From the IMG/VR virus record IMGVR_UViG_3300029194_000183, positions 9,970 through 73,969 of that record: a DNA stretch of 64,000 nucleotides; one strand, given 5' to 3'. The notes under the pieces are model-generated. The model was not told the DNA's origin, searched no databases, and saw nothing but the letters and a program-made list of their open reading frames with translations. Of the stretch, positions 1-64,000 are shown one piece after another. A program made the position numbers and the translations under genes. Source of the DNA: a virus. The number at the start of each line of letters is the position of its first letter. Position 1 is the first letter of the stretch.

Positions 1-715
1 CATTGTGGAGACTGTTGGCCCGGACGGCTTCTACAACGAATGGGCCGACAGCGGCAACTACTATGTGGATTTCGATATTTCCACGGACCGCATCTACAAG
101 GCCACCGGTGATGACAATGAAAACGGCATGGACACGCTGGTCATCGGCGAGGACTACTGGAATGAGGAAACGCTGGGCAAGCTGACCATCCGTAAGACCG
201 GCAATGCCTTGACAGGAAAGATCGAAACCAACGATTTGATTGACCCCTGGATGACCGGCGAGGCCGATTCCGACTTTGCCTATACACTGCGCCCGCTGGC
301 CGGTGCGGAATACACCATTACGGCTGCCGAGGACATTTACACGCAGGACCGCCAGCTGGATGCCAACGGCAGCCGCACGCTCTGGTATGCCAAGGGCGAC
401 GTGGTAGCGGTTGTTACCACCGGTGATGGCAGTGCAGACACTTCTGTGTTTGCGCCGTCCCGAACCAAGGCAACCTATGATTTTCTGTCGGTCATTCACG
501 ACGGCACGCTCGGCGAGGTCAGTATTACCCTGCCGTTGGGCAGCTACCATGTGGAGGAAACCAAGTCGCCCTATGGGTATGTCGGCACGACAGACAGCTA
601 CGATGTGACCTTTAGAAACTCCCTCGGTACTTTCAGGCATAAACAGGATTCAACGTTGGTCGCAGAGCAAACCACCATATTTAGCGTTTCTATATTTCTT
701 CGCGTCAATATATAG
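1..715 (+). pseudogene. 3'-disrupted fragment of a Cna B-type (SpaA/isopeptide-fold) cell-surface adhesin gene; the ORF enters from upstream of the window
   Basis: Frame is open from the window start. It contains the Cna-B-like motif LPLGSYHVEETKSPYGYVGTTDSYDVTFRN. After that only about 30 aa of non-domain sequence precede a stop, with no LPXTG sorting signal. Confidence 0.5.
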
Positions 716-721
716 TATTCA

Positions 722-880
722 GTCACGAGGACAGGGGTGCCATCAGGAATAAACATCCGTTTGGACACGAGGCAGATTTCCGCCCCTCCCAGGCTTCGGC
801 AATTTAGACACGAGGAAATAAGTGCGGTCGGGAATAAACACCCGTTCAGACACGGAGCAACTGCCCTCTGAAAGTCAAAA
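722..880. repeat. Two imperfect ~50-bp direct repeats at the host/element junction
   Basis: Each repeat reads (ga)cacgagg-N17-ggaataaacaYccgtt-N3-gacacgRgg. Four copies of cacgagg/cacggag lie within 160 bp. Confidence 0.35.
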
Positions 881-957
881 AAAGCAGCCCACCGGGTAGC
901 CTTTCCTTCCTGCTGATCTCTCAGCTCGTTGGAAAGCAACCTGGTGGGCTGCTGCAT
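880..957 (-). terminator. Stem-loop (gcagcccaccgg ... cctggtgggctgc) followed by a T-run on the minus strand
   Basis: A roughly 11-bp GC stem with a long loop, A7 on the plus strand (T7 on the minus strand), immediately downstream of minus-strand gene 1019–1453. Confidence 0.4.
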
Positions 958-1018
958 TTTCTATTCAATTTTCTCTGCGACTACGGAGCCTAGTCGTTTC
1001 TTCTCCAGACTCTCACAG

Positions 1019-1453
1019 TCAAATATTCTCTGACTCAGAAGCCGACTGCGCTGACTCCTGCGTGCTTTCGTTCTCCTTGTCCACCCTTCCCTCGAAAATG
1101 GGAATGGCGCGACACAGGTCGTAATTCACGAGTCTCTGCTGCGGATACTCAACACCCGGCAGCCGGTAGGACCTTGTTCTGTCCCAGCCACAGCTCTGAT
1201 AAATCAGGCGCACAAGATTCTTGCTTTTGATCTCATATCGGTCATCCTGATTTTTCTTCGGAACACGATTGGCCCCCTCTGCGTCCATTCCACACGCTTG
1301 TATTGCAAACATCTGCTTGGTCGGATTGTAGAGGAAGTGATAGAATTCCGGGCGGCCAATAGATTCAAGGGCGCTCCGGAAGACTGTGATACGACCGTCT
1401 GCATATCGAAATGTAATCCCCAGCATATTCTGCTGCCATGTCTTTGCTGGCAC
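1019..1453 (-). CDS. Hypothetical protein, a stand-alone paralog of the serine-recombinase C-terminal domain (possibly DUF4368-like)
   Basis: Segments ITFRYADG...KQMFAIQACGMDAEGANRV...LVRLIYQSCGWDRTRSYRLPGVEY...VNYDL align with the C-terminal region of recombinase 2129–4090 and with ORF 1513–2250. Confidence 0.4.
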   Translation of the reverse strand: MPAKTWQQNMLGITFRYADGRITVFRSALESIGRPEFYHFLYNPTKQMFAIQACGMDAEGANRVPKKNQDDRYEIKSKNLVRLIYQSCGWDRTRSYRLPGVEYPQQRLVNYDLCRAIPIFEGRVDKENESTQESAQSASESENI

Positions 1454-1512
1454 AATTTTTCCTCCTTCCTGAAAAAGGGTAGACTCCCCCCCTTGGTGCT
1501 CAAATTCAATTT

Positions 1513-2250
1513 TTATAGATTTTGCTGTTGTCCGGGCATACCCGTAAGCATTCCAACCGAGACAAAACCATCCATTTGCCTCAGCTCAGACTCTTGGCGA
1601 TGCTGCTCAACAGGCATGCCAAATGTACCCGCGATGTCATCTGGGTAGTAACCCTTCCGAGGATTCACAGGCTGTTCTTCCGTATTCTCTTCGGCCACTG
1701 TCGTAGGTTGTTGATCAGCAGACTGCTTCTTTTTACACTCGTGGAACACCTCGGCCGCCACAAGGTCAAACACATAGAGCGCTTCGCCCTCGAACTCGAT
1801 GCGGTATCCGAGGATCTTATACCGGCAGTCACCGGACCAATCCATTTCCTTATAAAGCAATTCTGAAAATAACCTGCAGGACATTTTCCGACTCTTACGC
1901 TTGTCCGGTTTTGCGATACACCAGCGCAGAGCATCCCTGTCATTTTCATTACAGCCTTTAACTACAAGCCGCTTTAAGTCGCTGTTAAACATGATGTTGA
2001 CGTACACCACATCCTCCAAACCTGCAATGCAGGCCGTGTTGAATGTGATGCTGTCTTTCCTTATTATAATGGCGGGATCTCGAAGATGTGCAAAAAGTTC
2101 CCTCCGGGCGACCTGATAGCCATCATAATCAAAGGTCTGCTCGATCTCCGTTCTCCTCTGTTCCCGCTCCGACATCTGCTCCGCACTCAGTTCCAACGCC
2201 TGCGGATTCTCCATCTCCATTGTCTGCTGATTCGCCATCTCCATGTTCAT
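1513..2250 (-). CDS. Hypothetical protein homologous to the C-terminal extension of the adjacent large serine recombinase; start uncertain
   Basis: SITFNTACIAGLEDVVYVNIMFNSDLKRLVVKGC...RWCIAKP...MDWSGDCRYKILGYRIEFEGEALYVFDL matches LSFNTACLKKFENVEYVELLLNSVNRCIAVRPC...HWGKL...MDWDQDLKYRFRGDFIENDDQKVMLFQLD of the 653-aa recombinase. The ORF overlaps the recombinase 3' end, so the true start is probably an internal Met. Confidence 0.45.
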   Translation of the reverse strand: MNMEMANQQTMEMENPQALELSAEQMSEREQRRTEIEQTFDYDGYQVARRELFAHLRDPAIIIRKDSITFNTACIAGLEDVVYVNIMFNSDLKRLVVKGCNENDRDALRWCIAKPDKRKSRKMSCRLFSELLYKEMDWSGDCRYKILGYRIEFEGEALYVFDLVAAEVFHECKKKQSADQQPTTVAEENTEEQPVNPRKGYYPDDIAGTFGMPVEQHRQESELRQMDGFVSVGMLTGMPGQQQNL

Positions 2251-4090
2251 CTGGTATAGGCCACCCTTCTATTATTTTCTCTGCTTCATGTAAAAGTTCT
2301 TCAAGGTCTTCTGAGGTCAATGTACTGTATTCGGCCAGTTCCTTTGCCGGCCGCAAAACATCCCAGTCAGCCGCATAGTGCCTCTGCTCCAGTAGATTAA
2401 TCTCTCCGATGCTGGTAATCGGTCTTCCAAATGTGTCCTCCCATTCCGGAGGCAAAATGTAAATAATCTGCTTAACTGTCCTCCCTGCGATTTCAGCTCG
2501 GTCATCTGTTTCAGCTTCTTTGGGCGGAAGAACGATGTTCTCCGTCTTTACCATTTCAGGTTCGTCCAGTTGAAACAGCATAACCTTTTGGTCATCATTC
2601 TCGATAAAGTCACCACGGAAACGGTATTTCAGGTCCTGATCCCAATCCATAATGTCAAACAGCGTTTTCGCCAGTCCACGGCACGACTTGGACAGCGCAC
2701 ACCACCGCCCTTCGCGCAGCTTTCCCCAGTGAATTGCATTTGGATTGTTCCCATCACACGGTCGAACAGCAATACACCTGTTCACTGAATTCAACAGCAG
2801 CTCTACATACTCCACATTCTCAAATTTTTTGAGGCAGGCCGTATTAAAGCTCAGTTTTCCATCTGCTATTGTCATCGCAGGGTTTTGCGTAGTAGAGAAA
2901 TACTGAGACCGAACCACCTCATAGCCACGCATGTCTAATCCTGCTTTATATTCAATCTGCCGCGTGTCCTCCAACTCGCTCATAACACTTTCAGATGCCT
3001 TTTGATATTCATCCGTTGAGAATCCGGTCCAGTCTTTATCCAGTGGTACATATCCTCGAAGGATTCCATTGTCAACAACGCTTAGTACAGGCAAGGGCCT
3101 AGCTTTCTTCGCATAGGCACGTGATGCCCGAAGAAAATTTGCTGCTTCATATACAGTTCGAGAAACTATGGCTTCATGATGATTTTTTCTTCTAAACTGC
3201 GTTCTTTCACCATTGTTCTTTTTGGCTTTGTGTGTCAAAAAATTAGGGGTAAATGTCTTCCACGCCCTAATGTCACCACAATGACGTTCATTTGCAACAA
3301 TCTCGGCCAGTGTGCTTGCGCTCCACTCATAACTTCCCTGCTTTGTCTTGCGTTTATAGGCTTTAAGCAATTCTGCAATATCAGAAAATGAAACACCATT
3401 CAAGTAAAGATAGTAGATTGCTTTTACAGTTTCAGCTTCGTCCTCATTGACGATAAGGTCACCATCTTCGTCCCGGTCATAGCCAAGCAGCTCTGGTGTT
3501 AAAAACAGTCCCTTCCTAAACCGGCGTTCAATCGACCAGTTCATAATGACCGATTTTGAATGGGATTCTTCTTCAGCAACCGAGGCCAAAATCGTCAAGA
3601 TCATTCGTCCATTATTGTCAAGCGTATAAATGTTGTCTGCTTCAAACTGAACACCTACAGGCGGTTCAAGGTTTTTCAGAAGGTCAATAACAGAAAGGCA
3701 ATCAACGATGTTTCTTGCAAATCGAGCAATCGACTTGGTCATGATCAAATCTATTTTCCCGGCTTTACAATCCTCAATCATCTGGAGCATGCCTTTTCGG
3801 TGTGCAATAGATGTTCCGCTTATACCTTCATCTGCATAGATTCCAACAAGTTCCCATCCAGGATGTCCTGTAATGTACTCAGCATAATAATTCTTTTGAA
3901 GTTCATAAGAAGATGTCTGTTCGTCATTATCCGTTGAGACCCGAACATAGGCCGCCACACGGCGAATTCCACCGCTCTCCATAAAATCCGCAGTAGGCTT
4001 TGCAGGGATTATTTCGATTTCAGACGCATCCGTGCCTTTATATTTATCACGGATTTTCTGCTTACGGTCTTGTCCACTGTTTTCTTTCAC
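2129..4090 (-). CDS. Large serine recombinase (resolvase catalytic domain, recombinase domain, Zn-ribbon, C-terminal extension)
   Basis: RRVAAYVRVSTDNDEQTSSYELQ...KSIARFARN...ESHSKS motifs. 653 aa. Confidence 0.9.
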   Translation of the reverse strand: MKENSGQDRKQKIRDKYKGTDASEIEIIPAKPTADFMESGGIRRVAAYVRVSTDNDEQTSSYELQKNYYAEYITGHPGWELVGIYADEGISGTSIAHRKGMLQMIEDCKAGKIDLIMTKSIARFARNIVDCLSVIDLLKNLEPPVGVQFEADNIYTLDNNGRMILTILASVAEEESHSKSVIMNWSIERRFRKGLFLTPELLGYDRDEDGDLIVNEDEAETVKAIYYLYLNGVSFSDIAELLKAYKRKTKQGSYEWSASTLAEIVANERHCGDIRAWKTFTPNFLTHKAKKNNGERTQFRRKNHHEAIVSRTVYEAANFLRASRAYAKKARPLPVLSVVDNGILRGYVPLDKDWTGFSTDEYQKASESVMSELEDTRQIEYKAGLDMRGYEVVRSQYFSTTQNPAMTIADGKLSFNTACLKKFENVEYVELLLNSVNRCIAVRPCDGNNPNAIHWGKLREGRWCALSKSCRGLAKTLFDIMDWDQDLKYRFRGDFIENDDQKVMLFQLDEPEMVKTENIVLPPKEAETDDRAEIAGRTVKQIIYILPPEWEDTFGRPITSIGEINLLEQRHYAADWDVLRPAKELAEYSTLTSEDLEELLHEAEKIIEGWPIPDEHGDGESADNGDGESAGVGTECGADVGAGTEENGDRADL

Positions 4091-4099
4091 GGTTTCACC

Positions 4100-5071
4100 T
4101 TATTCCCTGAGCGTCCAGTACCACTGGCGCATTTTTCTATAGCTTTGTATTCCCAGCACATGTTTTGTCTCAGCTATGGTTCTGCGACTTATTCCAGCTT
4201 CTCCAAGCCTTTCATAGATTTCTTTTGATGCCATATCACCTTTTACAAGATACTGCTTCAAAAGAGCGCAAGCCATTTCTGTTTTTGTCTTATACTCCAA
4301 AGTCTGCACTTCTTGTTTTTCATCGCAGCTTTCAGATATGGAATCCAGCCATTGGAACCCGTAATCCTCTGTTATCGAGAAACTGATTTTAGACCCATCT
4401 GGTCCTAAGCTGTTTTTTATCTGGTGAACGACACGGATATCCATGTTTTCTGCATCGCGCTCAATCTGCAACACACTTCTTGCAGCCGCCACCACGTCAA
4501 TGCTTCCAAGGCTTCTATACAAGCCTTTTATGCCTTCCTTTTTGTTCAAGTGCCCTATCAGCACAATGGCGCAATCATAGGTAGCCGCCCACATTCCAAG
4601 GTGCTGCATCAGCCGCCTTGCTTTTCCAGCAATCTGCAAATCGGAGTCACTGGAGAGGTATGCTTGAATTGGGTCAATCACAACAAGCCTCGGTCGAAAC
4701 GCAACGATTGCATCCCTAATGCGTTCATCATCGAGTGTCAGCCCACTGTTGACTTCTTCATTGATAAATGCCACTTTGCTGCAGTCAGCCCCCTGTTCTT
4801 CCAGCCTGGGTTTTATCGTATCTGCGACCCCATCTTCCGAGCATTGGTAGATAACCCTCTGTGGTTGCTCCAATAATTTACCGTCAGGAAAGGTACCTCC
4901 TGTGGTTATTTCAGCAATCAGGTTCATCATCATTGTGGACTTGCCATCACCGGGGTCTCCCTGTAGCAAGGTTATTTTTCCAATTGCAATATATGGATAC
5001 CAGAGCCAGCGAACTGGCGATGATTCGACCTCACTATACAGCGTCAAAAGTCCTTCTTGCACTCGTCCCAA
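4100..5071 (-). CDS. RecA-like/AAA_25-type P-loop ATPase with C-terminal HTH
   Basis: Walker A LLQGDPGDGKST; Walker B-like LVVIDPIQ; C-terminal ASKEIYERLGEAGISRRTIAETKHVLGI. The start is a non-ATG codon. Confidence 0.6.
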   Translation of the reverse strand: MGRVQEGLLTLYSEVESSPVRWLWYPYIAIGKITLLQGDPGDGKSTMMMNLIAEITTGGTFPDGKLLEQPQRVIYQCSEDGVADTIKPRLEEQGADCSKVAFINEEVNSGLTLDDERIRDAIVAFRPRLVVIDPIQAYLSSDSDLQIAGKARRLMQHLGMWAATYDCAIVLIGHLNKKEGIKGLYRSLGSIDVVAAARSVLQIERDAENMDIRVVHQIKNSLGPDGSKISFSITEDYGFQWLDSISESCDEKQEVQTLEYKTKTEMACALLKQYLVKGDMASKEIYERLGEAGISRRTIAETKHVLGIQSYRKMRQWYWTLRE

Positions 5072-5129
5072 TCCCCCGTTCCCGCATTGTATAACCCTTA
5101 GAGTTCTTCAGTTTTATTATACATCTGCA

Positions 5130-5200
5130 CTGGCGAGTTGACTGTCAAGCAGTAGACGACACGTTTTTCTAAATGTCAACTACTGCTTGACATTTGATAG
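5130..5200. promoter_or_regulatory. Imperfect inverted repeat (TTGACtGTCAAGCAGTAG ... CTACTGCTTGACAttTGA) between divergent operons; candidate operator with -35-like TTGACA boxes
   Basis: An 18-bp arm pair centred between the minus-strand ATPase/recombinase operon and the plus-strand XRE gene. A TATAAT sits on the minus strand at about 5108–5113. Confidence 0.3.
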
Positions 5201-5329
5201 AAAATATTCTCTAAGGATGCAACACCGTAAGGGGAGGAAGGTTGCATCCTTACCGCATTAATTTGCTATGTGTTTTGTTCGGCGCAATAATTGTCTTGTT
5301 CTTATGCGGGCCAGTTTGGAGGTAAAGCC

Positions 5330-5671
5330 ATGCCTATAGACTACCCTGCGCTCGGAAAACGTATAGCGTTTTTTCGGAACCAGTCTCACCTCACGCAAGA
5401 AGACTTTGCATACGAGGTTCATCTTTCCCGTCAATACATCAGTCAGCTCGAAACCGCTGCCTGCCGACCAAGTCTTGAAACAATCGTAGAGATTACAAAC
5501 ACTCTCGGCGTTTCTACAGATGACTTGCTTGTCGATAGTCTGACCCACTCCGTTTCCACAGCAGACACCGAAGTTCATCGGCTTCTGATTGACTGCAACG
5601 AACTCGAAGCTGAAATTCTCACTCGTACCTTGAAAGAATTACGCGCCATCCTTTACAGCCTCGGCGTATAA
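5330..5671 (+). CDS. XRE-family HTH transcriptional regulator
   Basis: LGKRIAFFRNQSHLTQEDFAYEVHLSRQYISQLETAACRPSLETIVEITNTLGVSTDDLL is a classic HTH_3 helix-turn-helix. RBS GGAGG lies before ATG 5330. Confidence 0.75.
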   Translation: MPIDYPALGKRIAFFRNQSHLTQEDFAYEVHLSRQYISQLETAACRPSLETIVEITNTLGVSTDDLLVDSLTHSVSTADTEVHRLLIDCNELEAEILTRTLKELRAILYSLGV

Positions 5672-5757
5672 ACAAAAATTGCCCGCATAAGCCACCGCTG
5701 CACCTTCTTTTCCAGAGGGTGCTTCTGTGGTCTATGCAGGCTGTATGTAACCAAGGT

Positions 5758-6126
5758 CTACCTTTTAGTTGAAGTCCAGCAATCGTACAGGAAATCTAAC
5801 AGCCCTGTGGCTACTGTTTGAACTGTAACCGATCCGTTCACCGACTTAAGCTGGGCCTCCATTGTCTGCCATAATTCTGGCGCAAGCTCAGTTTTCTGGC
5901 CTACTGCTCCCAGAGCGTATTCTACCGAATCGTTCACCAAACCAGACAGGGTTCTCCCATCGACCGTCACTGCCCCTCTCTCCAAGCTTATCACTGCATC
6001 CATTTTCTTTTTCGCGTCGGACCATGGCAAATTCATCAAGTAAACTTTGATTGCTGCGGCAACTACCACTTCTGGCCCAGTCAATCCATAGGATTCAATA
6101 TGTACCTGTTCAAGTTCATGCTTCAT
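5758..6126 (-). CDS. Hypothetical protein
   Basis: RBS GGGAGG precedes ATG (MKHELEQ...). No recognisable domain. Confidence 0.4.
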   Translation of the reverse strand: MKHELEQVHIESYGLTGPEVVVAAAIKVYLMNLPWSDAKKKMDAVISLERGAVTVDGRTLSGLVNDSVEYALGAVGQKTELAPELWQTMEAQLKSVNGSVTVQTVATGLLDFLYDCWTSTKR

Positions 6127-6206
6127 ACAAGTTCCTCCCAATCGTGTGTCTCTGGCACCCAGCATAAAGCAAAACTCTATACATAGCAATCCCATCCAAA
6201 ACAAAA

Positions 6207-6277
6207 AGGCCCACCGGGTCACCATCTTCTTTTGCTTATTCGCAAAGCTAGAAAGTGACCCGGTGGGCTGTATCAGT
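6207..6277 (-). terminator. Stem-loop ggcccaccgggtcac ... gtgacccggtgggcc followed by a T-run on the minus strand
   Basis: Roughly 15-bp inverted repeat arms; the minus strand reads ...gtgggcctttttgttttgg. Located just downstream of recombinase gene 6273–7487. Confidence 0.45.
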
Positions 6278-7487
6278 TTTTCTCAACTTCAATATGGTCT
6301 GGATATACCAGTACCTTCGATACTTCCTTTTCAAACCGTTCCTGATCCATGTTCAGCCACTCAAGTTCTCGCAGGATTGCATCGATAAGTTCTTCTTCCT
6401 TAATAAAGCGGTTGCCGCATCGCTCATTGCCTTTTCCTTTTTGCCGGTTTCGGCAGTTCCACGCTTTATAGGTGCTTTGCGTCTTGAAACCGCCAGCAGC
6501 TTTCAAAGTCCGGCGCAAAAAGGGAGTACCACATTCTCCACAGAATACTTTGCCGTAGAGGAAGTGATGCTCCCTGTTCGTTTTATGAATACCGACCTTT
6601 GCCAGTTCTTTTCGTTTTTCCAGAATTTCCTGTGCCTTATCCCATGTCTCCCGATCTATGATTGCTTCATGGTCATCCCACAGATAATTGGATTCCACCT
6701 TCTGATTCGGATTGGGCTTCTTGGTCAGGTAGTCCAACGGAGCTTTCTTCTGCAACCGCTTGTCACCCACATAGGTTTCATTTGAAACCATGTACCGGAG
6801 AGTTTCTACTCCAAACCCCTTTTTACTGTGCAACGATTGAGCCCCCAGCTCTTCCAAACCTTTAGCGATTTGCCTATAGCTCTCGCCTTCGATGAATCTG
6901 CGGAATACTTCCTTTACAATCCAAGCGTCCTTGTTGGGAACCAGCTCGCCATCCACACAGTCGTAGCCGAGAATACGATTATTGCCGAGATTGTACTCAC
7001 CTCGTGCAAATCGGCTTGCATAAGCAGCCTTTTCATTTTCACTGATAGAATGACTTTCATCCTGTGCCACTGCTGCCAAGATGGATAGGACGAAATCACA
7101 GGTTGGATCATCTGTGCGGATATTTTGTTCCTCAAAAATGATTGTAACCCCCAGCGTTCTAAACCATTTGGCATACTGCTGGCAATCCACCATGTTCCGA
7201 GAAAACCGGGAAATACTCTTGCAAATGATAATATCCAGCTTCTTGGCTTCGGCGGCCGCCGCCATTTCCTGAAAGCCCGGTCGATTTTTCACTCGTGTAG
7301 CAGAATGCCGGTCAGCATATACCTTAACCAGTTCCCAGTCGGGATGACTTTGGATCAGCTCCTCGTAATACTTCTGCTGAGTTTCAAAGCTTTCATCCTG
7401 CTCGTTGCGAAAAGTGCTGACACGGCAATACGCGGCCACACGTTTCTTTGCCACTGGGATTTTTGGCATTACCTTTTTAATAATCAT
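6273..7487 (-). CDS. Serine recombinase (third gene of the tandem triplet)
   Basis: KKRVAAYCRVSTFRNEQDESFETQ...KSISRFSRN...DESHSIS plus a C-terminal Cys-rich Zn-ribbon (CGECGTPF...CRNRQ). Confidence 0.9.
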   Translation of the reverse strand: MIIKKVMPKIPVAKKRVAAYCRVSTFRNEQDESFETQQKYYEELIQSHPDWELVKVYADRHSATRVKNRPGFQEMAAAAEAKKLDIIICKSISRFSRNMVDCQQYAKWFRTLGVTIIFEEQNIRTDDPTCDFVLSILAAVAQDESHSISENEKAAYASRFARGEYNLGNNRILGYDCVDGELVPNKDAWIVKEVFRRFIEGESYRQIAKGLEELGAQSLHSKKGFGVETLRYMVSNETYVGDKRLQKKAPLDYLTKKPNPNQKVESNYLWDDHEAIIDRETWDKAQEILEKRKELAKVGIHKTNREHHFLYGKVFCGECGTPFLRRTLKAAGGFKTQSTYKAWNCRNRQKGKGNERCGNRFIKEEELIDAILRELEWLNMDQERFEKEVSKVLVYPDHIEVEKN

Positions 7488-8988
7488 TTGCTGCTACTCC
7501 ATTCTCCTTGGCACGGAGGTTCTTTGCCGTCTGCATGGCAGCATTACGCTGTGCCTCCCGCGTATTCACTGACTTCTTATCAGCCCGCACCACGCTCACC
7601 GGCTTGTTCTCGCTCCGCTGCGCACGGTCCAGCGAGTTCCGATAAAGCTCTGCCACATGGGTCGGTTCCTCAACCTTGGATGCATTCAAAGCAACCTCGC
7701 TCTCCAGACCACATTTCCAGAACACCCGCATGGTGTCCTGTTTAAATTCAATGTGCCCCACCAAGTCATCCAGCCAGTAATACTGGACGGTGTCCAGTTT
7801 CGGGCTCTCTGCCTTGATTTCCAGCATCCTCTGCATAGCTACCGTCCGCTTCTTTTCCTTGATTTCAAGGGTGTTGTAGGCTTCCAGCAGGGCAGCATCC
7901 ACAAGATACCCTTTGACCGCATACCCACGGCAGCCGTCCACATCAAAGCAGCCAAGGATGCGCTTGTGGCTGTTCACTTTCATGACCCTCGGAATCATCT
8001 TCTTCCCACACAGCGGGCAGACAATGTTTGTATCGAAGTAGGGATACCGGCTGTACTCCCCATGCGGAGATTTCAGTTCCATAATGCGCTGTACCTGCTG
8101 GTAGGTATGGCGGTCGATAATAGGAACATGGTGGTTCCTGACGTTGTAGACCGGAATCACAGTCGAGTCGTTCCGGACACTCCTATGGGAAATATGGTCA
8201 ACACTGACCCATTTCTGAAGCCGCATATCACCAATGTACTTCTCGTTCTCAAGGAGATACTTAAGGGCGGTCTTGTTCCACGTCTGCTTGCCCCTTGCGG
8301 AAGGAGCCTGTATAAAGGTCAGCTCATCCAGAATGTCCGTCATGGGGATGCCGTACTGGTACATTTTGAAAATCATCCGCACAATGGCAGCTTCGTCCGG
8401 TTCAATGACAATTTCACCGTCCTTGGTCTTCCGATAGCCATAGGTCTTGGTCCAGCGCGACTCACCACTTTCAAACCGCTTGCGAATGCCCCATTTCAGG
8501 TTTTCGGAGATGGAACGGCTTTCCTCCTGTGCAAAAGCCGCCATGACCGTCAGAATCAGTTCGGACACCGACGTTGCCGTATCCAGTCCTTCCTTTTCAA
8601 AGTAAAGCTGGACACCGATGCTCTGAAGATGGCGCACATAGGACAGACATTCGACCGTGTTGCGGGCAAATCGAGAGATACTTTTTGCCATGATATAATC
8701 GACCTTGCCTGCCTCGCAATCCTCCATCATCCGCAAGAACTCTTTACGCTTTTTCACGCTGGTTCCGCTGATGCCCTCATCGGCGTAGACATCCACCAGC
8801 ATCCAGCCAGGGTGCTGGGCAATCTTAGCGCGGAAGGCTTTCATCTGCTCCTCCAAGCTGTGGAGCTGAATCTCCTGGTCCGTGCTGACACGGGCATAGA
8901 CTGCAACGCGGACTGTTTTCAAGGTGCTAAGTGCCTGAAAGCCAAGCTTCTGTACCCCAGTGTCTACCTTTTCTACTGTAATTTCCAT
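7477..8988 (-). CDS. Serine recombinase (second gene of the tandem triplet)
   Basis: VRVAVYARVSTDQEIQLHSLEEQ...KSISRFARN...ESRSIS plus Zn-ribbon CPLCGKK...GCFDVDGC. The stop overlaps the start of 6273–7487. Confidence 0.9.
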   Translation of the reverse strand: MEITVEKVDTGVQKLGFQALSTLKTVRVAVYARVSTDQEIQLHSLEEQMKAFRAKIAQHPGWMLVDVYADEGISGTSVKKRKEFLRMMEDCEAGKVDYIMAKSISRFARNTVECLSYVRHLQSIGVQLYFEKEGLDTATSVSELILTVMAAFAQEESRSISENLKWGIRKRFESGESRWTKTYGYRKTKDGEIVIEPDEAAIVRMIFKMYQYGIPMTDILDELTFIQAPSARGKQTWNKTALKYLLENEKYIGDMRLQKWVSVDHISHRSVRNDSTVIPVYNVRNHHVPIIDRHTYQQVQRIMELKSPHGEYSRYPYFDTNIVCPLCGKKMIPRVMKVNSHKRILGCFDVDGCRGYAVKGYLVDAALLEAYNTLEIKEKKRTVAMQRMLEIKAESPKLDTVQYYWLDDLVGHIEFKQDTMRVFWKCGLESEVALNASKVEEPTHVAELYRNSLDRAQRSENKPVSVVRADKKSVNTREAQRNAAMQTAKNLRAKENGVAANDY

Positions 8989-9000
8989 GTACTTTTCTCC

Positions 9001-9942
9001 TTATTGCCATTTGGGGTCGCTCAGGACCTTCTGCTGTTCATCATTGTATTTTTTTCGTCCGGAGTGGAGCAAGCCCATCTGAATCATGGTCTGCACACGC
9101 TCGAACTGTTCTCTGCTGACAATGCCTTCATGATGGTCCTCCAGATGAACTTGGGCGCGTTCTCCCCTGTTCCGCTTGCTGTATCGGTGGCCGTTCTTGC
9201 CGTAGGCCGTGTAGTAGCAATCCGTCCAGTAATCCCCCATGTATGCGACATTTTTCAGCATATTGGGTAGTCGATTTCGATTCTGAGACCATGACACACC
9301 GGTATTTTCCTCATCCTCCATCTTATCCAAGCAAGCTCGGATATCTGCGTAGCAGACTCCTTTTGCCGCTTGGTCAAAGGCATAGCGGACACGGCGGGCC
9401 TCGGATTCTTCAATTCTCCATTCACCCTGCTTGTTGACCCTGCGAAAGCCGTAGGTCACACGGCCGGTCGGAATGCCCTGGTCATGGAGATAGGCGATGC
9501 CTGCTCGAACATTCTCACCGATGCTCTTGGACTCCTCCTCGGCAATGATGGCAAGGATGTGGAAGAACAGCTCGCTCTGGCCATTCATCGTGTTAATGCC
9601 CTCTTTTTCAAAAATGACCGGGATGCCCAGCTCTTTCAGCCTACGCACCACGGTCACACAGTCAAGCATATTTCGGGAGAAACGGGAGATGGACTTGGTA
9701 TAGATGATGTCGATTTTGCCATCCATGCAATCTTGAATCATCTGTCGGAATTCCGGCCGACCCTGCGTACTGCGTCCGCTGCCTTCATCCGCATAGACCT
9801 TTACGAGTTCCTCATCGGGGTTATTGGAGAGCAGCTCTGTGAAGTAGCTTTTCTGAATCTCATAGGAACCTTCCTGACACTCCATGCCGGTGCTGACTCT
9901 GCAATAGGCCGCCGCCCTTTTCTGTTTCACTACAATTTCCAT
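9001..9942 (-). CDS. Serine recombinase (first gene of the triplet; shorter, lacks an obvious Zn-ribbon)
   Basis: MEIVVKQKRAAAYCRVSTGMECQEGSYEIQ...KSISRFSRN...ESKSIG. A strong RBS AAGGAGG lies 8 nt before ATG 9942. The longer ORF start at 10023 has no RBS. Confidence 0.85.
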   Translation of the reverse strand: MEIVVKQKRAAAYCRVSTGMECQEGSYEIQKSYFTELLSNNPDEELVKVYADEGSGRSTQGRPEFRQMIQDCMDGKIDIIYTKSISRFSRNMLDCVTVVRRLKELGIPVIFEKEGINTMNGQSELFFHILAIIAEEESKSIGENVRAGIAYLHDQGIPTGRVTYGFRRVNKQGEWRIEESEARRVRYAFDQAAKGVCYADIRACLDKMEDEENTGVSWSQNRNRLPNMLKNVAYMGDYWTDCYYTAYGKNGHRYSKRNRGERAQVHLEDHHEGIVSREQFERVQTMIQMGLLHSGRKKYNDEQQKVLSDPKWQ

Positions 9943-10084
9943 TGCGTCATCCTCCTTGGGGTAGTCGTATAATGCCGCATGTATGGCTGAATAGCAAGTT
10001 CTGTCGCCCAGATAAATCGGCATATTACCGACAAACTATCTGCCTGACAGAACGCCTGAATTGCAGCATATATGACAAATGTAA

Positions 10085-10116
10085 AGGGCTTCCCGGTTGG
10101 ATTTGGGAAGCCCGGA
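10085..10116 (-). terminator. Hairpin gggcttccc-N10-gggaagccc downstream of the endolysin gene
   Basis: 9-bp perfect stem. The minus-strand T-run is weak (ctttacattt). Confidence 0.3.
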
Positions 10117-10184
10117 GTGCGGCGTTTGAATCAGCCCGGTCTATGTGCCAGAGAGTGCTTTTGTGTCATCGCAACGAGGTGATA

Positions 10185-11666
10185 TTAGACCTTCTTGACG
10201 TAATCGAGGCTGATCCAGCCGTTACGCTTGCCGGCAAAGGACTTCAGCAATCCCCACTTGGATGCACCCTTACCTGTTGCCTCCGCAACAATGGTGAACA
10301 CACCCTTGCCAGTAAAACCACGGAAGCCATAGTTCGTGCCGGGGCCTTTGCGGATGCGCAGGTCAGAGATAGACACCCGGACCGTGTAGGGCTGAAATGC
10401 CGTGCTGGTGGGATAGACCGCCTTGCCGTTCTCATCGAACACCGAGTAGCCGGGATTCTTGTCAGCACACGCCTTGGCGTTGCTCAGGTCACGGAAAGCT
10501 CCCTTCTGAGATGCAGTATCCGACCAGTTCTTGCGCACACGGTACAGGGTCGCGGCGGGTGTGACAGGCGTAACAGATGCTGCCACATCGAACTGGGTCA
10601 GGTTCCACTGCTCAATGACCCGGCAGAGGTTCTGCATATAGTCAAGGCTCGTCGCATAACCGCCATCCTTGATGATCTGCACCGCTTTCTTATAGTCCGT
10701 GCAGCCTGCCAGTCCCTCGTACCGCTTCTTGCTGCCGTTCATGGCACCCAGCAAATAAGCGGAGTGATCTGCAATGGAGTCCTCAATGGAGCCGTACTTG
10801 CGGAAGTCGGCCGTGACGGTCACATAGCTGCCATCCGTGTTCTGCTCTCCGGTCTGCATGGTGTAGACGGAATGCCCATCCCACGCAGAGCCAGCCCAGC
10901 TGTTCCCCGACAGCGAGGATTTCATGCCAAAGCAGTTATTGGCATTCTGTGCCAGCTCGGACTTGCCGTAGCCGGATTCCAGAATGAACTGCGCCATGGA
11001 CACGCTGGCAAGGATGCCGGACTGCTTCTGGTTTGCGGTAAACAGCGTGGCCACCTTTGTCACAACCTCTGCGGACTCCATATCCTTCAAAGAAGCTGCC
11101 TGCAAGCCAGTGGACGCAACAGGAGTGCCCAGTGCCGCCGTTACCTTGGCCGCCAGATCACTGAGGCGGCTGTACAGCCAGTCGCCGGGGCAGGCTTTGT
11201 TCGCATACCAGCGGTGGACGGTCAGAACCATCTCATCCGATGCCGGCGCATAGTTCAGCGTCTTGTTCTTGTCCCCCAGCCAGAGCAGCTTGGTCTTACC
11301 GTTCCGCTTGCAGATGTCGGTACAGAGCTTGATAAGCGAAGTGTAGACGGCACTGTTCATGGCGTATGGGTGGGTCAGGTCACTGGCGCACTCGATAGTG
11401 ATAGCCCGCTGATCGTTTGCTGCACTGGAAGAGCACCAGCTCCGGTTCTTTTCTTCGACACAGAGCGACACACGGCCGTCCTTGCCGATGCCGTAGTTAC
11501 AACTTGCCTGACGACTCGGGCTGATGAAGCAGCCACAGATACTTTCCGCAGACAACTGCCCCACCACACAGTGCGGGGTGATGCGGTCGATGCTGTGTGT
11601 CCGCTGCCCAGAATGGTTCGGGCTGAGGTTCGTATAAACCACTAAGGGACTGTTAGTGTATGCCAT
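10185..11666 (-). CDS. Endolysin: N-acetylmuramoyl-L-alanine amidase (Amidase_2/PGRP-like) + glucosaminidase + SH3b cell-wall-binding repeats
   Basis: N-terminus IDRITPHCVVG...NYGIGKDGRV...ITIECA...HRWY..CPG. Middle FILESGYGKSELAQNANNCFGMK is the glucosaminidase signature. The C-terminus carries two SH3b-like repeats (YRVRKNWSD... and YTVRVSISDLRIRKGPGTNY). Confidence 0.85.
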   Translation of the reverse strand: MAYTNSPLVVYTNLSPNHSGQRTHSIDRITPHCVVGQLSAESICGCFISPSRQASCNYGIGKDGRVSLCVEEKNRSWCSSSAANDQRAITIECASDLTHPYAMNSAVYTSLIKLCTDICKRNGKTKLLWLGDKNKTLNYAPASDEMVLTVHRWYANKACPGDWLYSRLSDLAAKVTAALGTPVASTGLQAASLKDMESAEVVTKVATLFTANQKQSGILASVSMAQFILESGYGKSELAQNANNCFGMKSSLSGNSWAGSAWDGHSVYTMQTGEQNTDGSYVTVTADFRKYGSIEDSIADHSAYLLGAMNGSKKRYEGLAGCTDYKKAVQIIKDGGYATSLDYMQNLCRVIEQWNLTQFDVAASVTPVTPAATLYRVRKNWSDTASQKGAFRDLSNAKACADKNPGYSVFDENGKAVYPTSTAFQPYTVRVSISDLRIRKGPGTNYGFRGFTGKGVFTIVAEATGKGASKWGLLKSFAGKRNGWISLDYVKKV

Positions 11667-11734
11667 AGAAGATTCCTCCCAATAGAAAAAAGCCCGGATT
11701 GCTCCGGGCCAGACTGTGTTGATTTGGTTTTTGG

Positions 11735-12394
11735 TCAGGGCAGAAGCAGCTTCATGCCGATTCGGATGGCATTGGAAGTCAGGCCGTTCAGCTCACGGAT
11801 GTCCGTGTAGTGGGTACCGCTGCCGAGCTTACGCTCTGCGATGCGCCACAGGTTGTCCCCTGCTACGACTTCGTACACATCTCTGCCGACAAAGACATAG
11901 GCATCATCCTCGTTCAGCACATAGGCAATGCCGTCCTCCTCCTCCGGGCACTTGATCTTCAGCCAGTTGTCGCAGACCTCCAGCACCTCCACGATGGTGT
12001 TCATCGGGTACACAGTCACGACCTCTGCTTCGAGACTGGGTTCCTTGCGGATGTTCATCAGGGTCTTCAGCTTACCGAAAGCAACGGCATCCGGCTGTGG
12101 CTCTGCGGACGGGAAGTCCTCTTCGCCATCGCCGGGTGCATCATCGCTGGGCTTGTCCTCTTCCGGGAGATCCATTACAGGCTTCTCCTCAGCGGTTTCT
12201 TCCCGGGTCGTGGGCTCATCCGCCGGATAGATGACCGTGCCGTCCTCGGCAAAAACATGGCTGCCGGGGTTCTCGTCACACTTCGCCTTGGCATTTGCCA
12301 GCAGCTTATATGCACCGAGCTGGGATGCGTCATCGTTCCAATCGGTCCGAACACGATAATAGCCGGTGTTCAGCTTTGCAGGATATTCATTCAT
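11735..12394 (-). CDS. Cell-wall-binding protein (SH3b-like repeats + C-terminal LysM) with no catalytic domain
   Basis: The N-terminus YYRVRTDWNDDASQLGAYKLLANAKAKCDENPG is paralogous to the endolysin SH3b module. The C-terminus YEVVAGDNLWRIAERKLGSGTHYTDIRELNGL is LysM. RBS GGAGG precedes ATG 12394. Confidence 0.6.
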   Translation of the reverse strand: MNEYPAKLNTGYYRVRTDWNDDASQLGAYKLLANAKAKCDENPGSHVFAEDGTVIYPADEPTTREETAEEKPVMDLPEEDKPSDDAPGDGEEDFPSAEPQPDAVAFGKLKTLMNIRKEPSLEAEVVTVYPMNTIVEVLEVCDNWLKIKCPEEEDGIAYVLNEDDAYVFVGRDVYEVVAGDNLWRIAERKLGSGTHYTDIRELNGLTSNAIRIGMKLLLP

Positions 12395-12593
12395 AGTCGT
12401 TCCTCCATCTAAAATTAGGGAGAGGTCGCCCTCTCCCAATAGACTCCTTCATAAAGCGCACGATTTTTTGGCTTTGGGGAGGTACTTTTCAGAAAACTTC
12501 TCTCATTATGCTTACTGAAATTCAGCATTTGGTACCCAGTTCTCCAAATTTCCCTCTCATAAAGGACAATGAAAATGGCGAAAAGTTGTATAG

Positions 12594-13025
12594 TTACCCT
12601 TCTTTTTCGTCATCTTTCTCCGGGATATGCTTCTCGTTGGTCAGCTGGATCAGCATATCCTTCAGCTTCTCCGGGATGGGAATGCCGATTACGGCAGAGT
12701 TCTCCAGGATGGACAGGCCTTCATTGGACAGGTAGAAGAAAATCACAGCGGTGCGAATCGCTGCGCCGTTCTGAAGCACCTGCGTATCGATAACATTCGC
12801 CACGCCCACCAACAGGAAGATGCACACCTTCTTGGCAATGCCCTTAAAGCCCACCTCGCTGGACAGCTCCTTGCGGATGCCCGCCGCAAGGATGCCGGTG
12901 AAGTAGTCGGTCACCACAAAGATGATGAGTGCGTAGAGGAAGCCATCAAAGCCTCCGAAGAACCAGCCGAGAAAACCGCCCAGTGCCGCAAAAGCAAACT
13001 GGAGCTTGTCGATTACATTCTGCAT
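12594..13025 (-). CDS. Holin (TcdE / phage_holin_4-like, multi-TM)
   Basis: MQNVIDKLQFAFAALGGFLGWFFGGFDGFLYALIIFVVTDYFTGILAAG... gives three predicted TM helices and a charged C-terminus, placed in the lysis cassette. Confidence 0.7.
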   Translation of the reverse strand: MQNVIDKLQFAFAALGGFLGWFFGGFDGFLYALIIFVVTDYFTGILAAGIRKELSSEVGFKGIAKKVCIFLLVGVANVIDTQVLQNGAAIRTAVIFFYLSNEGLSILENSAVIGIPIPEKLKDMLIQLTNEKHIPEKDDEKEG

Positions 13026-13132
13026 ACTTGTACCTTGCCTTTCCTGCCCTTTGCAGGGCATAAAAAATAGGACGGTGCTCCGTCCTTGTGTAATGGTGTT
13101 CTATATAAACACAGCCGTGTGGCTGTGGGGTA

Positions 13133-15751
13133 TTAAAGGATGAGCCGTTCCAGCAAGCTCTGGAAGGACGCAGCGATGATCTCATGCCCCTTTTCATCGG
13201 GATGCACGCCATTGCCGCCGTCCTTAGAGAATGCGAGCTTGCGGAAATTCTCATCATCAGGTCGCAGGTTGGATTCGTGGTACAGATCCAGGCACGGGAT
13301 GCTGCGCCGCTTGCAGATCTCAACGATTGCCTCCGAGTACTTCGCCATACCGCAGGTTGTCTTAGAAGGCATACTGCCGACCCACGGAGTCGGGGTCACG
13401 ATACCCAGCCGAGCCAGAGGGATGCGTTCGTAGATGGCGTCAATAGTTGCGTTGATGCAGCCACAGATTGTATCGGTACCCGTATCCGTGACAGTTCCCA
13501 GCGTCTGGTCAGACGAGAGATCGTTGCCGCTGCCGAAGATGGTGATCACATCGGCATCCTCCGGGATATCACTGACGCGCTGGTAAAATGCTCGGTTGAT
13601 ATCCTTCCGCCGCATATAACCAGTTCCACTGACACCGAGGTTCACGGTCTTAATGCCTGTCTTTTCGGCGATATAGTCGAAGTAGTGCTTCGTAGTACGG
13701 CTATTGCTTTCCGTCAAGCTGTCACCAAGGCACACCCATGTGCGGCCATACCACTTAGGTTTCATGCCGATAAAATAGCCACGAGTCATAGGCTGGATGC
13801 CGCAACTCTGCATACCGTTGATGCATGCAACCCGAATAGAAACTGCTCGTGCCGGAGAAGTCACAACCTTATTCTCAATCTTGCGATCAGTATTGCCTGT
13901 GTTGTTTTCGCCGCCGACCCGATTTCCGTTCACATCGTAAAATGCATAGAGGCCGTACCCGGCTTTTCCGGCTGCGCTGATGCAGTACGGGGTATACGGT
14001 TCCACAGTGATAGGCTCGGACAACCGGTAATTCGTGTTACCAGTCGGCTCTTTCACTATGGCACCTGTTGTCGGATTCAGGAGCATTCCGTTGTTTTCGG
14101 TAACTTTGACAGCTTCTCCAATAGCATATTCGTAGTTCTCGTCCACGATCTTGCTTGCCAGATAGTTTTCCAAGCCGGAGATTCTGCTATCGCGTTCTGC
14201 CGCCTGTTCTGCTGCTGTGCCGACCAACTCTGCCGAAGGATAGCTGATTCGTGTAACCTTTTTGATTACACCCGTGAAATGGTTGTTCTCCACCCATGCG
14301 ATACGTACCGTTGCAGCAGTTGCCGGAACAGGAGAAATGCGGTCGTAGTAGGTTCGAATCATATCGGTCTTCTGCTGGAACCCTCCTACCACCTTATCAT
14401 TCTCATCATAAAAGGCATACAGGTACTTACTCCAGCCGCCGGATACCGTAAATGCATACAATTCACCAGGGCTGACCGGAATCGGCTCGGATACACGGAA
14501 TGCCGTGTTCTCACTCGACAGTGGCACAACCTCTCCTGCTTTTTCATTGATGCACCGGTTGGCAGTATAGGTGAACTCAACTGCTTCCCCTTCCACGACC
14601 GCAGCACTCAGAAGCGTATTCTGCTCCCCGGTTGCCGCTGCAATCAGATCGGCCTTCGCCTTTTCCAGACCAGTCTCCACCGCAACCATCCGGGATTCAG
14701 GTTTCTCGTTCAGCTCATTTGTCGGGAAAAGGAAACGAGTCACTTCCTCCACCTTACCCATAAAATTCGAAACCTGAATCCAGGTGATACGCATACTGAC
14801 CGCCCCAACCGGCGCGATTACGATTCGATTCTCGATTTTACCGGACTTGTTATCCGGCGCGATCTCACCAGCAAGAACATTCTCGTCGCTGTCATAGAAA
14901 GCATAGTAGTATTTTTTCCAGCCACTAGATGCAGTGATAATATACACATGGCCTGCCACAACAGGGATCATCTCCGAGGTGTGCCAGTGACTGTCGCTTT
15001 CATTCGCCAGCGTACCCACCGTGCCGTTCAGATTGATGAAGGTCCGAATCGTGAAATCAAAGGTCAATTCCTTTGTCTCACGACCAGTCGCCTCATCCAG
15101 AAGCTGGGACACGATTGTAGTAAGCCAATCATCCCACAGACCGCGTGTCTTTTCCGCCGAGCGCATTGCTTCGCCTAGTGAGGCATGGGTCGTACCCTGG
15201 TTGTCCACGCGGGCATCCAGAATCTCACTGTCAGCGGTCATGCCTCCGGCGATACTGTCCATCCGCTTATTCAGCGTGGTCTTAGCATCGTTCAGTTCCT
15301 TACGGCCGGTATTCAAATCAGTTTGGGCCTGTTCGACCTTGCCGGAAAGAGTTTCTGTAGTCTGCTGCAGGCTCTCCTGCATACGGCTTTCCGTTTCTGT
15401 GAGCTCCTGACTGATAGCCGTATGCGTATCCGTCAGTTCTTTGCTCATGGCTACATGAGTTTCGGAAAACTCCTTGCTCATGTCTGCCTTAGTCTGTGCA
15501 AGATCAGTGTGCATCTGTTGAACATCGGCATCCACATCCAGTTCCAGTTGATGCACCTGCGCCGAATACTCCGCACAGATAGCCCAGTATTCCGCACTGT
15601 CCAACAACGTACCCGCCGGGACGGACTTGCGGCTGATATAGCTGTCGCCCGTCTCCGGCTGGTACACGATACTGAGCATCTCGTACTTGCTGTTCTTGCT
15701 CCATACGCCGCAATGCTTCGGCACAATGCGGCCGCCTACGAATTCACCCAT
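13133..15751 (-). CDS. Tail fiber protein: shared N-terminal anchor, three ~110-aa tandem putative carbohydrate-binding repeats, C-terminal SGNH/GDSL hydrolase
   Basis: The N-terminal 170 aa are about 60% identical to the N-terminus of 15894–20858. Repeats carry the YAFYD motif. The C-terminus has VCLGDSLTE...GSGND...DGVHP SGNH motifs. Confidence 0.7.
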   Translation of the reverse strand: MGEFVGGRIVPKHCGVWSKNSKYEMLSIVYQPETGDSYISRKSVPAGTLLDSAEYWAICAEYSAQVHQLELDVDADVQQMHTDLAQTKADMSKEFSETHVAMSKELTDTHTAISQELTETESRMQESLQQTTETLSGKVEQAQTDLNTGRKELNDAKTTLNKRMDSIAGGMTADSEILDARVDNQGTTHASLGEAMRSAEKTRGLWDDWLTTIVSQLLDEATGRETKELTFDFTIRTFINLNGTVGTLANESDSHWHTSEMIPVVAGHVYIITASSGWKKYYYAFYDSDENVLAGEIAPDNKSGKIENRIVIAPVGAVSMRITWIQVSNFMGKVEEVTRFLFPTNELNEKPESRMVAVETGLEKAKADLIAAATGEQNTLLSAAVVEGEAVEFTYTANRCINEKAGEVVPLSSENTAFRVSEPIPVSPGELYAFTVSGGWSKYLYAFYDENDKVVGGFQQKTDMIRTYYDRISPVPATAATVRIAWVENNHFTGVIKKVTRISYPSAELVGTAAEQAAERDSRISGLENYLASKIVDENYEYAIGEAVKVTENNGMLLNPTTGAIVKEPTGNTNYRLSEPITVEPYTPYCISAAGKAGYGLYAFYDVNGNRVGGENNTGNTDRKIENKVVTSPARAVSIRVACINGMQSCGIQPMTRGYFIGMKPKWYGRTWVCLGDSLTESNSRTTKHYFDYIAEKTGIKTVNLGVSGTGYMRRKDINRAFYQRVSDIPEDADVITIFGSGNDLSSDQTLGTVTDTGTDTICGCINATIDAIYERIPLARLGIVTPTPWVGSMPSKTTCGMAKYSEAIVEICKRRSIPCLDLYHESNLRPDDENFRKLAFSKDGGNGVHPDEKGHEIIAASFQSLLERLIL

Positions 15752-15893
15752 GATTTCATTCTCCCTTCTGCTTGCTCAAAGGCTTTCCAACGTCTTTTTC
15801 GCAAGCAGGGAGGAGGATGAAAATCAGCTTTCAGGAGTACCCCCCCCCGAAAATTTCTTTCATATTATCATTTTTATTCATAATTTTCCTTTC

Positions 15894-18800
15894 TCAGAGG
15901 GCATTTACCTCTGCATCCATAGCGATACACTTCAGACGATACCAGTTGATAATCTGGCTCATATTGTTGGTGTTCGTTCCGGGAATCTTTGGCCACAACA
16001 CCACTTCATGATCCAGCAGCCCCTTCGGGATGTCCACAAGGAAGTTTGAAACCACCGTCTGAACATTACCCTCGCTCAGAACGTTCTTTCGGAGTGAGGC
16101 ATACCGGGACTTAATCTTTGCTCTGTAGCAGTTGTACAGGATTCCCATCAGCTTGTGGCTGCCGGCAAACCCTTTGAGCGTCGTAACCGTATCCGGGTTA
16201 TAGTAGACCTTACCGTTCCAGCAGTTACCGAATGCGGTGTCAAGATCGTACTCGGAGAACGCCCACTTCACGCCATCAAAGGTCATCAGGATATAGTTCT
16301 TGTCGAGGTTATCGGTCAGTGCGAACATGGAGGTAATGATAAAGTAGTCCACGGCGCTGTCAAGATCCAGATACGGACTGAGTGCCGACTCCACATCTGC
16401 TGCGGTAGTGCCGCTGAAGTTCATAACAGCACGAATCAGGGTATTCACGCTGTCCTTGACCCACTGGGTATTGGATTCGTCCGGCACATACTCCATCTCG
16501 AAGTCGGTCTTATCCACCTTAGCTTCCTCAGCAAACTGCGTTCCCTTGGCGTGCGTTTCGGCCGTCAGGATACACTCCTTGGCTCCATCGCTCATACCGA
16601 ACATCCACTTATCCTTCGGAATGTTCAGCGTGTAGATGCCCTGATACTCGTCGTTGATTGCCACCATGATAGGGAACCCATCAATGGCACCGCCGTTGGG
16701 CAGATCATACAGCTTTTCGTTGCGTTTCGGGCGAGTACGCACCGCCTGCCCCCACAGTTTGGCCGCAACGATGTTTCGGCAATGGCTGAAATCGATATAA
16801 TTGGCTTTCAGGCAGTACTTCTTCTGAGCGCCCCACTTCTCAACGATCGTTCGCTTTTCATCGAAGGTGATGGTGAAGTTCTTCTTATCGTATGCGAGGC
16901 TGGAAGCACCTTGCCATTTCAGCGTACAGTTGCCAGTCAGCTCACCGTAGGCGTAGGCCAGCTTGACCTTGTTCTCCTTGCTGATTCCCTTCATGGAGCC
17001 GGTCAGTTTCAGGAGAGGCAGGTTGTAGCTTTCATACGGAAACCCGATGTCCTCCTCCGGTTCTTCCTCTTTCTCCTGTGCAAAGGCCAGCATATCTGTC
17101 TGACTGAGCTTGCCCTCGACCACATAGACGTGCAGGATATGATCCTCCAGCGTCATTTCCTTGCGGTAGTTGATACGCAGCCGGACATCCATCGAGGCAT
17201 CCGGCGCAAAGGTCCCAAACGGAGACTTCTGCACATTGAAAGCAAGGCCCATACCATTCTGCTTGACGGCCGCGCCGGTGGTCTTGTCCACCAGCGTCAT
17301 GTTGTAGTCCACCGTCTTATCGGTATCCCGGACAAGAATGGTGTAGGACTGCCCTGCCTCCAGATGGAAAACCTCGCTGATGTTGGTATAGGTCGTGGTG
17401 CTTGCCGTACCAAAGGTACCGTTCAACATGATGCCCGCCGGGTCCGGCATACCAATCGAATTCAAGCGGTAAACTCCCGTACCATCCAAGAATCCCTTAT
17501 TGCCGAGCATCCGCACAAGATTCTTCTTGCGGACATCATCCTTGACAGCTGCCATCTCGGAAATGACCGCTGCAAGCGTATCGCTCTTGGGATAGGCGTA
17601 GAAGTCATCTGCACTCCAATCCTGACCCTCGTACATATAGGCATGGATCAGGTGGTTGCTGAACACAGCGCCGGTAGCATAGATGCCCATTTGGTAGTCG
17701 CCTGTCGTATCCGGGATAACCTGTTCAAAGCGCCCGCCGATTGCAGAGGCACCACGGTTCGTACCACCCTGCTGCAAACAGGCACTGGAAGTGGTTCTAT
17801 AGAAGAACATGGAATAAGGCGCGGGTGGGTCATCGTCCACGATATGCACTGTGTAGGCCTTTCCCTTTTCCAGATGCATCGGCTCGGAGATGCGAAGGAT
17901 GGTCGCATTCAACTCACTGGACATCAGGCCATTGACAATGATACCCGCTCCATCCAAAACGCCGAGGGCAGTTGCCGTTGCCGACACATCGCCGGCATTG
18001 CTGCGAACCACCGAATCAATGGTCTTCACCATATTGTTCATCCGTGCTCGATCAGACACCGTCAAGATATTTTCCAAGCCATTGTGCGTGGAAATCCATC
18101 GAGCATCCTCGCGGTCAGACAATACCTGGACCCTCTGGTCTGCATCCACCTTGACCTGCAGGAGTTCAGAATACTCTGCCCACGAGCGCATCTGCTGCTC
18201 GGTATAGGCCCCCTCCACCAAATATACACGGATATGCTGCCCGTCAAAAGTCGTAGCCGTATCGCATACGACACGCGCACGGCAGGAGTAGTCCTTATCA
18301 GCAGTAAAGGTGTACACATGGCGGTTCTTCGTATTCACGGACACTGTTGCACCATTGATCTGAATGGAGCCGTAGGTCACTTCATCACCGAGGAATACCG
18401 TAAGGGCGGGACAATCTTCATCCTCACGCACAAGCAACGTATAGGTTTTTCCGGAAGTCAACGGCACAAGGGTTGTGCAGCGGATGCTGTTCAGAGCCAG
18501 AGTACCACCCATATTGCCCACGATCTTCACGGATGCCTGATCGATATCGCTGTCCGCAATCATCTGAATCTTAGCATTTGTCTGCGGATTCGAGTCTCCA
18601 TAGTTGATCGTTCGGAACAGATTCTTGCTCCGGACATTGTCATGCACAGCGGCCAGACTCGTAAAGCTCCCGTTGAGGTCGTTGAACTCCACAAGGCCAC
18701 GAACTGTGTCGTAGGCGTAGACTCCTTCCAGAACAAACAGGTGCATCTCGCAATTTGGAAAATTCAAATCCTGGCTGGTATAGATACCCGGACGATAGTA

Positions 18801-20858
18801 ACCGCTTTCATCCGGAGTAAACGTCACCGGGATAATTCCGTGAACACTAAAGCCCTTATTGAGGCCATCCACCTGCATACAGCCACTCTTGCTATTGCCA
18901 TAGAGATAAACCTCACAAGATGGCATACTTTCATCGCTCCGGACGTACAGCGTATACTTTTTTGTTCTGTCGAGCCAGATGGACTCTCCGAAATACAGGG
19001 TATTTCTTCCCTGCTTGGGACCAAGGCTTCCATTGATGACCGTACCGGAGGCAACCCCCGAACTCACAGCCGTTGCACAAACCTGTCCGTCAGAGGCGCT
19101 TGCCTGAAAATCGATGGTGCGGATCATGTTGTTCCGGCGCAGCGGATCACTGATACGGTTGAGTGCGTTCAGATTACCAATCAAGCCTTTCGTGGCCGCG
19201 GATGCCTCTTTTGCCGGAAGATAGGTGCGGAGTTCGCTCTCCGAATAACGTCCTTCCACCAGATAGACCTGAATCGCACGATTGTCAAACACCGTATCCT
19301 GCTGCACCCAGATCCGCAGCTGATGCTTACCGGTCTGATGCGCCGGAATCAAACCACACGGGCTGTGAATGACATTGAATGCACGGGTCGCGCCGTTTTC
19401 CATGACATCTTTCCATGTGGTCTCATCCAACAGATAGACGGAGTATTCCAGATCCTTACGCTCATCCAACAGGAAGAGCGTATAGTCCTTCTCTTTATCC
19501 AGCATAAACGGGCTGGAAATCTGGACTGCATAGGTTCCAGCAGTCGGTCCCAGTTGTCCGTTCAGCACGGTTGCACCGAGGTTCAACGCACCAACTGGAG
19601 TCGATGTCCAAAGGGGTTCATTTTCTTCATTTTTCAGAATCACCTGTTTCATGACAATGAGATTGTTTTTTCTCACTTCATCTCGAACAGAGGCGATTTC
19701 TGCTACATTTCCCGACACATCAGCAACTGTAGAAAGCCCAAAGAAATCTCTCTGAGTATACTCGCCCTCCACAACGTACAGGTGAAGTTCATGATTCTCG
19801 AATTCACAGTTGGTCGAATAGATGCCTGCACGGAACATACCGCCGTTGTCGAACACAGCCGTTGCAATCTTCGTGTTTGCCGGCGTAAAGCCGCGGTTGA
19901 TACCGCCAACCTGCAGACAGTTTCCCGTGCCCACCTCATAGAAGTAGATGCCATACCCCACCTTGGGGGTAGTCTCATCAATGAAAACGGTGTATGGCGT
20001 GCCCGCTTTGAATGCCATGGGCTCCGTAAAGCGCAGGACACTTACATCATTTTCCCCTTCCTTCAAGGCACCGTTGATGATGACACCAGCCCGGTCGCCA
20101 TGTCCCAGCGAAACTGCTGTTGCCTTGACATCTCCAGAGGTATTGCTGGCACTGAAGTCCACCGTGTGTACCATATTCGCAGTGCGCATGGCATCACTGA
20201 CAGCAGCCATCCGGCCAATGTGGTTCACAGCCTCTTCCTGGTCTGCCCGTGCGCTCTCGAAACCGCTGCGGATATGCGCACCCAGATTCTCATGCGTGTT
20301 GCCGTCCGCATCCACACGAGCATCCAGAATCTCCGCATCCGAGGTCTTTCCCCCGGCAATGCTGTCCATCCGTTTGTTCAGCGTATCCTTGGCATCCTTC
20401 AGTTCCTGCCGGCCGGTGTTCAGGTCGGACTTGGCTTGTTCGACCTTGCCAGTCAACTCCGAACTGGTCTGTTCCAGATTCTCATTGACACGCTGTTCCG
20501 TTTCGGACAGCTCCTGACTGATCGCCTTGTGCGTATCATCCAGTTCCTTGCTGATTGCCGTATGGGTCTCCTGGAACTCCTGACTCATGGCATTCTTAAC
20601 TGCTGTAACATCACTGTGCATCTGCTGGACATCCACGTCCACGTCCTGTTCCAGCTTCCGCATCTGTGCGGAATAATGGGCACACAGCGACCAGTAACTC
20701 TCATCTGCCAGCGAGACACCCACAGGCACAGCCTTACGGCTGATATAGCTGTCACCGGTCTCGCCGTCCAGCACGATCATCAAGGGTTCATAGGTCTTCT
20801 TCTGGTCCCAGACACCCACATGGTCCGGTACCACTCGCTTGCCAACAAACTCTCCCAT
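15894..20858 (-). CDS. Giant tail fiber / receptor-binding protein (1654 aa): shared N-terminal module, about six tandem ~200-aa repeats, C-terminal CotH-like domain
   Basis: The N-terminus MGEFVGKRVVPDHVGVW...YWSLCAHYSAQ is paralogous to 13133–15751. Internal repeats carry (L/V)Y(V/L)VEG(E/R/A/K)Y...RKNN motifs. The C-terminus KANYIDFSHCRNIVAAKLWGQ...FPIMVAINDEYQGIYTLNIPKDKWMF resembles the CotH family pattern. Confidence 0.65.
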   Translation of the reverse strand: MGEFVGKRVVPDHVGVWDQKKTYEPLMIVLDGETGDSYISRKAVPVGVSLADESYWSLCAHYSAQMRKLEQDVDVDVQQMHSDVTAVKNAMSQEFQETHTAISKELDDTHKAISQELSETEQRVNENLEQTSSELTGKVEQAKSDLNTGRQELKDAKDTLNKRMDSIAGGKTSDAEILDARVDADGNTHENLGAHIRSGFESARADQEEAVNHIGRMAAVSDAMRTANMVHTVDFSASNTSGDVKATAVSLGHGDRAGVIINGALKEGENDVSVLRFTEPMAFKAGTPYTVFIDETTPKVGYGIYFYEVGTGNCLQVGGINRGFTPANTKIATAVFDNGGMFRAGIYSTNCEFENHELHLYVVEGEYTQRDFFGLSTVADVSGNVAEIASVRDEVRKNNLIVMKQVILKNEENEPLWTSTPVGALNLGATVLNGQLGPTAGTYAVQISSPFMLDKEKDYTLFLLDERKDLEYSVYLLDETTWKDVMENGATRAFNVIHSPCGLIPAHQTGKHQLRIWVQQDTVFDNRAIQVYLVEGRYSESELRTYLPAKEASAATKGLIGNLNALNRISDPLRRNNMIRTIDFQASASDGQVCATAVSSGVASGTVINGSLGPKQGRNTLYFGESIWLDRTKKYTLYVRSDESMPSCEVYLYGNSKSGCMQVDGLNKGFSVHGIIPVTFTPDESGYYRPGIYTSQDLNFPNCEMHLFVLEGVYAYDTVRGLVEFNDLNGSFTSLAAVHDNVRSKNLFRTINYGDSNPQTNAKIQMIADSDIDQASVKIVGNMGGTLALNSIRCTTLVPLTSGKTYTLLVREDEDCPALTVFLGDEVTYGSIQINGATVSVNTKNRHVYTFTADKDYSCRARVVCDTATTFDGQHIRVYLVEGAYTEQQMRSWAEYSELLQVKVDADQRVQVLSDREDARWISTHNGLENILTVSDRARMNNMVKTIDSVVRSNAGDVSATATALGVLDGAGIIVNGLMSSELNATILRISEPMHLEKGKAYTVHIVDDDPPAPYSMFFYRTTSSACLQQGGTNRGASAIGGRFEQVIPDTTGDYQMGIYATGAVFSNHLIHAYMYEGQDWSADDFYAYPKSDTLAAVISEMAAVKDDVRKKNLVRMLGNKGFLDGTGVYRLNSIGMPDPAGIMLNGTFGTASTTTYTNISEVFHLEAGQSYTILVRDTDKTVDYNMTLVDKTTGAAVKQNGMGLAFNVQKSPFGTFAPDASMDVRLRINYRKEMTLEDHILHVYVVEGKLSQTDMLAFAQEKEEEPEEDIGFPYESYNLPLLKLTGSMKGISKENKVKLAYAYGELTGNCTLKWQGASSLAYDKKNFTITFDEKRTIVEKWGAQKKYCLKANYIDFSHCRNIVAAKLWGQAVRTRPKRNEKLYDLPNGGAIDGFPIMVAINDEYQGIYTLNIPKDKWMFGMSDGAKECILTAETHAKGTQFAEEAKVDKTDFEMEYVPDESNTQWVKDSVNTLIRAVMNFSGTTAADVESALSPYLDLDSAVDYFIITSMFALTDNLDKNYILMTFDGVKWAFSEYDLDTAFGNCWNGKVYYNPDTVTTLKGFAGSHKLMGILYNCYRAKIKSRYASLRKNVLSEGNVQTVVSNFLVDIPKGLLDHEVVLWPKIPGTNTNNMSQIINWYRLKCIAMDAEVNAL

Positions 20859-20875
20859 TCTAGTTCCTTTCCGGC

Positions 20876-21625
20876 TTACGCCTCGTTGTATCTCACGATG
20901 AGGTGTCCCTCATCGTCCATCTCAAAAATCAGACCCAGCGCATCCCAGCTCTGGAACACCAAATGTCCATCCATATTGATGGACGAGGTGACCATGCCTT
21001 CCGCGATATCCTTCGCCACTTTATCAATGGTGCTGGACACAGACCCCTGCGCCAGTCCAAGCTTATCGTCCGAGCGCATCACGAGGTATCCGTCATCGGT
21101 GATGAGGAATTCCAGGATGCCCTTGGCGGCAGCATCCAACGCCTGCTTATAGGTCAGCGTGGCGATCTTGCCGTTCTTGACCGCTGCACGAGCCACATTC
21201 AGCACCAGACTGAACGAACCGATCACATCTCCCTCATCGGACAGAAGGTAGATGTCAATCGGGAACCTGCCGTATACTTCGGTCATAAAGGATGTGACCG
21301 TCAGGATGACCGCACCGTCATCTACGAACACAAGGTCCGGGCGGGTCTCACTGGAATACTGAAACACTGCACCGTCCGGCCGAGTAGCCGAGTAGCTGAC
21401 GATGGTGTCCTTACTGACCTTATACTCCAGCGAGTTCTGATACAGCCGACACCGCACTTTTCGGGCTTGGTTGTCGTACTGCTTGACCGGGATGTGGGTC
21501 GGGATCAGATTCTCTGTGAATGACAGTTCCACGTCCTGAAACACCGTGAACGACTTAGTCACCAGTGCCTCCTGCGCCGGTTCCTCCGCTGTCTGTACCA
21601 CTGCTTTCGCCTTCCTGTTTGCCAT
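20876..21625 (-). CDS. Baseplate/upper baseplate (BppU N-domain-like) protein
   Basis: FTVFQDVELSFTENLIPTHIPVKQYDNQARKVRCRLYQN resembles the BppU_N motif. RBS GGAGG precedes ATG 21625. An alternative GTG start at 21562 overlaps the upstream stop (GTGACTAA) and also has an AGGAGG RBS. Confidence 0.5.
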   Translation of the reverse strand: MANRKAKAVVQTAEEPAQEALVTKSFTVFQDVELSFTENLIPTHIPVKQYDNQARKVRCRLYQNSLEYKVSKDTIVSYSATRPDGAVFQYSSETRPDLVFVDDGAVILTVTSFMTEVYGRFPIDIYLLSDEGDVIGSFSLVLNVARAAVKNGKIATLTYKQALDAAAKGILEFLITDDGYLVMRSDDKLGLAQGSVSSTIDKVAKDIAEGMVTSSINMDGHLVFQSWDALGLIFEMDDEGHLIVRYNEA

Positions 21626-23495
21626 CTTCTTCGCCTCCTCCCTCTGTCGGGGTATCCGGATCGGGCTCAGGCGTTGTCGGCTCATAGCCTACCGTCTGCC
21701 AAATTTCTCCGTCCCACAGCTTCAGCCGCAGGGCGGTTGTATCGATCCAGAGTGCATTCGTTTTCGGATTCTTTGGTGCTGCCTCCTGCGCACAGATGGG
21801 CGGAGCATACCGCTCATCCAGTTTCGCAAGCAACGTTTCGGACAGCTTATCCGCTGTTCCGTACCGCTCGTCCAGCTTTTTAATCAGCTCTTCTGACAAG
21901 GCAGACGCGGTTTTATATCGTTCATCCAACTGTGCAAGCAGCACCTCGGACAGCTTATCTGCCGTACCGTAGCGTGCGTCCAGGCTTTTGATGAGTTCTT
22001 CCGACAAGGCGGATGCCGTCTTATACCGCTCATCCAACTGGTCGAGCAGTTCTTCAGTCAGTTCTCCGGCTTTCTTATAGCGTTCATCCAGCTCCTGCAG
22101 AGTGTTCTCCAGCAGCAACGCCGTCTTGACCGGGGAATCGTCTTTTTCCCAGCCATAGCCCCATGTTTTTCCGCCGTCCGTGGAAATGAATAATCCCGCT
22201 GGGCTGTTTTTCCACGCAAAGGTAGACTTTGCCAGTGACCCGGCATTGAAGGCATACCGCACGGTTTCGCCGTTCACCTCGGTCACGTTCTGGTAGTGCA
22301 GACCGAACAGGCCGGCCAGCAGGGTGCCGTCATAGACCATCGACACGGAAATGCCGCCGATCTGCTCACCCATGCTGGTCTCTACACGGAGCGCGGTGTT
22401 GTAGGCTTCATTGGCTGTGTTCCGGATGCTGCTCAGTGCCGTGGTCAGTGACGAGTTCCGGCTGCTGACCGTGGAGTTCGATAGCGTGATGCCTTCGTAG
22501 CGTTCCAGCAGACAGTCGTATTGTGTTTCGGTCACCTTGGAGCTGACCTCGATGCCGAGCTTGGAAATAAACACATGGACGGTATCGCACAGACTCACCT
22601 GCTCCGCTTCCACCACATCCTCATAGTCCGGGGTATTCCAGAGCTGGATAAAGTCGATGTCGATATCCACCTGTGGCTCGGTCAGGCTGGTGTTCTTCAG
22701 ATAATCCTGTGCAAAGGAGCGCATCATCTCATCCGTGGGCTTATCCTGAAATCCACTGGTGCAATCCAGTACTGTGATCTTCTGGTACGGCACCGACCGC
22801 TGCTCCACCAACACCACCTTTTCCGGCAACTCCGTCACCTCGCCGGTCTCGGAATTCTGCCAGTACGGATGTACACCCGTGATTACGCTCTCAATGTTCC
22901 TCTCCATCTTGAAGTCGATGAGGTTTTTGCCGTAGACGATATGCACGCCGTGGTCTGCGCCCCGGTGATGATGGAGCTTGACGGTGTATCGGTCCCACTC
23001 GTACTCTCCGCCAAAGGTGTCCAGCACCGAGCCGTCGATACCGCCGAGGCAGTTCCGAAAAGAGGACGGCACCGAGAGCCGAAAAGAGGCGCTGGAGGAG
23101 ATATCCGTCCAGACCTCAAAGGGGCACTCGGATGCCGCGTGGTTTCCCAGCCCCGCCAGCGCACCGGTGCAGCTGGTCGTGGCAAAAGGAGAAACCGTAA
23201 TGAAGTTTAGCTGATACGAGATGTGCCTTGCCTTGACAGTCAGCTTGCCGTCAATCGGCGTTGCGATTTTGTAGATACGGAACGGCTGCGATCTGCCTGT
23301 GTCGGATGGCTTTGCAAGGATGATGTTCCCTTCTTCCAGCTGATCCGCATGGATACCATCTGCTGGGTAGACCATCTCCAGCTCAAAGCTGCCATTGCGC
23401 TTTTCCGTCACCACACAGGAATGAGCATCTGCCATCTTGCCGATGCCGTTGTTGTCAAACTTTGTCTCCATGGATGCATACAGACAAGGGATCAT
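21555..23495 (-). CDS. Tail-associated lysin / prophage tail endopeptidase (Tal) with C-terminal coiled repeats
   Basis: The N-terminus METKFDNNGIGKMADAHSCVVTEKRNG...FRIYKIATPIDGKL is typical of the phage minor structural protein N-terminal region. Six LDERYKxA..LSEELIKxL repeats follow. The tail is Gly/Thr/Glu-rich. Confidence 0.65.
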   Translation of the reverse strand: MIPCLYASMETKFDNNGIGKMADAHSCVVTEKRNGSFELEMVYPADGIHADQLEEGNIILAKPSDTGRSQPFRIYKIATPIDGKLTVKARHISYQLNFITVSPFATTSCTGALAGLGNHAASECPFEVWTDISSSASFRLSVPSSFRNCLGGIDGSVLDTFGGEYEWDRYTVKLHHHRGADHGVHIVYGKNLIDFKMERNIESVITGVHPYWQNSETGEVTELPEKVVLVEQRSVPYQKITVLDCTSGFQDKPTDEMMRSFAQDYLKNTSLTEPQVDIDIDFIQLWNTPDYEDVVEAEQVSLCDTVHVFISKLGIEVSSKVTETQYDCLLERYEGITLSNSTVSSRNSSLTTALSSIRNTANEAYNTALRVETSMGEQIGGISVSMVYDGTLLAGLFGLHYQNVTEVNGETVRYAFNAGSLAKSTFAWKNSPAGLFISTDGGKTWGYGWEKDDSPVKTALLLENTLQELDERYKKAGELTEELLDQLDERYKTASALSEELIKSLDARYGTADKLSEVLLAQLDERYKTASALSEELIKKLDERYGTADKLSETLLAKLDERYAPPICAQEAAPKNPKTNALWIDTTALRLKLWDGEIWQTVGYEPTTPEPDPDTPTEGGGEEDGKQEGESSGTDSGGTGAGGTGD

Positions 23496-23513
23496 CCCGC
23501 TCCACCTCCTTCC

Positions 23514-24299
23514 TCACAGCGTCCACCAGCGCGGAGTCACTTCCACCGCCGTGATTCCGCCCGTCCATGCGATCTGCGTTTTTCCAGCCGGCAGTTCCGG
23601 GAAGTCGTCCGAGAGGATGGTTTCATTGCAAAAGCCGCCAGCATTGTAGGCATTGTGCGTCTCGCAGTTCAGCAGGACATAGTCCTTGATGCTGTGGATG
23701 GTAATGGATTCATCGCCCACATACAACACACCGCCCGAATCTCCGTAGACCTTGAAGATGGGCTGTGCCGGGAATGCGAATGGGTTCATGAGGTTGCTCC
23801 GGCTTTCCAGCCGCACAGTCTTCTGCCCTTCCACGCTCCACCGCTGGGGCTTGCAGTTGAACACCAGATTCATCTTGGCGGCTTTCTGCGCCGTCACATC
23901 GAACTCCATCGCTTCCGTACAGACAGCCATTCGGAAGAAATCCGGATCGTAGGTGTCCTGCAGCTTTTGGTAGCCGACCGGAGACAGCAGCCACGACTTG
24001 ACCGCTGCGGTCTTAGCGGGCAGACCGTTAAAGAAGAACGCTTCATACTTGATATCCACATTCTGATACCGCCGCCGACCCGCTTTGGCATTCTCGCTGA
24101 TGATGTCTCCGTTTCGGCCGGGAACCGACGTGCTTTCCACATCTACTGCCGGGGAATCATACACACCGGGTCCGGACAAATATAAAAGGAAGTCCTTGCT
24201 GGACTTCCCGGCAAAGGACAGATACTGCCGTGCAAACCGGCCCTTCAAATCAAATTGGGATACTGTCTTTTTCTCGGGCAAATAGCCCATACGCATCAC
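23514..24299 (-). CDS. Distal tail protein (Dit, siphovirus tail component)
   Basis: Position between tape measure and Tal, size 261 aa, and the typical sequence KKTVSQFDLKGRFARQYLSFAGKSSKDFLLYL... Confidence 0.7.
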   Translation of the reverse strand: MMRMGYLPEKKTVSQFDLKGRFARQYLSFAGKSSKDFLLYLSGPGVYDSPAVDVESTSVPGRNGDIISENAKAGRRRYQNVDIKYEAFFFNGLPAKTAAVKSWLLSPVGYQKLQDTYDPDFFRMAVCTEAMEFDVTAQKAAKMNLVFNCKPQRWSVEGQKTVRLESRSNLMNPFAFPAQPIFKVYGDSGGVLYVGDESITIHSIKDYVLLNCETHNAYNAGGFCNETILSDDFPELPAGKTQIAWTGGITAVEVTPRWWTL

Positions 24300-24302
24300 C
24301 TC

Positions 24303-27300
24303 TTACTTGTAGACCGAATCGTCCTGGTCGATCATCTCATTGATCTTGTCAGCCACGATCTGTGCCAGTTCGTTATCGTTCCGGGCGTTGTAGCCGTTCA
24401 CTGTGATGTGAACGCCACCCAGATTCGTGTTCTTTGTCGTTCCGCCGCCGGCCAGAGCAGCCTGCGGAAGATTCCAACCGCTTGTGTTCAGCCGGGGAAT
24501 ATTGATCTCCGGCAGGCTGAAGGAGCAGATTCCCGCCATCCCCTGCTGAACCTTAGAGGCCATAGACCGGATCTGCTTCAGCAGACCGCCCTCGCTGGCC
24601 TTGATGCCGCCAGTCAGCAGCTTCATGAAGTCAGGCATATAGGTGTCGGCATCTGCCAGCGGTCCTTCGTCCGGCACCGAGAAGTGCAGGAAACTGCGGA
24701 TGCCGTTTGCCACGCTCTTGGCGGCATTGCCGACCCACGACACGCCTTTCTTGATGCCTCCAGCGATACCGCTGACCACATCCTTGCCCCAGTTCACCGC
24801 CGAGGAAGCCACGTTCTTGACGCCGCTCCAGATGGAGGATGCCACGTTGCCGATGGCAGACGCCGCATTGGAGATGCCATTCTTAATGGCAGTCACACCA
24901 TTGGAGAACACAGAAGTGACCTTATTCCAGATGTTGGTCACGCCCTCCCGGAAACCATCGCAGTTCTTCCAGAGAGCGGCCAGCCCAAGGCCGACACCGC
25001 CGACTGCGGCCACCGCAATACCAGCAGGGCCAGCAAGACCAGCCAGTGCTGTACCTGCCGAGGCAAGCACACCGCCAGCCGAAGAAGCGATACCAGCCAA
25101 TGCACTGCCTGCACCGGCTGCAAGACCAGACACCGTTGTGCCAACAGAACCGAACAGCCCCGCAATCGCAGAACCGGCCGAGCCAGCGATACCGCCCAGC
25201 GTAGAGCCTACGCCGGAGAGTAACCCAGACAGGCTGCTGCCGACACCGCCGAGTTTGGAGAGGACACCGGTCGCTACACTGCCAAGGTTCGACAAGATGC
25301 CGGTTCCGCTGCTGCCAAGGCTGCCCAGCCTCGAGATAACACCGGTGATTCCTTGTCCCAGACCACCCATCTTGGAGGTCAGCCCGGAGATCAGGTTTCC
25401 GAAGTTTGAGACGATCTGCCCGCCATCGGCGTTTCCAATCTTCGACAGGAAACTCCCCACCTTTGTCAGCAGACCACCGCCGCCATCCGTTCCCAGTGCA
25501 TTGCCGAGGTTCGTGAGCGTCTCGCCCAAGCTGCCGAAGGTACTCTTCATGGAGCCGAGCTTGTCCACGATTCCGGTGACAGTGCTGACCGTATCACCCA
25601 CCTTGCTGATGCCCTCGCCCAGTCCTTTCAGAAAATCCGAGTTGAAGGTGTCACCGAGGCTGCGGATCGCGTTGCCCAGAGAACTGGTCTGGTCGCTCAA
25701 GTCTCCGATGGAGGTCTTCATGTCGGAGAAGCCCTGCTTCACTTCATCGCTCATGCTGCTGACCGATGTTTTGGTGATCTTTTCAAGGTCACTCCAGACA
25801 GACTTAAACTCGCTGGACATGCCTTCCAGACCGTTCATGAGCCCAGTTCGGATGCCGGATGCCAGTCCGCTTGCAGCAGACCGTACTCTGTTGGTGCTGC
25901 CAGTGATCGTTGAAGCAAATCCGCTCACCACAGACCTCACCTTATCGCCCATGTCTCCCACGGGCGTGTTCAGGTTGGTTTTCATGGAGCCGGACAGGGT
26001 CTTGACTGCCTTGACGACCTTGCCTTGATTCTTCTTGATACCACTCGCCAGCAGCTTCATGAAGTCCGGCATATACTCGTCCGCATCAGACAGAGGGCCA
26101 GTGTCAGGCACAGAGAAATGCAGCAGACTTCTGACCTTACTTGCCACATTCTCTGCAGCCCGGACGACCGAGCCAGCCGCCGCACGAACACCGGCCGCCA
26201 TCTGGGAGCAGATGTCACTGCCCCAGCTGTATGCCGAAGAAGCAATGGAGCTGAGAGAGTTAAAGCTGCTCTTGATGCCGGACACACCGGAAGAAACCGT
26301 GGAGCGCAGGTTCGACATTGCGCCGGACACCGCCGACTGCACGCCGGAGAAAGTAGAGCTGGTCGTGGACTTGACTCCGTTCCAGCCCGTGGATACCGTG
26401 GACTTCACAGAGTTCACAGCCGAAGTTGCCGTATTACGGATAGTATTCCAACTGGAACTGAGGACCGACTGGATGCTCGACCAACTGCTGCCGGTCAGGC
26501 TGCGGAGGTTGTTCCATCCCGCCGTGACGGAACTTTTGACCGCATTGACTGAGCTGGTGGTTGCACTCTTGATGCTGTTCCAGCTCGTATTCAGCACGGT
26601 CTGGATGGAATTCCAACTGGACGTTGTCAAACTTCGCAGATTCGTCCACCCGGTCGTGACGGAAGTTTTCACTGCGTTGACCGATGCTGTTGTCGCACTC
26701 TTGATGCTGTTCCAGCTCGTGTTCAGTGCCGTTTGGATGGAACTCCAACTGGATGTTGTCAACGTGCGCAGGTTTGTCCATCCATTGGTAACGGAAGTCT
26801 TCACTGCGTTCACGGCTGTGGTGCTTGCCGTTTTAATGGAATTCCAGCTTGCCGTCAGGCTCGACTGGATGCTGGACCAGCTGGATACCGTCAGGGAACG
26901 AAGCTGTGTCCAGCCGTTCGTCACTGCGGTCTTCACACTGTTCAGGCTGGTTGTCACGGAAGTCGTAATTCCGGTCCATGCCGTAGTGAGGTTGGTCTTG
27001 ACCGCATTCCATGCCGTAGTGGTATCCGAAGCGATGCCGGACCACGCTGCCGACATGGATGCCTTGATGCTATCGATCTGGGTCGTCACAGACTGTGCCA
27101 TGCCAGTACAGGCAGTCGATACGGAGGTAGACACACCCGACCATGCGGTCTGGGCTTCCGCCTCCACACCGGACCATGCGTTAGAGGTATCCGTTTTCAT
27201 CTGGGTGGTAGAGTCACTGGTCTTGCCGGTGATGGCATCCCAGATACCACCAAAGAATCCGGAGATTCCTTCCCATGCGCTGGAGATGCCGGACTTGATA

Positions 27301-30128
27301 CCCTCCCACGCAGTGCTTGCCGTAGACTGGATGCCTTCCCATGCCCCAGACAGCCCGGTGGCCACCGTTTCTACCGCCGAGGTCACGCCGAACTGGATAC
27401 CGTCCCAAGCTGTAGAGATCGCACCCTTGATGCCATCCCACGCAGATGAGGCAGTTGTCTGGATGCCCGTCCATGCAGTCGAAAGCCCAGAGCCGAGCGT
27501 CTCAACCGCGCTGGACACAAAGGAGGAGATTCCCTCCCACGCGCCGGAAATAACACCCGAAATGCCCTCCCACACAGTCGATGCCGCCGACTTGATGTTC
27601 TCCCAGGCTGTAGACCAGTCGCCGGAGATCACGCTCATGACCGTCGAGATGACGGCCGAGATTGCATCCATAACCCCGCTGACCACGCCGGAGATTGCCT
27701 CCCAGACCGTAGAGAATACCGTCTGCAAGCCGGTCAGGATACCGCCAAGGAAATCCGAGATTCCGGTGAATGTCGACTGTGCGTTCTCGTCCATCTCACC
27801 GGTTTTACCCGTGAAGAACGAGACGATGCCGTTCCAGATACCCTCGAAGAAATCCTTGATCCCCGTCCAAACGCCCGTGAAAAATGCCGAGATTCCATTC
27901 CAGACGGTAGATGCTGTGGTCTGGATGCCCGTCAGGATGCCGGAGAAGAAATCGCTGATTCCTGTCCAGATCCCCTCAAAGAAGCCCTTGACGCTTTCCC
28001 AAACGGTGTTCCAGTCCGTACCGAACCAGCCGAGGAACACATCTGCTACACCCTTCAAGGTGTTCAGCACCGTAGAGAAGATAGACTTGATGCCGTTCCA
28101 GATGCCGGAGAAAATGCCCTTGACTGCCTCCCATGCGCCGCTCCAGTTGCCCTGGAACAGGTTGGAGAAAACATCGAACAGACCAATAAGGGTATCGAGG
28201 ACCGTTCCCAGTACAGTGGACACGACCTGAAAGGCACCCTCGAACACAGGAGCCAACACCTGACAGAATCCATCCCAGACTGCTTTCAGCACCTCGACGA
28301 TATCCTTGAAGTCAAAGCCGAGGGCATTGAGCCGCTGGGTCAGTTGGTCGCAGAAGCCGCGCACCTTTTCGACGATTCCGTTCCAGATGTTGGTGATGGC
28401 GGTGCGGAACTCCTCATTGGTGTTCCAGAGGTGCATGAAGGCAGCGACCAGCGTACCGATGACGGCTACGACCGCCATAACCGGCGCCGAGACCCCACCG
28501 AGTGCTGCGCCCAGCTTCCCGAACAGTCCGGTTGCACCGCCCACCCGGGTGGAGAGCAGTCGGATGCCCTTTGCCAGCGAACTGAATCCTCGCAGAGCCG
28601 TACCAACTGTCGATATGGTCTTTCCCAGTACAATGAGCAGCGGACCGATGGCCGCAGCCAGAGCCGCCACCTTGAGGATGGTTTCTCTGGTGCTGTCATC
28701 CATGCTGTTGAGCTTGTCCACGAATGCCTGCACCGCCGACACGATCTTGCGGATGGTGGGCATCAGGAGGTCGCCAAAAGAAATAGCCAGCTCTTCCAAC
28801 TGAGATTTCAGAATGGTGAGCTGACCATTTAAGTTGTCCTGCATGGTTTCTGCCATGCTCTCCGCAGAACCGTCACAGTTCTCGATGGCACCACGGAGCT
28901 TGTCGATGTCACCTTCGCCGGCATTCATCAGGGCAAGGAAACCGGACATGGCGTTCTTGCCGACCAGCGATTCGGCATTGGCTGCCTTTTCGGATTCGGT
29001 CAGACCGGAGAAAGCCACACGGCAGTCCGCAAGGATATCGTTCAGGCTTCTCATGCTGCCATCTGCGTTGCTGGTAGCAATGGTGACCTCGCCGATGTTT
29101 TTGCCCGCAAAGGTCACTTCGCCAGCAAGGTTGTTCATGATGGATCGCAGCGAAGTACCTGCCTGTGATGCCTTGATACCGCTGTTTGCCATGAGGCCGA
29201 TGGCTTCTGCGGTGTCCTCTGCGCTGAAACCCAGCGCACCGGCGATAGGCGCACAGTACTTGAAGGTCTCGCCCATCATGCTGACGTTGGTGTTTGCATT
29301 GGACGATGCCGCCGCAAGGATGTCCGCAAAGTGACCGGAATCCGCAGCCGACAGACCAAAGGCGGTCAAGGCATCCGTGACAATATCCGAGGTGGTCGCC
29401 AAGTCCTCACCGGATGCAGCAGCAAGGTTCATGATGCCCTCGATACCATCCAGCATATCCCCGGTCTTCCAGCCGGCCATCGCCATGTATTCCATAGCGG
29501 AGGCGGCTTCGGAGGCAGAGAACTTGGTCTTGGCACCCATCTCGCGGGCTTTTTCACGCAGGGAATCAAAGTCAGAGCCAGTCGCGCCGGAAATAGCAGC
29601 GACCTTGCTCATCTCTTGGTCGAAGTCCGCTGCGGTCTTCACCGCCGCAGTTCCTAAACCAGTGACCGCTGCTGTGACAGGTAAGAATTTCTTGCCCGTC
29701 TCCTCGACCTGAGAACCAACCGTCTGGAGTTTCTCACCCACTGCATCGATCTTGGCAAGGGTCACATTGGTGACCGCTGCCTGTTCCTGCAGGGATTTGA
29801 GGTTCTGCTCAGTTTCCACGATCTCACGCTGGAGCGCATCGTATTGCTCCTGTGTGATCTTACCGTCTGCAAGCTGCTGGTTGGCCTGCTCCGCCGCCGT
29901 CTTTAAGGTGGTGAGCTTCTCCTTAGTGGCTTCGATGGCATCCTTCAGCATCCGCTGCTTCTGGGTGACCGCCTCGGTGTTGGAGGGGTCCAGTTTCAGG
30001 AGCTTGTTGACATCCTTCAGCTCAGACTGCGTTGTTTTGATGGTTTTATTGACGCTTTCCAGTGCCTTGGAAAGTTTTGTAGTATCGCCGCCGATCTCAA
30101 CGGTAATGCCTGCGATTCTGGATGCCAT
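24303..30128 (-). CDS. Tail tape measure protein (TP901-family N-terminal region; about 1941 aa from the internal Met)
   Basis: AAISGATGSDFDSLREKAREMGAKTKFSASEAASAMEYMAMAGW...FADILAAASSNANTNVSMMGETFKYCAPIAGALG is the tape measure signature. Extensive W-rich and S/T-rich repeats. The probable start is MASRIAGITVE at 30128, after an alternate-codon ORF start at 30176. Confidence 0.9.
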   Translation of the reverse strand: MASRIAGITVEIGGDTTKLSKALESVNKTIKTTQSELKDVNKLLKLDPSNTEAVTQKQRMLKDAIEATKEKLTTLKTAAEQANQQLADGKITQEQYDALQREIVETEQNLKSLQEQAAVTNVTLAKIDAVGEKLQTVGSQVEETGKKFLPVTAAVTGLGTAAVKTAADFDQEMSKVAAISGATGSDFDSLREKAREMGAKTKFSASEAASAMEYMAMAGWKTGDMLDGIEGIMNLAAASGEDLATTSDIVTDALTAFGLSAADSGHFADILAAASSNANTNVSMMGETFKYCAPIAGALGFSAEDTAEAIGLMANSGIKASQAGTSLRSIMNNLAGEVTFAGKNIGEVTIATSNADGSMRSLNDILADCRVAFSGLTESEKAANAESLVGKNAMSGFLALMNAGEGDIDKLRGAIENCDGSAESMAETMQDNLNGQLTILKSQLEELAISFGDLLMPTIRKIVSAVQAFVDKLNSMDDSTRETILKVAALAAAIGPLLIVLGKTISTVGTALRGFSSLAKGIRLLSTRVGGATGLFGKLGAALGGVSAPVMAVVAVIGTLVAAFMHLWNTNEEFRTAITNIWNGIVEKVRGFCDQLTQRLNALGFDFKDIVEVLKAVWDGFCQVLAPVFEGAFQVVSTVLGTVLDTLIGLFDVFSNLFQGNWSGAWEAVKGIFSGIWNGIKSIFSTVLNTLKGVADVFLGWFGTDWNTVWESVKGFFEGIWTGISDFFSGILTGIQTTASTVWNGISAFFTGVWTGIKDFFEGIWNGIVSFFTGKTGEMDENAQSTFTGISDFLGGILTGLQTVFSTVWEAISGVVSGVMDAISAVISTVMSVISGDWSTAWENIKSAASTVWEGISGVISGAWEGISSFVSSAVETLGSGLSTAWTGIQTTASSAWDGIKGAISTAWDGIQFGVTSAVETVATGLSGAWEGIQSTASTAWEGIKSGISSAWEGISGFFGGIWDAITGKTSDSTTQMKTDTSNAWSGVEAEAQTAWSGVSTSVSTACTGMAQSVTTQIDSIKASMSAAWSGIASDTTTAWNAVKTNLTTAWTGITTSVTTSLNSVKTAVTNGWTQLRSLTVSSWSSIQSSLTASWNSIKTASTTAVNAVKTSVTNGWTNLRTLTTSSWSSIQTALNTSWNSIKSATTASVNAVKTSVTTGWTNLRSLTTSSWNSIQTVLNTSWNSIKSATTSSVNAVKSSVTAGWNNLRSLTGSSWSSIQSVLSSSWNTIRNTATSAVNSVKSTVSTGWNGVKSTTSSTFSGVQSAVSGAMSNLRSTVSSGVSGIKSSFNSLSSIASSAYSWGSDICSQMAAGVRAAAGSVVRAAENVASKVRSLLHFSVPDTGPLSDADEYMPDFMKLLASGIKKNQGKVVKAVKTLSGSMKTNLNTPVGDMGDKVRSVVSGFASTITGSTNRVRSAASGLASGIRTGLMNGLEGMSSEFKSVWSDLEKITKTSVSSMSDEVKQGFSDMKTSIGDLSDQTSSLGNAIRSLGDTFNSDFLKGLGEGISKVGDTVSTVTGIVDKLGSMKSTFGSLGETLTNLGNALGTDGGGGLLTKVGSFLSKIGNADGGQIVSNFGNLISGLTSKMGGLGQGITGVISRLGSLGSSGTGILSNLGSVATGVLSKLGGVGSSLSGLLSGVGSTLGGIAGSAGSAIAGLFGSVGTTVSGLAAGAGSALAGIASSAGGVLASAGTALAGLAGPAGIAVAAVGGVGLGLAALWKNCDGFREGVTNIWNKVTSVFSNGVTAIKNGISNAASAIGNVASSIWSGVKNVASSAVNWGKDVVSGIAGGIKKGVSWVGNAAKSVANGIRSFLHFSVPDEGPLADADTYMPDFMKLLTGGIKASEGGLLKQIRSMASKVQQGMAGICSFSLPEINIPRLNTSGWNLPQAALAGGGTTKNTNLGGVHITVNGYNARNDNELAQIVADKINEMIDQDDSVYK
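26446..26962. repeat. 132-nt (44-aa) tandem repeats (about 4.5 copies) inside the tape measure gene
   Basis: The protein repeats SWSSIQ..L..SWNSIK.A.T.AVNAVKTSVT.GWTNLR.LT.S. The repeats are also visible as reiterated peptides in the overlapping spurious ORFs 26035–28230(+) and 26434–26781(-). Confidence 0.6.
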
Positions 30129-30243
30129 GCGGATAACCACCTCCTCCGGGGCAAAAGTAAAGGCCCATCCGCGCAAGGCGAATAGGCCGAAATTGGGTAT
30201 AAAAATACCCCGTCAGATTTCTCCAACGGGGTACTCGATTAAT

Positions 30244-30570
30244 TTACTTTTCTGGAAAAAGGATACTCATATAGTCTCTGCCACCGTAAATTACACGGTC
30301 AACATAAACTATGTCATTCGGTTTCAAACGGTAAAATGCAAGATAGTTTTTGAAAACAACATAGCGATAGCCGCTGTTGAGTCCATTTTCAAATTCCAAT
30401 TTTGATCCAGACTCAGGAAAGGAAGCGATTCCGTCCACCCGATCCATAATACCATCTACAGTATTCTGAGCAGCACTTGGGTTACAGAGTTCGACTTCGA
30501 TATAATCCCATATCTCGTCAAGGTCTTTTAATGCTCTCGGAGAATACTCTATTTTACTTTGCATTTGCAC
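30244..30570 (-). CDS. RelE/ParE-family type II toxin
   Basis: YSPRALKDLDEIWDYI...GSKLEFENGLNSGYRYVVFKNYLAFYRLKPNDIVYVDRVIYGGRDY has the ParE/RelE fold pattern. 108 aa; overlaps the antitoxin by 17 nt. Confidence 0.7.
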   Translation of the reverse strand: MQMQSKIEYSPRALKDLDEIWDYIEVELCNPSAAQNTVDGIMDRVDGIASFPESGSKLEFENGLNSGYRYVVFKNYLAFYRLKPNDIVYVDRVIYGGRDYMSILFPEK

Positions 30571-30847
30571 GGGCCCTGAAGTGATTTCTTACATCTTCCG
30601 AAGAAATCCATCCTTCTTCCTCTCCTGATCGTCTGCCCTCAGCCAACTCGCACATCAGGCGAAGCTGTGCATTCATCCGATCATACTTCTCTGCCTTTTC
30701 TCTCTGTTCTTCCTGCTCATCAATGTTCATGACTGTATAGCAGCCACGTCCGTTTTTCGTCAGGTATAAAGGCTTTCCAACCTGAACCGTTTCGAGAACA
30801 GTCGCATAGTTTCTCAAATCAGAGATTGGTTTGATGTTAGGCATAAT
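30554..30847 (-). CDS. Phd/YefM-family antitoxin
   Basis: MPNIKPISDLRNYATVLETVQVGKPLYLTKNGRGCYTVMNIDEQEE is the Phd/YefM signature. It lies upstream of and overlaps the toxin. Confidence 0.7.
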   Translation of the reverse strand: MMPNIKPISDLRNYATVLETVQVGKPLYLTKNGRGCYTVMNIDEQEEQREKAEKYDRMNAQLRLMCELAEGRRSGEEEGWISSEDVRNHFRARANAK

Positions 30848-30938
30848 AAAGCCCCCTTTCTCGGTTCCTATCTTTATTATACCTCCTGTCAGTGTCAAAT
30901 TCAACACCTAATTTGGTGCTAAATTTTACAATTCCGTC

Positions 30939-31130
30939 TTAGAAAACATCCATATCATGTTGCGATGCCAGCTCTCGATACGGATACTCATCGTTCTGCC
31001 GCTCTGTGAACATATCATTGACCAACCCGATGGTCAGCAAGTCGAGGTCGGCTATGCTGATACCGAGCTGAACACAGCGCAGCATGAAGAGCGGGGTGGT
31101 CATTACCCGCTCACTTTTGCGAGGTTTTTT
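30939..31130 (-). CDS. -1 frame extension giving a gpGT-like chaperone fusion (translated only after frameshifting from 31103–31480)
   Basis: ORF 30939–31226 is in the -1 frame. Past the slip site it reads KKPRKSERVMTTPLFMLRCVQLGIS... This matches the conserved G/GT arrangement of siphovirus tail chaperones. Confidence 0.5.
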   Translation of the reverse strand, partial: KKPRKSERVMTTPLFMLRCVQLGISIADLDLLTIGLVNDMFTERQNDEYPYRELASQHDMDVF

Positions 31131-31480
31131 CTTGCCTCTACCTCCGTCTGGACATTCAGACCCCACAGTTCGATCAGCTGAGGCAGAATCTGGTAGATAG
31201 AGAAGGTATTGAAGTTTTCCAGCCACTCATCCGGGGTGTCCGGCACCTGGTCCGGATGGGCGTGCTTCGCCATAATATAGGCGATATTCTCGAACATCTC
31301 CAGACTAAACAGGTCAAGGCTGGAGCTTTCCTCATCGTTATCCCCCACGCTCTTTTCCAGAGAACGCAGGTCTTTGTAGATATCCCGGCCGAACTTAATG
31401 CGATACAGCCTCGGCACGGCTGCGCTGGCGCGGAAATCAACCTGCTGTCCATCGATCTCGATTTTCTTCGTAATAGCCAT
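31103..31480 (-). CDS. Tail assembly chaperone (gpG-like)
   Basis: Placed between the major tail protein and the tape measure. Its 3' end carries the slippery heptamer A_AAA_AAC and overlaps a -1 frame ORF. Confidence 0.6.
   Translation of the reverse strand: MAITKKIEIDGQQVDFRASAAVPRLYRIKFGRDIYKDLRSLEKSVGDNDEESSSLDLFSLEMFENIAYIMAKHAHPDQVPDTPDEWLENFNTFSIYQILPQLIELWGLNVQTEVEARKNLAKVSG
31124..31130 (-). promoter_or_regulatory. Programmed -1 ribosomal frameshift slippery site A_AAA_AAC
   Basis: The minus strand reads ...gag gca AGA AAA AAC ctc gca aaa gtg agc ggg taa. The X_XXY_YYZ heptamer lies 8 codons before the gpG stop. Confidence 0.55.
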
Positions 31481-31546
31481 AAGTCAAATCCTCCATTTCA
31501 TGTAGAAAGGGCAGAGCCTCCGCCCTGCCCTCAGTTCGTGTCGCGC

Positions 31547-32380
31547 TTACTCTGCCGGGTCGATACTGACCAGTGCATTGCTGCCGCTGACGGTGGGCAG
31601 CTTGCCATCCCATTTCTGGATCTTCTGGTACTCGATCAGAGGTTCCGACAGGCTCTCTGCAATCTTGCGGTTCGCTTCGGCCTGTGCATCCGCAGCAATG
31701 GAAGTCTTCTGTGCCTCTGCCTCGGCGTTGGTGATCGCCACTTGCTTGTCGGCTTCTGCCTTTGCAATGGCGGCCTCGTTCTCGATTTTCTGCTTGTCAG
31801 CGTTCTGCTGGGCAATGGACTTCTGCTGGATGGCAGTGTTGTATGCCTCTTCAAAATCCATGTTGTTGATGACCACCTTATTGATGAACACAGCACCCTC
31901 GCCATACTTCTGGTTCAGGGACTCTGCCAGCTTCTGCTGGGCCAGAGGCTCGATCTTTGTGCGGTTGGTCACTTCATTGGGGCCAAGCTCGGCCATGGCG
32001 GACTTGATGGCAGATGCCACCAACTCGTCACCAACCAGATTCTTGGTGTCAGACACATTTGCGTACAACCATGCGCTCCTTTCGGGAAGCACCTGATAGG
32101 TCACGATCACATCTGCGGCATACACAGGAGTCTTGTCGGAGGCTTCGCCCCAGATCTGTGCCTCGATGTGCTTGTCCTGCTGCTTGTTGGACACGGTATG
32201 GATGCTCTGGACAAACGGAATGGTGAAGTTGAGCTTGCCGCTCTGGATGGTGGCCTCCTGAATCTGGCCGAAGCTGGTCTTCACGCCCGTGTAGCCGGTT
32301 GGGACGATGGTCACCGACTGGAACAGCAGGAAGGCCACGAAGATGACAGTGAACAGGGAAAATACACGATGCTTTTTCAT
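31547..32380 (-). CDS. SPFH/band-7 (stomatin/prohibitin/HflK-C-like) membrane protein; moron inside the tail module
   Basis: N-terminal TM helix (VFSLFTVIFVAFLLF), then the SPFH core TGYTGVKTSFGQIQEATIQSGKLNFTIPFVQSIHTVSNKQQD, then an Ala/Glu/Lys coiled-coil tail. Confidence 0.75.
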   Translation of the reverse strand: MKKHRVFSLFTVIFVAFLLFQSVTIVPTGYTGVKTSFGQIQEATIQSGKLNFTIPFVQSIHTVSNKQQDKHIEAQIWGEASDKTPVYAADVIVTYQVLPERSAWLYANVSDTKNLVGDELVASAIKSAMAELGPNEVTNRTKIEPLAQQKLAESLNQKYGEGAVFINKVVINNMDFEEAYNTAIQQKSIAQQNADKQKIENEAAIAKAEADKQVAITNAEAEAQKTSIAADAQAEANRKIAESLSEPLIEYQKIQKWDGKLPTVSGSNALVSIDPAE

Positions 32381-32439
32381 ATTGAAAATCTCCTTACACA
32401 ATAATGTAGGAAGCAGAGCCGAAGCCCTGCCTCGGTTTA

Positions 32440-33048
32440 TCAGCCCTGAGGATCAGTCTCCTCAGTCACCACACTGGATGCCTCTGCCTGCGGCTCATAG
32501 ACCTTCTCGTACCACTTGTTGTAGACATCGTCGCTGGTGTTGGTGCCGGTCTTAGCCTTGACATAACCGTTTGCCAGCGGGGTCGCCTGCAGGGTCAGGG
32601 TGTCGGTCTTGACCTCCTTGCTGTCCTCGTTGGTGTCACCTTCGATGGACGGACGGCTCGCCACGCAGTTGTACATGACATGACGGATATGCCGCTGGTC
32701 GCCATCAAACTCAAACAGGAATGCGAAGTGCTCCAGCTCGGCATTGGCGTTTTCCGCCAGAACGCCGTTTCCATCCAGTTCCTCGTGCATAATGTCCGTG
32801 AGGAAGGACTCCGGAATCAGGGCGATTTCCAGATCACCCTCATAGCCGGAGTTGTTATTCACGACATAGTAGGCGATATTGTCCGCATAGAACGGCTCAA
32901 TATCACCATTGGCATCCAGGGACAGACTGACCGCACCGGGGATGCGTACCGGGGTATCGTAGGTGACGCCGCCGTCCTCGTCAAAGGTCGCCTTGGCGTA
33001 ATGGCAGTTTTTCAGGCCATACTTGACCTTGTTGCTTTTCTTGCCCAT
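32440..33048 (-). CDS. Major tail protein (phi13/TP901-1-like)
   Basis: N-terminus KVKYGLKNCHYAKATFDEDGGVTYDTPVRIPGAVSLSLDANGD, 202 aa, placed upstream of the chaperone genes. Confidence 0.75.
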   Translation of the reverse strand: MGKKSNKVKYGLKNCHYAKATFDEDGGVTYDTPVRIPGAVSLSLDANGDIEPFYADNIAYYVVNNNSGYEGDLEIALIPESFLTDIMHEELDGNGVLAENANAELEHFAFLFEFDGDQRHIRHVMYNCVASRPSIEGDTNEDSKEVKTDTLTLQATPLANGYVKAKTGTNTSDDVYNKWYEKVYEPQAEASSVVTEETDPQG

Positions 33049-33085
33049 TGCTTTCTCCTCTCGTGAAAAAAGCCCTGTGGCTGAC

Positions 33086-33403
33086 TCAGACGGTCAGCTC
33101 ATACAGGACTTCATACATCTTCTCCGTCTCGATCCAAACCTCGCTCTTTTCATAAAAGAGTTCATGTTCGGTCAGGACTTCTTCGATTGCTGCCTCTGTA
33201 TCCGGATCTTTGTAATCGGTGTATACCTCGATAGCCAGCCGATTGAAATGGTGGTACACGAGGTTGTCTGCGCCGAAGTTTTTCGCTCTCGGGTACAGGA
33301 AACAGATGAACGGTGGGTCGGGGCTCTCCCCTTCTGCGAAATGGTCATACGCATAGGGTAGTCCCATTTCTTCCACCATTGCCTTGACTTCTGCGTGGGT
33401 CAT
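33086..33403 (-). CDS. Hypothetical tail component, possibly the tail terminator (by position only)
   Basis: 105 aa; RBS GGAGG precedes ATG (MTHAEVKAMVEE...). It sits between the gp10-like protein and the major tail protein. There is no sequence-level recognition. Confidence 0.3.
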   Translation of the reverse strand: MTHAEVKAMVEEMGLPYAYDHFAEGESPDPPFICFLYPRAKNFGADNLVYHHFNRLAIEVYTDYKDPDTEAAIEEVLTEHELFYEKSEVWIETEKMYEVLYELTV

Positions 33404-33411
33404 AGTGCCTC

Positions 33412-33789
33412 CTATCCCAGTGCCTTCTTGATAAGGGACTGAAGCAGATCTACGCCCTCCTGCTCGGCAGGAGCAATGTGCGGTCTTGCCGCCACACGCC
33501 CACCGCCGCGCTTGGCGTGCCCATTTTCCAAAAGGTGCGCCAATTGGTATCGGTCCTTGGAATGGACGACCATCTGGAGGCTCTGGCTGGATTCTTCCTG
33601 TTTTGTTGCCACCCAACTGGATTTATACCGACCTGTCCGAGACGGTGCGCCTGTCTCGATTTGTTCCTTGACCGTCTTGGCCGACTTTCGAACAGCCCGT
33701 TTGACCTCGAAGGATGCCAGCTTTGCATATTCCTGCAAGCCTTCATTGATGGCTTCTGCCATCCCGTCAATGCTCACGGTCTTGCTCAT
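33412..33789 (-). CDS. HK97 gp10-like tail completion / neck protein
   Basis: ...PSRTGRYKSSWVATKQEESSQSLQMVVHSKDRYQLAHLLENGHAKRGG has the family-typical TG.LR.S..V motif. RBS GGAGG precedes ATG 33789. Confidence 0.6.
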   Translation of the reverse strand: MSKTVSIDGMAEAINEGLQEYAKLASFEVKRAVRKSAKTVKEQIETGAPSRTGRYKSSWVATKQEESSQSLQMVVHSKDRYQLAHLLENGHAKRGGGRVAARPHIAPAEQEGVDLLQSLIKKALG

Positions 33790-34118
33790 TTCTGCCTCCG
33801 TTCCAGCCTGCAATGCAGCTTTGTGGTTTTCTTATTGTAGTTCATGGGGTCAACTGACGTTATGTCATAAAGCTCACCACGAAACAGTACCCGGAACCCG
33901 GTGGAGGTCAATTTATTGACCTCACTGCACCATCGCACCGTGAACACCACGCTTTTCTGCTCGGCTGTGACTTCACCTTCATCCTCCTGCGCCTCATAGG
34001 TCGAAGCGTAGGCGAAGCAGGTGTAATAATCCACCCATGCGTTCCGATGATTTCCGACCTTATCGGTCATGTGCTTGCTCTGCTGGATCGTGATCCTCTC
34101 GTTCAGCTTATCGATCAT
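33786..34118 (-). CDS. Head-tail adaptor / head closure protein (SPP1 gp16-like)
   Basis: ITIQQSKHMTDKVGNHRNAWVDYYTCFAYASTYEAQ...TVRWCSEV...ELYDITSVD matches the head-tail adaptor family pattern. ATGA overlap with the downstream gene. Confidence 0.65.
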   Translation of the reverse strand: MIDKLNERITIQQSKHMTDKVGNHRNAWVDYYTCFAYASTYEAQEDEGEVTAEQKSVVFTVRWCSEVNKLTSTGFRVLFRGELYDITSVDPMNYNKKTTKLHCRLERRQK

Positions 34119-34456
34119 CAGAACACCCCCTCCCTCACAGCGAACAGAATGGAACGAAGCGTCAGCATCAACTGCTTATGGTCCGCTTCGTCCCGGTGTT
34201 CGTACAAATAGCCCAGCGCATATAGAATTGCCACACGGCAAGTGCTGCGGAGGGCTTCCAATTCCCTCGTTGGTGTGACCCCGTTCTCGGCATCCCGGTC
34301 AGCGGCATTGACTGCCTCCCACTGGTCGTCCGTGAGCCGGCCCACATCCTTGCACATCTGCTCGGCCGAGGAAAGCAGGATACCGATCAGGGCATCTTCA
34401 TCCCCGCTGTCCACGCGCAGATAGGTCTTCGCTTCAAAAAGCGGGATCAGAGCCAT
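34118..34456 (-). CDS. Head-tail connector (gp6-like / QLRG family)
   Basis: LIPLFEAKTYLRVDSGDEDALIGILLSSAEQMCKD is typical of gp6-like connector proteins. 112 aa, directly downstream of the major capsid gene. Confidence 0.6.
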   Translation of the reverse strand: MALIPLFEAKTYLRVDSGDEDALIGILLSSAEQMCKDVGRLTDDQWEAVNAADRDAENGVTPTRELEALRSTCRVAILYALGYLYEHRDEADHKQLMLTLRSILFAVREGVF

Positions 34457-34477
34457 GATCGGTCATCCCCTCTCTTA

Positions 34478-35683
34478 TCAGCCGCCGGCAGCCATCTGGA
34501 GGAGCTGCACGGACTCAGGCAGGATCAGCTTGCCATCGACACGCTGGGTGGTCAGGAAGCCGACCTGATCCGTGCGGGCATACAGCTCGTTCAGGCGACG
34601 GAAAGTGCGGTTCTGGCGGTCAGCCACCCAGTAGTAGCTGTAGTCACCAAAGGCCATGACCTTGTTGCCGCCCTTGATCTCCGGCATAAAGGCGGAGGTC
34701 TTCAGAGGACGGTTCAGCAGAGTATCGGGCTTGCCGATCTCCAGACCCGGCTTCCAGATATAGTTGCCGTTGTTGTCCTTGATGGTCATCAGCTGCAGCA
34801 CCAGTGCCTCGTTGCAGAGGAACTGCGCCTTCTTGCGGTAAGGAGCCTTCAGCGCATAGTACAGCTTGAAAATCTCATCAAAGGTGACTGCATCCTGCTT
34901 AGCAGCCTTGACACCGACCTTTGCGCCACCGGTCTCAGCCAGCAGACCCAGAGGCTTACCAACACCGTCACCGGTGATGAAGGCACGCTCCTCCGCATTG
35001 CCCATACGCACACCGAACCGGCGTGCAATATAGGTGGCGAGGTCAAAGGCGGAATCGTTCAGCAGCTCGTTGGAGATCTTGATCATGGTACCCAGCTTAT
35101 AGGCGGACAGCATGGTCTGGCCGAAGGTCGCATCGCTTTCGGGGATCTCCTCGCCCTCATCGATCCAGCTTGCCTCGCCGGTATCCTCTGCGATAGGGAT
35201 CTTGCGGGTGCCGGAGCTGGTACGGATGACAGTCGCCATGCCACGGAAGATGTTGTTCTCTTCCAGTGCCTCCACCAACTTCTTCTCGAACTCATCGGGA
35301 ACGGTAAAGCCGCCCTCGGTGTCCTCGCCCACAGACAGAGCGTTGCGGACCTCACCGTAATGACCACGGTTGCGGATCATGTTCCAGAAGTTCTCGGCGT
35401 ACTCGGCAGTAGCAGTCGGCTTCACATCCTTCTTGCTGCCGTTCTTGGGATCGGCATGGACGGGGTTGGAAGTGGGCGCAGACAGCTGTGCCTCGATCTG
35501 TGCCTGCTGTTCCAGCCGCTCGATCTCAGCACCCAGGTCCTTGACCTCCTGTGCCATCTTGTTGTACTGCTCCACAGCCTCGGCCTTGACCAGACCGTTA
35601 TCGCCGCGGTTCTTTTCCAGGAAAGCCTTGGTCTGCTCCCAGAGGGTATTGCGCTTGGTGCGCAGTTCCAGAATCTTACTCAT
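34478..35683 (-). CDS. Major capsid protein, HK97 family
   Basis: Length about 400 aa. An N-terminal coiled scaffolding-like region is followed by GGFTVPDEF...LGTMIKISNELLNDSAFDLATYIARRFGVRMGNAEERAFITGDGVGKPLGLL. Confidence 0.9.
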   Translation of the reverse strand: MSKILELRTKRNTLWEQTKAFLEKNRGDNGLVKAEAVEQYNKMAQEVKDLGAEIERLEQQAQIEAQLSAPTSNPVHADPKNGSKKDVKPTATAEYAENFWNMIRNRGHYGEVRNALSVGEDTEGGFTVPDEFEKKLVEALEENNIFRGMATVIRTSSGTRKIPIAEDTGEASWIDEGEEIPESDATFGQTMLSAYKLGTMIKISNELLNDSAFDLATYIARRFGVRMGNAEERAFITGDGVGKPLGLLAETGGAKVGVKAAKQDAVTFDEIFKLYYALKAPYRKKAQFLCNEALVLQLMTIKDNNGNYIWKPGLEIGKPDTLLNRPLKTSAFMPEIKGGNKVMAFGDYSYYWVADRQNRTFRRLNELYARTDQVGFLTTQRVDGKLILPESVQLLQMAAGG

Positions 35684-35737
35684 AGTGTTGTACCTCCATG
35701 AATTTCGTGTTTTCGGCATGAAAAAAGCCGGGGCGCA

Positions 35738-36568
35738 TCATTTCATGCACTCCAGCTGTTTCATCAGGACATTGTAGGAATAATCCCCTGCCTCGGTCTT
35801 GCCGTCCATGTCAAGGACAGGACCAGCTTCCGCAGGGGGATCACTGGGCGGTTCCGTTTGAGCCGCAGGGGTATTAGGCTTGACTCCCAGACGATTCAGG
35901 ACGATTAGATCCATCTGACGGCTGGAGAAAAGGTGCCCTGCCGCATCCTGCTGGAACGGCTTCTTTTCTTCGCCCTCGCCCGGTTCCTCATCGGGAGTCT
36001 GTTCCGGTTCATCGGATGCTTTCTGCTTTGCTTCAAAGAGCACCTCATCCGCAAAGCCCAGCTCGACCGCTTTCTTGGCATTCATCCACGTCTCATTGCT
36101 CATGAGGTTTGCAATGCGGGCATGGGACAGGCCACTCTTGGATGCGTAGGCGTTGATGATGCTCTCCTTGACCTCGTTCAACACCTCGATAGCTTTCTCC
36201 ATATCCTTGGTGTTCCCCATCGCAACGGTACTGGGGTCATGGATCATCAGCATAGCAACCGGGCTCATCTGGACGGTATCTCCGGCCATCGCCACAACGG
36301 ATGCCGCAGATGCAGCAATCGCATCGATCTTGACCGTGATGCTGCCCTTGTAGTCCTTGAGCATGGTATAGATCTCGGCAGCAGCAAACACATTACCGCC
36401 CGGACTGTTGATCCAGACGGTCACATCACCCTCACCGGCATTCAGCTCATCCCGGAACATCTGCGGTGTAATTTCATCACCCCAGAAAGATTCCTCGTCG
36501 ATGGGGCCTTCCAGCCGGAGGGTTCTGGTCTCGTCACTGTCCTTGATCCAGTTCCAGAACTTTTTCAT
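35738..36568 (-). CDS. Prohead maturation protease (ClpP/S14 family)
   Basis: GPIDEESFWGDEITPQMFRDELNAGEGDVTVWINSPGGNVFAAAEIYTMLKDYKGSITVKIDAIAASAASVVAMAGD. Confidence 0.85.
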   Translation of the reverse strand: MKKFWNWIKDSDETRTLRLEGPIDEESFWGDEITPQMFRDELNAGEGDVTVWINSPGGNVFAAAEIYTMLKDYKGSITVKIDAIAASAASVVAMAGDTVQMSPVAMLMIHDPSTVAMGNTKDMEKAIEVLNEVKESIINAYASKSGLSHARIANLMSNETWMNAKKAVELGFADEVLFEAKQKASDEPEQTPDEEPGEGEEKKPFQQDAAGHLFSSRQMDLIVLNRLGVKPNTPAAQTEPPSDPPAEAGPVLDMDGKTEAGDYSYNVLMKQLECMK

Positions 36569-37965
36569 CTACTTCTCCTTCCACTTTTCTTCGGCATACT
36601 CTCACTCTGCCGGTTATCGCTGTCAGGGTTTTCTTCCTCTGGCTGTGTCTGCTGAGGCTGATTCTGCTGGGCAGCGGCAGCCTTGTTCTGCTGCGCCAGT
36701 CCTGCGTCTTTCAACTTCACATAGCCGCCGTTCAGGTAGTAGTCGTCACCGCCCTGGTCAGCCGGGATCAGATCCATGTTTTCCAGACGATGGATATCGT
36801 TGGGAGACAGAAAACCGTTGCTGATGCCGGTGGCATAGCCATTCATCCGGCTCTGGTAGTCGCCGCGCAGCAGACCGTCCACATTGAACTTTGGAAAGTA
36901 GGTATCCTGCTCTTCCTCCAGCAGCAGATCCTTGATGATGCCCTGCTCAATGCGAACGAGCCACGGAGTCAGGGAATGCATCACGAAGTTCAGCGACTGG
37001 TATTCGATGTTGGAGAAGGTCGCATGGGACAGATCCGCTACCAGATGCGGCGGCACACGAAAGATACGGCAGATTTCCGTCACAGAGAACTGCTTGGATT
37101 CAAGGAACTGACTGTCCTCCGGCGGCAGCGACACAGGCTTGTAGGTCATGCCCTCTTCGAGAACAGCCACCCGATGCGCATTTGCCGCACCGCCATAGGC
37201 TGCTTCCCAGTTATCCCGGACCCGGTTGGGGTCCTTGATGATGCCGGGATGTTCCAGAACACCGCTCGGCTGGGCTCCGTTTTTGAAGAAAGCCGAACCG
37301 TACTTGTCCACTGCAATGGAAGTGCCGAGGCTGTTCTTCATCATGGCAATCGGCGAGAAACCAATCAGGCCATTGAAGCCCAGACCCGGAACATGGAAAA
37401 TCTCATCCCTGCGGAAGTAGATATCCTTGTTCTGCTCTCCCGGCACTTCATCGGTGTAAGCGTGGTAGATATAATAGAGTTCGCCGCTTTCGTCCCGGTC
37501 CACTTCGACGTTTTCCGGCAGAAGCGGGTACAGACCAAGAATCGTATTCTTGCCGTCCCGGACGATCTGTGCGTAGGCGTTGCCCCACAGCAGCAGATGG
37601 GTCATCAGAGTTTCCCAGAACACAAAAGCGGTCATTTCCGGATTCGGCTGCCGGTACAGAATCTTGTACAGCGGATGGTCCCGCGCTTTTTCCTTGTTGC
37701 CGTTGTCATCCGTCACCCGGTACAGGTGCAGCGGCAGTGCTGCAATTGACTCTGCCAGCAGACGGACACAGGCATACACGGTCGGGATCTGCATGGCGGC
37801 CTTTTCATCCACCTGTTCCCCGGCATTGGATCGGCCAAACACAAAGGTCTGCCCGGAATCACGGACATTGTCCGTAACCTGGGGCAGACCTTCTTTCGGT
37901 GATGGGGTTTCAGGTTGGGGAGAGTCTCTTGGGTTTTCAAAACCCAGCCATTCCCAGAATGTCAT
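36565..37965 (-). CDS. Portal protein (HK97 family)
   Basis: IPTVYACVRLLAESIAALPLHLYR...WGNAYAQIVRDGKN...FSPIAMMKNSLGTSIA. 466 aa, with a C-terminal Gln-rich tail. Confidence 0.85.
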   Translation of the reverse strand: MTFWEWLGFENPRDSPQPETPSPKEGLPQVTDNVRDSGQTFVFGRSNAGEQVDEKAAMQIPTVYACVRLLAESIAALPLHLYRVTDDNGNKEKARDHPLYKILYRQPNPEMTAFVFWETLMTHLLLWGNAYAQIVRDGKNTILGLYPLLPENVEVDRDESGELYYIYHAYTDEVPGEQNKDIYFRRDEIFHVPGLGFNGLIGFSPIAMMKNSLGTSIAVDKYGSAFFKNGAQPSGVLEHPGIIKDPNRVRDNWEAAYGGAANAHRVAVLEEGMTYKPVSLPPEDSQFLESKQFSVTEICRIFRVPPHLVADLSHATFSNIEYQSLNFVMHSLTPWLVRIEQGIIKDLLLEEEQDTYFPKFNVDGLLRGDYQSRMNGYATGISNGFLSPNDIHRLENMDLIPADQGGDDYYLNGGYVKLKDAGLAQQNKAAAAQQNQPQQTQPEEENPDSDNRQSESMPKKSGRRSR

Positions 37966-38210
37966 CAGGCGTTATCCCCCTTCTCCAGCTCCGGCAGACC
38001 GGCCAGGCTGGTTCCGAGGGAGGCCACGCCAGCCACAATCGCTGCGCTGCCTACCGCCATCCAGTCCACCGTGCCGCTGGGCATCTGTGTCACGACCAGT
38101 GCTGCACCGGTCTGGAACATGGTCTTTGCGGCGCGGATACTTGCTGCGCGCCACCAGCCTGCACTCATCAGATACTTCATATTCTTATCCTCCATGCTTT
38201 TGTGTATCAA
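37965..38210 (-). CDS. Small two-TM membrane protein; possible holin-like (r1t/phiLC3-type pattern)
   Basis: WWRAASIRAAKTMFQTGAALVVTQ...VDWMAVGSAAIVAGVASLGTSLAGLPE shows the pattern R..RT..QT then a TM helix, W, a second TM helix, then LP(E). Located unusually between the large terminase and the portal. Confidence 0.35.
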   Translation of the reverse strand: MIHKSMEDKNMKYLMSAGWWRAASIRAAKTMFQTGAALVVTQMPSGTVDWMAVGSAAIVAGVASLGTSLAGLPELEKGDNA

Positions 38211-39832
38211 AAAACGATCATGTCACGTTCATCGTAGATGCTGCCCTGCTGCTGTCCTTCATTTCGGATGCAGCGGTCTAGTGCCATGATCGCAGCGACG
38301 ATACCGTCAATTTTCTCCGGCGACTTTGCCTTGGTAGGCTTGATATTGCCGGCCGGATCAGTGTCCACGACCACATTGCCAGCCATCCATGCCATGATGG
38401 GGTTGCCGCCGTGAACGATACGTCCTTCCATCAGGAGCTTATAGAACTCCTTGGTGGGCGGGCTCATATCCTTAAATCCTTGTCCGAAAGGTACGACCGT
38501 GAATCCCATCCCCTCTAGGTTCTGGGTCATCTGCACCGCTCCCCATCGGTCAAAGGCGATTTCCAAAATATGATAAGTCTTGCCCAGTTCTTCGATGACT
38601 TTTTCGATGAACCCGTAATGGATGACATTGCCCTCGGTCGCCATCAGGTAGCCCTGCTGGAACCAAATGTCATAGGGCACAGATGCCCTGCGCACACGCT
38701 GGGGAATCGTATCCTCCGGAATCCAGAAGAACGGTAGCATGATGTACTTTTCCTCCGGGGTTCTGGGCGGGAACATCAGCACAAAAGCCGTGATGTCACC
38801 GGTGCTGGACAAGTCCAGTCCACCGTAGCAGTCACGGCCTTTGAGAGCTTCCATATCGATTGGTTGGTTGCCGAGGTCATAGATGTGTTCCGGGATAAAT
38901 CGGGTCAGTGAGGACACCCACATATTCAAACGGAGCTGCTTGAACACATTCTCCTCTGCGGGATTATCCAGCGCCTCCTGAAACGCATCCCTGACACGCT
39001 GGATCTGGATGGTCTGTCCCAGTGAGGGATTGGCTTTGTACCAGTTGGCTTCATCATGCCAGTCATCTTCATCGGTCAGTCCATAGACCACCGGATAGAA
39101 TGTGTGGTCTATCTTGCGACCGGCAAGAAGGTCAAGGGCTTTCATGTGCAACTCATAGCAGATGCTCTCCTTGTCCGTACCGGCCGTGGTGATCAGGAAG
39201 AACAGCGGCTGTTCACGGGCATCACCGGAACCTTTGGTCAGAACGTCGTAGAGCTTGCGGTTGGGCTGGGCATGGACCTCATCCAGCACAAGCCCTGACA
39301 CGTTCAGGCCATGCTTCGTACCGACTTCCGCCGACAACACCTGATAGAATCCAGCGTTGCTGTAGTTCACGATGCGCTTGGTCGCTGCCATGATCTTGCA
39401 GCGTTTCATGAGAGCCGGGGTCATCTGCACCATCTGATTGGCGACATCAAAGACAATGGATGCCTGCTGGCGGTCTGCCGCAGCACCATAGACTTCGGCA
39501 GAGGGTTCGTTATCAGCAAAAAGCAGATACAGTGCTACCGCAGCGGCAAGCTCGGACTTGCCGTTCTTCTTGCCGATTTCGACATACGCCGTGCGGAACT
39601 GACGGTTGCCGCGCTCATCCACAATGCCAAACACATCCCGGATGATCTGCTCCTGCCAAGGGAGCAGCCAGAACCGCTTGCCGGCCCACTTGCCTTTGGT
39701 GTGCCGGAGGTTCTCGATGAAGGTCACAGCCCGGTCAGCTTTAGCGGCATCATAGTGGCAGGTCGGCAACATGAACCGGCTGGGCTTGTAATCTTTCAGT
39801 TTCGGATAGTTTTTAGGTCTTGTCTCTGCCAT
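38207..39832 (-). CDS. Terminase large subunit (Terminase_1 family)
   Basis: Walker A-like YVEIGKKNGKSELAA, Walker B LVLDEVHA, and the C-terminal nuclease region ...GGLDLSSTGDITAFVLMF...IAFDRWGA. Confidence 0.9.
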   Translation of the reverse strand: MAETRPKNYPKLKDYKPSRFMLPTCHYDAAKADRAVTFIENLRHTKGKWAGKRFWLLPWQEQIIRDVFGIVDERGNRQFRTAYVEIGKKNGKSELAAAVALYLLFADNEPSAEVYGAAADRQQASIVFDVANQMVQMTPALMKRCKIMAATKRIVNYSNAGFYQVLSAEVGTKHGLNVSGLVLDEVHAQPNRKLYDVLTKGSGDAREQPLFFLITTAGTDKESICYELHMKALDLLAGRKIDHTFYPVVYGLTDEDDWHDEANWYKANPSLGQTIQIQRVRDAFQEALDNPAEENVFKQLRLNMWVSSLTRFIPEHIYDLGNQPIDMEALKGRDCYGGLDLSSTGDITAFVLMFPPRTPEEKYIMLPFFWIPEDTIPQRVRRASVPYDIWFQQGYLMATEGNVIHYGFIEKVIEELGKTYHILEIAFDRWGAVQMTQNLEGMGFTVVPFGQGFKDMSPPTKEFYKLLMEGRIVHGGNPIMAWMAGNVVVDTDPAGNIKPTKAKSPEKIDGIVAAIMALDRCIRNEGQQQGSIYDERDMIVF

Positions 39833-40311
39833 TATCCGTCACCCCCCCCCAGCAGGCTTTCCATCTCATCAGCGGCATTCGCAGGTTCGCCGTCCGATGC
39901 AATGATCCGGCTTCGGGAAGAAGGTGTCAGACCGAACTGTTCAGCAAACCGGTTCATGATTTTCAGATAGGTCTGGGCAATGGACACCTGCGGCACTTGC
40001 TGCCAGTAGCCAGAGGGTGTTTTGACGATGGTGCCGTGCTGGGTGATGAACTCCTCCGCCTCTTTCCATCTGGCGTATGCTTGGCAATAGCCCGCGAACG
40101 CCGCCATATCAACTTCGGTCAGGATGCCGATGGCTTCCATCTGCTTGGCAAGCCGCCGCCATTCTTTTTTTGCTTCCGGCTCCAGCCATTTCGGACACGC
40201 CGGTGCTTTCTTCGTGGGCTTCGGTTCGCTGGTGTTCAGCGGATGCTTGCCCGGATTGCCTTCCAGCTCTTTCATGGCGGTCGGCTTCGGTTTTCTGCCT
40301 CTGGTAGCCAT
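39832..40311 (-). CDS. Terminase small subunit (P27 family)
   Basis: MATRGRKPKPTAMKELEGNPGKHPLN...KEWRRLAKQMEAIGILTEVDMAAFAGYCQAYARWKEAEEF. Confidence 0.7.
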   Translation of the reverse strand: MATRGRKPKPTAMKELEGNPGKHPLNTSEPKPTKKAPACPKWLEPEAKKEWRRLAKQMEAIGILTEVDMAAFAGYCQAYARWKEAEEFITQHGTIVKTPSGYWQQVPQVSIAQTYLKIMNRFAEQFGLTPSSRSRIIASDGEPANAADEMESLLGGGDG

Positions 40312-40337
40312 TGGCTCCCCCTCCTCTCCTCAAAAAA

Positions 40338-40374
40338 TGGGCAAAAGAAAAAGGACCTCCGAAGAAGTCCTTTG
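40338..40374 (-). terminator. Rho-independent terminator upstream of terS
   Basis: Minus strand reads aaaggacttcttcggaggtcctttttctttt: a 7-bp stem, a ttcg loop, then T5CT4. Confidence 0.4.
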
Positions 40375-40433
40375 TATATCAAACACGGTGGATACGAGAC
40401 ACAGCCCCCTGCGGGGCGTGTGTCCTTTGTGAG

Positions 40434-40811
40434 TTATGCGTTGGGGTTGGCTTCTTTCCAGGCCTCGTACTCATCGACCAGCTCTGCCTCCTCGATGACC
40501 TGCCAGACCGCGCAGAATCGGATGCGCTGGTGGGCGATGTCCTCGGCTGTCCAGCTTTCCGGCTCGTGGCTCATGTCGTGGTAGGCGTCCATCTCGGCTT
40601 TCGTCCGCTGGAAAAGGATGTCTTTGAGCCGCAGACTTTCGGCGTTGTTCCGCAGGGTGTATCGCTTGTCGTCTGCCGCCCTGCAAAGCTTGCCAAGGTC
40701 ATCGCAGTTGATACTCATGTCCTGCTTGAATTTGATCTCGATGCCGGTCAGCTCTCGCTCGGTGGCAGCCGCCTGAATGCTGGCAAGGTAGGTTTTGGCT
40801 TTCTTCATCAT
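40434..40811 (-). CDS. Hypothetical early protein
   Basis: GGAGG RBS precedes ATG (MMKKAKTYL...). Preceded by promoter cassette R1. Confidence 0.45.
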   Translation of the reverse strand: MMKKAKTYLASIQAAATERELTGIEIKFKQDMSINCDDLGKLCRAADDKRYTLRNNAESLRLKDILFQRTKAEMDAYHDMSHEPESWTAEDIAHQRIRFCAVWQVIEEAELVDEYEAWKEANPNA

Positions 40812-40837
40812 GGTTCGTTTCCTCCGTGTGTTTTGTT

Positions 40838-40925
40838 TTCCGTAGGGCTTCTCCCCTTCGGTGTGACTGTATATTACCGTCACGGGGGAGGTATATCAAG
40901 CGGCTATGCTGCACGATCATTCGCC
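40838..40925 (-). promoter_or_regulatory. Conserved promoter/leader cassette copy R1 (minus-strand: TTGATA-N17-TAATAT, leader hairpin, GGAGG)
   Basis: Minus strand reads gatcgtgcagcatagccgcTTGATAtacctcccccgtgacggTAATATacagtcacaccgaaggggagaagccctacggaa. Confidence 0.5.
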
Positions 40926-41015
40926 CACAGGCTTGTTGGATTTATGTGTATATCTGCACCCGGAGGATTCACCGCAACGAGCAAAAGCCCCCCGCAGGGA
41001 GCCCCCGCCCATATC

Positions 41016-41300
41016 TCAGTGTGCGTTCCGGATGCACCATTCGATGGCGTGTCCGGCATCCGAGAAGACCTCATCCGAAATCTTCAGCAGTTCCAGCCGG
41101 CACTCGATCGATGAAAGCCCTTCCTTGGGGTCCTCAGCGAATCCGTAAACCGCAGCCTCCACGCTGCCCTTCCAGTTCGTTTTGGCAACCAGAACCCGGT
41201 CGCCAAACTGCAGGATGCTGTCGTTGCAGGGACTGAGCAGGTCGTAGTAGCTCTCGATGCTGATGCTGTGTTCCGGGAAGTTGTTCAGATGCTTCTTCAT
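41016..41300 (-). CDS. Hypothetical early protein
   Basis: RBS GGAGG precedes ATG MKKHLNN. Preceded by cassette R2. Confidence 0.45.
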   Translation of the reverse strand: MKKHLNNFPEHSISIESYYDLLSPCNDSILQFGDRVLVAKTNWKGSVEAAVYGFAEDPKEGLSSIECRLELLKISDEVFSDAGHAIEWCIRNAH

Positions 41301-41317
41301 GGTGAAATCCTCCGTGT

Positions 41318-41413
41318 TTTTTCATTCCGTAGGGTCTTCCCCTTTCGGTATGCACATATTACCGTCATGTGGGGAGGATAGCAAGCGGCTATACTGCACG
41401 ATCATCCGCCCGG
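41318..41413 (-). promoter_or_regulatory. Promoter/leader cassette copy R2 (TTGCTA-N17-TAATAT)
   Basis: Minus strand reads gatgatcgtgcagtatagccgcTTGCTAtcctccccacatgacggTAATATgtgcataccgaaaggggaagaccctacggaa. Confidence 0.5.
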
Positions 41414-41433
41414 AATACCGGGCAGAATGTACA

Positions 41434-41652
41434 TCACTCTCCGTCCTCGGCATCCTGTTCAATGAATTCCCGGATTACTTCATAAAAGAGCTGGGGGTCG
41501 TATTCCAGCGGCTCACGACCTTGAGAAAAATCAATTTCAATCTGGTCCTTGACCATCTCCTTGGCAGCTTCCAGCGTGAAGCCAGCCTTATCCTCGTCAT
41601 TCATATTGTTGTAGATGTCCACGATAAGGTCCATGGCTTTTTCATCGTTCAT
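41434..41652 (-). CDS. Hypothetical small acidic early protein
   Basis: GGAGGaatgagt ATG (MNDEKAMDL...). It has no cassette of its own; a hairpin ccacacag-ccc-ctgtgtgg lies upstream. Confidence 0.4.
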   Translation of the reverse strand: MNDEKAMDLIVDIYNNMNDEDKAGFTLEAAKEMVKDQIEIDFSQGREPLEYDPQLFYEVIREFIEQDAEDGE

Positions 41653-41772
41653 ACTCATTCCTCCGTTGCCCCACCACCTCGCCACACAGCCCCTGTGTGG
41701 GGCTTGTGCGGTTTGGTTGGGGGAGTTTGTTGGCTTGCATCTGCGCCCCCCTTTGTGGGGGCTGTGTCGGGC

Positions 41773-41967
41773 TTACTTCTCCGCCTTGCCCAGAAGGTAG
41801 GCTTCCTCCATGGCTTTCTGGATGCCCCAGACGGGAACCTCGATGAAATCCTCGCTGTCGCAGCCGCGCGCTTCAAGGTCGCCTCGGCTTTCCACCTCCA
41901 CCATCAGGCGCTTTGCGATGTCCAGCAGGGCTTTCTGCTGCTTCTTGGTCAGGGTCTGCTTTTTCAT
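41773..41967 (-). CDS. Hypothetical small early protein
   Basis: MKKQTLTKKQQKALLDIAKRL... Preceded by cassette R3. Confidence 0.4.
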   Translation of the reverse strand: MKKQTLTKKQQKALLDIAKRLMVEVESRGDLEARGCDSEDFIEVPVWGIQKAMEEAYLLGKAEK

Positions 41968-41974
41968 GTCTATG

Positions 41975-42060
41975 TACCTCGCTTTCGTTTTTGTGACTGT
42001 ATATTACCGTCACGTCTCACAGATAGCAAGGCCGCAGATCACACGATCATTCACGCCAGG
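41975..42060 (-). promoter_or_regulatory. Promoter/leader cassette copy R3 (TTGCTA-N17-TAATAT)
   Basis: Minus strand reads aatgatcgtgtgatctgcggccTTGCTAtctgtgagacgtgacggTAATATacagtcacaaaaacgaaagcgagg. Confidence 0.5.
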
Positions 42061-42133
42061 ATCGGTGTATATTTGAGAGTCCAGGCACAGGAAAAGGGGC
42101 CGCCCTTTCAGGCAAGCCCCCGCCGTTTTCTGC

Positions 42134-42583
42134 TCAGTAGTCTTCTTCCTCATCGTAGTCATCTTCGCAGTCGTCGTAGTCCTCTTCCTCATCGCAGCTG
42201 TCGTCCCAGTCTTCCGCCATATCGCGGTAATCCCACATATCCTTGGTGGGCTGGCTGCGAAGGTCGGGGTTCTGCTTGATGTAGTCGGCAACCGCACCCT
42301 CAAGGGTATCCAGAACCTTTTCGTAGGCATCCTCGCTGAAGATCTCCCAAAGGGCTACGGTCAGGCTGCTGATTTCTGCGTTGCCCTTGGCGATCAGGAA
42401 CCGGGCCGCGGGGTTGCAGGTTTCTTTGCCGTAGCCCTGGTTGACCATGTCGCCGTCGTTGAAGAATCGGTACCCGATCCGTGCGGTGGCTCTGACCAGT
42501 TCTCCGGCGAGGCTATCCGCCTTGCCACTCGTGGGAACCAGTTCCTCGAAAAGCTTATTGATGCGGTTTTCATTCTTCGTCAT
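42134..42583 (-). CDS. Hypothetical early protein with a strongly acidic C-terminal tail (possible DNA mimic)
   Basis: The C-terminus reads DMWDYRDMAEDWDDSCDEEEDYDDCEDDYDEEEDY. RBS GGAGG precedes ATG. Preceded by cassette R4. Confidence 0.45.
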   Translation of the reverse strand: MTKNENRINKLFEELVPTSGKADSLAGELVRATARIGYRFFNDGDMVNQGYGKETCNPAARFLIAKGNAEISSLTVALWEIFSEDAYEKVLDTLEGAVADYIKQNPDLRSQPTKDMWDYRDMAEDWDDSCDEEEDYDDCEDDYDEEEDY

Positions 42584-42611
42584 TTTTGTATCCTCCAGCG
42601 TGTTTTTTGTG

Positions 42612-42702
42612 TTTTCCGTGGGGTTTTCCCTTTCGGTATGCACATATTACCGTCACTTTCGTACACTATCAAGCGGCTATGATACACGATCATTCGCCCC
42701 TG
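42612..42702 (-). promoter_or_regulatory. Promoter/leader cassette copy R4
   Basis: Plus strand reads ttccgtggggttttccctttcggtatgcacatattaccgtcac...atcaagcggctatgatacacgatcat, the reverse complement of a TTGATA-N17-TAATAT promoter plus leader hairpin. Confidence 0.5.
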
Positions 42703-42787
42703 GATTTGTGTACATTCGGGCGGTATGACATTGGATGGACACGAGCAAAAGGCCGGTTTCCCAGCCCCTTGCCCCTATCCGTCCGGT

Positions 42788-43048
42788 TTACTTGCGGATT
42801 TCGAGGTAGCTTGTATTGCCCCAGCAATCCGTGGTCTTGAACCGCACCCTCTGCTCGGTTTCCCGGTCGAAGGCAACCTTCCTCAGAAGTTTCATCTTCT
42901 GGATGCGCCGCAGAAGGTCTGCTGCGTTCTCGGCATCTTCGATGGCATCCTGGATCTCGACCACCGAGCAGTCGGTGCCGTACCAAAGGTTGCTGAGTGC
43001 CTCCGGAATGCCGTTGGCAGTGAAAAGTCGGATGTTCGTGTAGGTCAT
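42788..43048 (-). CDS. Hypothetical early protein
   Basis: MTYTNIRLFTANGIPEALSNLWYGTDCSVVEIQD... Preceded by cassette R5. Confidence 0.4.
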   Translation of the reverse strand: MTYTNIRLFTANGIPEALSNLWYGTDCSVVEIQDAIEDAENAADLLRRIQKMKLLRKVAFDRETEQRVRFKTTDCWGNTSYLEIRK

Positions 43049-43059
43049 GGTGTTTATCT

Positions 43060-43138
43060 CCCTTCGTTTTTGTGACTGTATATTACCGTCACTCAGGGGT
43101 GATAGCAAGCGGCTAATGTACACGATCATCTAGCCCAG
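43060..43138 (-). promoter_or_regulatory. Promoter/leader cassette copy R5
   Basis: Plus strand reads gtgactgtatattaccgtcactcaggggtgatagcaagcggctaatgtacacgatcat. Confidence 0.5.
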
Positions 43139-43154
43139 CACTCCGGAAAATGTG

Positions 43155-43709
43155 TCACTTTGCGCCGTCGTGGTATTCCTCGATATACTGCCTTCCGTCC
43201 GGTTCGGTGACCACCGCAGGGTAGCGCACACGGCTGCCGTGCCGGGTCAGGAGCTCGGCGGCAAGGTCTGCAAGTTCTCCGAGGATCTCCATGTTCCATT
43301 GGAGGTCGTCATCCTCCGCCATGACCTTGCAGAATTCATACGCAGCGTTGTAGATCTCATCGTTGCGGGCACTCTGGGCATCCGAAAGCTCCAGTTCCTC
43401 GTCCGTTTCCGGCGCCGTGGATTTCGGGCACTCTGCCCAGCGCCCTTCGTAGGTCTCGCCAGCCTCACAGCCGTCGGCGTCGTATTCGTTGACCCGAACC
43501 CACCGGTTCGACTGGAACACTCGCTCGGTGATGCCGTTCTTCCGGATGCTGAGCATCACCTTCTCCCCATTTTCATTGACACCCCACAGGGCGTCCGGGT
43601 AATCCCCGAACTCCTGAATCATCTGGCGGCGAGTGGCAAGGTCGCCAAAATTGGCGGCCAATACATTGAGCCGGATCGTGTCCAGCTTCTTGTCCAGTTC
43701 CATTTTCAT
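43155..43709 (-). CDS. Hypothetical early protein (184 aa)
   Basis: RBS AAAGGGGAG precedes ATG MKMELDKK. In an operon with 43727–43933. Confidence 0.45.
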   Translation of the reverse strand: MKMELDKKLDTIRLNVLAANFGDLATRRQMIQEFGDYPDALWGVNENGEKVMLSIRKNGITERVFQSNRWVRVNEYDADGCEAGETYEGRWAECPKSTAPETDEELELSDAQSARNDEIYNAAYEFCKVMAEDDDLQWNMEILGELADLAAELLTRHGSRVRYPAVVTEPDGRQYIEEYHDGAK

Positions 43710-43726
43710 GTTCGTTCTCCCCTTTC

Positions 43727-43933
43727 TCAGAATTCCAAGGTCTCCAGAACCTCGTCCGTGCCTGTCTCCCAGTCGTGGCGGGTCAGGCGGATTCGGCTGT
43801 ACATCTCGGCGCTGTCCGGCTCATCGAAAAGCCGGAAGCATTCTCTGGCAACCCCCTCATCGGTGTACTGCTGGGTCTCGTCGGGCTGGCCGTCCAGCCG
43901 GGTGAAGGTGATCTCGTAGGTGTAGCGTTCCAT
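43727..43933 (-). CDS. Hypothetical small early protein
   Basis: RBS GGAAGG precedes ATG MERYTYEITF. Preceded by cassette R6. Confidence 0.4.
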   Translation of the reverse strand: MERYTYEITFTRLDGQPDETQQYTDEGVARECFRLFDEPDSAEMYSRIRLTRHDWETGTDEVLETLEF

Positions 43934-43944
43934 GTTTTTCCTTC

Positions 43945-44030
43945 CTTTCCGTTTCGGTATGTGCATATTACCGTCGTTTCGGCATAATAGCAAGGCCATA
44001 AAACGTCATATTATCGACGATCATCAGCTC
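43945..44030 (-). promoter_or_regulatory. Promoter/leader cassette copy R6 (TTGCTA-N17-TAATAT)
   Basis: Minus strand reads gatgatcgtcgataatatgacgttttatggccTTGCTAttatgccgaaacgacggTAATATgcacataccgaaacggaaagg. Confidence 0.5.
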
Positions 44031-44039
44031 ATATCTTTG

Positions 44040-44138
44040 GTAGATCTATGTCGATAAATGGCCTTGATAAATATGTGTTTTAGAGCGAATATACAGACAC
44101 CGAAAGGAAAACACACACGGAAAACGGAGGCAGCCACC
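44040..44138 (+). promoter_or_regulatory. Plus-oriented copy (R6') of the promoter/leader cassette, back-to-back with R6
   Basis: Plus strand reads tcgataaatggccTTGATAaatatgtgttttagagcgAATATAcagacaccgaaaggaaaacacacacggaaaacGGAGGcagccacc ATG. Confidence 0.5.
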
Positions 44139-44387
44139 ATGAAAAAGACCATCAGCGAGATTGAAAGCATCATCGAGGACCGCATTGCAGAGCTTGAAGA
44201 AGAATACGAGCTGGACATTTTCGACCGCAACGACATTCGGGAAGAAGAATACCGCAAGGGCGGTTGGAAACACGACCCCTTCCCCGAAGAACTGGAGGAG
44301 GAAGAGGACGAGGAAGAAGAATGGCATTACATGAGCCTTGAGCAGCAGCTCTACGAAGTCGGCATGAGCATGCGGGATTTCCTTTAA
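44139..44387 (+). CDS. Hypothetical acidic protein (82 aa), the only plus-strand gene in the early region
   Basis: GGAGG RBS precedes ATG MKKTISEIESIIEDRIAELEEEYELD...EELEEEEDEEEEWHYM. Followed by a hairpin terminator. Confidence 0.45.
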   Translation: MKKTISEIESIIEDRIAELEEEYELDIFDRNDIREEEYRKGGWKHDPFPEELEEEEDEEEEWHYMSLEQQLYEVGMSMRDFL

Positions 44388-44404
44388 GGGAATCCGCCAA
44401 GGAA

Positions 44405-44450
44405 CCCCCAGCAAAGGCTGGGGCTGTTCCTCGTTGTCCCCGTTTTCCGT
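44405..44450 (+). terminator. Plus-strand terminator after 44139–44387
   Basis: ccccagcaaaggctgggg stem-loop followed by ctgttcctcgttgtccccgttttcc. Confidence 0.35.
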
Positions 44451-44479
44451 TGACCATATACACAGTTCTGTTTCCGTAA

Positions 44480-44545
44480 GATTGTGGAAGATCCTGCTCT
44501 TTCCCGGCTTGCTATTCTTGCAAACCAGAGCTAATATACAGTAAA
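44480..44545 (+). promoter_or_regulatory. Orphan plus-strand copy of the promoter cassette (TTGCTA-N17-TAATAT) with no downstream ORF
   Basis: Plus strand reads cccggcTTGCTAttcttgcaaaccagagcTAATATacagtaaactgggaaaggg. It shares the TAATATacagt leader start with R1, R3 and R5. Confidence 0.4.
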
Positions 44546-44635
44546 CTGGGAAAGGGTTCTCGACGATCCGAGGCCCCCACCAGCCCACAAGCCAGCCCCT
44601 CCTGCCTTGGCAGAAGGGGCCGTTTTCTTTATTCG
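44545..44635 (+). ncRNA. Candidate ~90-nt small RNA (orphan promoter to intrinsic terminator)
   Basis: The predicted TSS lies about 7 nt after TAATAT. The terminator is cccctcctgcc-tt-ggcagaagggg followed by ccgttttctttattc. There is no ORF with an RBS in between. Confidence 0.25.
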
Positions 44636-45000
44636 GGCTGTGTGCCGTCGCTGGTTTGGATGGCTGCGAGTCCCGATGCGGTGCGAACGAAAAGTTCCGG
44701 ATTCCAGAACCGTTTCCTGAACCTGTCCATGAGTTCCGGCGACAAGTCCGTGAAGTCTTCCTCACCCACCCCGCAGAGGAAGAAGCTACCTCGGATCGGC
44801 TGTTTCAGTTCCCGGATATACCGGCTGAACAGCTTATCCGTAAACAGTCCGTTGTCATCCGTGACCAGGGCGACCGGTTCCGGCCACGGGTATGTCGCCG
44901 TGATGCAGTCGCAGTCCAGCACCTTATAGTATTCTTCCAGCGTGGGCTGGATATCGATCTCCTTCGGATGTTCCATCGGCTCGACCAAAAGCACCTTCAT
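44629..45000 (-). CDS. DUF3846-like protein
   Basis: MKVLLVEPMEHPKEIDIQPTLEEYYKVLDCDCITATYPWPEPVALVTDDNGLFTDK...GSFFLCGVGEEDFTDLS matches the DUF3846 pattern. ATGA overlap with the upstream gene. Confidence 0.5.
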   Translation of the reverse strand: MKVLLVEPMEHPKEIDIQPTLEEYYKVLDCDCITATYPWPEPVALVTDDNGLFTDKLFSRYIRELKQPIRGSFFLCGVGEEDFTDLSPELMDRFRKRFWNPELFVRTASGLAAIQTSDGTQPE

Positions 45001-45456
45001 TCGACCCACCCCGCTTTCACGATTGCCCAGTCGGTCAGCGGTGTTGCTTCTCCAAGAAAGTCTTCCATCGCTTCGACCGTACCGCAGGTGTTGCACACCA
45101 TGATCTCTGCGTAGCGGCTGAGGGCTTGCTGCTGGTGGTCGTAACAGTCCGGCTCAGCGCCGCACCGTGGGCAACGTGGGCCCGCCTGTCGCGCCTTACC
45201 GAGGTGGTCGAGCGATTCCTTTACCTCGGTCTCGGACGCCACACGGTGGCAACTGTCCGCACCGTAGGCAACGTTCAGGCTGCCGCCTGTATCCCAGGAA
45301 ACCATCACATTGCCGGCATCGTCCACACCACGGCAGGTTCCCTGCGTGCCCAAGGCCGGTGCCTGGGCATCTTCCATTCGGTCCAGCACCACACGGCAGC
45401 CGACCGGGAACTGTGTCCGCAGAGTTTCTACGGTCTTTCTATCCGGAAATCTCATC
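44997..45456 (-). CDS. DUF4314-like protein with C-terminal Zn-ribbon
   Basis: FPVGCRVVLDRMEDAQAPALGTQGTCRGVDDAGNVMVSWDTGGSLNVAYGADS is the DUF4314 pattern, followed by CPRCG...CNTCG. The start overlaps the GGCT gene stop (ATGA), with an AAGGAGG RBS. Confidence 0.5.
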
Positions 45457-45934
45457 CCTGCACCTCCTTGATCATCTTCTCCGCGAGTTTCTTGTTGTTG
45501 GTACACTTCTTCAGTGCGCCCTCCAAGATGTGCATCGGGAAATGAAATGCCTTATAGCCATCGTGAAGGACTCGATAGTAGTACAGACTCGGCATTTTCT
45601 GCCCATAGTCGTGTTCCATGATATAGACCATGGCGGTGACGGTCATGGGCTCCGCATCCTTGCTCACCACCTCGACCGTCATATTTTCCTTGCGGTAGTA
45701 GTGCGGGAAGCCCTCATAGATGTCGAGGTTCTTCTCATCGCCAGCGGAGATTTCCCACACCAGGACCGGTGTGTTCTTTCCCTTGTTCGGCAGGATGGTC
45801 GCGCAGCCGTGGAAGGCCAGCTCCCAGTCTTCCAAAACAGCCTGGCCCACAATGCGGGCATCCGGGCACCGCTGTGCCATCTGCTCCACCGACAAGTTGC
45901 TGCCGTATGCGATGTAATACTTCTTTTCGTTCAT
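45452..45934 (-). CDS. GGCT/AIG2-like gamma-glutamyl cyclotransferase family protein (copy 1)
   Basis: YYIAYGSNL hallmark, then PVLVWEISAGDEKNLDIYEGFPHYY with the catalytic-Glu motif. Preceded by cassette R7. Confidence 0.7.
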   Translation of the reverse strand: MNEKKYYIAYGSNLSVEQMAQRCPDARIVGQAVLEDWELAFHGCATILPNKGKNTPVLVWEISAGDEKNLDIYEGFPHYYRKENMTVEVVSKDAEPMTVTAMVYIMEHDYGQKMPSLYYYRVLHDGYKAFHFPMHILEGALKKCTNNKKLAEKMIKEVQG

Positions 45935-45944
45935 AGTCGCTTGC

Positions 45945-46045
45945 TCCTTTCGTTTCCGCTGTTGTCTGGCGGTATGCTATATATGCCTCTGTTTTGCCCG
46001 AATAGCAAGGCCAATGTGCATCATATCCTGCACAATGATTTCCTC
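45945..46045 (-). promoter_or_regulatory. Promoter/leader cassette copy R7 (TTGCTA-N19-TATATA; more divergent)
   Basis: Minus strand reads attggccTTGCTAttcgggcaaaacagaggcaTATATAgcataccgccagacaacagcggaaacgaaaggagc. Confidence 0.4.
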
Positions 46046-46066
46046 ACAGGATCGGCAAAATTGTAC

Positions 46067-46608
46067 TCAGTCGATTTCTTTGAGGAACTCCACCGCTGCC
46101 GCCTTTCCGATGCTGGAAGACAGCCCACTGTGCAATGTATCTGTCGGGAATCCCCACTCCGTATACCCGTCTGCCAATAAGTCGAAGTACTCATGGCTGG
46201 GGCAGCCGAGCTGCCTTTCTTCGTGTAAGATGTATGCCATACAGGTTTTCAGCTTCTTCATCCGATGCCCATCCAGATTCCAGACGGGAAGCTGGAACTG
46301 CTTCTTGTAATAGTACCGAGGGCAGCCCTCATACCGATCCAGCAGCAGTTCATCAAACTCGGAAAGCAGCCATACCACAGCTGGGACGCTTTCATTGGCA
46401 TCCTGCTCGATGGTGGCGTAGCACCCAGTCTTGCTTTTCTTGAACAGGAGTCGGTATCCGTAGATTTCGGTAACACCGACCGGCACCGCATAGGGGCATC
46501 TGTGCCCCATCCGCTCCATGTCAAGGTTGCTGCCGTAGGCAAGATAGTACCGGGACGGCTTTCTGCTGATCCCACCCTTGTCGAACCGGAAGTGATCAAT
46601 CACCGACC
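46067..46608 (-). CDS. GGCT/AIG2-like cyclotransferase family protein (copy 2); start approximate (probable GTG)
   Basis: SRYYLAYGSNLDMERMGHRCPYAVPVG...PAVVWLLSEFDELLLDRYEGCPRYYY. The upstream part of the ORF overlaps the small gene 46596–46826. Confidence 0.6.
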
Positions 46609-46826
46609 TCACCGCCTTCCGCTGCGGAAAAGTCCACGCCGTCAAAGTCCTCAGCTTCCAGAACGATCTGTCCGTTGTGCCACCAGTCGCTGACCGCCTG
46701 GACGGCCTCATCCATCGTGGGTTCCTTGATCTCAGATTCGTTGACCTCGACCACCCGTTTGAGGGTCTCGGTGATGACCACCCGGAACGTTCTGCCGGGT
46801 GCGGTTTCTCTGGTTTCATTTTTCAT
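46596..46826 (-). CDS. Hypothetical small acidic protein (76 aa)
   Basis: Strong RBS GAAGGAGG precedes ATG MKNETRETAP. Sits between the amidoligase and GGCT copy 2. Confidence 0.4.
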   Translation of the reverse strand: MKNETRETAPGRTFRVVITETLKRVVEVNESEIKEPTMDEAVQAVSDWWHNGQIVLEAEDFDGVDFSAAEGGEVGD

Positions 46827-46896
46827 GGCGTATCGCCCTCCTTCTACCGCCTAAAGGGCGGTTGCCCGCCCGATAGGTGCCCGTGCAAGTCGGCGC

Positions 46897-47832
46897 TTAT
46901 GCGTTGCGCCAGCTTGCGTTGCCCTCCATATTCCGCAGAAGGATCTCCCGTGCTGTTTTGAACTCGTCCCCGATGAAACCCAGCCGAAGCATCCAGCACC
47001 GCATTGCGTATTTCTCGTTGTCAGTCTGCTGGGGCTTGGGGCTTGCGGTCTTCACCATCTTGGCAAGCTGGCTCATTGCGAGGCAAAGCTGGATGTAGGC
47101 TTTCAGCTCACCGGCGTGCAGTCCGTTCTGCTTGCCGTCGCTGGGGTCGGCAAACTGGAAAAGCCGGAATTCAATCGTGCCCTTGGTGAAGGTGGCGTGG
47201 AGGTTCAGCATATGGTATCGGCTTTCATTGTAATGTGCCGTTCTGCCGTAGTCTGCGTGGTTGCCGGCGTACCAGATGTCGGCAAGCTCAGTCATGGTCG
47301 TCGGCTTTCTCTTGTTCAGCTGGTCAAGGAATCGGGGGTCGACCACTCGGCAGTACTGTCCGGTTCTGCCTGCATCGATGCGAATCGCTCTGCCGATCTG
47401 TTCTTCGTGGGCGGCCATGATGTTGACCAGATTCCGCAGGGTCTTGGGGGTGTGGCTACCCTTGCCGATGTGGATGTGAACGCCGCATCCCCGGCTGGGG
47501 CTGGACTTTGCGCCAGCCTTGCGGAGCAGTCGGATGATTGCCTGCAAGGTCTCGATGTCCTCGTAGGTAAGGATGGGGGTCACCATCTCGCACTTTTCAG
47601 CTTCCGGTCCGTGGATGCTGATGTCTCGCTGGAATTTCCAAACCCTGCCCTGCTGGTCCTTGCAAGCCCAGCTCATGTACCCGTACTCGCCGGCTGCGTA
47701 CCATGCGGTCGTTCCGAAGAACTCGGCAACCTTTCTGGCGGCTTTCTCGCGGGTGATGTTGTTCATCTCAACCTCGACCCCGATGGTCTGCATCTTCATG
47801 GCTTCGATCTGCTCTCTGGTCTTATCGTTCAT
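46897..47832 (-). CDS. Amidoligase_2-family protein (glutamine-synthetase/GCS2-like fold), putative
   Basis: IGVEVEMNN...CEMVTPIL...GCGVHIHIG show the E-x-E and H-x-H metal/ATP-site-like motifs. RBS AAAGGAG precedes ATG MNDKTREQ. Preceded by cassette R8. Confidence 0.6.
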   Translation of the reverse strand: MNDKTREQIEAMKMQTIGVEVEMNNITREKAARKVAEFFGTTAWYAAGEYGYMSWACKDQQGRVWKFQRDISIHGPEAEKCEMVTPILTYEDIETLQAIIRLLRKAGAKSSPSRGCGVHIHIGKGSHTPKTLRNLVNIMAAHEEQIGRAIRIDAGRTGQYCRVVDPRFLDQLNKRKPTTMTELADIWYAGNHADYGRTAHYNESRYHMLNLHATFTKGTIEFRLFQFADPSDGKQNGLHAGELKAYIQLCLAMSQLAKMVKTASPKPQQTDNEKYAMRCWMLRLGFIGDEFKTAREILLRNMEGNASWRNA

Positions 47833-47849
47833 GGTGTTTATCTCCTTTT

Positions 47850-47945
47850 GTCTTGTTCTGTTCCCCTTGCGGTATGTGCATATTACCGTCATGTGGGGAG
47901 GATAGCAAGGCCATAAAGGGTCAAATAATCACCGATCATTCAAGG
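47850..47945 (-). promoter_or_regulatory. Promoter/leader cassette copy R8 (TTGCTA-N17-TAATAT)
   Basis: Minus strand reads tgtacacgatctttgccttgaatgatcggtgattatttgaccctttatggccTTGCTAtcctccccacatgacggTAATATgcacataccgcaagggg. Confidence 0.5.
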
Positions 47946-48063
47946 CAAAGATCGTGTACATTATGGCAAAAAACACACTTGATACTGTACATTTTCAGAG
48001 TTAATATCGGTACAATGGAAGAAGCTCTCTCTTATCCGGCGGTCCCCATAAGGGGTCAGGAGC

Positions 48064-49215
48064 TTACGCTCCCGCCTCCTGTGCCTGGGGTGCGCCGTCT
48101 GCCCCACAGTCGGGCTGTGTGGGGGCTTCCGCTGCCGCTTCGGCCGTTTCCTCGGCGGCAGAAACGCCGCCGTGTGCCGCCTGTTTTGCGGCTTTCAGGG
48201 CATCTCGCTTAGCCTTTTCCTTAACCCGGAACTTTTCGGCATCTTCCTCGGTGCGGAATGCCGCATGACCGGAAAGGTTCTGCATCAGGAGTTTGCGGAT
48301 GGTCTTGTGTTCATCTCCGTTCAGACCCAGTCGGATCAGCCAGATGCGGAGTGCGTACTTCTCATTGGCATCGTTGATGGTCTTTGCCTGGATTCGCTTC
48401 TGAGCGATTGCCATCCGGTTCATGGCGGCGCAGAGTTCCGTGTAGGCACGGACCTTCTCCTGCGTCAGCGGACCGGCAAAAGCCAGGCTGATCTTCTCCG
48501 CCGTGATCTGGATGCCGGTCATGCCGGTGGTACCGGCACCCAGGCGGTATTCTTCCAGCTCATCCAGCATTTCGCTCACCGTATGGGGCGTTGCCTGTTC
48601 CAGTGCGTCCAGAAGTCCCTGCGACACCGTGAAGTTCGTACCCATCGCTTTGTTCAGCAGAGGGCCTCGGCTGTACATGAGGTTCAGGAAATTCCGCAGG
48701 CTCTGGGCGGTATGCCCGGACATCGGCAGGCTGATGGTCAGCTCATCCACATCCTGCAAGGTCGGCTGTTCGGTCGGAGCAGGTGCCTCATCCGCATCGG
48801 TGTCATTCACAGTGTCCATCGGCTTGTTCTCGTCCACCGGTTCCTGAGCTTCCGGGGATTCCACGGCAGTTGTGTCCGGTTCCTCGGTGGGCTGGATATC
48901 CTCGGTGATGTCCACGGTCTCATCCGACCCTTCGCACTCCGATTCCGAGCTCTCCTCGCAGGCGGTTTCGGTTTCCGAGGTCTCCGGGGTCTCCGCGCCT
49001 TCCTCACGGATAATGCCCTCGTCCAGCAGCGTCCGGATGATCTCCGGCGCAGCGTTATCTTCGATCACAAGCGTTCCCTCCTTTTCTACTGTGTAACTGC
49101 CGACGATGTAAGCGCAGCGCGGCATGAAAGTGTACCGGGAATGAAGCCCGGTCAACTCCATCAGGCGGCTTACCAGAACCTTGCGGTCATCAATATTCAG
49201 TGCGTACTTTTTCAT
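48064..49215 (-). CDS. Amidoligase-paralog protein with acidic N-terminal region (possibly non-catalytic)
   Basis: The C-terminal 200 aa (SGHTAQSLRNFLNLMYS...NEKYALRIWLIRLGLNGDEHKTIRKLLMQNLSGHAAFR) align with the C-terminal half of 46897–47832 (GSHTPKTLRNLVNIMAA...NEKYAMRCWMLRLGFIGDEFKTAREILLRNMEGNASWR). It lacks the N-terminal E-x-E region. Preceded by cassette R9. Confidence 0.45.
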   Translation of the reverse strand: MKKYALNIDDRKVLVSRLMELTGLHSRYTFMPRCAYIVGSYTVEKEGTLVIEDNAAPEIIRTLLDEGIIREEGAETPETSETETACEESSESECEGSDETVDITEDIQPTEEPDTTAVESPEAQEPVDENKPMDTVNDTDADEAPAPTEQPTLQDVDELTISLPMSGHTAQSLRNFLNLMYSRGPLLNKAMGTNFTVSQGLLDALEQATPHTVSEMLDELEEYRLGAGTTGMTGIQITAEKISLAFAGPLTQEKVRAYTELCAAMNRMAIAQKRIQAKTINDANEKYALRIWLIRLGLNGDEHKTIRKLLMQNLSGHAAFRTEEDAEKFRVKEKAKRDALKAAKQAAHGGVSAAEETAEAAAEAPTQPDCGADGAPQAQEAGA

Positions 49216-49234
49216 GGCTTTGTGCCCCTTTCTT

Positions 49235-49335
49235 TGTTTTCGGTAGCACATATATCGCTCTGAATCGATGAAATAGCAAGGCCATTTCTCGACATTCTTC
49301 ATATTCGACCTTTTACACGATCCGTACAAAACACG
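49235..49335 (-). promoter_or_regulatory. Promoter/leader cassette copy R9 (TTGCTA-N19-TATATG; divergent)
   Basis: Minus strand reads ggatcgtgtaaaaggtcgaatatgaagaatgtcgagaaatggccTTGCTAtttcatcgattcagagcgaTATATGtgctaccg. Confidence 0.4.
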
Positions 49336-49419
49336 ACTGTGCAAGATCATCCGATATGTACGCCCACGGTATCACGGGGTAGCCTTTACCTCGTAATACA
49401 GTGGGCCATTTTATTGGTT

Positions 49420-50238
49420 TCAGCCGACTCTTGCTTCCAGCGCAGCGATGCGCTGCTCAAACTCAGCCGTCTTATTTTCCAGAGCTTCCAGACGCTCGGC
49501 CTCGGTCAGGGGCTTTTTCTCCTCGTCAAGGATCAGGTAGCGTTCCATGACGTAACCGGGAATGGTCTCATAAGTCACAGCGCACCAGCCATCTTCCTGC
49601 CCGATCACGTCCAGCCGGGCACCGTTGGGAATCCAGGCAAGACGGTCAGCGGTTCTTTCGGGAGCCTGCCGCAGACTCAATCTTCCGCCCGTAACGGTTG
49701 CCTTGCAATGAACTGCCAGCATATTGACCTTTTCCATCTCTACCTTCTCCTCTCGATTACTTTTATAGTTGATGCCTTTCAGCCGGCCGCCGAACTTCCA
49801 CCTGCCCAGAACTGAGTCACGGTGGATGCTGTTTCCTTCCACGCTGGTGGAGCAATGGGTGATCTCCAGCGGATGCACTCTTGTGATCACGCCCACATGG
49901 TAGTAGTCCCGCAGGTCTCCGGTACAGTTTACACCTCCCGACTTGTACCGGTCCGGCAAACTGTAGCTGCTGTCGCCGGGGTTCCGGGCTTTGAATACGA
50001 TCTCACCCACGAACAAGTGTGCGGTTTTGAGTTTCACAAAGTCCGCCATCTGTTTCCGGGCTGCGTAGTTACTGCCGTGGTAGCCGTTCCAGCTTCCACC
50101 GGCTCTGCGGACTGCGCCGATGATAAGACCAATGCAGTCACAGGTACCATCCGTACCGCTGCCGCCGATGCGATAGTCTGGTTTCGTAGCACAGATGGTC
50201 TCGAGCTGCTCAAGAAAAGCAGTCAGGGTGATGCTCAC
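49420..50238 (-). CDS. NlpC/P60-like papain-fold cysteine peptidase with SH3b-like domain and C-terminal coiled coil
   Basis: GTDGTCDCIGLIIGAV carries the Cys nucleophile context, and ...YYHVGVITRVHPLEITHCS the His. The SH3b-like segment reads GGRLSLRQAPERTADRLAWIPNGARLDVIGQEDGWCAVTY. GTG start overlaps the MTase stop (GTGA). Confidence 0.5.
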   Translation of the reverse strand: MSITLTAFLEQLETICATKPDYRIGGSGTDGTCDCIGLIIGAVRRAGGSWNGYHGSNYAARKQMADFVKLKTAHLFVGEIVFKARNPGDSSYSLPDRYKSGGVNCTGDLRDYYHVGVITRVHPLEITHCSTSVEGNSIHRDSVLGRWKFGGRLKGINYKSNREEKVEMEKVNMLAVHCKATVTGGRLSLRQAPERTADRLAWIPNGARLDVIGQEDGWCAVTYETIPGYVMERYLILDEEKKPLTEAERLEALENKTAEFEQRIAALEARVG

Positions 50239-52583
50239 TCCGATTCACTCCCATTCTCAGGCGATCCGGCCACCCAGACGATGCCGGACAGTACAAAAAA
50301 GACACACGGCAGTGCGACACCATTGCCCCAGAGCTTATACTCTGCGGCATCCGAATACGGGTCTGCCAGCCATTTTCGGATCTGCTTTTCCGTCTTCGGC
50401 TTCTTGGCGTGGGTCACCAGTCTGCGGTGCGTTTCAAACACATCCTGCCAGAAAGCGATTTCATCCTCGGTGGGATTCTCAGTTTCGATGTCATGGCACC
50501 ACCAGTCCGGGAAACCCTGCAGCCGAGCGCACTCAGTCGGGGTCAGACGGCGAACCGTATAGGACACGGGGATCGGCTGTGCGTCCGGGTTATCGATGAC
50601 CAGCCGGTCATTAAAAGCGTCCTGCCCGTTGAAGCCGCTGGGATGCGCCCCGGTCGCCACCGTTCCCGACACGCCATCGTTCAGGTGCGGCACCGGCGCT
50701 ATGGTGGTGGGGTCTTTAAAGTCCCGGGCCATAAGGGTGGGAGATACATTCTCCTCGACCCTCATGAAGGAGCCGGTGGTCATGGCGTAAACATCTTCCG
50801 GTGCGCAGACTGCGTGACGGTCAGTGGCATCCAGCGTAAAGCAGACATCTTCGTTGATGCCGTCACCTTGCGGACCATTCTCGTCTTTGCGGCCGATCAT
50901 GTTGCCCTGCAGCACGAAGGTCTGCATCTGGTCGCTTCGGGTCGCCATGAGCGCACCGGACTTTCCATGCAGGTCGATCAGCTCATTGCGCTGATTCACA
51001 TGGAATGCCGTCACGTCATCCGGCTGCGCCACAAAGGTCTGCTGTTTCATTCCCGGTTGTGCAGACAGCGAACCCGCCGTCTCGCCCAGATTCCGGACTT
51101 CATCCCGCTGGTTCTGGGTAAAGGCTACTGCCGGAGCCCCGCCATGGGTGCAGGCCAGAGGCGGTGCCACCTGTTCGTCTACCGTGCAGTTCGACTTGCC
51201 TCCACCCTGATCCACGCAGACAACAGGTTCACAGATACACAGCCCACCCTGGTTACAGGTCGGGTCACCGCCGCTGCGATCAAGCGTCCGGGAAGTTTCC
51301 GCTTCATAGAATCCGCTGTGGGGGTTATCCGACATCATGGAATGGCTGGCCTTGGAGCAGACACCGTAGCACTTAGGCACGAACACGGTCTGGTCGTTGT
51401 TGCAGCCGAGGGTAGCAGATTTTTCCTCCTGCCAGATAGCACCTTTGCCGCCACCCTCACATCCAGAACGAATTTTCAGTGTGACTGCAGGTGAGTTTTC
51501 CACCTCTTTCCCGCTGTTTTCCACGCCATCCAGAACCAGCGGAACATTGCCGCCGCCCGTACCGCATCTACTGGTCAGAGTCTGTACCTTGCCATCCTTG
51601 GAAATTTTCACTCGACTGTCAGTCGGATGATTTTCCAAAGCGATGGCGGCAGGCACGACTCCGGCCCGGAGAGTGGGAGAACGTTCTTTCTCATATCCGA
51701 TGCTCCTCGCATTGGCGGAGTGTTCGGTGCAAAAACCTGCGGATTCCAAAACGCAAGGCGGGTGATGTGCCTCTGCACGGAGGGTGGAGGTCACCTCCTC
51801 GGTCACATCCATCCTCTCCCCGCCCTGATCGTTCAGGCAGATTCTTCCGCAGCAGCCTGCCGTTCCAGTGCCGCCTTCAGCACCGGAGGCAGCTCTTTGC
51901 CACGTACGGAAGCTCTCCGCAGAATACCCAGACACGCCTTCGGACTCAAATAATACTTTTGGAGCACCGTGGTCTGCAAAATCTGCGACAAGGTAGATGC
52001 GTTTTCTCCTTTGGGGTACGCCCCACCATTGAGCGTCAAGAACTCGATATGCGACGCTCCATCCGTCTCCCAGATAGTAATCTGCATCGGGCCAGCCTTT
52101 TTTGTCAGGCGCAGGCACCTCGGTGGACGGTTCCTTAACACCGATGACGGCCTCGAGGACTGCTTTGAAGTCCTGCCCTTTGTTGGACGAGAAGGCGCCT
52201 GGGACATTCTCCCATACGATAAATCTTGGTTTTGCTCCATTGGTCTTACACCTCATTTCCTTCACGATTCGAATCGCTTCATAGAACAGGCTGGACCGTG
52301 AACCATCCAGACCGTCTCTTTTACCGGCAATGGACATATCCTGACAAGGACTGCCAAAGGTGATGATATCCACCGGCGGCAAGTCTGAGCCGTTGATGGC
52401 GGACACATCCCCGTAGTGCTTCACCTCCGGCAGACGCTTGGTCGTGACCCGGATGGCGAAGGGTTCCACTTCGCTGCTCCACAGCGGCGTGATACAACCT
52501 GTCAGTAAACCGCCCAAAGGGAAACCCCCGGAGCCATCAAAGAGGCTGCCGAGGGTCAGTTGGATATTCGATTCGGTGCTCAT
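50235..52583 (-). CDS. DNA (cytosine-5)-methyltransferase with an expanded multi-module target-recognition region
   Basis: Motifs I FDGSGG, IV GSPCQDMSIAG, VI ENVPG, VIII QRRKRIY, IX RRLTPTECARLQGFPDWW, X GNGVALP. About 470 aa between motifs VIII and IX hold at least 6 segments of the form (S/T)(P)TL....G.GGG..P(L/V). Confidence 0.85.
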   Translation of the reverse strand: MSTESNIQLTLGSLFDGSGGFPLGGLLTGCITPLWSSEVEPFAIRVTTKRLPEVKHYGDVSAINGSDLPPVDIITFGSPCQDMSIAGKRDGLDGSRSSLFYEAIRIVKEMRCKTNGAKPRFIVWENVPGAFSSNKGQDFKAVLEAVIGVKEPSTEVPAPDKKGWPDADYYLGDGWSVAYRVLDAQWWGVPQRRKRIYLVADFADHGAPKVLFESEGVSGYSAESFRTWQRAASGAEGGTGTAGCCGRICLNDQGGERMDVTEEVTSTLRAEAHHPPCVLESAGFCTEHSANARSIGYEKERSPTLRAGVVPAAIALENHPTDSRVKISKDGKVQTLTSRCGTGGGNVPLVLDGVENSGKEVENSPAVTLKIRSGCEGGGKGAIWQEEKSATLGCNNDQTVFVPKCYGVCSKASHSMMSDNPHSGFYEAETSRTLDRSGGDPTCNQGGLCICEPVVCVDQGGGKSNCTVDEQVAPPLACTHGGAPAVAFTQNQRDEVRNLGETAGSLSAQPGMKQQTFVAQPDDVTAFHVNQRNELIDLHGKSGALMATRSDQMQTFVLQGNMIGRKDENGPQGDGINEDVCFTLDATDRHAVCAPEDVYAMTTGSFMRVEENVSPTLMARDFKDPTTIAPVPHLNDGVSGTVATGAHPSGFNGQDAFNDRLVIDNPDAQPIPVSYTVRRLTPTECARLQGFPDWWCHDIETENPTEDEIAFWQDVFETHRRLVTHAKKPKTEKQIRKWLADPYSDAAEYKLWGNGVALPCVFFVLSGIVWVAGSPENGSESE

Positions 52584-53350
52584 ACAGCCTCCTCTCCGAG
52601 CATCTGCTCTTTTGCTTTCAGGTAGAAGTCCCTGGACACTTCAAATCCGTAGCTGTCACGTCCCAGTTCTCTGGCCGCCCGGAGCGTTGCACCGCTGCCG
52701 GCGCAAGGATCAATGACCACATCTCCGGGATCGGTAAAGATCTCGATCAGGCGTTTCAGCACGGACACCGGTTTCTGAGACGGATGGATCTTTGGATAGT
52801 CCTTGCCATCCCGTTTCCAGTCAAACCAGTTGAAGATCATGTGGGACTTGCCGTCTTCACCGACGTTGTTGAACTTCGGGAGCTTGCCCCGGTAGAGGAC
52901 CAGCGCATACTCCGTTGCACCCACGATCTTCATGTTGGCTTTCAAGACCTGCGGGCTGTAGTTCTTACAGAAGGTCAGCGGGATATAGTTCTTGAAGCCG
53001 TACTTCTCAGCTTCCGTGATGACCTTGGGGATCTGCTGGAACGCACAGAACACGATCATGCACGGTGCGCCCTTTTCCCCTTTCATGGGTTCTTTCTTCA
53101 GCAGCCGGTTACAGAAATGGAAATATTCTGCGATATTGAAAGTGAAGTCGGTGTTGAATGCCGCTTTCCGGGCCTTATCGCTCTCTCCATTCCGGTTATC
53201 TCCGTCTACATACCAATCCGGGCGGCTGGCGTAGAAGTCCGACCCGATGTTATACGGGATGTCGGCGATCACCAGCTGTGCCTTGGGGATGTTGTAGGAC
53301 TTGAAGTTCTGGAAGTTGTCATGGAACAGGACACATCTGGGTTCAGTCAT
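52580..53350 (-). CDS. DNA methyltransferase (N6-adenine/N4-cytosine class, DPPY-type)
   Basis: QLVIADIPYNIG motif IV variant; SAM-binding motif VIDPCAGSGATL near the C-terminus. RBS AGGAGG precedes ATG MTEPRCV. Confidence 0.75.
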   Translation of the reverse strand: MTEPRCVLFHDNFQNFKSYNIPKAQLVIADIPYNIGSDFYASRPDWYVDGDNRNGESDKARKAAFNTDFTFNIAEYFHFCNRLLKKEPMKGEKGAPCMIVFCAFQQIPKVITEAEKYGFKNYIPLTFCKNYSPQVLKANMKIVGATEYALVLYRGKLPKFNNVGEDGKSHMIFNWFDWKRDGKDYPKIHPSQKPVSVLKRLIEIFTDPGDVVIDPCAGSGATLRAARELGRDSYGFEVSRDFYLKAKEQMLGEEAV

Positions 53351-54611
53351 CTGCGCCCTCCTGTTCCGGCTGGAAGGACGCCACCTCATCGAACTTCAGC
53401 TTTTGACCGTCACGGAGGACATACACATCCTCGTAGCGACCTTCGCTGTGTTCGATATAGCGCTTGACGATAACATCCACGAACTTGGGGTCAAGCTCAA
53501 TGCCCCGGCACACCCGGTCAGTCTCCTCACAGGCGATCAAGGTCGAGCCGCTGCCGAGGAAGGGGTCAAGGACGATGCCGTTGGTCATGGTGGAGTTGCG
53601 GATGGGATAGCTCATCAGGCCGATGGGCTTCATAGTCGGGTGGTCCTTGTTTGCTTTGGGACGGTCGTACTCCCAGATGGTGGTCTGCTTACGGTCAGAG
53701 TACCACTGGTGCTTGCCCTTCAGTTTCCATCCATAGAGGCAGGGTTCATGCTGCCACTGATAGGGACTGCGACCCAGCACCAGAGCATTCTTTTTCCAGA
53801 TACAGCACCCGGACAGATAGAATCCCGCATCCTTGAATGCCTTTCGGAAATTCAGACCTTCCGTGTCGGCGTGGAAAATGTAGATGGAACCATCATCTGC
53901 CAGATGACCGTGCATCTGCTTGAACGCCGCCAGCAGGAACTCGTAGAATTCCGAGTCGCCCATGTTGTCGTTCAGGATCTTGCCAGCCGTTTCTTCCACG
54001 TCCACATTGTACGGGGGATCGGAAAGCACAAGGTTGGCCTTCACGCCGTCCATCAGGGTGTCGTAGCATTCGGCCTTGGTGGAATCGCCGCACAGAACTC
54101 TGTGCTTGCCCAGCATCCAGAGGTCGCCCGCTTTGGAAAAGCACGGCTGTTTCAGCTCGGACTCCACATCGAAGTCATCTTCTTTGACCTCTTTGTTGTG
54201 GACCTTGTTGAACAGCGTCTCGATCTCAGGCGGGTCAAAACCCGTCTTGCCCAGGTCGAAGTTGGATTCCTCGATGTCTTTGAGCAGGTCGGCCAGCAGG
54301 GTGTCATCCCATGCGCCCGTGATTTTGTTGAGCGCAATGTTCAGCGCCTTTTCTCTGGTCTTGTCGATGTCCACCACCGCACACGGAACTTCCGTGTAGC
54401 CCAGATCCATGGCAACGGTCAAACGCTGATGGCCGCCAATAATTGTCATGTCGGCATTGACCACCAGCGGGTCGGCAAACCCGAACTCCGTAATGGAGTT
54501 CTTAATCTTCTCGTACTCCTTATCCCCCGGCTTCAGTTTTTTCCGGGGATTGTATGCGGCCGGCTTGAGTACGGACACCGGCAGCATTTTCAGTTCAGCG
54601 GTTGCTTTCAT
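53343..54611 (-). CDS. ParB-like nuclease domain fused to an N6/N4 DNA methyltransferase
   Basis: The N-terminus LPVSVLKPAAYNPRKK...GGHQRLTVAMDLGYTEVPCAVVD is ParB/Srx-like. MTase motif IV is VLSDPPYNVD and motif I is LDPFLGSGSTLIACE. RBS GAAGGAGG. Confidence 0.8.
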   Translation of the reverse strand: MKATAELKMLPVSVLKPAAYNPRKKLKPGDKEYEKIKNSITEFGFADPLVVNADMTIIGGHQRLTVAMDLGYTEVPCAVVDIDKTREKALNIALNKITGAWDDTLLADLLKDIEESNFDLGKTGFDPPEIETLFNKVHNKEVKEDDFDVESELKQPCFSKAGDLWMLGKHRVLCGDSTKAECYDTLMDGVKANLVLSDPPYNVDVEETAGKILNDNMGDSEFYEFLLAAFKQMHGHLADDGSIYIFHADTEGLNFRKAFKDAGFYLSGCCIWKKNALVLGRSPYQWQHEPCLYGWKLKGKHQWYSDRKQTTIWEYDRPKANKDHPTMKPIGLMSYPIRNSTMTNGIVLDPFLGSGSTLIACEETDRVCRGIELDPKFVDVIVKRYIEHSEGRYEDVYVLRDGQKLKFDEVASFQPEQEGADD

Positions 54612-54622
54612 GTAGTCCTCCT

Positions 54623-54856
54623 TCACACGCACATGACCTCAGAGAACGGCACGAAAAAGGAGCCGAACTGAAAGCCCGACTCCAACTCATCGCTATCCCC
54701 GCCCATCTCCGACTGCGGCTTTTCCGTAATCGGATACCACTCCGGGTTCTCCCCGTTCATGGAGGCAAGGACCCTGTCCTCTGCATGATCGATCTCATGT
54801 ACGCAGATGCCCCCGGTGTTGAACATCGGGAACACGCCGATTGTCTTATTCTCCAT
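54623..54856 (-). CDS. Hypothetical small protein (77 aa)
   Basis: RBS AAAGGAG 9 nt before ATG MENKTIGVF. Confidence 0.35.
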   Translation of the reverse strand: MENKTIGVFPMFNTGGICVHEIDHAEDRVLASMNGENPEWYPITEKPQSEMGGDSDELESGFQFGSFFVPFSEVMCV

Positions 54857-55148
54857 CGCTATGTTCTCCTTTCGCCCTGCCCTTGTTGGCACAGGCACGG
54901 CTGCAATATTTTCTCGGAAGCCCGTACTGGTGACGGTAGGAAAACTCCCTGCCGCACACCGGGCAGACCTTTGACCGCACGGTCTTCCAGTTCTGCGGTC
55001 GCGGATGGGTGTTGTTCCACTTGGAGCGGCATTCCGGGGAGCAAAACTTTCGTGGTCTGCCCCGGTGGTTCGGAACGATGGCAGTTCCGCACTGCGGACA
55101 GAAGGCAAACGCCATGTCCTTGACCATTTCCGCTGTGTAATCCTGCAT
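54846..55148 (-). CDS. Zinc-ribbon protein (two CxxC-x15-CxxC units)
   Basis: CPQCG...CSPEC and CPVCG...CSRAC. Confidence 0.4.
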   Translation of the reverse strand: MQDYTAEMVKDMAFAFCPQCGTAIVPNHRGRPRKFCSPECRSKWNNTHPRPQNWKTVRSKVCPVCGREFSYRHQYGLPRKYCSRACANKGRAKGEHSDGE

Positions 55149-55547
55149 CTGTCCTCACCTGCCCCTCATTTTTCGCCGTTTCTGTGGCGTTTTCAGTGGA
55201 AAATCTCAAAAAGCATACGAAAAGAGGCAAAGTGAAAATCGGACCTGCCCCGCCGGGTTACATTGTTTTTGCGGCGTCCGATTTTCGACTGCCTCTGTTC
55301 CTCCCGGAACAAGCTAAAGCGTATGAAAAGTTCTGTATTGCAAGGTTTTTCACACGCTTTGGTTCGTTTCGGGGGAAAACAAAAGGCACCGGAGCGTTCA
55401 CCCCGATGCCCTCATCTTCACCTTGTTCATTTTGCGCCGTTAATTTCGGGACCCCCGGCCTATGAATTTTGCGTTTTTTCACACGAAAGGGGCCACCGGT
55501 CTCCGTGTGACTTCACTGTAGAGAAGTGACCCCGGCCCCGGCGGGGG

Positions 55548-55907
55548 TCAGTATTGGTACACCGGGTTGATGTCTTTGGTCAGAGTCTTGCGGTCATGGC
55601 ATTGCTTACAAAGCGGCTGCCAGTTAGCATCGTCCCAGAAAAGTCTGGGATCGCCACGGTGCGGTGTGATGTGGTCCACCACGGTGGCTTTCGTGTATTT
55701 TCCCTGCCTCATGCACTCGGCGCAGAGCGGATGGGCTTGGAGATACTGCTTGCTTATTTTTTGCCACTGTCGTGTGTAGCCCCGCTTTCCGGCAGAGCGC
55801 GTCACTTCCGGGTGCAGCGGCAGGTGCTTCTCACAGTAGAGGATGCCGGGTTCAACCAGCTCCGGGCAGCCGGAGTGTCGGCATGGCACCTTGGGTCTGC
55901 GGGGCAC
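55548..55907 (-). CDS. HNH endonuclease
   Basis: CRHSGCPELV...YCEKHL...HPLCAECMRQGKYTKATVVDHITPHRGDPRLFWDDANWQPLCKQCHDRKT shows the HNH/Zn-finger motif with catalytic His and Asn. Confidence 0.75.
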   Translation of the reverse strand: MPRRPKVPCRHSGCPELVEPGILYCEKHLPLHPEVTRSAGKRGYTRQWQKISKQYLQAHPLCAECMRQGKYTKATVVDHITPHRGDPRLFWDDANWQPLCKQCHDRKTLTKDINPVYQY

Positions 55908-55910
55908 GGG

Positions 55911-56978
55911 TCATTCCTCCCACGGCAGACCGGGCTTGCCGAAGTGACCGTAGGCACTGACCTTGTTGTAGTCAACGTCCAGCAGACCCAGACGCTTGAT
56001 GATGCCCTGCGGAGTCAGGTCGTAGCTGTCACGGACGTAGGCTTCGATGAACTCCGGTGCTTCATGCTCCGTACCGAAGCACTCCACCGACACGCCCACC
56101 GGCTGTACCACGCCGATGGCGTAGGCCAACTGGACTTCACACTTGTCAGCGTAGCCGGCCTGTACGATGTCCTTGGCGATCTTCCGCGCCATATATGCTG
56201 CGGAGCGATCCACCTTGGTGGGGTCCTTGCCGGACAGTGCGCCACCGCCCATTCGACCGATGCCGCCGTAAGTATCACACGCCAGCTTCCGACCGGTCAC
56301 ACCGCAGTCGGCATAACTGCCGCCCAGCACGAACCGGCCGGTGGGATTGACGAGCTTCTGGAAGTCACCGTCCAGTCCGTACTCACAGGCGGCAAGCACC
56401 ATCATGGATTCGATAATGTGGCGGAAGTCGCTGACCTCCACGTCCGGGCTGTGCTGCACGGAGCAGAGGAACGTAGTGATTCGGCCGGTGTCGTAGTCGT
56501 AGCTGACCTGCGCCTTGGCATCTGCCCGGAACATCTTGGACGGATGGTTCTTCAGCAGTTGCAGGAACTTGGTGGCGACCATGTAGGGGATCGGCATCTG
56601 TTCGGCGGTCTCGTTGGTGGCGTAGCCGTACATGATGCCCTGGTCACCGGCACCGCCCTTATCCACGCCCAGTGCAATATCCGGCGACTGCATATCGACC
56701 AGGATGCCGATGCGGAGCAGTTCCCGGAAATCAAAGCCCATCTTGTCTGCACCGATACGGGTGATGACCTCATGGACGATCTGCTGGTAGTTGGGCTGGT
56801 AATCGGTGGTGACCTCGCCAGCGATAAAGAGCTGGCTGCGTTTCAGCAGACACTCGGTTGCCACACGGGCGTTCTTGTCGTGCTGGAGGATGTCGGTCAC
56901 AATGGCATCTGCGATCTGGTCGCAGATCTTGTCCGGGTGGCCGTTGCTGACCTGCTCACAGGTGATAATCTTGCTCAT
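55911..56978 (-). CDS. metK: S-adenosylmethionine synthetase (methionine adenosyltransferase) homolog, phage-encoded
   Basis: GHPDKICDQIADA, GAGDQGIMYGYATNE, GGGALSGKDPTKVDRSAAYMARKIAKDIV and DTYGG are MetK signature motifs. 355 aa, slightly shorter than bacterial MetK. Confidence 0.9.
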   Translation of the reverse strand: MSKIITCEQVSNGHPDKICDQIADAIVTDILQHDKNARVATECLLKRSQLFIAGEVTTDYQPNYQQIVHEVITRIGADKMGFDFRELLRIGILVDMQSPDIALGVDKGGAGDQGIMYGYATNETAEQMPIPYMVATKFLQLLKNHPSKMFRADAKAQVSYDYDTGRITTFLCSVQHSPDVEVSDFRHIIESMMVLAACEYGLDGDFQKLVNPTGRFVLGGSYADCGVTGRKLACDTYGGIGRMGGGALSGKDPTKVDRSAAYMARKIAKDIVQAGYADKCEVQLAYAIGVVQPVGVSVECFGTEHEAPEFIEAYVRDSYDLTPQGIIKRLGLLDVDYNKVSAYGHFGKPGLPWEE

Positions 56979-57059
56979 AGCTGTTCCTCGCTTTCATGTA
57001 TCACAAAGCAGGCCGCCTTTGCCGTTGCCCACAAACGTAGGCTCCCACAAAAGCTGCCT

Positions 57060-57360
57060 GCTCAGTATCGTGTGGTTTTCATCTTTTTGTTGCTGGCCTG
57101 TTGCCGGTTCTTCCCTCACAAAATGAGGGGTCAGATTCTTGAAAAGCATTGTTATTACGATGTTTTCAAGGCTTTCATTCTACTCTTTTTATCTTTTGTT
57201 GCTAATGTTGCTGGTAAAAAGTAAATCGCATATAAAAGAAAAGAATAATAAAAAAATAGGGTTTTGAGTCGCAACATCAGCAACACGTCCAAAAGCGCCG
57301 ATATATCAGCGTTTTTCTGTTGCCGGTCTGTTGCCGATGTTGCTGGTCGAGGCTCAGAAG
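57060..57360. repeat. Iteron array (at least 9 copies of TGTTGCYRR, spaced 9–11 bp, one inverted pair) around an AT-rich tract; candidate replication origin
   Basis: gttgctggcctgttgccgg; gttgctaatgttgctgg; the AT-rich stretch aaaagtaaatcgcatataaaagaaaagaataataaaaaaatag; the inverted pair cgcaacatcagcaacacg; gttgccggtctgttgccgatgttgctgg. Non-coding, directly downstream of the primase gene. Confidence 0.5.
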
Positions 57361-57450
57361 TGGTCTTGCAGTTCTGTAAAACCCAACTTTTGTGGCCATG
57401 GTGAGTCGCTTTCACGACTGAGCCGTGCCGCCCTTGTGTTCACTCTGCGG

Positions 57451-59859
57451 TCACTCCGGCACTACATTGAAGTCGCCTTTTGTGGTTTCGGAGAGGCAGA
57501 ATTCCACGCCCAAAACGATCTGTGTTGTACTGCCGACACCATCCGCCGGACGCTTTTTCTGCACTGTGTACCTCTTGTCGATCTCGGCATTCAGCACCTT
57601 GGCCGAGTCTGCCCTGTACCCGTTTTCAGCACACCATTCCTTGTAGCGTGTATAAACGGCAGCACGGCGAAGCTCACTATCTGCTTTCGGCTGGAGGCAT
57701 TCACTGAAGAACTGCCCCATCTTATCCGAGAACATCTGGTAGTCCATGGTGGCCTGTACGACAGAGTCTGGCATCTCCAACCCCTGACTGCGGAACATCT
57801 TATAGCCTTCGAGCATCCAGTTCAGGATGCCGGACATATTTTCCGGTTCTGCAAAGAAGCCCTTCAATCCCTTATCCTGCTCTTTTTCATCAAAGTGGCG
57901 GTCAAAGGGAATGATTTTGATTCGACCGGACTCGAACAAAGTCAGATCCGTGATGTTCGGACGATGGTTCGTGTTGATGAAGATCTTGAAGTTCGGGCGG
58001 AACTCAAAACTGTTCTCGTGCAGATACCGAGCGGTAATCGTATCGTTGCCGGTCAGTCGCTTGGTCAGAGCTGCATCCAACGTGATCTTCTTCTCAGGCT
58101 CAGAAATGTTGACGAACCGGGAGCCGGCAAGACGAGCGATCTCCTCAGACGGTCCACCACTCTGGGCATTGAACTTTGCCTGCAGCATGGTGGGGTCGGC
58201 GTTTTTGCCGTACTCGCCCATGATCCGCAGGATGCTTTCCATGGTGGTGCCCTTGCCGTTTCGGGAAGTAGGACCATAGAGGATGAACAGACATTCCATC
58301 CTCGTATCACCGGTCAAGGCGTATCCGATGGCTTTTTGCAGATAGTCGGCTCTCGCCTTATCTCCTTGCATGATTTCTGTGATGAAAGTCCGCCAGCGAG
58401 GACAGTCTGCTTTCGGGTCATAGATGACCGGGGACACCTTTGTGAGGTAGTCGTCCGGGCGGTGTTCCCGGAACTCCATCGTCCGCAGATCCAGCGTTCC
58501 GTTCTGGCAGTTGAACAGGTAGATGTCCCGGTCGTAGTGTTTCATGGACAGTGGGAACACAGACTTTGCATCCTTCAGCATGGTTTCCCGATGCTTTCGG
58601 AGCTGGAGCTTCCGCACCCGGTCGATGAATCGCTTTCGAGCATCCTCCTCTGTGATCGTCAGGGCAAACACATACAGCTTGTCCGCCAGCAACTTCGCCA
58701 GTTCCGCCACCTTGAGGTTTTCCGTGTCCGGCTGCCAGACCTTCCCGTCGTAAACATACCAGATGCCACGCTCACTGTTATACCGGGCGATGGGCTTGAA
58801 GAAATCGGCAAACATATTGCCCATACCGATCTCATCCCTGCCGTATCTGGGATTCGTGTGCGGAGCCATCTCATCCAGTGACAGGGTGAGCTTGGTGATG
58901 TCCGGCTGGAACTCCGGGGATTTAGACTCCGGGTCAAGGTTTGTGAACTCCTCGTCCACGATGTCCTGTGCGTTGACCGGAACGTACACCGCTGCACAGG
59001 TGTTGACGGTGTTCCGAATGGAGATTGCGCCGTAAGTCGTACCGGCCTGCCGGCGATCCCACTTGTCACGCATCAGGCCGGAGGTTCGGAAGATGCGGTC
59101 CATCTGTTCTTCATCGCAGCCGCACCAGAACGCGAGGATGGACAGAAGTGCCATGTCCGCATCCGACTGGCTGTCATAGAGTTCTTCCCAGTCACCGGCA
59201 TAGAGCTTCTTGAACTTGTCACCGTTGCTGGCTTCATCAGCATGGGCAATGACCGCGTCATCGTCCAAATACGAGTGATGCCGGAGCTGTGTGTTCTGCA
59301 CCTGCTTGTTGCGCTTCATCAGCGAGTCCAGCAAGGTGGTCATAGCCGTCTCATCGTTGGGGATCTCCCCTGTGCGGTAAACATCTCCCGTCACGGTGAC
59401 GAAGCGGTTTGTCGCACCGGGCATATACACTTCCAGCCCTTTGCTGCGGTTGTTGATGTAATAGACTGTCTTGTCGTAGACAAAATCTTCCGGCACGCAA
59501 AAAAAGCCTCGCAGTCCCTTACCGGACGGAGACTTCTCAACGTATGCCGTGGGGAAAATGGAAAGGACGGTCGCTGCTGTGTCGTTCAGCGTCCCGTCCT
59601 CTCTGAAACAGTGGTCGATATCAAAAGCGCCGATGCCGTTGCCGACCGCAATGCCGATGCCGTCATAACCGCCCATCGCATAAGCCATGAGGGTAGTCTT
59701 GAAATCGCCAAAGGTGCGCAAGTCGTTGATTCTGGCGCGGTCACCGTTGGCCGGATTGTACGGCATCTTGGTCTTCTGACCGCTTCGCTTTTCAAACTTC
59801 CAGACGCAGAACCGGCAGTCACTTTTCAGTCTCGCAGGGATATTCTTGATGTCTACCAC
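57451..59859 (-). CDS. Primase-helicase (prim-pol N-terminal domain + P4/D5-type SF3 helicase)
   Basis: The N-terminal bifunctional primase/polymerase-like region reads ...GIGIAVGNGIGAFDIDHC... The central primase C-terminal region is present. Walker A is ILYGPTSRNGKGT, and a D5_N-like region follows. 802 aa. GTG start with a GAAGGAGG RBS. Confidence 0.85.
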   Translation of the reverse strand: MVDIKNIPARLKSDCRFCVWKFEKRSGQKTKMPYNPANGDRARINDLRTFGDFKTTLMAYAMGGYDGIGIAVGNGIGAFDIDHCFREDGTLNDTAATVLSIFPTAYVEKSPSGKGLRGFFCVPEDFVYDKTVYYINNRSKGLEVYMPGATNRFVTVTGDVYRTGEIPNDETAMTTLLDSLMKRNKQVQNTQLRHHSYLDDDAVIAHADEASNGDKFKKLYAGDWEELYDSQSDADMALLSILAFWCGCDEEQMDRIFRTSGLMRDKWDRRQAGTTYGAISIRNTVNTCAAVYVPVNAQDIVDEEFTNLDPESKSPEFQPDITKLTLSLDEMAPHTNPRYGRDEIGMGNMFADFFKPIARYNSERGIWYVYDGKVWQPDTENLKVAELAKLLADKLYVFALTITEEDARKRFIDRVRKLQLRKHRETMLKDAKSVFPLSMKHYDRDIYLFNCQNGTLDLRTMEFREHRPDDYLTKVSPVIYDPKADCPRWRTFITEIMQGDKARADYLQKAIGYALTGDTRMECLFILYGPTSRNGKGTTMESILRIMGEYGKNADPTMLQAKFNAQSGGPSEEIARLAGSRFVNISEPEKKITLDAALTKRLTGNDTITARYLHENSFEFRPNFKIFINTNHRPNITDLTLFESGRIKIIPFDRHFDEKEQDKGLKGFFAEPENMSGILNWMLEGYKMFRSQGLEMPDSVVQATMDYQMFSDKMGQFFSECLQPKADSELRRAAVYTRYKEWCAENGYRADSAKVLNAEIDKRYTVQKKRPADGVGSTTQIVLGVEFCLSETTKGDFNVVPE

Positions 59860-59873
59860 GTTCTCGCCTCCTT

Positions 59874-60254
59874 CTAGGTAGTAGTGTCGGCAGTGCCCAT
59901 GTTAAAGAACACCGCAATGGCCTGCTCCACTTCCCGCTGCTTGGCGGTAGAGGTCAGGCTGCCCAGCTTGTTCAGCAGGGCGTTCTTTCCGATGGTCGTG
60001 ACCTGCTCTGCCAGTGCGACAGAGTTGCGCAGATACGCATGGTCATTGATCATCTGGCAGTCTGCCTCTGCGATCTGGATGTGCGTGGGCAGACCCAGCT
60101 TCTTCTGCACGGTGGTCAGCGGGATCACCGTGAGGGTGCTGGAAAAGCGGTTCGCCACATCGTTGCTAATGACCAGCACAGGGCGGCTGCCGCTTTGCAC
60201 GGAACTGCCGTAATGGTCGCCCAGCTCGGCAAACCAGATTTCAAACCGCTGCAC
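59874..60254 (-). CDS. MazF/PemK-fold protein (type II toxin-like endoribonuclease fold); start uncertain
   Basis: MVQRFEIWFAELGDHYGSSVQSGSRPVLVISNDVANRFSSTLTVIPLTT...PTHIQI...NSVALAEQVTTIGKNALLNKLGSL matches the MazF/PemK pattern (G-D-I-w-x-d, RP-vLViSND, P-T). No recognisable cognate antitoxin is found upstream. Confidence 0.55.
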   Translation of the reverse strand: MQRFEIWFAELGDHYGSSVQSGSRPVLVISNDVANRFSSTLTVIPLTTVQKKLGLPTHIQIAEADCQMINDHAYLRNSVALAEQVTTIGKNALLNKLGSLTSTAKQREVEQAIAVFFNMGTADTTT

Positions 60255-60569
60255 CATCTGCTGCGGTGTTTCCTGCTGCGGTATGTCCTGCCGCAACGCT
60301 TCCTTCTGGGCAGACTTTTCAGATCGGGCCGTGTGCTGCTTGCGGAGCAGCCGCCCTTTCTGGTTGATGTATTTATTCACATGAGGTCTTGAACGACCGT
60401 TCTTATTCTTGCGACCCAATGAAAACTCACCTCTTTTTCCCGGTCGATAGACCTTGGGTTGATGTAAAAGTAAAAAGCCGGACAGAGAAATCACAGCTTT
60501 GGCGGCGAAGCAATCGCCGCAACAAAAAAGCCGAAGCAAAGTCATTTCTGACCGCCTCGGCAATACGCT

Positions 60570-60610
60570 TCTCTATCCAGCTTTTCCAGTATAAATTATA
60601 CCAAATTGAG
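60570..60610 (-). promoter_or_regulatory. Extended -10 promoter (TGgTATAAT) with a weak -35 TTTACG, pointing at the mazF-like/primase operon
   Basis: Minus strand reads ctTTTACGgtacgccctcaatTTGgTATAATttatactgg. It is followed within about 120 nt by two hairpin+T-run structures (gccgaggc...gcttcggcTTTTTTg and tccggcTTTTTa). Confidence 0.35.
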
Positions 60611-60685
60611 GGCGTACCGTAAAGAAATGATTTTGTCAAGAAACCCTTGAAAATGTCAATAAACTACTGTAATGTGCGGTCTAGT

Positions 60686-61123
60686 TCAACTTTTTTCTTC
60701 AAGTTTTCGCAGCTCCAAAGCAAGCAGCTCCAAGCCCAACTTTTTGAAGTGTCGGGCACGATTTACTCCAAGTACATGATCTTGCAAATCACAGATTTCT
60801 TTGAGTGCTTTACCGTCCAAATAAAAGCCAACAACAGCCGCTCTTGCATTGGCATGTGGAATTGCCCATATCGCACGGATCAGCTTCTCCAGTGACTCCC
60901 ATTTCTGCTGACACTTCTTTTCCTTTTCTTCGAGCATGAATTGATACAGTTCTTGCTCGTTCTGGCTCACGGCTTTACCCAGACTTTCCTTGATGTCTGA
61001 CATTTCCTGCTCCATAGCCAGCAGTTCCTCTCGAATGTGGGGAATCGCCTTGCAACATTCAAGAGCGTGGTTCACCTCCGCCTCAGTTGGCGGATGATTT
61101 CCCAGAATACTCGGTCTTGCCAT
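60686..61123 (-). CDS. Putative phage transcriptional regulator (ArpU/RinA-like), weak call
   Basis: 145 aa; ...IREELLAMEQEMSDIKE... with a C-terminal HTH-like segment LKEICDLQDHVLGVNRARHFKKLGL. Its position just before the packaging module is typical of late activators. Confidence 0.3.
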   Translation of the reverse strand: MARPSILGNHPPTEAEVNHALECCKAIPHIREELLAMEQEMSDIKESLGKAVSQNEQELYQFMLEEKEKKCQQKWESLEKLIRAIWAIPHANARAAVVGFYLDGKALKEICDLQDHVLGVNRARHFKKLGLELLALELRKLEEKS

Positions 61124-61694
61124 TCTGTTTTCCTCCTCTCATGCGGTCTTTGTACTCCAAGACGACCGCAATTTTCTCTAGTGCCCTCTCCCGTTCAGCC
61201 TCCACAGTCTTCCGCCCCAGCACCTTGCCGGAGCTATCCTCCACCGTAGGGATGGCTTTCCGCTGCACAAAGAGCTGATGGGCAACAAGCTGTGTCCGTC
61301 CTCGCAGACTGCGCAGCCCGATTTCAAACAACTCGATCTCCTCACAGACCCGGCGGTAAGGAGTGATCAGTTCTTCCTCCCGGCGCTCCTGAATTTCTCG
61401 GTTCATGGATGCCAGTACCTTGTCGCAGTTGAGGACGGTGCGTTCCACCGGGTTGGACGTACCGCTTGTTTTAACTCGCTCGCCCTGCTCATGCGCTCCC
61501 TGCGACAGCTTGTAGATGACCTCGTCCCGGGTATAAAACCAGGCGTGGGATTCGTCGATCTGCCGCTTGAGTTCCTGCTTTCTCGCCAGAAGCTGTGGAT
61601 AGGAATCGGCCAGTTCTCTGGCTTTTTCCATATAATCCGGTGTCCCAACAGAGGTCTGCGCCTCACCGGGATGTGTTTCTTCGCTCATGGTCAA
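61083..61694 (-). CDS. Putative RinA-like regulator / hypothetical protein
   Basis: N-terminus ...ARELADSYPQLLARKQELKRQIDES... resembles the RinA-family N-terminal pattern (ELY.YPE.KKEI..LR.EI). 203 aa; overlaps the downstream ORF by 40 nt. Confidence 0.3.
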   Translation of the reverse strand: MTMSEETHPGEAQTSVGTPDYMEKARELADSYPQLLARKQELKRQIDESHAWFYTRDEVIYKLSQGAHEQGERVKTSGTSNPVERTVLNCDKVLASMNREIQERREEELITPYRRVCEEIELFEIGLRSLRGRTQLVAHQLFVQRKAIPTVEDSSGKVLGRKTVEAERERALEKIAVVLEYKDRMRGGKQNGKTEYSGKSSAN

Positions 61695-61721
61695 GCCCTC
61701 CTTTCTGACCGATGTTCTGTA

Positions 61722-62057
61722 TCACATGACTGCCGCAGCCGAGAGATTCCTTTTAGCAGCTTTTCTCTCGGCTCGTTCCCGTGCCTTTGCCCTGCCTCGC
61801 TCCCAGCGTTCAACATTGATATCTGCCTGCCGCTTTGCCTCCTGCATCAGGATTTCCGGGTCCAGTTCAGTCAAAGTCCGATACCACTTCGAGTGGAAGA
61901 ATCGCTCCAGCTTCTTTTTGCTGGACCGGTGTTTCCATTCCTCCGGCTCCTGCACCAGCTTGAACAGTGCTTTCCGATAATCCTTGAATGCCTGCAAAAC
62001 GATGGCGTTTGCCAGTTCTGCGTAGCACTCGGCATACTCAACATTTCCCATCGCCAC
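61722..62057 (-). CDS. Hypothetical protein
   Basis: 111 aa, basic C-terminus. No domain recognised. Confidence 0.35.
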   Translation of the reverse strand: MAMGNVEYAECYAELANAIVLQAFKDYRKALFKLVQEPEEWKHRSSKKKLERFFHSKWYRTLTELDPEILMQEAKRQADINVERWERGRAKARERAERKAAKRNLSAAAVM

Positions 62058-62754
62058 TCTCCTTTGTGTCGTACCACGGCTTCACGAGCCGCTTGCCCTC
62101 AAGGCTGCAAGGATAGAGCTGGATGTCGTACCACGCCAGCTCATACATCTCATCCAGCAGACGGCGGTTGGGTTCCGGCAGGTTTGCGGCATACTGGATG
62201 AACGCCTCGATAAACCGGGACTGGCTCGTTTCATCCTTCATCTGCCGTGCATAAACCGCCTCAGCGAACCGAAAGCACTGTTTCTTGTGCTGCTGAATCC
62301 AGTCGTACTTCCAAGTGATGGCTTTGAGGAGCGTTTTGCGGCTCTCATCCGACGTGACCTTGGGCATGGCCGCCTGCTGGCCCTTTTCTCGCAGACGGGT
62401 GTAGCGTTCCCACGCTCTGTCCTCACTGCTGAAAATCAGCCGACAGCGTAGTTCCTCCAGTCGGACGACATACATAAGCCGACTGATTTCATTTTCGTAG
62501 AGGTCTTTGACCAGAAAGTCAAAGTTCATTTTGAGGTCAGCGGTGCGGCGCACCGGATTGTCCCCCAGCAGCTCACAGAGCAAGCCGGGTTCCCGGATGG
62601 GACGGAACATCGCATACGGAATTGTGAAGCCAACTTCATCGTGCTTGGGCTTGGTTGCTGCCACCGGCTTGGTAGTTTTATAGCGGTAATCGCTGTGTTC
62701 AAGGCTCAGACCAGTATTGCGGTCTTTCTCGTTCAAAAACAAAATCTTATCCAT
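62038..62754 (-). CDS. Hypothetical protein (about 238 aa from the internal Met)
   Basis: ATG (MDKILFLNEKD...) lies 7 nt after a GGAGG RBS and overlaps the helicase stop (ATGA). The upstream part of the track ORF is the antisense continuation of helicase coding. Confidence 0.4.
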   Translation of the reverse strand: MDKILFLNEKDRNTGLSLEHSDYRYKTTKPVAATKPKHDEVGFTIPYAMFRPIREPGLLCELLGDNPVRRTADLKMNFDFLVKDLYENEISRLMYVVRLEELRCRLIFSSEDRAWERYTRLREKGQQAAMPKVTSDESRKTLLKAITWKYDWIQQHKKQCFRFAEAVYARQMKDETSQSRFIEAFIQYAANLPEPNRRLLDEMYELAWYDIQLYPCSLEGKRLVKPWYDTKESGDGKC

Positions 62755-62756
62755 TC

Positions 62757-64000
62757 TCATTCCTCCAGCCGTGCTTTGACGGCAGAAATCAGCTTTTCTT
62801 GTGTCATGTCTTTCTGTTCCAAGGCTGCCATCACATCCTCGTCCACTGTGTCCTTTGTGATGATGTGGTGGATGGTGACCACCTGTGTCTGGCCCTGCCG
62901 CCAGAGGCGGGCATTGGTCTGCTGGTAGAGTTCGAGACTCCATGTCAGACCGAACCAAATCAGGATGTGTCCGCCCTGTTGGATGTTCAGACCATGTCCA
63001 GCCGATGCCGGGTGGATCAGGGCAACCGGGATCTTGCCGGCATTCCAATCCTTGATGTCATCGCTGGTCTTGATGTCGCGCACCGGGATCTTGAGCTTCG
63101 TCAGATGGTTGATGATGCGCTCCCGGTCATGCTTGAACCAGTAGGCCACCAGCACCGACTGTCCATTGGCAGCTTCGATGAGGTCTTCCAGTGCCTCCAG
63201 CTTGTGGTCATGCAGGATTCGCGCTTTGCTGTTCTCGTCATAGACCGCGCCATTGCTCATCTGCAACAATTTTCCAGTCAGCGATGCAGCGTTGGCAGCA
63301 TCTATGTCCCCGTCCTTCAAGGGGATCAGGAGGTCTTGCTTGAGCATATCGTAGAGCTTGCGTTCCTCGGCGTTCATCTCAACCTCATATCGAGTCGGGA
63401 TGCAGTCCGGCATATTCAGGTAGTCCAGAGCCTTCATGGAGATGGTGATGTCCGAAATGCGCTGGTAGATCAGCTCCTCGGCTCCCTCTTTGGGCTTGTA
63501 CTGGAATACCACACCGCTGGACGGATTCATGGATGCTGCCTTGAAGTAGGCTTCTCGGTAGCGGCCGATGAACTTGCCCAAACGCTGACCTCCATCCAAA
63601 ATTCCGATTTCACTCCAGAGGTCCATGAGGCCATTGGAGGACGGTGTGCCGGTCAGTCCGACCCAGCGTTTCACATATGGGCGGACTTTGCGCAGAAACT
63701 TAAAGCGCTGGGACTGGTAGTTCTTGAACGATGACAGCTCATCGATCACGACCATGCCAAAATCCCAGCGCATTCCGTTCTTCTCGTAGTACTCCACCAG
63801 CCACTTGACGTTTTCCCGGTTGACCACATAGATCATAGCCGGATGGTGGACAGCAGCGATGCGTGTCTTCACATCGCCCACGACGATTGAAATGTCCAGA
63901 TTTTTCAGGTGATCCCACTTCTCGATCTCAGCCGGCCATGTGTCTCTTGCGACACGCAGCGGCGCAATGATGAGAACCTTGTTGACCTCAAATGTGTTCA
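62757..64000 (-). CDS. SNF2-family helicase, C-terminal part (5' end beyond the window)
   Basis: DExx box VVIDELSSFKN; helicase C motifs ...LVAYWFKHDRERI...ALIHPASAGHGLNIQQGGHILIWFGLTWSLELYQQTNARLWRQGQ. Motif I is not present, so the ORF continues past 64000. Confidence 0.8.
   Translation of the reverse strand, partial: NTFEVNKVLIIAPLRVARDTWPAEIEKWDHLKNLDISIVVGDVKTRIAAVHHPAMIYVVNRENVKWLVEYYEKNGMRWDFGMVVIDELSSFKNYQSQRFKFLRKVRPYVKRWVGLTGTPSSNGLMDLWSEIGILDGGQRLGKFIGRYREAYFKAASMNPSSGVVFQYKPKEGAEELIYQRISDITISMKALDYLNMPDCIPTRYEVEMNAEERKLYDMLKQDLLIPLKDGDIDAANAASLTGKLLQMSNGAVYDENSKARILHDHKLEALEDLIEAANGQSVLVAYWFKHDRERIINHLTKLKIPVRDIKTSDDIKDWNAGKIPVALIHPASAGHGLNIQQGGHILIWFGLTWSLELYQQTNARLWRQGQTQVVTIHHIITKDTVDEDVMAALEQKDMTQEKLISAVKARLEE

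Follow-up and report, generated by a model that had tools for sequence, protein, structure and literature searches.

A putative integration module with a large serine recombinase and three copies of its C-terminal domain at the end of a phage element in Clostridia

Large serine integrases of temperate phages, such as those of phiC31, Bxb1, and A118 and SprA of SPbeta, have an N-terminal Resolvase domain with the catalytic serine followed by a Recombinase domain, their genes are found next to the att site where the prophage ends, and insertion is into a protein-coding host gene. The zinc-ribbon/coiled-coil domain normally reads the att sites and controls the direction of the reaction. The CcrA/CcrB proteins of SCCmec are paired serine recombinases that act together. 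In the synaptosomes of Tn3 res, Sin-Hbsu, and Gin-Fis, extra direct sites near the crossover and extra DNA-binding subunits impose polarity; to our knowledge, nothing of that kind has been described for large serine integrases. Triplets of serine integrases, with 3 adjacent genes at the element end and some members without a zinc ribbon, occur in Streptococcus ICEs, which insert inside genes (Ambroset et al. 2016, PMC4701971); an earlier sequence-only reading of the present locus had rightly noted such tandem triplets in integrative elements.

In the 64,000-nt stretch of DNA analysed here (the window), we found a 653-aa serine recombinase (rec653) and a triplet of further serine recombinases (rec313, rec503, and rec404; Table 1). 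Comparison with the described systems revealed that (i) rec653 shares the domain order, the gene position at the prophage end, and the insertion into a protein-coding gene with the phiC31-type integrases; (ii) unlike these integrases, rec653 has an unrelated domain in place of the zinc-ribbon/coiled-coil domain, and its operon also encodes 2 stand-alone paralogs of that domain (245 and 144 aa) and an AAA_25 ATPase; (iii) the triplet resembles those of the Streptococcus ICEs in arrangement, but it belongs to a phage, where it comes after the lysis genes and is joined by a fourth recombinase that has another architecture; and (iv) the likeness to the Tn3 res, Sin-Hbsu, and Gin-Fis synaptosomes is one of idea only, these being small serine recombinases that work within one molecule, unlike rec653. 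The best NCBIfam similarities were to CcrA/CcrB (scores of 94–139 against cut-offs of 700–900). Orthology with CcrA/CcrB was rejected, as the scores are far below the cut-off and the elements and targets differ.

On balance, we consider it probable that positions 614 to ~5740 form an integration module, in which rec653 is the integrase and its C-terminal domain is present in triplicate, operating by the mechanism proposed below. The module would belong to a temperate phage of Faecalibacterium that is related to Ca. Heliusvirales and probably spans from 614 to past the right end of the window.

Table 1. Features of the module, the triplet, and their flanks. Coordinates refer to the 64,000-nt window; the ORFs of the recombinase region are all on the - strand except 5291-5671 (+).
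Feature	Position	Strand	Evidence
SpaA/Cna-B-type pilin gene, 3'-truncated, host-side flank	5-613	+	Pfam SpaA, E 2e-7
Terminal 36-bp block ATCCTGTTTATGCCTGAAAGTACCGAGGGAGTTTCT, att core region	614-649	-	Junction alignment, tblastn
GTTTATNCCYGA direct copies, candidate domain-binding sites	633-644, 743-754, 828-839	-	Repeat families D1/D2
Terminator-like hairpin closing the recombinase operon	883-953	-	21-nt arms, 86% complementary, then T run
144-aa protein, core domain only, stand-alone	1019-1453	-	BLASTP and hhalign
245-aa protein, stand-alone copy of the rec653 C-terminal half	1513-2250	-	BLASTP, multiple alignment
rec653, 653-aa large serine recombinase ("type B")	2129-4090	-	Pfam Resolvase and Recombinase
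AAA_25 ATPase (RecA/RadA-like P-loop), first gene of the operon	4100-5071	-	Pfam AAA_25, E 4e-26
Divergent XRE/HTH_3 regulator (RstR-like)	5291-5671	+	Pfam HTH_3, E 1e-10
155-aa ORF between triplet and module	5758-6225	-	Weakly conserved
rec404, 404-aa serine recombinase, triplet member 3	6273-7487	-	Resolvase, Recombinase, Zn_ribbon_recom
rec503, 503-aa serine recombinase, triplet member 2	7477-8988	-	Pfam; cysteine cluster read from sequence
rec313, 313-aa serine recombinase, triplet member 1	9001-9942	-	Pfam; gene-caller start
Lysis cassette: amidase/glucosaminidase lysin, LysM protein, holin	10185-13061	-	Pfam annotation, identical contig

Four recombinases and a recurring C-terminal domain

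All 4 recombinases match the Resolvase (PF00239, E 1e-26 to 6e-36) and Recombinase (PF07508, E 3e-12 to 2e-21) domains of Pfam, and the catalytic serine motif Y-x-R-V-S-T, read from the sequence, is intact in each. The 4 serine recombinases that the sequence-only reading had placed at 1019–10023 are thus borne out by the ORFs. Only rec404 among them matches the zinc ribbon PF13408. The sequence of rec503 contains a cysteine cluster (CPLCG...GC..GC) without a Pfam call, and Pfam detected no zinc-ribbon domain in rec653 or in rec313, which is composed of the catalytic and Recombinase domains only; the members of the triplet (313, 503, and 404 aa) differ in C-terminal architecture. The ORF map agrees with the earlier description of the triplet as an overlapping operon that abuts the lysis cassette, which marks the end of the late operon (the lysin ends at 10185): rec503 and rec404 overlap by 11 nt, and rec313 and rec503 are spaced by 12 nt. 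The rec313 ORF is 340 aa long (9001–10023), and gene callers place its start at 9942, which gives 313 aa. The triplet is a second, separately conserved recombinase unit, placed where the late operon ends, and may act as a hetero-oligomeric partner or as an alternative integration/excision system.

The gap between the triplet and the AAA_25-headed operon measures 1.2 kb, rather than the ~2 kb estimated earlier, and contains the 155-aa ORF and the divergent HTH_3 gene. The 155-aa ORF had no family match in Pfam, NCBIfam, or PHROGs, and phmmer gave 25–35 bits in many loci. The HTH_3 regulator and the AAA_25 ATPase also match NF041951 (E 3e-11) and TIGR00416 RadA (E 1e-9), respectively, both below cut-off. 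The stop codon of rec653 is overlapped by the 245-aa ORF, for which gene callers choose M26 (2175) as the start, so that a 220-aa protein is the probable form. As had been proposed, the operon ends in a terminator-like inverted repeat with a T run on the - strand (Table 1).

The C-terminus of rec653 consists of a ~130-residue β-rich domain (residues ~385–515) followed by a helical/acidic tail, acidic over the final ~70 aa. The models of rec653 and the 245-aa protein contain no long coiled coil; the full-length rec653 model is of low confidence, and the core of the AF2 model of the 245-aa protein (residues 55–172) has a pLDDT of 77–92. BLASTP aligned the 245-aa protein with rec653 residues 366–508 (32% identity, E 1e-23), and multiple alignment widened this match to ~190 columns and revealed a second common motif, P-x-x-W/I-x-x-T-F-G-x-P. 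The 144-aa protein aligned with rec653 residues 409–508 (E 6e-6) and with the 245-aa protein (E 4e-4), and its family matched the 245 and recombinase family in hhalign (probability 95%, E 3e-8, 111 columns). The homology to the C-terminal part of rec653 that had been read from the sequence is therefore significant, although the common region is residues ~366–580 and not the last 150 aa. Searches with the 245-aa protein retrieved 3504 homologs. No relative of the domain was found in Pfam, NCBIfam, or PHROGs, nor in the PDB by sequence or by fold, and the AbrB/MraZ swapped-hairpin and B3 pseudo-barrel DNA-binding folds gave no significant structural superposition with it. We infer that rec653 is an integrase that has lost the zinc-ribbon/coiled-coil domain and acquired this β-rich domain with its helical tail instead; the 245-aa and 144-aa proteins would supply the same domain twice more from the AAA_25-headed operon.

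We consider it most likely that the 2 small paralogs act as DNA-binding subunits expressed together with the integrase, and not as classical directionality factors. The sequence-only reading had proposed them as directionality factors or dominant modulators, and it is doubtful that one or both are catalytically dead factors or decoys that compete for the att sites and either block the reaction or switch it. They do carry the putative site-recognition domain without catalytic domains, their genes adjoin the att site, and many deletion derivatives keep both genes, even where the recombinase is gone (L012, L013–L017). However, their genes share a transcript with that of the integrase, often with translational coupling, and both proteins should therefore be present during integration too; the gene overlaps of 4–8 nt, which are found for the trio in many lineages, argue against a separately regulated RDF, and 2 distinct paralogs are conserved together family-wide. 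In addition, the coiled-coil within the zinc-ribbon domain is what known RDFs act on (PMC11722253), and a classical RDF role is disfavoured because rec653 has no such coiled-coil.

Junction, target gene, and arm repeats

Homology among all related elements ends at window positions 606–621, in line with the element boundary suggested earlier near 620, and contigs L002 and L003 break at 621. The junction maps to 606–649, with host DNA directly beyond the 36-bp block ATCCTGTTTATGCCTGAAAGTACCGAGGGAGTTTCT. The sequence of this block matches exactly that at the 3' end of Bac_transf, the host sugar-transferase gene (coding ILFMPESTEGVS), and an uninterrupted host Bac_transf gene containing the block sequence is present in L108. 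In relatives, the DNA beyond the module is the 3' part of this exopolysaccharide (EPS) priming sugar-transferase gene. The fragment is found at the junction in at least 3 independent lineages, with the gene broken at differing positions (~100 codons from its end in several Lachnospiraceae lineages), and also in loci without any other recombinase (L065, L068, L069, and L075). This 3' part is thus the probable natural target of the module. The window copy instead interrupts a pilin gene that belongs to another mobile element; in L001 the pilin gene extends upstream and is followed by Mob_Pre. The window insertion is in a look-alike secondary site inside the pilin gene.

From the 144-aa gene to the junction, the phage arm is non-coding and measures 410 bp. 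The 12-bp motif GTTTATNCCYGA has 3 matches in the 64 kb, all in this arm and all in direct orientation (0.05 expected); their positions are kept in relatives, and the motif occurs once in the host target gene. The repeated motifs and the 29–36 bp of identity between the arm and the host gene set the locus apart from phiC31-type systems. We propose that the domain recognises GTTTATNCCYGA, that the free paralogs fill the extra GTTTATNCCYGA sites in the phage arm, and that, together with the integrase, they form an asymmetric protein–DNA complex, which would replace the coiled-coil in site pairing and polarity. Two features of the junctions argue against this explanation: an identity of 29–36 bp is unusual for serine integrases, and the apparent crossovers, located left of ATGCC at the primary site (L118) and after TTTCY(GA) at secondary sites, do not fit one fixed 2-bp crossover.

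Conservation and independence of the module

Among 80 species-level loci across Clostridia, the complete trio of recombinase, 245-like, and 144-like genes is present in 61. The operon order AAA_25 ATPase–recombinase–245-like–144-like and the divergent HTH gene are conserved. In 46 of 48 loci AAA_25 immediately precedes the recombinase, and no other gene set ever separates the module from host DNA at the element's end. Metagenomes hold abundant truncated and chimeric copies of the trio genes. It is nevertheless highly improbable that the small ORFs are functionless, decaying remnants of duplicated recombinase genes, as such copies might suggest, since both ORFs are intact, in fixed order, and with conserved residues in the 61 of 80 species, at 35–90% identity.

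The sequence-only reading had suggested that the module is an independently integrated satellite or IME. Expressed as tandem elements, the HTH–AAA_25–recombinase–245–144 island would own the sugar-transferase site and replicate with its AAA_25 protein in a satellite- or IME-like manner, and a phage with the triplet as its integrase would have integrated next to or into it. We regard this arrangement as unlikely. The layout of HTH and ATPase genes ahead of a recombinase resembles that of phage-inducible islands. Of the 36 species loci with enough upstream DNA, 11 have the module but no other recombinase; its neighbours there are CBASS, PIN, caspase, or AAA_15/21 genes, and this defence-type cargo comprises SMODS/AGS_C, PIN_12, caspase, AAA_21/15, and the actin-like ALP. 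In L098, the module stands almost by itself within an EPS locus, flanked by EPS genes and a PBP gene. The G+C content is 45–48% across 2–8 kb versus 55–58% in the structural region, and the related NatCom_42228, whose TerL is 76.5% identical to that of the window (Streptococcus phages being equally close), ends with a recombinase triplet only.

Several observations stand against tandem elements. The low-G+C stretch also includes rec404 and rec503. Neither a host-gene fragment nor an att motif was found between module and triplet, primary-site lysogens have no second host junction there, and no locus with a phage-free module copy displays both att junctions. The L098-type minimal copies look like deletion products, as the host gene is truncated on the inner side. 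Distant genera repeat the synteny lysin–2–3 recombinases–p155-like–HTH–AAA_25–recombinase. Ca. Heliusvirales phage genomes also carry the module (the trio is present in 16 records filed under this name), and in the phage genome PV036458 the trio is internal, with late genes on one side and early genes on the other, and belongs to a leftward operon with a CI-like HTH gene at its head. Finally, the third triplet member of NatCom_42228 is itself a type-B recombinase, without the domain, and has a 140-aa stand-alone domain protein (HMM E 4e-16) encoded after it; the domain can therefore be a polypeptide apart from its recombinase. The suggestion of an independent element is thus supported in part by the solitary module copies and opposed by PV036458, the lysogen junctions, and NatCom_42228.

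Because NatCom_42228 ends with the triplet only, the triplet could also be the integrase, with the type-B recombinase and AAA_25 having another task, such as the resolution or rearrangement of replicating phage DNA. We judge this quite unlikely. ICEs are integrated by triplets (PMC4701971), and recurrent, precise chimeric/rearrangement breakpoints cluster inside the rec–245–144 genes. By contrast, the att junction adjoins the type-B trio and never the triplet in all lineages, and its position is the same in elements without a triplet within 7.5 kb.

Implications for Clostridia and their phages

Phages of Ca. Heliusvirales are described among the most widespread human gut phages, in publications that do not discuss their mode of integration (PMC11283538, PMC9226167). 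The published mechanism for pairing sites and setting direction is unavailable to a serine integrase that lacks the zinc-ribbon/coiled-coil domain; the triplicated substitute domain and the ATPase suggest an alternative that can be tested, and may yield new enzymes for genome engineering. The target is the priming sugar transferase that initiates EPS/capsule synthesis. As the Bac_transf gene is broken ~100 codons from its end in several Lachnospiraceae lineages, capsule synthesis may be turned off by lysogeny and may return upon excision. The numerous deletion derivatives and precise chimeras point to an active source of variation beside EPS loci. More speculatively, and in our view improbably, rec653 could define an undescribed class of large serine integrases, in which the new domain, used once in fusion with the enzyme and twice in free form, takes charge of site recognition and polarity by reading the 12-bp motif with the assistance of the RecA-like ATPase, and in which exchange at an AT dinucleotide also causes the recurrent, precise fusions and deletions within its own operon and with foreign genes. 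If so, the enzyme would drive the lock-in of prophages and the rearrangement of EPS loci in Clostridia that abound in the gut.

Serine recombinases and their small paralogs at the prophage end

All genes from position 1019 to the right end of the window lie on the minus strand, with the single exception of a divergent HTH gene (see the table). Each of the 4 serine recombinases has a Resolvase and a Recombinase domain as well as the catalytic Y-x-R-V-S-T motif. Three of them (rec313, rec503, and rec404) form an overlapping triplet. Serine integrase triplets, some members of which have no zinc ribbon, were reported in Streptococcus integrative conjugative elements (PMC4701971). By their first 2 domains, rec653 and the other 3 recombinases belong to the large serine recombinase family, whose third defining feature, the zinc-ribbon domain, is missing from rec653. 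The 330 residues of rec653 past its Recombinase domain matched no family in Pfam, NCBIfam, or PHROGs, and no family was found in these databases for the 245-, 144-, and 155-aa proteins (the last designated p155). The G+C content is 45–48% at positions 2001–8000 (rec653, AAA_25, HTH, p155, and rec404/503) compared with 55–58% in the structural genes. A tRNA search across the window found none.

Features of the prophage end (coordinates in the window unless stated; a slash marks a breakpoint)
Feature	Position	Strand	Remark
Holin	12594–13061	-	
LysM protein		-	Between holin and lysin in transcription order
Lysin	10185–11666	-	
Serine recombinase, 313 aa (rec313)	9001–9942	-	Ends after the Recombinase domain
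Serine recombinase, 503 aa (rec503)	7477–8988	-	
Serine recombinase, 404 aa (rec404)	6273–7487	-	Only one of the four with a recognised zinc ribbon
155-aa ORF (p155)			Between the triplet and the divergent HTH gene
XRE/HTH_3 gene, divergent	5291–5671	+	
AAA_25 ATPase	4100–5071	-	First gene of the operon
Serine recombinase, 653 aa (rec653)	2129–4090	-	Same operon as AAA_25
245-aa protein	1513–2250	-	Same operon as rec653
144-aa protein	1019–1453	-	Last gene of the rec653 operon
Hairpin terminator	883–953		
Non-coding DNA, 410 bp (arm)			Between the 144-aa gene and the junction with the pilin gene
SpaA-type pilin gene, truncated	From ~613 leftwards		
GTTTATNCCYGA copies	633–644, 743–754, 828–839		Direct orientation, all in the arm
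HS1 equivalent	~3230		FLTH/KAKK in rec653
HS2 equivalent	~3370		LLKAY/KRKTK in rec653
Breakpoints in other loci	L018 10323; L019 5242		

The sequence-only reading had noticed 4 recombinases together with 2 small proteins resembling the C-terminal part of the largest one, and alignment confirmed this. Residues 366–508 of rec653 align to the 245-aa protein (E 1e-23), and addition of homologs extends the match to an alignment of ~190 columns with ten invariant positions and a second common motif, P-x-x-W-x-x-T-F-G-x-P. The 144-aa protein matches the core only (E 6e-6); profile comparison of its family with the 245-aa and recombinase families gave a probability of 95%. Judged from these alignments, the paralogy of the small proteins with rec653 is real and old.

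Scanning one genome per species turned up 80 loci, spanning Faecalibacterium, Blautia, Ruminococcus, Dorea, Coprococcus, Anaerostipes, and many uncultured Clostridia. Local HMM annotation placed the recombinase, 245-like, and 144-like genes (the trio) in that order in 61 of the 80, the remainder being mostly short contigs. The AAA_25 gene lies directly upstream of the recombinase in 46/48 loci, and 4–8 nt gene overlaps occur within the operon in many lineages. The small genes are therefore not decaying duplicates. The family is of modest size: a search of 1.84 billion proteins at E <= 1e-3 gave 2087 representatives.

Variants of the locus were also seen. At one related locus (L018, 16501–17687), a second, diverged 245-like/144-like pair (274 + 121 aa) is found in the same EPS region as a first remnant, 4 kb further downstream, with repeated PDDEXK_2 (Rpn-like) genes on its flanks. 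In 2 Lachnospiraceae/Oscillospirales Heliusvirales records (L101, 2955–4866; L103, 11476–13373), the trio is not preceded by AAA_25 and is followed by a 316–338-aa unknown protein and a DUF6551 protein. A secreted-type NS endonuclease gene is also present at the trio of the related phage genome PV036458. Among the genes of the window's prophage at 50235–60563 are those for three DNA methyltransferases, of which one has a ParB_N domain; for a complete S-adenosylmethionine synthetase; for a MazF/PemK-like toxin extended at its N terminus; and for a D5/NrS-1-type primase-polymerase. An SNF2-type helicase ORF (62757–63918) begins after a stop codon and lacks motif I; its counterpart in the related contig L107 is a called gene of 415 aa, and the oddity may come from the start or reading frame at the right end of the window.

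The element end, its host target, and the number of elements

Related contigs are homologous to the window as far as positions 606–621, where they split into differing host DNA. The last 36 bp of the element (614–649) are identical to the 3′ end of the EPS priming sugar-transferase gene Bac_transf (...KILFMPESTEGVSEGQTTAMSGESH-stop), which is found uninterrupted with this block in the IMG/VR contig L108. At the primary sites, namely those in L005, L007, L015, L021, L111, L112, L116–L119, L123, and L125, the rest of the gene, in various alleles, lies beyond the block; the secondary sites are those of the window (in the pilin gene), the L004 group (adjoining a polyamine operon), L109, L110, and L122. 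The first bases of the secondary sites are like those of the primary site (GARGG...), with 13/16 bases in common in the window. The pilin-like gene that the prophage interrupts, in pieces of 964 and 318 aa (window 5–613 and L001 13376–21962), neighbours BlaI-type (Penicillinase_R), CAP, PC4, and Mob_Pre genes, and the prophage thus sits within another mobile element.

In distant lineages, a Bac_transf 3′ fragment again lies just downstream of the 144-like gene, with the gene broken at other points, such as the GDMSxxGxRP motif ~100 codons before the gene end (L060, L065, L066, L068, L069, L075, L092, L039, and L063). In four of these distant junction loci, no further recombinase lies within 7.5 kb. 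We read rec653 as the integrase mainly because the type-B trio is conservedly linked to a junction in one host gene family. Followed rightwards from window position 60.7 kb, the DNA was still phage at 71 kb. IMG/VR was searched for the window-type phage in excised form, and only integrated or truncated copies came up. Integration is not treated in the papers on Ca. Heliusvirales (PMC11283538, PMC9226167). Our literature search found no report of the HTH–AAA_25–recombinase–245–144 module itself and no paper tying serine integrases to AAA_25, a Bac_transf target, or a substitute C-terminal domain.

We lean slightly towards a single phage-borne module. The order lysin, 2 or 3 recombinases, p155-like gene, HTH, AAA_25, and recombinase recurs in distant genera, and no host fragment or motif was found between the module and the triplet. 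In PV036458, the trio is internal to the genome, between the late operon (two recombinases at its end) and the early genes, in a leftward operon with a CI-like HTH gene at its head. That the module and a triplet-bearing phage are two units in tandem is rather unlikely, with the following observations in its favour: the module occurs without other recombinases in 11/36 loci, beside CBASS, PIN, caspase, AAA_21/15, and actin-like genes; the L098 copy is practically alone, with EPS genes on one side and a PBP gene on the other; and the related phage NatCom_42228 (L130, PV036444.1), whose TerL is 76.5% identical to that of the window, ends in a lysin and three recombinases without AAA_25. In NatCom_42228, the third recombinase consists of a type-B N-terminal half, and a 140-aa protein that is a stand-alone copy of the rec653 C-terminal domain comes next (HMM E 4e-16). 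This arrangement shows that the domain can function as a polypeptide of its own beside a recombinase lacking a C-terminal DNA-binding part, and that type-B enzymes and triplets are evolutionarily entangled. The early region of the same genome carries an annotated reverse transcriptase (42668–44347).

The substitute C-terminal domain, the arm repeats, and the crossover

AlphaFold predicted a confident core of the 245-aa protein (residues 55–172, pLDDT 77–92) with the pattern b-b-a-b-b ... b-a-b-b-b and disordered tails; Foldseek with the domain model gave no significant match, and a PDB profile search with the domain gave none. The full-length rec653 model was poor (pLDDT 46) and unusable. The domain sits where the zinc-ribbon domain, which reads att sites in known integrases, would be in the recombinase; we therefore infer that it binds DNA. 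Zinc binding by conserved cysteines was set aside, those cysteines being missing from the 144-aa family. The small paralogs are tentatively favoured as subunits over recombination directionality factors.

The arm holds all 3 copies of GTTTATNCCYGA in the 64-kb window (0.05 expected); their positions are the same in relatives, and the outermost copy falls inside the block common to the host gene. The 3 copies would be the sites read by three domain copies. To our knowledge, such accessory repeats are absent from known large serine integrases.

The phage arm is identical to the target over 29–36 bp, which is unusual for serine integrases. In primary-site lysogens, the synonymous changes of the host allele extend leftwards to varying points (to ATGCC in L118), and in secondary sites the phage version extends to TTTCY(GA). 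One fixed 2-bp crossover does not account for both. Either there are two exchange points, or the crossover falls within the block and the prophage reached the secondary sites by another process.

Recurrent chimeras within the recombinase gene

Matches to the two halves of the recombinase included dozens of chimeric ORFs. Two breakpoints inside the type-B gene are nucleotide-precise and recurrent, each with 6–10 or more unrelated partners. At HS1 (.../KSKKNNNDRTQ), ten different N-terminal partners are joined in one lineage (Alg14, AbiEii, ANT, Mom-like, GT28, a TnpX-like fragment, two TraG fragments, a tape-measure fragment, and one other); HS2 (.../SRKTKLG) has at least 6. Reciprocal products (...MEY/foreign and ...FLTH/foreign) were seen, and deletions also run from HS1/HS2 to sites within the 245-like and 144-like genes. 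The lineage of the window itself has rec503 (...DILD/) fused to the 245-aa protein at /VVYVNIMF. From exactly HS1 on, L018 and L019 are 99% identical over 4068 bp, and the DNA to the left is unrelated. Assembly chimeras were ruled out, the same fusions occurring in several samples and in contigs of 95–312 kb. At the HS1 poly-A run, L016 has A5 instead of A6 (~1240, equal to window ~3225), which frameshifts the recombinase to a 405-aa product and might reflect either phase variation or an error in sequencing.

AT stands at the junction in both parental DNAs in all 5 junctions for which both parents are known, on which this rule is based. A Y, D, N, or H residue before the breakpoints was dropped as proof of AT in every partner, since NAT codons show only that the constant segment starts with AT. 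On the other strand, HS1 reads GATTT-AT-GCG, similar to TGTTT-AT-GCC at the att core.

Many other contigs derive from the window prophage by plain deletion and keep the terminal module (L006, L009, L012, L020, L120, and L128). These contigs and L011 are mosaics at the same host site, and all keep the terminal 245/144 pair; examples are the nuclease half of TerL directly beside the HTH gene, an Enc34–AAA_25 fusion, and a tape-measure gene next to ParB. The chimeras look like the recombinase acting at pseudo-sites, but they may instead stem from microhomology-mediated deletion. If they are products of recombinase action, the integrase gene would be split and the prophage locked in.

Follow-up and report, generated by a model that had tools for sequence, protein, structure and literature searches.

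A ParE/Phd-type toxin-antitoxin cassette at a variable cargo site between the tail chaperone and tape measure genes of a gut Clostridia siphophage

Organization of the locus

The window analyzed here, the whole stretch of 64,000 nucleotides (positions 9,970 to 73,969 of IMG/VR virus record IMGVR_UViG_3300029194_000183), belongs to a temperate siphophage (prophage) of gut Clostridia whose closest annotated phages are Ca. Heliusvirales. Three large serine recombinases are encoded by the prophage, which indicates an integrated lifestyle. On the minus strand, between the genes for the tail chaperone GT and the tape measure protein, an antitoxin gene is followed by an overlapping toxin gene. The features of this region, in the direction of transcription, are as follows.

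31103-31480, minus strand: tail assembly chaperone G, 125 aa, the backbone gene 5' of the cassette (open reading frame and neighbourhood)
31124-31130, minus strand: slippery heptamer A AAA AAC for the -1 frameshift giving GT (in phase with the G frame)
30939-31130, minus strand: T part of GT in the -1 frame, stop at 30939-30941 (open reading frame and frameshift modelling)
About 30192-30961, no strand: variable cassette of ~770 bp (BLASTN breakpoints and GC profile)
30892-30926, minus strand: direct repeats AAATTTAGCAC (30916-30926) and GAATTTGACAC (30892-30902) over the -35 box (read from the sequence)
30876-30904, minus strand: predicted cassette promoter, TTGAAT - 17 nt - TATAAT, sigma-70-like, 10 of 12 consensus positions (motif and conservation)
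30554-30844, minus strand: antitoxin of 96 aa whose N-terminal domain is probably of the Phd/YefM type (Pfam, TIGRFAM, homologue annotation and profile-to-PDB comparison)
30244-30564, minus strand: toxin, 106 aa from ATG, ParE branch of the RelE/ParE superfamily (Pfam, PDB and predicted fold)
30199-30236, minus strand: predicted intrinsic terminator of the cassette, stem ACCCCGUUGGA/UCUGACGGGGU followed by UUUUUAU (RNA fold)
30162-30188, minus strand: backbone hairpin and T-run, outside the cassette and directly 5' of the tape measure ribosome-binding site (fold and comparison)
24303-30128, minus strand: tape measure protein, 1941 aa from the ATG at 30128, 3' of the cassette (open reading frame)

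The G gene follows immediately on the genes for the major tail protein (TIGR01603) and SPFH, and its product was 80-100% identical across 80 IMG/VR loci (the best 80 of a longer match list). The heptamer stands at offset 350 in the G frame (2 mod 3), and the modelled GT fusion is 180 aa long. Homology of GT to relatives with other cargo ends at 30961, and the last ~7 T codons (30942-30961) fall inside the variable cassette. On the other side, the first 300 aa of the tape measure protein were 87-100% identical in close relatives.

BLASTN comparison with seven related loci whose cargo differs (L009, L005, L017, L008, L004, L010 and L018) placed the limits of the cassette at the points where 92-98% identity ends (30961) and picks up again (about 30190-30193). 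The GC content of the cassette is about 0.43 (0.40-0.45) as compared with 0.55-0.58 in the flanks, a composition foreign to the neighbouring tail genes. Its parts are arranged in the order promoter with operator-like repeats, antitoxin, toxin and intrinsic terminator; it points in the same direction as the tail operon, and no terminator lies between GT and the cassette. When 29500-32000 was scanned against Rfam with a permissive threshold, two chance matches only were obtained (E 0.6-0.8), and thus no known RNA element in that interval.

The original prediction of a complete Phd/YefM-type antitoxin and RelE/ParE-superfamily toxin pair between tail chaperone and tape measure was borne out, the GT stop being at 30939 and the tape measure start at 30128. 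The reported toxin size of 108 aa is valid for an alternative GTG start at 30570 (30244-30570), and the 106-aa form is the one used by public gene calls. On the other hand, the antitoxin had been given as 97 aa, which counts the stop codon (30554-30556); read from the ATG at 30844 it has 96 aa, and the end coordinate of the pair (30847) had been set 3 nt past this start codon. A strong Shine-Dalgarno sequence, AAAGGGGG (30852-30859), is located 7 nt 5' of the antitoxin start. The genes overlap by 11 nt with the ATG start of the toxin or by 17 nt with GTG; two small, co-directional, adjacent genes in overlapping frames, antitoxin first, form the layout of a type II toxin-antitoxin (TA) system.

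Identity of the antitoxin and the toxin

The antitoxin matched the Pfam family PhdYeFM_antitox (PF02604) with E = 6.4e-5 and 23.1 bits, under the gathering cut-off of 29.8 bits, and TIGR01552 (phd_fam) with E = 1.2e-3 and 18.1 bits, under the cut-off of 20.8 bits. PF02604 was present in the precomputed annotation of many antitoxin homologues at 60-90% identity. A single-sequence search of the PDB with the antitoxin returned noise only (beta-galactosidase, E about 1). When a profile of the antitoxin family was compared with the PDB, the best four matches were Phd (three entries) and YefM, all in register and weak (E 0.2-0.6). Taken together, these matches are consistent with an N-terminal Phd/YefM domain for DNA binding and dimerisation, at scores under the curated thresholds.

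By sequence and predicted fold, the toxin belongs to the ParE branch. It matched Pfam ParE_toxin (PF05016) with E = 1.3e-16 and 61 bits (cut-off 23 bits), and the best PDB entries by sequence were the ParE toxins 6x0a (8e-9, about 33% identity) and 3kxe (1.4e-3); these were followed by 7etr, deposited as a RelE/StbE-family toxin, and by 8c24 and 6xrw, both ParE. The AlphaFold2 model (pLDDT 84) begins with a short strand, continues with two long helices and four beta-strands and ends in a short helix at the C-terminus; it has the two N-terminal helices on an antiparallel beta-sheet that characterize the RelE/ParE fold. In a Foldseek search of the PDB with this model, ranks 1-20 were all ParE-family toxins (probability 1.0, TM 0.7-0.86), whereas RelE structures first appeared at rank 21 (TM 0.5-0.6). 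The ParE structures found ahead of RelE by sequence and fold were 6x0a, 8c24, 5ceg, 6xrw, 3kxe, 5czf and 7r5a. The catalytic residues of E. coli RelE, which we take to be K52, K54, R61, R81 and Y87, correspond to F58, N60, R67, R96 and L102 in a manual alignment of the toxin on the SGYR motif, so that the two arginines alone are kept. A weak match to NCBIfam TIGR02385 raised the possibility of a RelE-type mRNA interferase, which was ruled out by sequence, fold and catalytic residues.

Both genes are intact and under strong purifying selection. When the pair was compared in 9 loci (dS 0.4-1.4), dN/dS was 0.02-0.06 for the antitoxin and 0.03-0.05 for the toxin. The exact toxin sequence occurred in 674 indexed blocks of public assemblies, with an identical context in all six of the places listed.

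Transcription signals of the cassette

The promoter hexamers and their spacing were kept 5' of orthologous antitoxin genes, both phage and non-phage, down to 46% protein identity; in the least conserved copy (L094), a recognisable -10 box alone remains. The direct-repeat motif occurs in 2-3 copies in L088, L089 and L090, and the repeats over the -35 box are a candidate operator for the antitoxin. A 12-nt inverted repeat joins the -10 box to the antitoxin start codon.

At the other end of the cassette, RNA folding of 30129-30250 gave -50.1 kcal/mol (z = -4.0). The terminator hairpin of the cassette was also observed 3' of the pair in L084-L086 and L091, and the same hairpin lies 3' of an AbiE cassette (L043) and an ATPase cassette (L001). 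The second hairpin (30162-30188) was considered as the cassette terminator and ruled out: it was found with every cargo class and in empty sites, and is thus a feature of the backbone. The consensus structure of this region has 14 pairs, 11 of which form the backbone hairpin, with compensatory changes in 7 pairs. The presence of two consecutive terminator-like hairpins directly 5' of the essential tape measure gene raises a question about transcription of the late operon.

With a promoter and a terminator of its own, supported by motif and conservation, the cassette looks like an autonomous unit. Autonomous expression would therefore be expected, in the lysogen included, with late read-through in addition, which may be a relevant mode because the cassette is co-oriented with the tail operon. 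Thus, co-expression with the late structural genes, as originally proposed, is retained as an additional route and abandoned as the sole account.

Occupancy of the junction in related phages

IMG/VR loci were compared for the best 80 matches of each search (593 and 451 matches), and occupancy was counted in 63 close relatives with both flanks among the matches listed. The ParE/Phd pair was present at the junction in three of these 63 and the junction was empty in two. An empty junction such as that of L070 measures 76 bp. The most frequent cargo among the relatives listed was DUF3990/DUF3791 (PADLOC PDC-M13; 25 of 63), and other cargos were a RelE-type toxin with a Phd-like protein (16), AbiEi/AbiEii (8), AbiD/Abi_2 (4) and ATPase_2 with DUF234 (PDC-S27; 2), together with Fic, RelB-YoeB, and HTH with a DUF6036 nucleotidyltransferase at one locus each. 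At least 16 DNA classes of the junction could be distinguished in this first clade (63 relatives listed), and T and the tape measure gene lay between 80 and 3448 nt apart. Neighbouring junctions of these loci hardly varied in length: the major tail protein and SPFH genes were separated by 26-73 nt, and SPFH and G by 64-71 nt in all but two. Three GenBank phages were also without any cargo at the junction. In contrast to the toxin of the ParE/Phd pair, which lacks most of the RelE catalytic residues, the class-0 toxin, part of another cargo at the same site, retains the pattern KIKLR...R...Y.

These data confirm the original view of the pair as an insertion and not an ancestral component of the operon: carriage of the pair at this site by all relatives, which would have spoken for ancestry, was not observed, and the difference in GC content points the same way. 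We conclude that the junction in this lineage is a cargo-exchange hotspot, and that the ParE/Phd cassette is one of many interchangeable alleles. In the phage's own clade the cargo is dominated by known and candidate anti-phage systems. Neither the toxin nor the antitoxin matched a PADLOC model (E <= 1e-3), whereas AbiE, AbiD, PDC-M13 and PDC-S27 were matched among the alternative cargos. In a second clade, at least 28 junction classes were found in the 55 loci listed, and the cargo included genes without a link to defence (methyltransferases, glyoxalase, alcohol dehydrogenase, TetR and membrane proteins). Several cassettes at the junction had no recognisable domains. A search of the literature, whose searchable part is incomplete, returned no report of a chaperone-tape measure hotspot in gut phages or Ca. 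Heliusvirales.

Copies elsewhere and cassette turnover

Cassette copies outside tail operons still bear scraps of phage flanks. In L085 and L087 the pair is preceded by a fragment from the 3' end of T, and no G or tape measure homologue was detected near the pair in L087; in L086, the backbone hairpin and a fragment of the tape measure gene are retained 3' of the pair. L091, a Lachnospiraceae chromosome, still has the terminator of the cassette together with the initial ~16 nt of backbone flank. Antitoxins of chromosomal copies (Lachnospiraceae and Oribacterium) were 90-99% identical to the phage protein, and the toxins 81-88%. The nearest named genome with the pair beside a tape measure homologue was a Lawsonibacter asaccharolyticus contig (L092).

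All cargo classes break at the same two points relative to our sequence (30961 and about 30192). Other pairs of classes share varied sub-modules, such as the left inverted repeat, terminators and promoter-proximal AT-rich motifs, and no recombinase gene was found within the junction. Mosaic homologous recombination is therefore the simpler reading, and site-specific recombination of an integron- or attC-like kind was not supported. Cassettes would most simply be exchanged through homologous recombination within the conserved tail genes on either side.

Comparison with known systems

HK97 gene 15, the first element to be called a moron, lies between the tail chaperone genes and the tape measure gene and acts in superinfection exclusion (PMC3594210). 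Its product gp15, a small protein of the inner membrane, prevents DNA from entering the cell. The position of the pair had been regarded as atypical, a view not supported in the light of this moron at the same junction and of the routine occupation of the site by highly variable cargo in the present lineage. HK97 gene 15 and our cassette share the same tail-operon address, a deviant GC content, a promoter and terminator of their own (here predicted) and absence from related phages, whereas the cargo (gp15 versus a two-gene ParE/Phd TA system), the host phylum and the phage lineage differ. The cassette agrees with a moron in the sense of Juhala et al. (2000) in its patchy presence at the same position in relatives and its deviant GC content, and at the level of motif and conservation also in its own promoter and terminator; expression from the repressed prophage would be a further point of agreement.

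With regard to the toxin, the pair is closest to ParDE systems (Mesorhizobium 6X0A/5CEG, M. tuberculosis ParDE1 8C24, P. aeruginosa 6XRW and Caulobacter ParDE1 3KXE), which are likewise small overlapping operons with the antitoxin first. However, ParD is a ribbon-helix-helix protein, whereas the N-terminal domain here is probably of the Phd/YefM type. Hybrid antitoxin/toxin pairings of this kind are already known in the RelE/ParE superfamily. The N-terminal domain family of the antitoxin would be that of Phd-Doc (phage P1) and YefM-YoeB, whose toxins are Doc or YoeB and not of the ParE type. P1 is a plasmid prophage, and addiction is the established role of its Phd-Doc system. ParE-family toxins are also carried by prophages, as in ParESO/CopASO of Shewanella CP4So and PaaR2-PaaA2-ParE2 of E. 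coli O157:H7, for both of which stabilisation has been proposed (PMC12548467). The structures 7etr, 5czf and 5cw7 from these systems were among our fold matches, but the systems differ from ours in antitoxin family, in prophage location and in that no cassette polymorphism at a tail junction has been reported for them.

For the site, a close parallel exists in P2-like phages and P4-like satellites, whose defence hotspots (Rousset et al., 2022, cited in PMC11364771 and PMC10884400) resemble our junction in having a fixed site between conserved phage genes, with many alternative anti-phage cassettes in near-identical genomes. In contrast, the hotspot described here is embedded in the operon for the tail structure of Clostridia siphophages, and TA and Abi modules dominate its cargo in one clade, whereas the cargo is mixed in another.

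Proposed role of the cassette

We consider, with a probability of about 0.6, that the locus is a self-contained type II TA cassette in a hotspot, most likely serving as a lysogen-expressed competition or abortive-infection module. In a lysogen, the cassette would be transcribed from its own promoter and transcription would end at its own terminator, and thus the tape measure gene would stay silent. The antitoxin, as a dimer, would bind the repeats at the -35 box, autoregulate the operon and neutralise ParE. If the supply of antitoxin drops, freed ParE could poison DNA gyrase, the target suggested by family membership, and arrest the cell. Such a drop could be triggered by loss of the prophage, or by infection with a second phage that halts host transcription or switches on proteases. 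The likeliest selective benefit would be that the lysogen is protected in the manner of abortive infection, or that other phages are outcompeted, because the other cargo at the site in close relatives consists mostly of known or candidate anti-phage systems. The cargo of relatives thus favours defence or competition and is also compatible with stabilisation. However, this argument by association is weaker than it appears, since the junction of the second clade carries non-defence cargo too. Our literature search found no paper reporting anti-phage activity of a ParE-Phd pair.

The main rival to a role in defence is prophage addiction, in which stable ParE outlives a labile antitoxin and cured cells are killed or arrested, to the benefit of the phage. 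Several data are in line with it. Maintenance of the CP4So prophage has been reported to require ParESO/CopASO, and the TA systems of E. coli O157:H7 prophages are thought to stabilise them (PMC12548467); SO_1444/SO_1445 (7etr) is among the weaker sequence and fold matches of our toxin; an autonomous promoter would suit constitutive expression in the lysogen; and the serine recombinases point to an integrated lifestyle. We nevertheless regard addiction as rather unlikely to be the principal role, as the alternative cargos include the single-gene AbiD and also an ATPase, both unable to act as addiction modules, and two close relatives and the three GenBank phages have no cargo at all. Addiction and defence are not mutually exclusive, and thus the rivalry is one of emphasis only. 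It is also conceivable that the pair is a selfish passenger that is hard to lose, spreads by recombination and brings neither phage nor host a net gain, at a junction that simply tolerates insertions. Such a passenger would fit the very heterogeneous cargo, metabolic and unknown genes included, the occurrence of the cassette in several unrelated contexts, some with flank scars, and the general enrichment of TA systems on mobile elements (PMC12548467). The strong purifying selection on both genes at dS up to about 1.4, the dominance of known and candidate anti-phage systems in the clade's cargo, and the constant context (6/6 places listed) of a very widespread exact protein make this the less plausible of the two.

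Two further possibilities appear improbable. The phage antitoxin, supplied by late read-through or by the prophage, might neutralise a related chromosomal ParE that aborts infection. The closer similarity of phage and chromosomal antitoxins (90-99% identity) than of the toxins (81-88%) and the co-orientation of the cassette with the late operon, with no terminator after GT, would be compatible with such counter-defence. However, a copy that served purely as a decoy should have lost its toxin, whereas the phage toxin is intact and under purifying selection (dN/dS 0.03-0.05), and at least one chromosomal copy (L091) bears a phage flank, which suggests a phage origin and not a pre-existing host defence; we thus find this reading very unlikely. 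Still less credible is a regulator of the phage's own production, or a modulator of the tape measure gene acting through the cassette terminator. PfiT/PfiA of the filamentous prophage Pf4 is reported to regulate phage production, the PfiAT structure (9w3a) ranks high among the fold matches of the toxin, and two terminator-like hairpins precede the tape measure start. Since the second of these accompanies every cargo as well as empty sites, it is no property of the cassette, and the exchange of the pair for unrelated cargo speaks against an integrated regulatory role.

A broader reading of the junction is more tentative than the competition or abortive-infection module itself: the GT-tape measure junction could be a locus dedicated to cargo exchange, and as such a defence island borne by phages, in which ParE-Phd protects lysogens by abortive infection. 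This locus may be bounded by the last T-gene codons and the conserved, covarying terminator-like hairpin, and cassettes by the dozen (TA, Abi, restriction and unknown) may pass through it from phage to phage and between phages and bacterial chromosomes. If so, there would be a defence island amid a structural operon, in which new anti-phage systems from gut Firmicutes could be sought. The pair alone is one more prophage-borne ParE/Phd system in a very large family, and the comparison of the hotspot is more useful than the pair itself: it offers a cheap, position-based nomination of novel genes for defence or competition in gut Clostridia, where experimental defence screens are scarce. The related phages belong near one of the most prevalent human-gut phage orders.

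Identity of the toxin and antitoxin

Every gene in the tail-operon part of the window lies on the minus strand, and the toxin-antitoxin (TA) cassette is located between the tail assembly chaperone GT and the tape measure protein (TMP) gene.

Features of the tail operon in the window
32440-33048, minus: major tail protein (TIGR01603, E = 2e-36)
31547-32401, minus: SPFH/Band-7 protein (domain match)
31103-31480, minus: tail assembly chaperone G (ORF)
ends at 30939, minus: T part of GT, -1 frame (frameshift model)
30244-30844, minus: antitoxin and toxin (ORFs)
30128 (ATG) to 24303, minus: tape measure gene, 1941 aa (ORF)

The canonical frameshift heptamer A AAA AAC (31130-31124) is in the correct phase, giving a predicted GT product of 180 aa. 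The coordinates and sizes originally predicted for the pair were right to within one codon. The antitoxin ORF runs from ATG 30844 to 30554 (96 aa), with AAAGGGGG upstream of its start; the toxin ORF extends to 30244 from either ATG 30564 (106 aa, as called in public annotations) or GTG 30570 (108 aa).

The toxin matched the Pfam family ParE_toxin well over threshold (E = 1.3e-16), and its best matches in a PDB sequence search were mostly ParE proteins (6x0a at 8e-9, followed by 3kxe and 8c24). When an AlphaFold2 model (29 homologues, pLDDT 84) was searched against PDB, ranks 1-20 were ParE-family toxins only, including those of Mesorhizobium, M. tuberculosis, P. aeruginosa, Caulobacter and V. 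cholerae as well as PaaA2-ParE2, PrpT and PfiT; the first RelE structure appeared at rank 21, with TM-scores lower than those of the ParE matches. Manual alignment with E. coli RelE on the common SGYR motif revealed that, among the residues that we take to form the RelE active site, two arginines were kept but two lysines and a tyrosine were not. The antitoxin matched PhdYeFM_antitox (E = 6e-5) and TIGR01552 (E = 1e-3), both under the curated cut-offs. Many of its homologues at 60-90% identity carry PF02604, and Phd and YefM ranked top, in register but weakly, when its family profile was compared with PDB. On these grounds we assign it, with moderate confidence, to the Phd/YefM type, and the prediction of a TA pair is borne out.

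Both genes were intact in all nine comparable loci, with dN/dS of 0.02-0.06 at a synonymous divergence of 0.4-1.4. Between the window pair (30244-30844) and loci L084-L091, which carry orthologous pairs, dS of the toxin gene (1.2-1.4) was approximately three times that of the antitoxin gene (0.4), and antitoxins were 98-99% identical in loci where toxins were 87-89% identical. These differences suggest recombination within the operon or separate histories of the two genes.

Signals and boundaries of the cassette

Morons are characterized by deviant GC content and by their own promoter and terminator (PMC3594210). GC content over the pair was 0.40-0.45, compared with 0.55-0.58 in the flanks. 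We predicted a sigma-70-like promoter (TTGAAT - 17 nt - TATAAT, 30904-30876) 32 nt 5' of the antitoxin start codon, and a strong intrinsic terminator with a long stem and UUUUUAU just past the toxin stop (30236-30199). Orthologous pairs as distant as 46% protein identity, whether inside or outside phage surroundings, have the same hexamers and spacing 5' of them, except that in L094, the most diverged copy, only the -10 is recognisable. Two to three direct repeats (A/G)AATTT(A/G)NCAC over the -35 box were likewise conserved and are the obvious candidate operator, and the terminator accompanies the pair in other loci. Given these predicted signals of the cassette itself, the original proposal of co-expression with late genes was incomplete. 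BLASTN against relatives with other cargo put one cassette edge at ~30961, which lies about 22 nt within the 3' end of T, and the other at ~30192.

Another hairpin with a T-run (30188-30162, minus) lies directly 5' of the TMP ribosome-binding site. It was present at the same position in L001-L080, with all cargo classes and in empty junctions, with compensatory base changes, which rules it out as part of the cassette. Two consecutive terminator-like hairpins are therefore predicted in the path of late transcription to the essential TMP gene, and a search for promoter-like sites between the hairpins and this gene found none. The obvious hypothesis is that late transcripts pass both by processive antitermination.

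The -10 region GGTATAATAAAG and the sequence around the antitoxin start codon CTTTATTATGCC form a 12-nt inverted repeat (30840-30851 and 30872-30883, 92% complementary). At the DNA level this repeat could serve as a second operator, and in RNA read through from late genes it could mask the antitoxin start codon.

A cargo hotspot between the chaperone and tape measure genes

An IMG/VR search with the G protein yielded 593 relatives, from which 80 were taken and 63 had both flanks. The pair was present in only three of the 63 (L006, 100% identity; L038 and L075, toxin ~89% identity), two were empty and the rest held other cargo; this comparison confirms the original view of the pair as an insertion. 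The T-to-TMP distance ranged from 80 to 3448 nt, whereas the neighbouring junctions in the same loci were essentially fixed (26-73 nt in one, and 64-71 nt except in two loci in the other). Junction sequences fell into 16 classes, whose genes were identified by Pfam, PADLOC and PDB.

Junction cargo in close relatives (strand relative to the tail operon)
DUF3990 + DUF3791 (PADLOC candidate system PDC-M13): 25 loci, opposite
RelE-type toxin + Phd-like antitoxin: 16 loci, opposite
AbiEi/AbiEii: 8 loci, same
AbiD/Abi_2: 4 loci, opposite
ParE-Phd pair of the window: 3 loci, same; in L038 alongside AbiEi, in L075 alongside AbiEi and a group II intron
ATPase_2 + DUF234 protein (PDC-S27): 2 loci, same
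Fic: 1 locus, opposite
RelB-YoeB: 1 locus, opposite
AbiEi + HTH protein + DUF6036 nucleotidyltransferase: 1 locus, same
Empty (76 and 175 bp): 2 loci

Backbones flanking different cargo were 92-98% identical, and replacement is thus recent. In GenBank, the nearest annotated phages are the NatCom phages (67-72% nucleotide identity), classified as Ca. Heliusvirales; among seven inspected, the junction was empty in three, held an HNH_2 protein in one and unknown genes in three. A second IMG/VR sample, obtained with the G protein of Agathobacter phage NatCom_13861, contained 28 junction classes among 55 loci, comprising defence-like cargo (AbiE, AbiL, Mrr/type IV restriction, MazF, Mom and HSDR_N nuclease) and other genes (methyltransferases, glyoxalase, a dehydrogenase, TetR and membrane proteins). 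Based on this mixture and the varied cargo of the close relatives, the junction is a general cargo hotspot, and in the clade of the window it strongly favours TA, Abi and defence genes. The position, originally supposed to be atypical for a TA moron, is therefore not so, and HK97 gene 15 (gp15) is a precedent at the same junction (PMC3594210).

ParE-family TAs are already known on prophages (PMC12548467), and P2 and P4 are known to have hotspots of alternative defence cassettes, as cited in PMC11364771 and PMC10884400. The pair is one more case of a known type and, as originally described, of low to moderate significance; the hotspot that it revealed adds somewhat to its value. No description of this hotspot in gut Clostridia phages or Ca. 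Heliusvirales was found in the literature searched, whose coverage was incomplete.

An index of public assemblies contained the exact toxin in 674 blocks, and all six places listed for it had the order MTP (major tail protein)-SPFH-G-T-antitoxin-toxin-TMP. Related cassettes (toxin identity 46-88%) were present in different surroundings in genomes of Oribacterium, Lachnospiraceae, Eubacterium and further Clostridia. Pieces of phage flank remained beside some copies: the last 19-28 codons of T 5' of the pair (L085, L087), the backbone hairpin and a TMP fragment 3' of it (L086), and the cassette terminator with the first ~16 nt of backbone flank (the Lachnospiraceae chromosome L091). These remnants indicate that the cassette moved out of a tail-operon site by recombination taking flanking sequence along.

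Proposed mechanism and role

Anatomy, polymorphism, selection and signal conservation were shown by the analysis itself; the mechanism is inferred from what is established about type II TA systems and about ParE. In a lysogen, the cassette would be transcribed from its own promoter and terminated ahead of the TMP gene; the antitoxin would repress this promoter and sequester ParE, which, upon antitoxin depletion, would poison gyrase. We give this explanation as a whole (anatomy, hotspot allele, mechanism and role) a probability of about 60%.

With regard to selective role, the co-occupants of the site (AbiE, AbiD, PDC-M13 and PDC-S27) and the HK97 gp15 precedent point to abortive-infection-type defence or inter-phage competition, to which, within that overall figure, we assign about an even chance. 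The main rival, prophage addiction, has a direct precedent in ParESO/CopASO (PMC12548467), and the two roles are mutually compatible. A counter-defence function of the antitoxin is possible, but the conservation of the toxin argues against it; purifying selection on the genes and the prevalence of the cassette speak against a purely selfish passenger.

Other features of the window and related loci

In L003, L004, L010, L018, L038, L040, L042, L043, L046, L073 and L075, the ~45 nt that follow the T stop contain an inverted repeat whose core GTGCTTAT...ATAAGCAC is invariant and whose outer stem covaries. Most cargo classes have it at their left edge; the window cassette lacks it. AbiE cassettes hold two copies, the second overlapping a TTGACT-17-TACAAT promoter. 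The repeat could be an AbiEi operator that persists as a remnant in the other classes; alternatively, it could be a structure at mRNA 3' ends.

The group II intron of L075 (the same locus as L085; junction ~1700-3440; RVT_1 + GIIM reverse transcriptase, 429 aa) lies just 3' of the TA-cassette terminator hairpins and 5' of the TMP gene. Some bacterial group II introns target terminator stem-loops, and its position would fit such targeting.

The SPFH/Band-7 membrane-protein gene (31547-32401, minus), between the major tail protein and G genes, was present in nearly all close relatives, with backbone-like GC content and no PADLOC match to its product. The more distant NatCom/Ca. Heliusvirales phages lack it, G directly following the major tail gene, and it looks like an older, fixed insertion. 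The SPFH-G gap was ~780 nt in L031 and L032 (an extra ~0.7 kb), and L078 lacked SPFH; this interval is a second, much rarer variable point of the same operon.

Among contigs with identical toxin (window and L105-L110), called TMP lengths were 1356, 1463 and 1941 aa, and the window TMP has long internal repeats (...SWNSIK...VNAVKTSVT...GWTNLRSL... units), which together suggest tail-length polymorphism through gain or loss of repeats. Finally, the left end of the window has three genes for large serine recombinases (Resolvase + Recombinase domains; 2129-4090, 6273-7487 and 7477-8988, minus), an unusual count for one prophage integration module, next to an AAA_25 ATPase gene and the endolysin (10185-11666).

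Follow-up and report, generated by a model that had tools for sequence, protein, structure and literature searches.

The PeSL elements of T4-type phages are composed of an inverted repeat, a sigma-70 promoter, a Shine-Dalgarno (SD) sequence and an ATG, and are repeated across a variable gene region in which they have been linked to indels (PMC2839356, PMC4122927). Their stem-loop has been read as a weak bidirectional terminator or insulator, and the authors left site-specific recombination as a possibility (PMC2839356, PMC4122927). The locus described here, part of a 64,000-nucleotide stretch of viral DNA (the window), matches this architecture (PMC2839356, PMC4122927), and the remark of the initial annotation that it did not recognise a known arrangement here is therefore not upheld.

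A profile search revealed 12 copies of the module within 40.8-49.3 kb of the window, with E-values of 1e-11 to 1e-20 that are in part self-hits, the profile having been built from window copies. In the remaining 55 kb the same profile detected nothing comparable except one weak match (9948-10038), so that the previous count of at least 11 becomes 12, plus a degenerate 13th copy near 10 kb. The exact pattern TTGMTA-N17-TAATAT was found nine times, always between positions 40871 and 48007, against 0.01 matches expected by chance (100 dinucleotide shuffles of the full 64-kb window). The repeats are thus confirmed, and they lie where they had been reported. The module is longer than the ~85 bp given initially (~125-150 bp), and there are two orphan copies rather than one, both on the plus strand (-35 at 44509 and 47979). 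Nine minus-strand copies are placed directly upstream of a gene or short operon, in a gene set with which independent gene calls agree, and R6' is indeed the single plus-strand copy that precedes a gene (Table 1). The window copies form three subfamilies: A (R1-R5), B (R6, R8) and C (R7, R9, R6', O1, O2).

Table 1. Coordinates of the module copies and associated features in the window
Feature	Span	Strand	Dyad or U-box	-35	-10	Unit driven	Remarks
R1	40809..40950	-	left arm 40943-40950; right arm (U-box) 40910-40917	TTGATA 40894-40899	TAATAT 40871-40876	G1 (40434-40811)	leader with GGGG/CCC hairpin, then GGAGG, ATG 40809-40811
R2	41298..41433	-	U-box 41395-41402; left arm degenerate, TGTACATT, ~21 nt upstream of U-box	TTGCTA 41379-41384	41356-41361	G2 (Nmad4, 41016-41300)	
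R3	41965..42069	-	TACACCGA-N14-ATCGTGTG, 42040-42069	42024-42029	42001-42006	G4 (DUF6900, 41773-41967) + G3 (41434-41658)	leader short, unstructured
R4	42581..42712	-	TACACAAA-N14-ATCGTGTA, 42683-42712; best dyad of the window	TTGATA 42667-42672	42644-42649	G5 (42134-42583; tail acidic)	leader 5' end ACCGAAAGGGAAAAC
R5	43046..43156	-	U-box 43119-43126	43103-43108	43080-43085	G6 (42788-43048)	leader short; homology breakpoints vs relatives at 43058-43061, 43090, 43131
R6	43931..44141 (back-to-back with R6')	-	degenerate, in common with R6', 44014-44042	43988-43993	43965-43970	G7-G8 (43155-43933)	
R6'	43931..44141 (back-to-back with R6)	+	in common with R6	44064-44069		82-aa acidic gene (44139-44387)	
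O1	44459..44632	+	TACACAGT-N14-ATTGTGGA, 44459-44488	44509-44514	44532-44537		orphan
R7	45932..46067	-	U-box 46029-46036	46003-46008	variant, cAGAGg + CATATA	GGCT1 - DUF4314 - DUF3846 (44629-45934)	
R8	47830..48075 (back-to-back with O2)	-	in common with O2, 47929-47958	47903-47908	47880-47885	Amidoligase_2 - DpnD/PcfM - GGCT2 (46067-47832)	
O2	47830..48075 (back-to-back with R8)	+	in common with R8	47979-47984	48002-48007		orphan; points into G11 3' end
R9	49213..49343	-	TGCACAGT-N14-ATCGTGTA, 49314-49343; 34 nt from -35	49274-49279	variant	G11 (48064-49215)	
13th copy, degenerate	9940..10044	-				precedes first recombinase gene	CTTGCTAT-N16-GCGGCATTATAC ... AAGGAGG; 20 bits, E = 0.008
Three tandem large serine recombinases	9001-9942, 7477-8988, 6273-7487						
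Cargo array	40434..49215	-					15 minus-strand genes + one plus-strand gene
Strong intrinsic terminator	40350..40373	-					UUCG-type loop + T-run; G1/terS gap; closes array

The cargo genes are short and their products for the most part acidic (pI 4.0-6.3, the amidoligase at 9.2 excepted), and the Pfam families represented are Nmad4, DUF6900, DUF3846, DUF4314, GGACT (twice), DpnD/PcfM and Amidoligase_2; the genes are read as accessory, with a putative anti-defence role, and their designation as early in the initial annotation is an assumption. The array is flanked by DNA-modification genes on one side and by terS on the other, and the terminator in the G1/terS gap is also present in the Selenomonadales relative L156. 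The ~85 nt located 3' of O1 are ORF-free and fold as two hairpins with a T-run at the end (z = -2.2), which show compensatory changes in orthologues. Downstream of O2 there is no credible ORF; this copy is kept in relative L031. The -10 variant of the 13th copy is that of the R6'-type copies of the relatives.

In the promoter core, a -35 element (cTTGMTAT) and a -10 element (TAATAT or GAATAT) are separated by 17 nt, the 3' end of the spacer being conserved as GTGACGG or CAGAGnG (the G at -14 is common to both). Among 113 representatives that share less than 80% identity, the information content has its maxima at the -35, the spacer 3' end, the -10 and positions +1 to +15, and is near zero elsewhere. 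The combination of gtgacgg and TAATAT, originally assigned to all copies, does not extend to R7, R9 and R6', which carry cAGAGc with GATATA or GAATAT. The description of near-consensus sigma-70/sigma-A type promoters, one ahead of each unit, holds; because hexamers and spacing are near consensus, we infer that the promoters are read by host sigma-A RNA polymerase.

On balance we favour the interpretation that the modules are portable host-sigma-A expression heads for accessory genes, which double as recombination homology. Such a head comprises, in order, the dyad, a 10- or 20-nt gap, the -35, the 17-nt spacer, the -10, a leader most likely starting with ACCGAAAGGG, GGAGG and ATG. Host sigma-A RNA polymerase would act at each head, and one small gene or short operon would thereby be strongly transcribed and translated from starts of its own, while one dimeric protein bound at the dyads would co-regulate every unit. 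With a start of its own for each unit, and a recognisable terminator at approximately half of the units, the array would represent a series of autonomous, moron-like units; that the other half have no such terminator speaks against this interpretation. Since the head (~100 nt) is repeated in direct orientation, homologous recombination from one head to another could delete, insert or swap the cargo.

Comparison with relatives indicates how widely this arrangement is distributed. A profile search of related viral contigs yielded 581 copies in 80 contigs, and the module is conserved across related phage and prophage contigs of Clostridia and Selenomonadales, which number in the hundreds; the carrier is a very common gut-bacterial prophage, whose single annotated relative is classed in Ca. 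Heliusvirales. At the loci that were inspected, the genes on either side of the module region are those for DNA methyltransferase and terminase. Contigs spanning the whole array contain 11-12 copies where the amidoligase is at least 85% identical; there are 10 copies per contig at 77-78% and 1-4 at 68-72% amidoligase identity. When genomes were scanned with the -10 + ACCGAAAGGGAAAA core, at least 120 loci were recovered; the module profile is matched at 102 of the 120 listed, an amidoligase gene is also present at 68 of the 120 and a TerL gene at 56 of the 120. Among the scan matches listed there are up to 9 module copies per 8 kb, and the hosts are Oscillospiraceae, Lachnospiraceae, Ruminococcus and Selenomonadales.

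The conserved boxes outside the -35 and -10 hexamers, first proposed from the window, are present in the relatives scanned down to a TerL identity of 63%, and these blocks survive where amidoligases are 68-78% and TerL proteins 63-97% identical. Such conservation in distant relatives reflects selection rather than chance or recent duplication. It is thus highly improbable that the similarity stems from recent local duplication of one ordinary promoter, with extra boxes devoid of function: the subfamilies do look like a duplication history, and the copies of certain genomes are highly uniform (0.76 in L156, 0.66 in L144), but the blocks are kept across bacterial orders, with proteins 63-70% identical and inter-block sequence not conserved, and L078 retains its modules despite flanking cargo without detectable DNA similarity. 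Copies within a genome are barely more alike than copies from different genomes (upstream 0.43 vs 0.37; core 0.60 vs 0.57), and ongoing homogenisation therefore appears weak in the window's genome. As part of the expression-head interpretation, we consider it probable that the arrangement has been kept by selection throughout this lineage of Clostridia/Selenomonadales prophages related to Ca. Heliusvirales phages.

The upstream aTGATCGTGyA box is likewise conserved, but it constitutes only the promoter-proximal arm (U-box) of an inverted repeat with the consensus ATAAAnTACACAAT-N14-ATTGTGTAnTTTAT. The arms are 14 nt or, less commonly, ~24 nt apart, and the distance from the U-box to the -35 is 10 nt in 126 modules and 20 nt in 94; these classes may go back to one or two ancestral indels each, rather than to repeated selection for helical phase. 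An inverted partner arm was found in 56 of 83 representatives (spaced by 14 nt in 41 of them and by 23-25 nt in 13), compared with 14 of 113 in shuffles and 11 in a direct-orientation control. The arms are conserved, with a variable spacer between them. Complementary arm positions amount to 75%, vs 26-54% in slid registers, and arm-to-arm covariation shows no excess, its value being equal to that of shuffled sequences, and each half-site is thus conserved in its own right. Of 138 exact matches to the dyad in viral contigs, 110 were within 90 nt of a module, and in phage NatCom_991 the dyad occurs at modules exclusively.

The dyad is most likely a site for one dimeric protein that would co-regulate all units; this protein could be phage- or host-encoded and could act as an activator or a repressor. 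The suggestion of a shared DNA-binding factor thereby gains indirect support from the independently conserved half-sites and their set distances, in contrast to the RNA-binding alternative considered below. No candidate regulator was found: the proteins of the cargo array (40434..49215) are acidic and include no helix-turn-helix protein, and no dyad lies beside a regulator gene in one relative scanned over 34 kb.

The inverted repeat might instead act as a weak bidirectional terminator or insulator, with the layout A-tract, stem, 14-nt loop, stem, T-tract. The arrangement ATAAA-n-TACACAAT ... ATTGTGTA-n-TTTAT is that of bidirectional intrinsic terminators, the dyad has a mean MFE of -7.6 kcal/mol (mean z -1.9; z < -2 in 54% of copies) and is situated after one unit and ahead of the promoter of the following one, and PeSL stem-loops occupy the same position (PMC2839356, PMC4122927). 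We regard this as distinctly unlikely, given AU-rich stems with loops of 14-25 nt, a T-rich part within rather than 3' of the palindrome, and set 10/20-nt distances to the -35 that are unexpected for a terminator. Moreover, the arms lack covariation (A/C mismatches are as frequent as compensated changes), and R1, R3 and R4 possess GC-rich terminators of their own, separate from the dyad and upstream of it.

The leaders (25-55 nt) share the 5' start ACCGAAAGGG, are A-rich and mostly unstructured, and continue into GGAGG (Shine-Dalgarno) and ATG; the transcript most likely starts at ACCGAAAGGG, ~7 nt past the -10. Their U content is 3% in the window, where the sense strand around them has 18%, and 4% family-wide (375 unique leaders, 166 of which begin with CCGAAAGGG). 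The hairpin described as a conserved part of the module is confined to a minority: three of the 10 gene-driving window copies and, in its G3+/C3+ form, 53 of 371 unique leaders (14%). Most leaders fold at ~0 to -2 kcal/mol. A fold more stable than that of shuffles was seen for R1 alone (z = -2.9), R2 and R4 being indistinguishable from them (z = -1.1 and -1.3, respectively); six of the other seven window leaders lie at 0 to -4.8 kcal/mol, all with z between -1.1 and +0.6.

These data bear on the idea that the shared device is RNA, so that one factor (antiterminator, chaperone or ribosome) would act on a boxB/nut-like leader hairpin or on the ACCGAAAGGG start and control inter-cassette read-through or mRNA stability. 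Apart from the R1 fold, this idea is favoured by ACCGAAAGGG(A)AAAC (~+1 to +15), the best-conserved block after the hexamers, by strong terminators between units and ahead of terS, and by loops in the hairpins (e.g. GAAGA, GAAAA) that are similar to those of lambda boxB. Polypurine 5' stabilisers are known from phage SP82, among others. The SD-like GAAAGGG at the leader 5' end resembles Bacillus STAB-SD sequences and such stabilisers (PMC4113751, PMC3997798); this version is compatible with expression heads and hence no true rival. The hairpin, however, is missing from orthologous slots in close relatives (e.g. W5 in L053), covariation equals that of shuffled leaders, an Rfam search gave no family match and no N-like protein rich in arginine was recognised. 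The data do not support the hairpin as a device common to the modules, and the antiterminator or RNA-chaperone reading of the initial annotation is therefore unsupported; we consider an RNA device unlikely overall, though it is the foremost of the alternatives.

Turning to the expression heads as recombination homology, we found that cargo between modules has been swapped, lost or fused among relatives. In L077, which lacks G7-G8, a hybrid promoter joins the upstream half of R6 to the downstream half of R5, the crossover being located within GACGGTAATAT. In L053 a replacement of the G7-G8 unit is bounded by the R6 leader and the R5 U-box edge, a divergent Nmad4 allele takes the place of the G2 ORF in L040, and in L078 the small-gene DNA is all non-homologous, the modules are kept and G4 and G6 are fused. 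The hybrid promoter and the module-bounded replacements bear out the earlier notion of a recombination-prone scaffold; recombination between heads is directly shown in one event (L077) and is probably general. Breakpoints coincide with cassette boundaries in part: in the small-gene region 21 of 23 clusters lie at gene boundaries and 11 in modules (the R6/R6' pair has six), but array-wide the modules hold just 18 of 74 clusters in 15% of the length, an enrichment of only ~1.6-fold. Selection against broken ORFs alone would produce a bias towards gene boundaries.

An integron-like site-specific system, with an attC-like dyad and a recombinase such as a prophage serine recombinase, would account for one imperfect palindrome per cassette, the uniform cassette orientation, cargo that varies among relatives and the module-like promoter ahead of the recombinase genes, and the PeSL authors left such recombination open (PMC2839356, PMC4122927). 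We nevertheless judge it very improbable: breakpoints are scattered (leader, -10, -35, U-box edge) rather than at one dyad position, the sole clean junction (L077) crosses in the -10 region, the 41 close relatives are largely syntenic with five patterns only, and the recombinases are encoded 30 kb away, where the prophage ends and integrases would be expected.

The module array also differs from integron cassettes in that each cassette has its own promoter. Its element order is the same as that of the T4-type PeSLs, with the dyad placed like the PeSL stem-loop relative to the promoter, and the module can be regarded as a Gram-positive temperate-phage variant of these elements.

The repeats described in the initial annotation are real: a module composed of a dyad, a −35/N17/−10 promoter and a leader precedes a Shine-Dalgarno (SD) sequence and an ATG in nine minus-strand (R1-R9) and one plus-strand (R6') intergenic regions. 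The exact pattern TTGMTA-N17-TAATAT was found nine times (0.01 occurrences are expected from shuffled sequences), and variant −35/−10 forms, sigma-70-like and with a spacer of approx. 17 nt, in three further copies. A profile built from the copies detected 12 modules between 40.8 and 49.3 kb, where at least 11 had been claimed; the sole other match in the window is weak and lies before the first serine recombinase gene. The claim of a single orphan had to be corrected: two copies, O1 and O2, both on the plus strand, lack an ORF. The nine gene-driving minus-strand copies carry GGAGG, GAGG or AAGG(AG) 8-12 nt upstream of the ATG, and R6' likewise has GGAGG upstream of its ATG. The coordinates of the features are collected in the table below.

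Location of the module array and of other features within the window
Feature	Position	Strand	Remarks
Serine recombinase genes	6273-9942	-	
Degenerate module	9940-10044	-	upstream of the recombinase genes
Weak profile match	9948-10038		before the first serine recombinase
ParE/Phd toxin-antitoxin pair	30244-30907	-	within the structural gene block
G1-terS gap	40311-40434	-	GC hairpin and UUCG-loop terminator
TTGMTA-N17-TAATAT, all nine exact copies	40871-48007		
G4 (DUF6900)	41773-41967		
G6	42788-43048		
O1 (orphan)	44509-44632	+	−35 at 44509
Amidoligase	46897-47832	-	
O2 (orphan)	47979-48075	+	−35 at 47979
G11	48064-49215	-	
Three DNA methyltransferases	50235-54632		
S-adenosylmethionine synthetase	55911-56978	-	adjoins the methyltransferases
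MazF/PemK-domain protein	59874-60563	-	229 aa; adjoins the methyltransferases
Possible regulator ORF	60686-61123	-	145 aa

The window copies sort into three subfamilies: (i) R1-R5, with ATGATCGTG-N12-TTGMTA and, further downstream, GTGACGG TAATAT, (ii) R6 and R8, with TTTATGGCC TTGCTA followed by GACGG TAATAT GCACATACCG, and (iii) R7, R9, R6', O1 and O2, with cAGAGc ahead of a variant −10 element. Palindromes around the −10 element (GTGAC-N11-GTCAC, CGGTA-N9-TACCG) were rejected as an operator, being present in some window copies only and not conserved in the CAGAGCG-type. A degenerate module (CTTGCTAT ... GCGGCATTATAC ... AAGGAGG) was also seen upstream of the recombinase genes, and the integrase genes may therefore be driven by a promoter of this class as well.

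From approx. 6 to 64 kb, the window is occupied by a prophage whose genes are encoded on the minus strand, apart from one plus-strand unit in the array. The array is preceded by genes for an SNF2 helicase, then a D5/NrS-1-type primase-helicase, S-adenosylmethionine synthetase and HNH protein, then three DNA methyltransferases and an SH3 protein; it is followed by terS (P27 type), terL, portal and structural genes, holin and endolysins, and three tandem large serine recombinases. The prophage is one with serine recombinases, a P27-type TerS and HK97-like modules. Its nearest annotated relatives are the "NatCom" gut phages, of which the NatCom_991 record is classed in Ca. Heliusvirales, and the description of that group makes no mention of promoters or intergenic repeats. 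The nearest named genome locus among the matches listed is that of Lawsonibacter asaccharolyticus (TerL 97% identical). An index of public assemblies lists the exact protein of G5, one of the array's cargo genes, in 4116 blocks, so this prophage is very common. Many metagenomic contigs of the relatives (L050, L059, L060, L062, L064, L072 and others) stop inside the array, where short-read assemblies were probably broken by the repeated modules or by strain variation. The prophage also carries a ParE/Phd toxin-antitoxin pair, a protein with a MazF/PemK domain and its own S-adenosylmethionine synthetase.

Relatives gathered via the amidoligase (80 viral contigs, 68-100% identity) contained 581 modules detectable with the window-derived profile. 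Their number per contig was 11-12 at an amidoligase identity of at least 85% (contigs spanning the whole array), 10 at 77-78% and 1-4 at 68-72%. When one genome per species was scanned with the pattern AATAT-N6-8-ACCGAAAGGGAAAA, at least 120 loci were obtained. Among the matches listed, 102 of 120 loci fitted the module profile (with up to nine copies in 8 kb), the hosts were Oscillospiraceae, Lachnospiraceae, Ruminococcus, Acutalibacteraceae and Selenomonadales, and the amidoligase, TerL and DUF4314 were co-encoded at 68, 56 and 56 of the 120 loci, respectively. These counts make the module a hallmark of the methyltransferase-terminase stretch in this phage lineage. A scan of viral contigs with the exact motif TTGMTA-N11-GACGGTAATAT was of little use: it returned 29 contigs with one match each, only one of which (L027) fits the profile (E < 0.01), and most of them therefore look like chance matches.

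Conservation was measured on representatives less than 80-85% identical (75 in one set, 113 in the other). The information sits in four blocks: (i) cTTGMTAT, corresponding to the −35 element, (ii) the last five bases of the spacer, GACGG or AGAGn, with a common G at −14, (iii) TAATAT or GAATAT, the −10 element, and (iv) ACCGAAAGGGAAAAC, which begins approx. 7 nt downstream of the −10 element. Variation is tolerated in the 5′ half of the spacer and in the remainder of the leader. This pattern persists in phages whose proteins are just 63-78% identical, which favours selection over recent duplication as its source. Concerted evolution was set aside as evidence, within-genome similarity being barely above that between genomes. 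These comparisons argue that the module is a real, selected, lineage-wide regulatory cassette, whose promoter is presumably strong and recognized by sigma-A.

The conserved aTGATCGTGyA box noticed upstream of the promoters was confirmed (family consensus WTYGTGYA), but it is not the whole element: the box forms the right, promoter-proximal arm (U-box) of a dyad. Its distance from the −35 element is 10 nt in 126 unique modules and 20 nt in 94, with 18 more at 18-19 nt. The reverse complement of the U-box was found upstream in 56 of 83 box-bearing representatives (gap of 14 nt in 41 and of 23-25 nt in 13 of these 56), while the controls gave 14/113 (shuffled) and 11 (direct orientation). In the aligned dyad, ATAAAnTACACAAT-N14-ATTGTGTAnTTTAT, the arms are conserved and the spacer is variable, and arm complementarity reaches 75%, compared with 26-54% in slid registers. 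Covariation between the arms was the same as in the shuffled control, and A/C mismatches were as common as compensated changes, which indicates that the half-sites are conserved independently, as for the site of a dimeric protein, and not as a selected hairpin.

The placement of the dyad is consistent with co-regulation of the modules. A single dyad is common to each back-to-back promoter pair (R6/R6' and R8/O2), most exact dyad matches in viral contigs (110 of 138) have a module no more than 90 nt away, and in NatCom_991 (34 kb scanned) the dyad occurs at the two modules only. GATC (Dam-type) methylation of the U-box was rejected, as GATC is confined to the clade of the window and most relatives have TTTGTGTA. 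No DNA-binding protein was found among the array products by PHROGs, Pfam or NCBIfam, nor was a dyad found near a regulator gene in NatCom_991. Elsewhere in the window, a 145-aa ORF, weakly similar to region 4 of SigH, a sporulation sigma factor (E = 0.007), could encode a sigma-like or RinA-type phage regulator; it has no relationship to the protein annotated as "transcriptional regulator" in NatCom_991. If our reading of the dyad is true, these 42 bp constitute a well-defined candidate operator, which could serve directly as bait for its regulator.

The leader hairpin, proposed as a shared element of all copies, was rejected as such for its folding, frequency and covariation. It is present in 53 of 371 unique leaders (14%), within the window only in R1, R2 and R4, and is missing from the orthologous slots of close relatives. 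Only R1 folded better than its shuffles (z = −2.9; other window leaders, −1.3 to +0.6), no covariation was detected in the hairpin, and Rfam gave no match except a sub-threshold one to the terminator before terS. This also separates the module from the nut site of lambda, in which a conserved boxB hairpin is present in every regulated transcript and is served by an N-like antiterminator: here, a hairpin found in so few leaders shows no covariation, and no candidate N-like protein was found.

What the leaders do share is how they begin and how they are composed. They start with CCGAAAGGG in 166 of 375 unique cases, and U makes up 3% of their bases in the window and 4% across the family, compared with 18% in the surrounding sense strand. 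Such an A-rich leader without U cannot pair, and the ribosome-binding site therefore stays open. Most copies have GAAAGGG at approx. +4 to +10 from the predicted start, SD-like and at the 5′ end, as are the STAB-SD or polypurine stabilizers of Bacillus, in which an SD-like polypurine near the transcript 5′ end stabilizes the downstream RNA (PMC4113751, PMC3997798). By analogy, we conjecture that GAAAGGG might act as a 5′ stabilizer.

O1 and O2 have related predicted transcript starts (AAyTGGAAGAGGGGTCTCG ... CGAGGCCCC), which can form hairpins, and each faces the 3′ end of a minus-strand operon that converges with it. The O1 orthologues of distant relatives (L144, L218, L077, L073) preserve the hairpin by compensatory changes and often have a T-run behind it. 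The orphan transcripts matched no Rfam family; they could be non-coding RNAs of approx. 45-90 nt or conserved "empty" promoter-terminator units.

Comparison of the array between relatives revealed several ways in which its gene content has changed. In the viral contig L077, the upstream half of R6 (the module of G7-G8) merges into the downstream half of R5 (that of G6) within the common GACGGTAATAT, and G7-G8 are absent, which matches the product expected from homologous recombination between direct copies. In L053, an unrelated 78-aa gene replaces the G7-G8 unit, from the R6 leader to the edge of the R5 U-box; L040 has a divergent Nmad4 allele in place of the G2 ORF, and L041, counted among the replacements, has an additional small cassette. 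In L078, all of the small-gene DNA is non-homologous, yet approx. eight modules are kept and some cargo families recur in a different order. The same contig encodes DUF6900 (G4) fused to G6 in one ORF of 166 aa behind a single module (approx. 10937-11584); in the window, G4 and G6 are individual genes, each with its own promoter.

The suggestion that the modules serve as a recombination scaffold is supported by the hybrid promoter of L077 and by the cassette replacements. In the small-gene part of the array, 21 of 23 breakpoint clusters fall at gene boundaries and 11 in modules; the signal of the whole array is only modest (18 of 74 clusters in modules, which make up 15% of its length). The weakness of the latter comes from distant relatives, in which many HSPs end where conserved genes have diverged. 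The scatter of breakpoints within modules fits homologous rather than site-specific recombination. Integron cassettes are promoterless and end in an imperfect palindrome that is recombined at a fixed position by an adjacent integrase, whereas each cassette of the array has its own promoter, the breakpoints are scattered, the one clean junction (L077) lies in the −10 element and no integrase adjoins the array. The morons of lambdoid prophages (Juhala et al. 2000; Hendrix) are autonomous units of promoter, gene and terminator inserted between phage genes. The array units are likewise autonomous, but morons are single and mutually unrelated, while here approx. ten units with one conserved head are arrayed.

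In the gap between G1 and terS, a GC hairpin is accompanied by a strong terminator with a UUCG loop. This terminator, downstream of which no terS promoter is visible, is almost the same in a relative from the Selenomonadales (L156). The junction is an insertion hot spot, occupied by a Phd/PIN toxin-antitoxin pair in L357 and by approx. 1.5 kb in L040; in L358, an HNH/AP2 endonuclease gene lies between terS and terL.

The cargo proteins are small, mostly acidic and do not have the look of DNA-binding regulators. Pfam identified Nmad4, DUF6900, DUF3846, DUF4314, two GGACT proteins, DpnD/PcfM and Amidoligase_2; the others have no family, PHROGs adding just "unknown function". G11, without a Pfam family, aligns with the central part of PHROG 2443 ("amidoligase enzyme", a profile of 801 positions), and its C-terminal segment is shared with the neighbouring amidoligase via the DNA repeats D8 and D10; from these matches, the two genes resemble fragments of a larger multi-domain protein of other phages. 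DpnD/PcfM, DUF4314, DUF3846 and Amidoligase_2 are typical of Firmicute conjugative elements. The main text of PMC11541004, a study of plasmid leading regions, does not mention them. The cargo genes may be expressed early and may act against host defences.

The array lies directly upstream of terS. In a cos/pac phage packaging from terS, it would be packaged last and injected first, and its transcription would be directed at the entering end; with a promoter per gene, each gene could therefore fire after the entry of a few hundred bases. A single dyad-binding protein would switch the whole set on or off, e.g. silence the array in the lysogen. The contig ends gave no information on the physical genome ends (cos/pac), so we can only infer that the array enters the cell ahead of the other DNA. 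The proposal that the dyad and the promoter head form a dedicated regulon of the phage "entry end", fired at entry and governed by one dyad-protein switch, is a tentative one, to which we assign a low probability. Independently of this proposal, if our main reading of the module is right, the dyad and the −10 + ACCGAAAGGG core would provide a handle for finding variable accessory or anti-defence arrays in a very prevalent group of human gut and rumen prophages. The module would also be a compact, apparently strong and portable part, promoter plus U-free 5′ UTR, that could serve the engineering of Oscillospiraceae and Lachnospiraceae, for which expression parts are few.

To our knowledge, neither a common upstream dyad nor a U-free leader has been described for the host-takeover module of the Bacillus phage SPO1. 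This module is a functional parallel in a Firmicute phage. According to PMC6873191, its genes, most of them small, are also organized in many short operons, each equipped with the kind of promoters and ribosome-binding sites that highly expressed genes have (Stewart et al. 1998, as cited there); it differs in belonging to a virulent phage, in lying within the terminal redundancy and in that its early timing and host shut-off functions have been demonstrated.

The anti-defence islands in the leading regions of conjugative plasmids (Samuel et al. 2024, PMC11541004; PMC13478746) resemble the array in that small accessory genes are clustered, dedicated promoters recur and the sequence is adapted to fast expression. 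In their Frpo/ssi promoters, the −35 and −10 elements arise when single-stranded DNA pairs with itself in a long hairpin (PMC11541004); the module hexamers are collinear on the duplex, separated by 17 nt, and no long hairpin spans them. Were the entry-end proposal true, the array would be a dsDNA phage counterpart of the plasmid leading region (Frpo), conserved across a very widespread lineage of human gut phages.

The arrangement had not been recognized as a described one, but the PeSL (promoter-early stem-loop) elements of T4-type myoviruses (Arbiol et al. 2010, PMC2839356; Comeau et al. 2014, PMC4122927) have the same architecture and are linked to gene turnover in the same way. In both, (i) an inverted repeat lies upstream of a sigma-70-type −35/N17/−10 promoter, followed by an SD and a start codon, before small genes of unknown function, (ii) the elements are concentrated in a variable region and adjoin insertions, deletions and replacements between close relatives, and (iii) an intervening gene is removed by recombination between tandem copies, the DNA between two PeSLs being excised as a mini-circle (PMC2839356, PMC4122927).

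There are also clear differences. PeSL phages are virulent T4-like myoviruses, whereas the modules reside outside the Tquatrovirinae, in temperate, integrase-carrying prophages of Gram-positive hosts (Clostridia, Selenomonadales) related to Ca. Heliusvirales phages; their consensus differs from the published PeSL ones. The PeSL stem-loop is interpreted as terminating the gene before it (PMC2839356, PMC4122927). Here, the inverted repeat is AU-rich, with a 14-nt loop and separate GC-rich terminators upstream, which makes a terminator role of the dyad doubtful; its conserved sequence, fixed 14-nt spacer, fixed distance from the −35 element and lack of covariation make it look like a protein site instead. 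The modules have extra conserved blocks, namely the spacer's 3′ end and +1 (ACCGAAAGGG with the U-depleted leader), and conservation is lineage-wide, while that of PeSLs is seen within pairs of close relatives. If our reading is true, cassette shuffling of the PeSL type extends past T4-like phages to the temperate phages of Gram-positive anaerobes.
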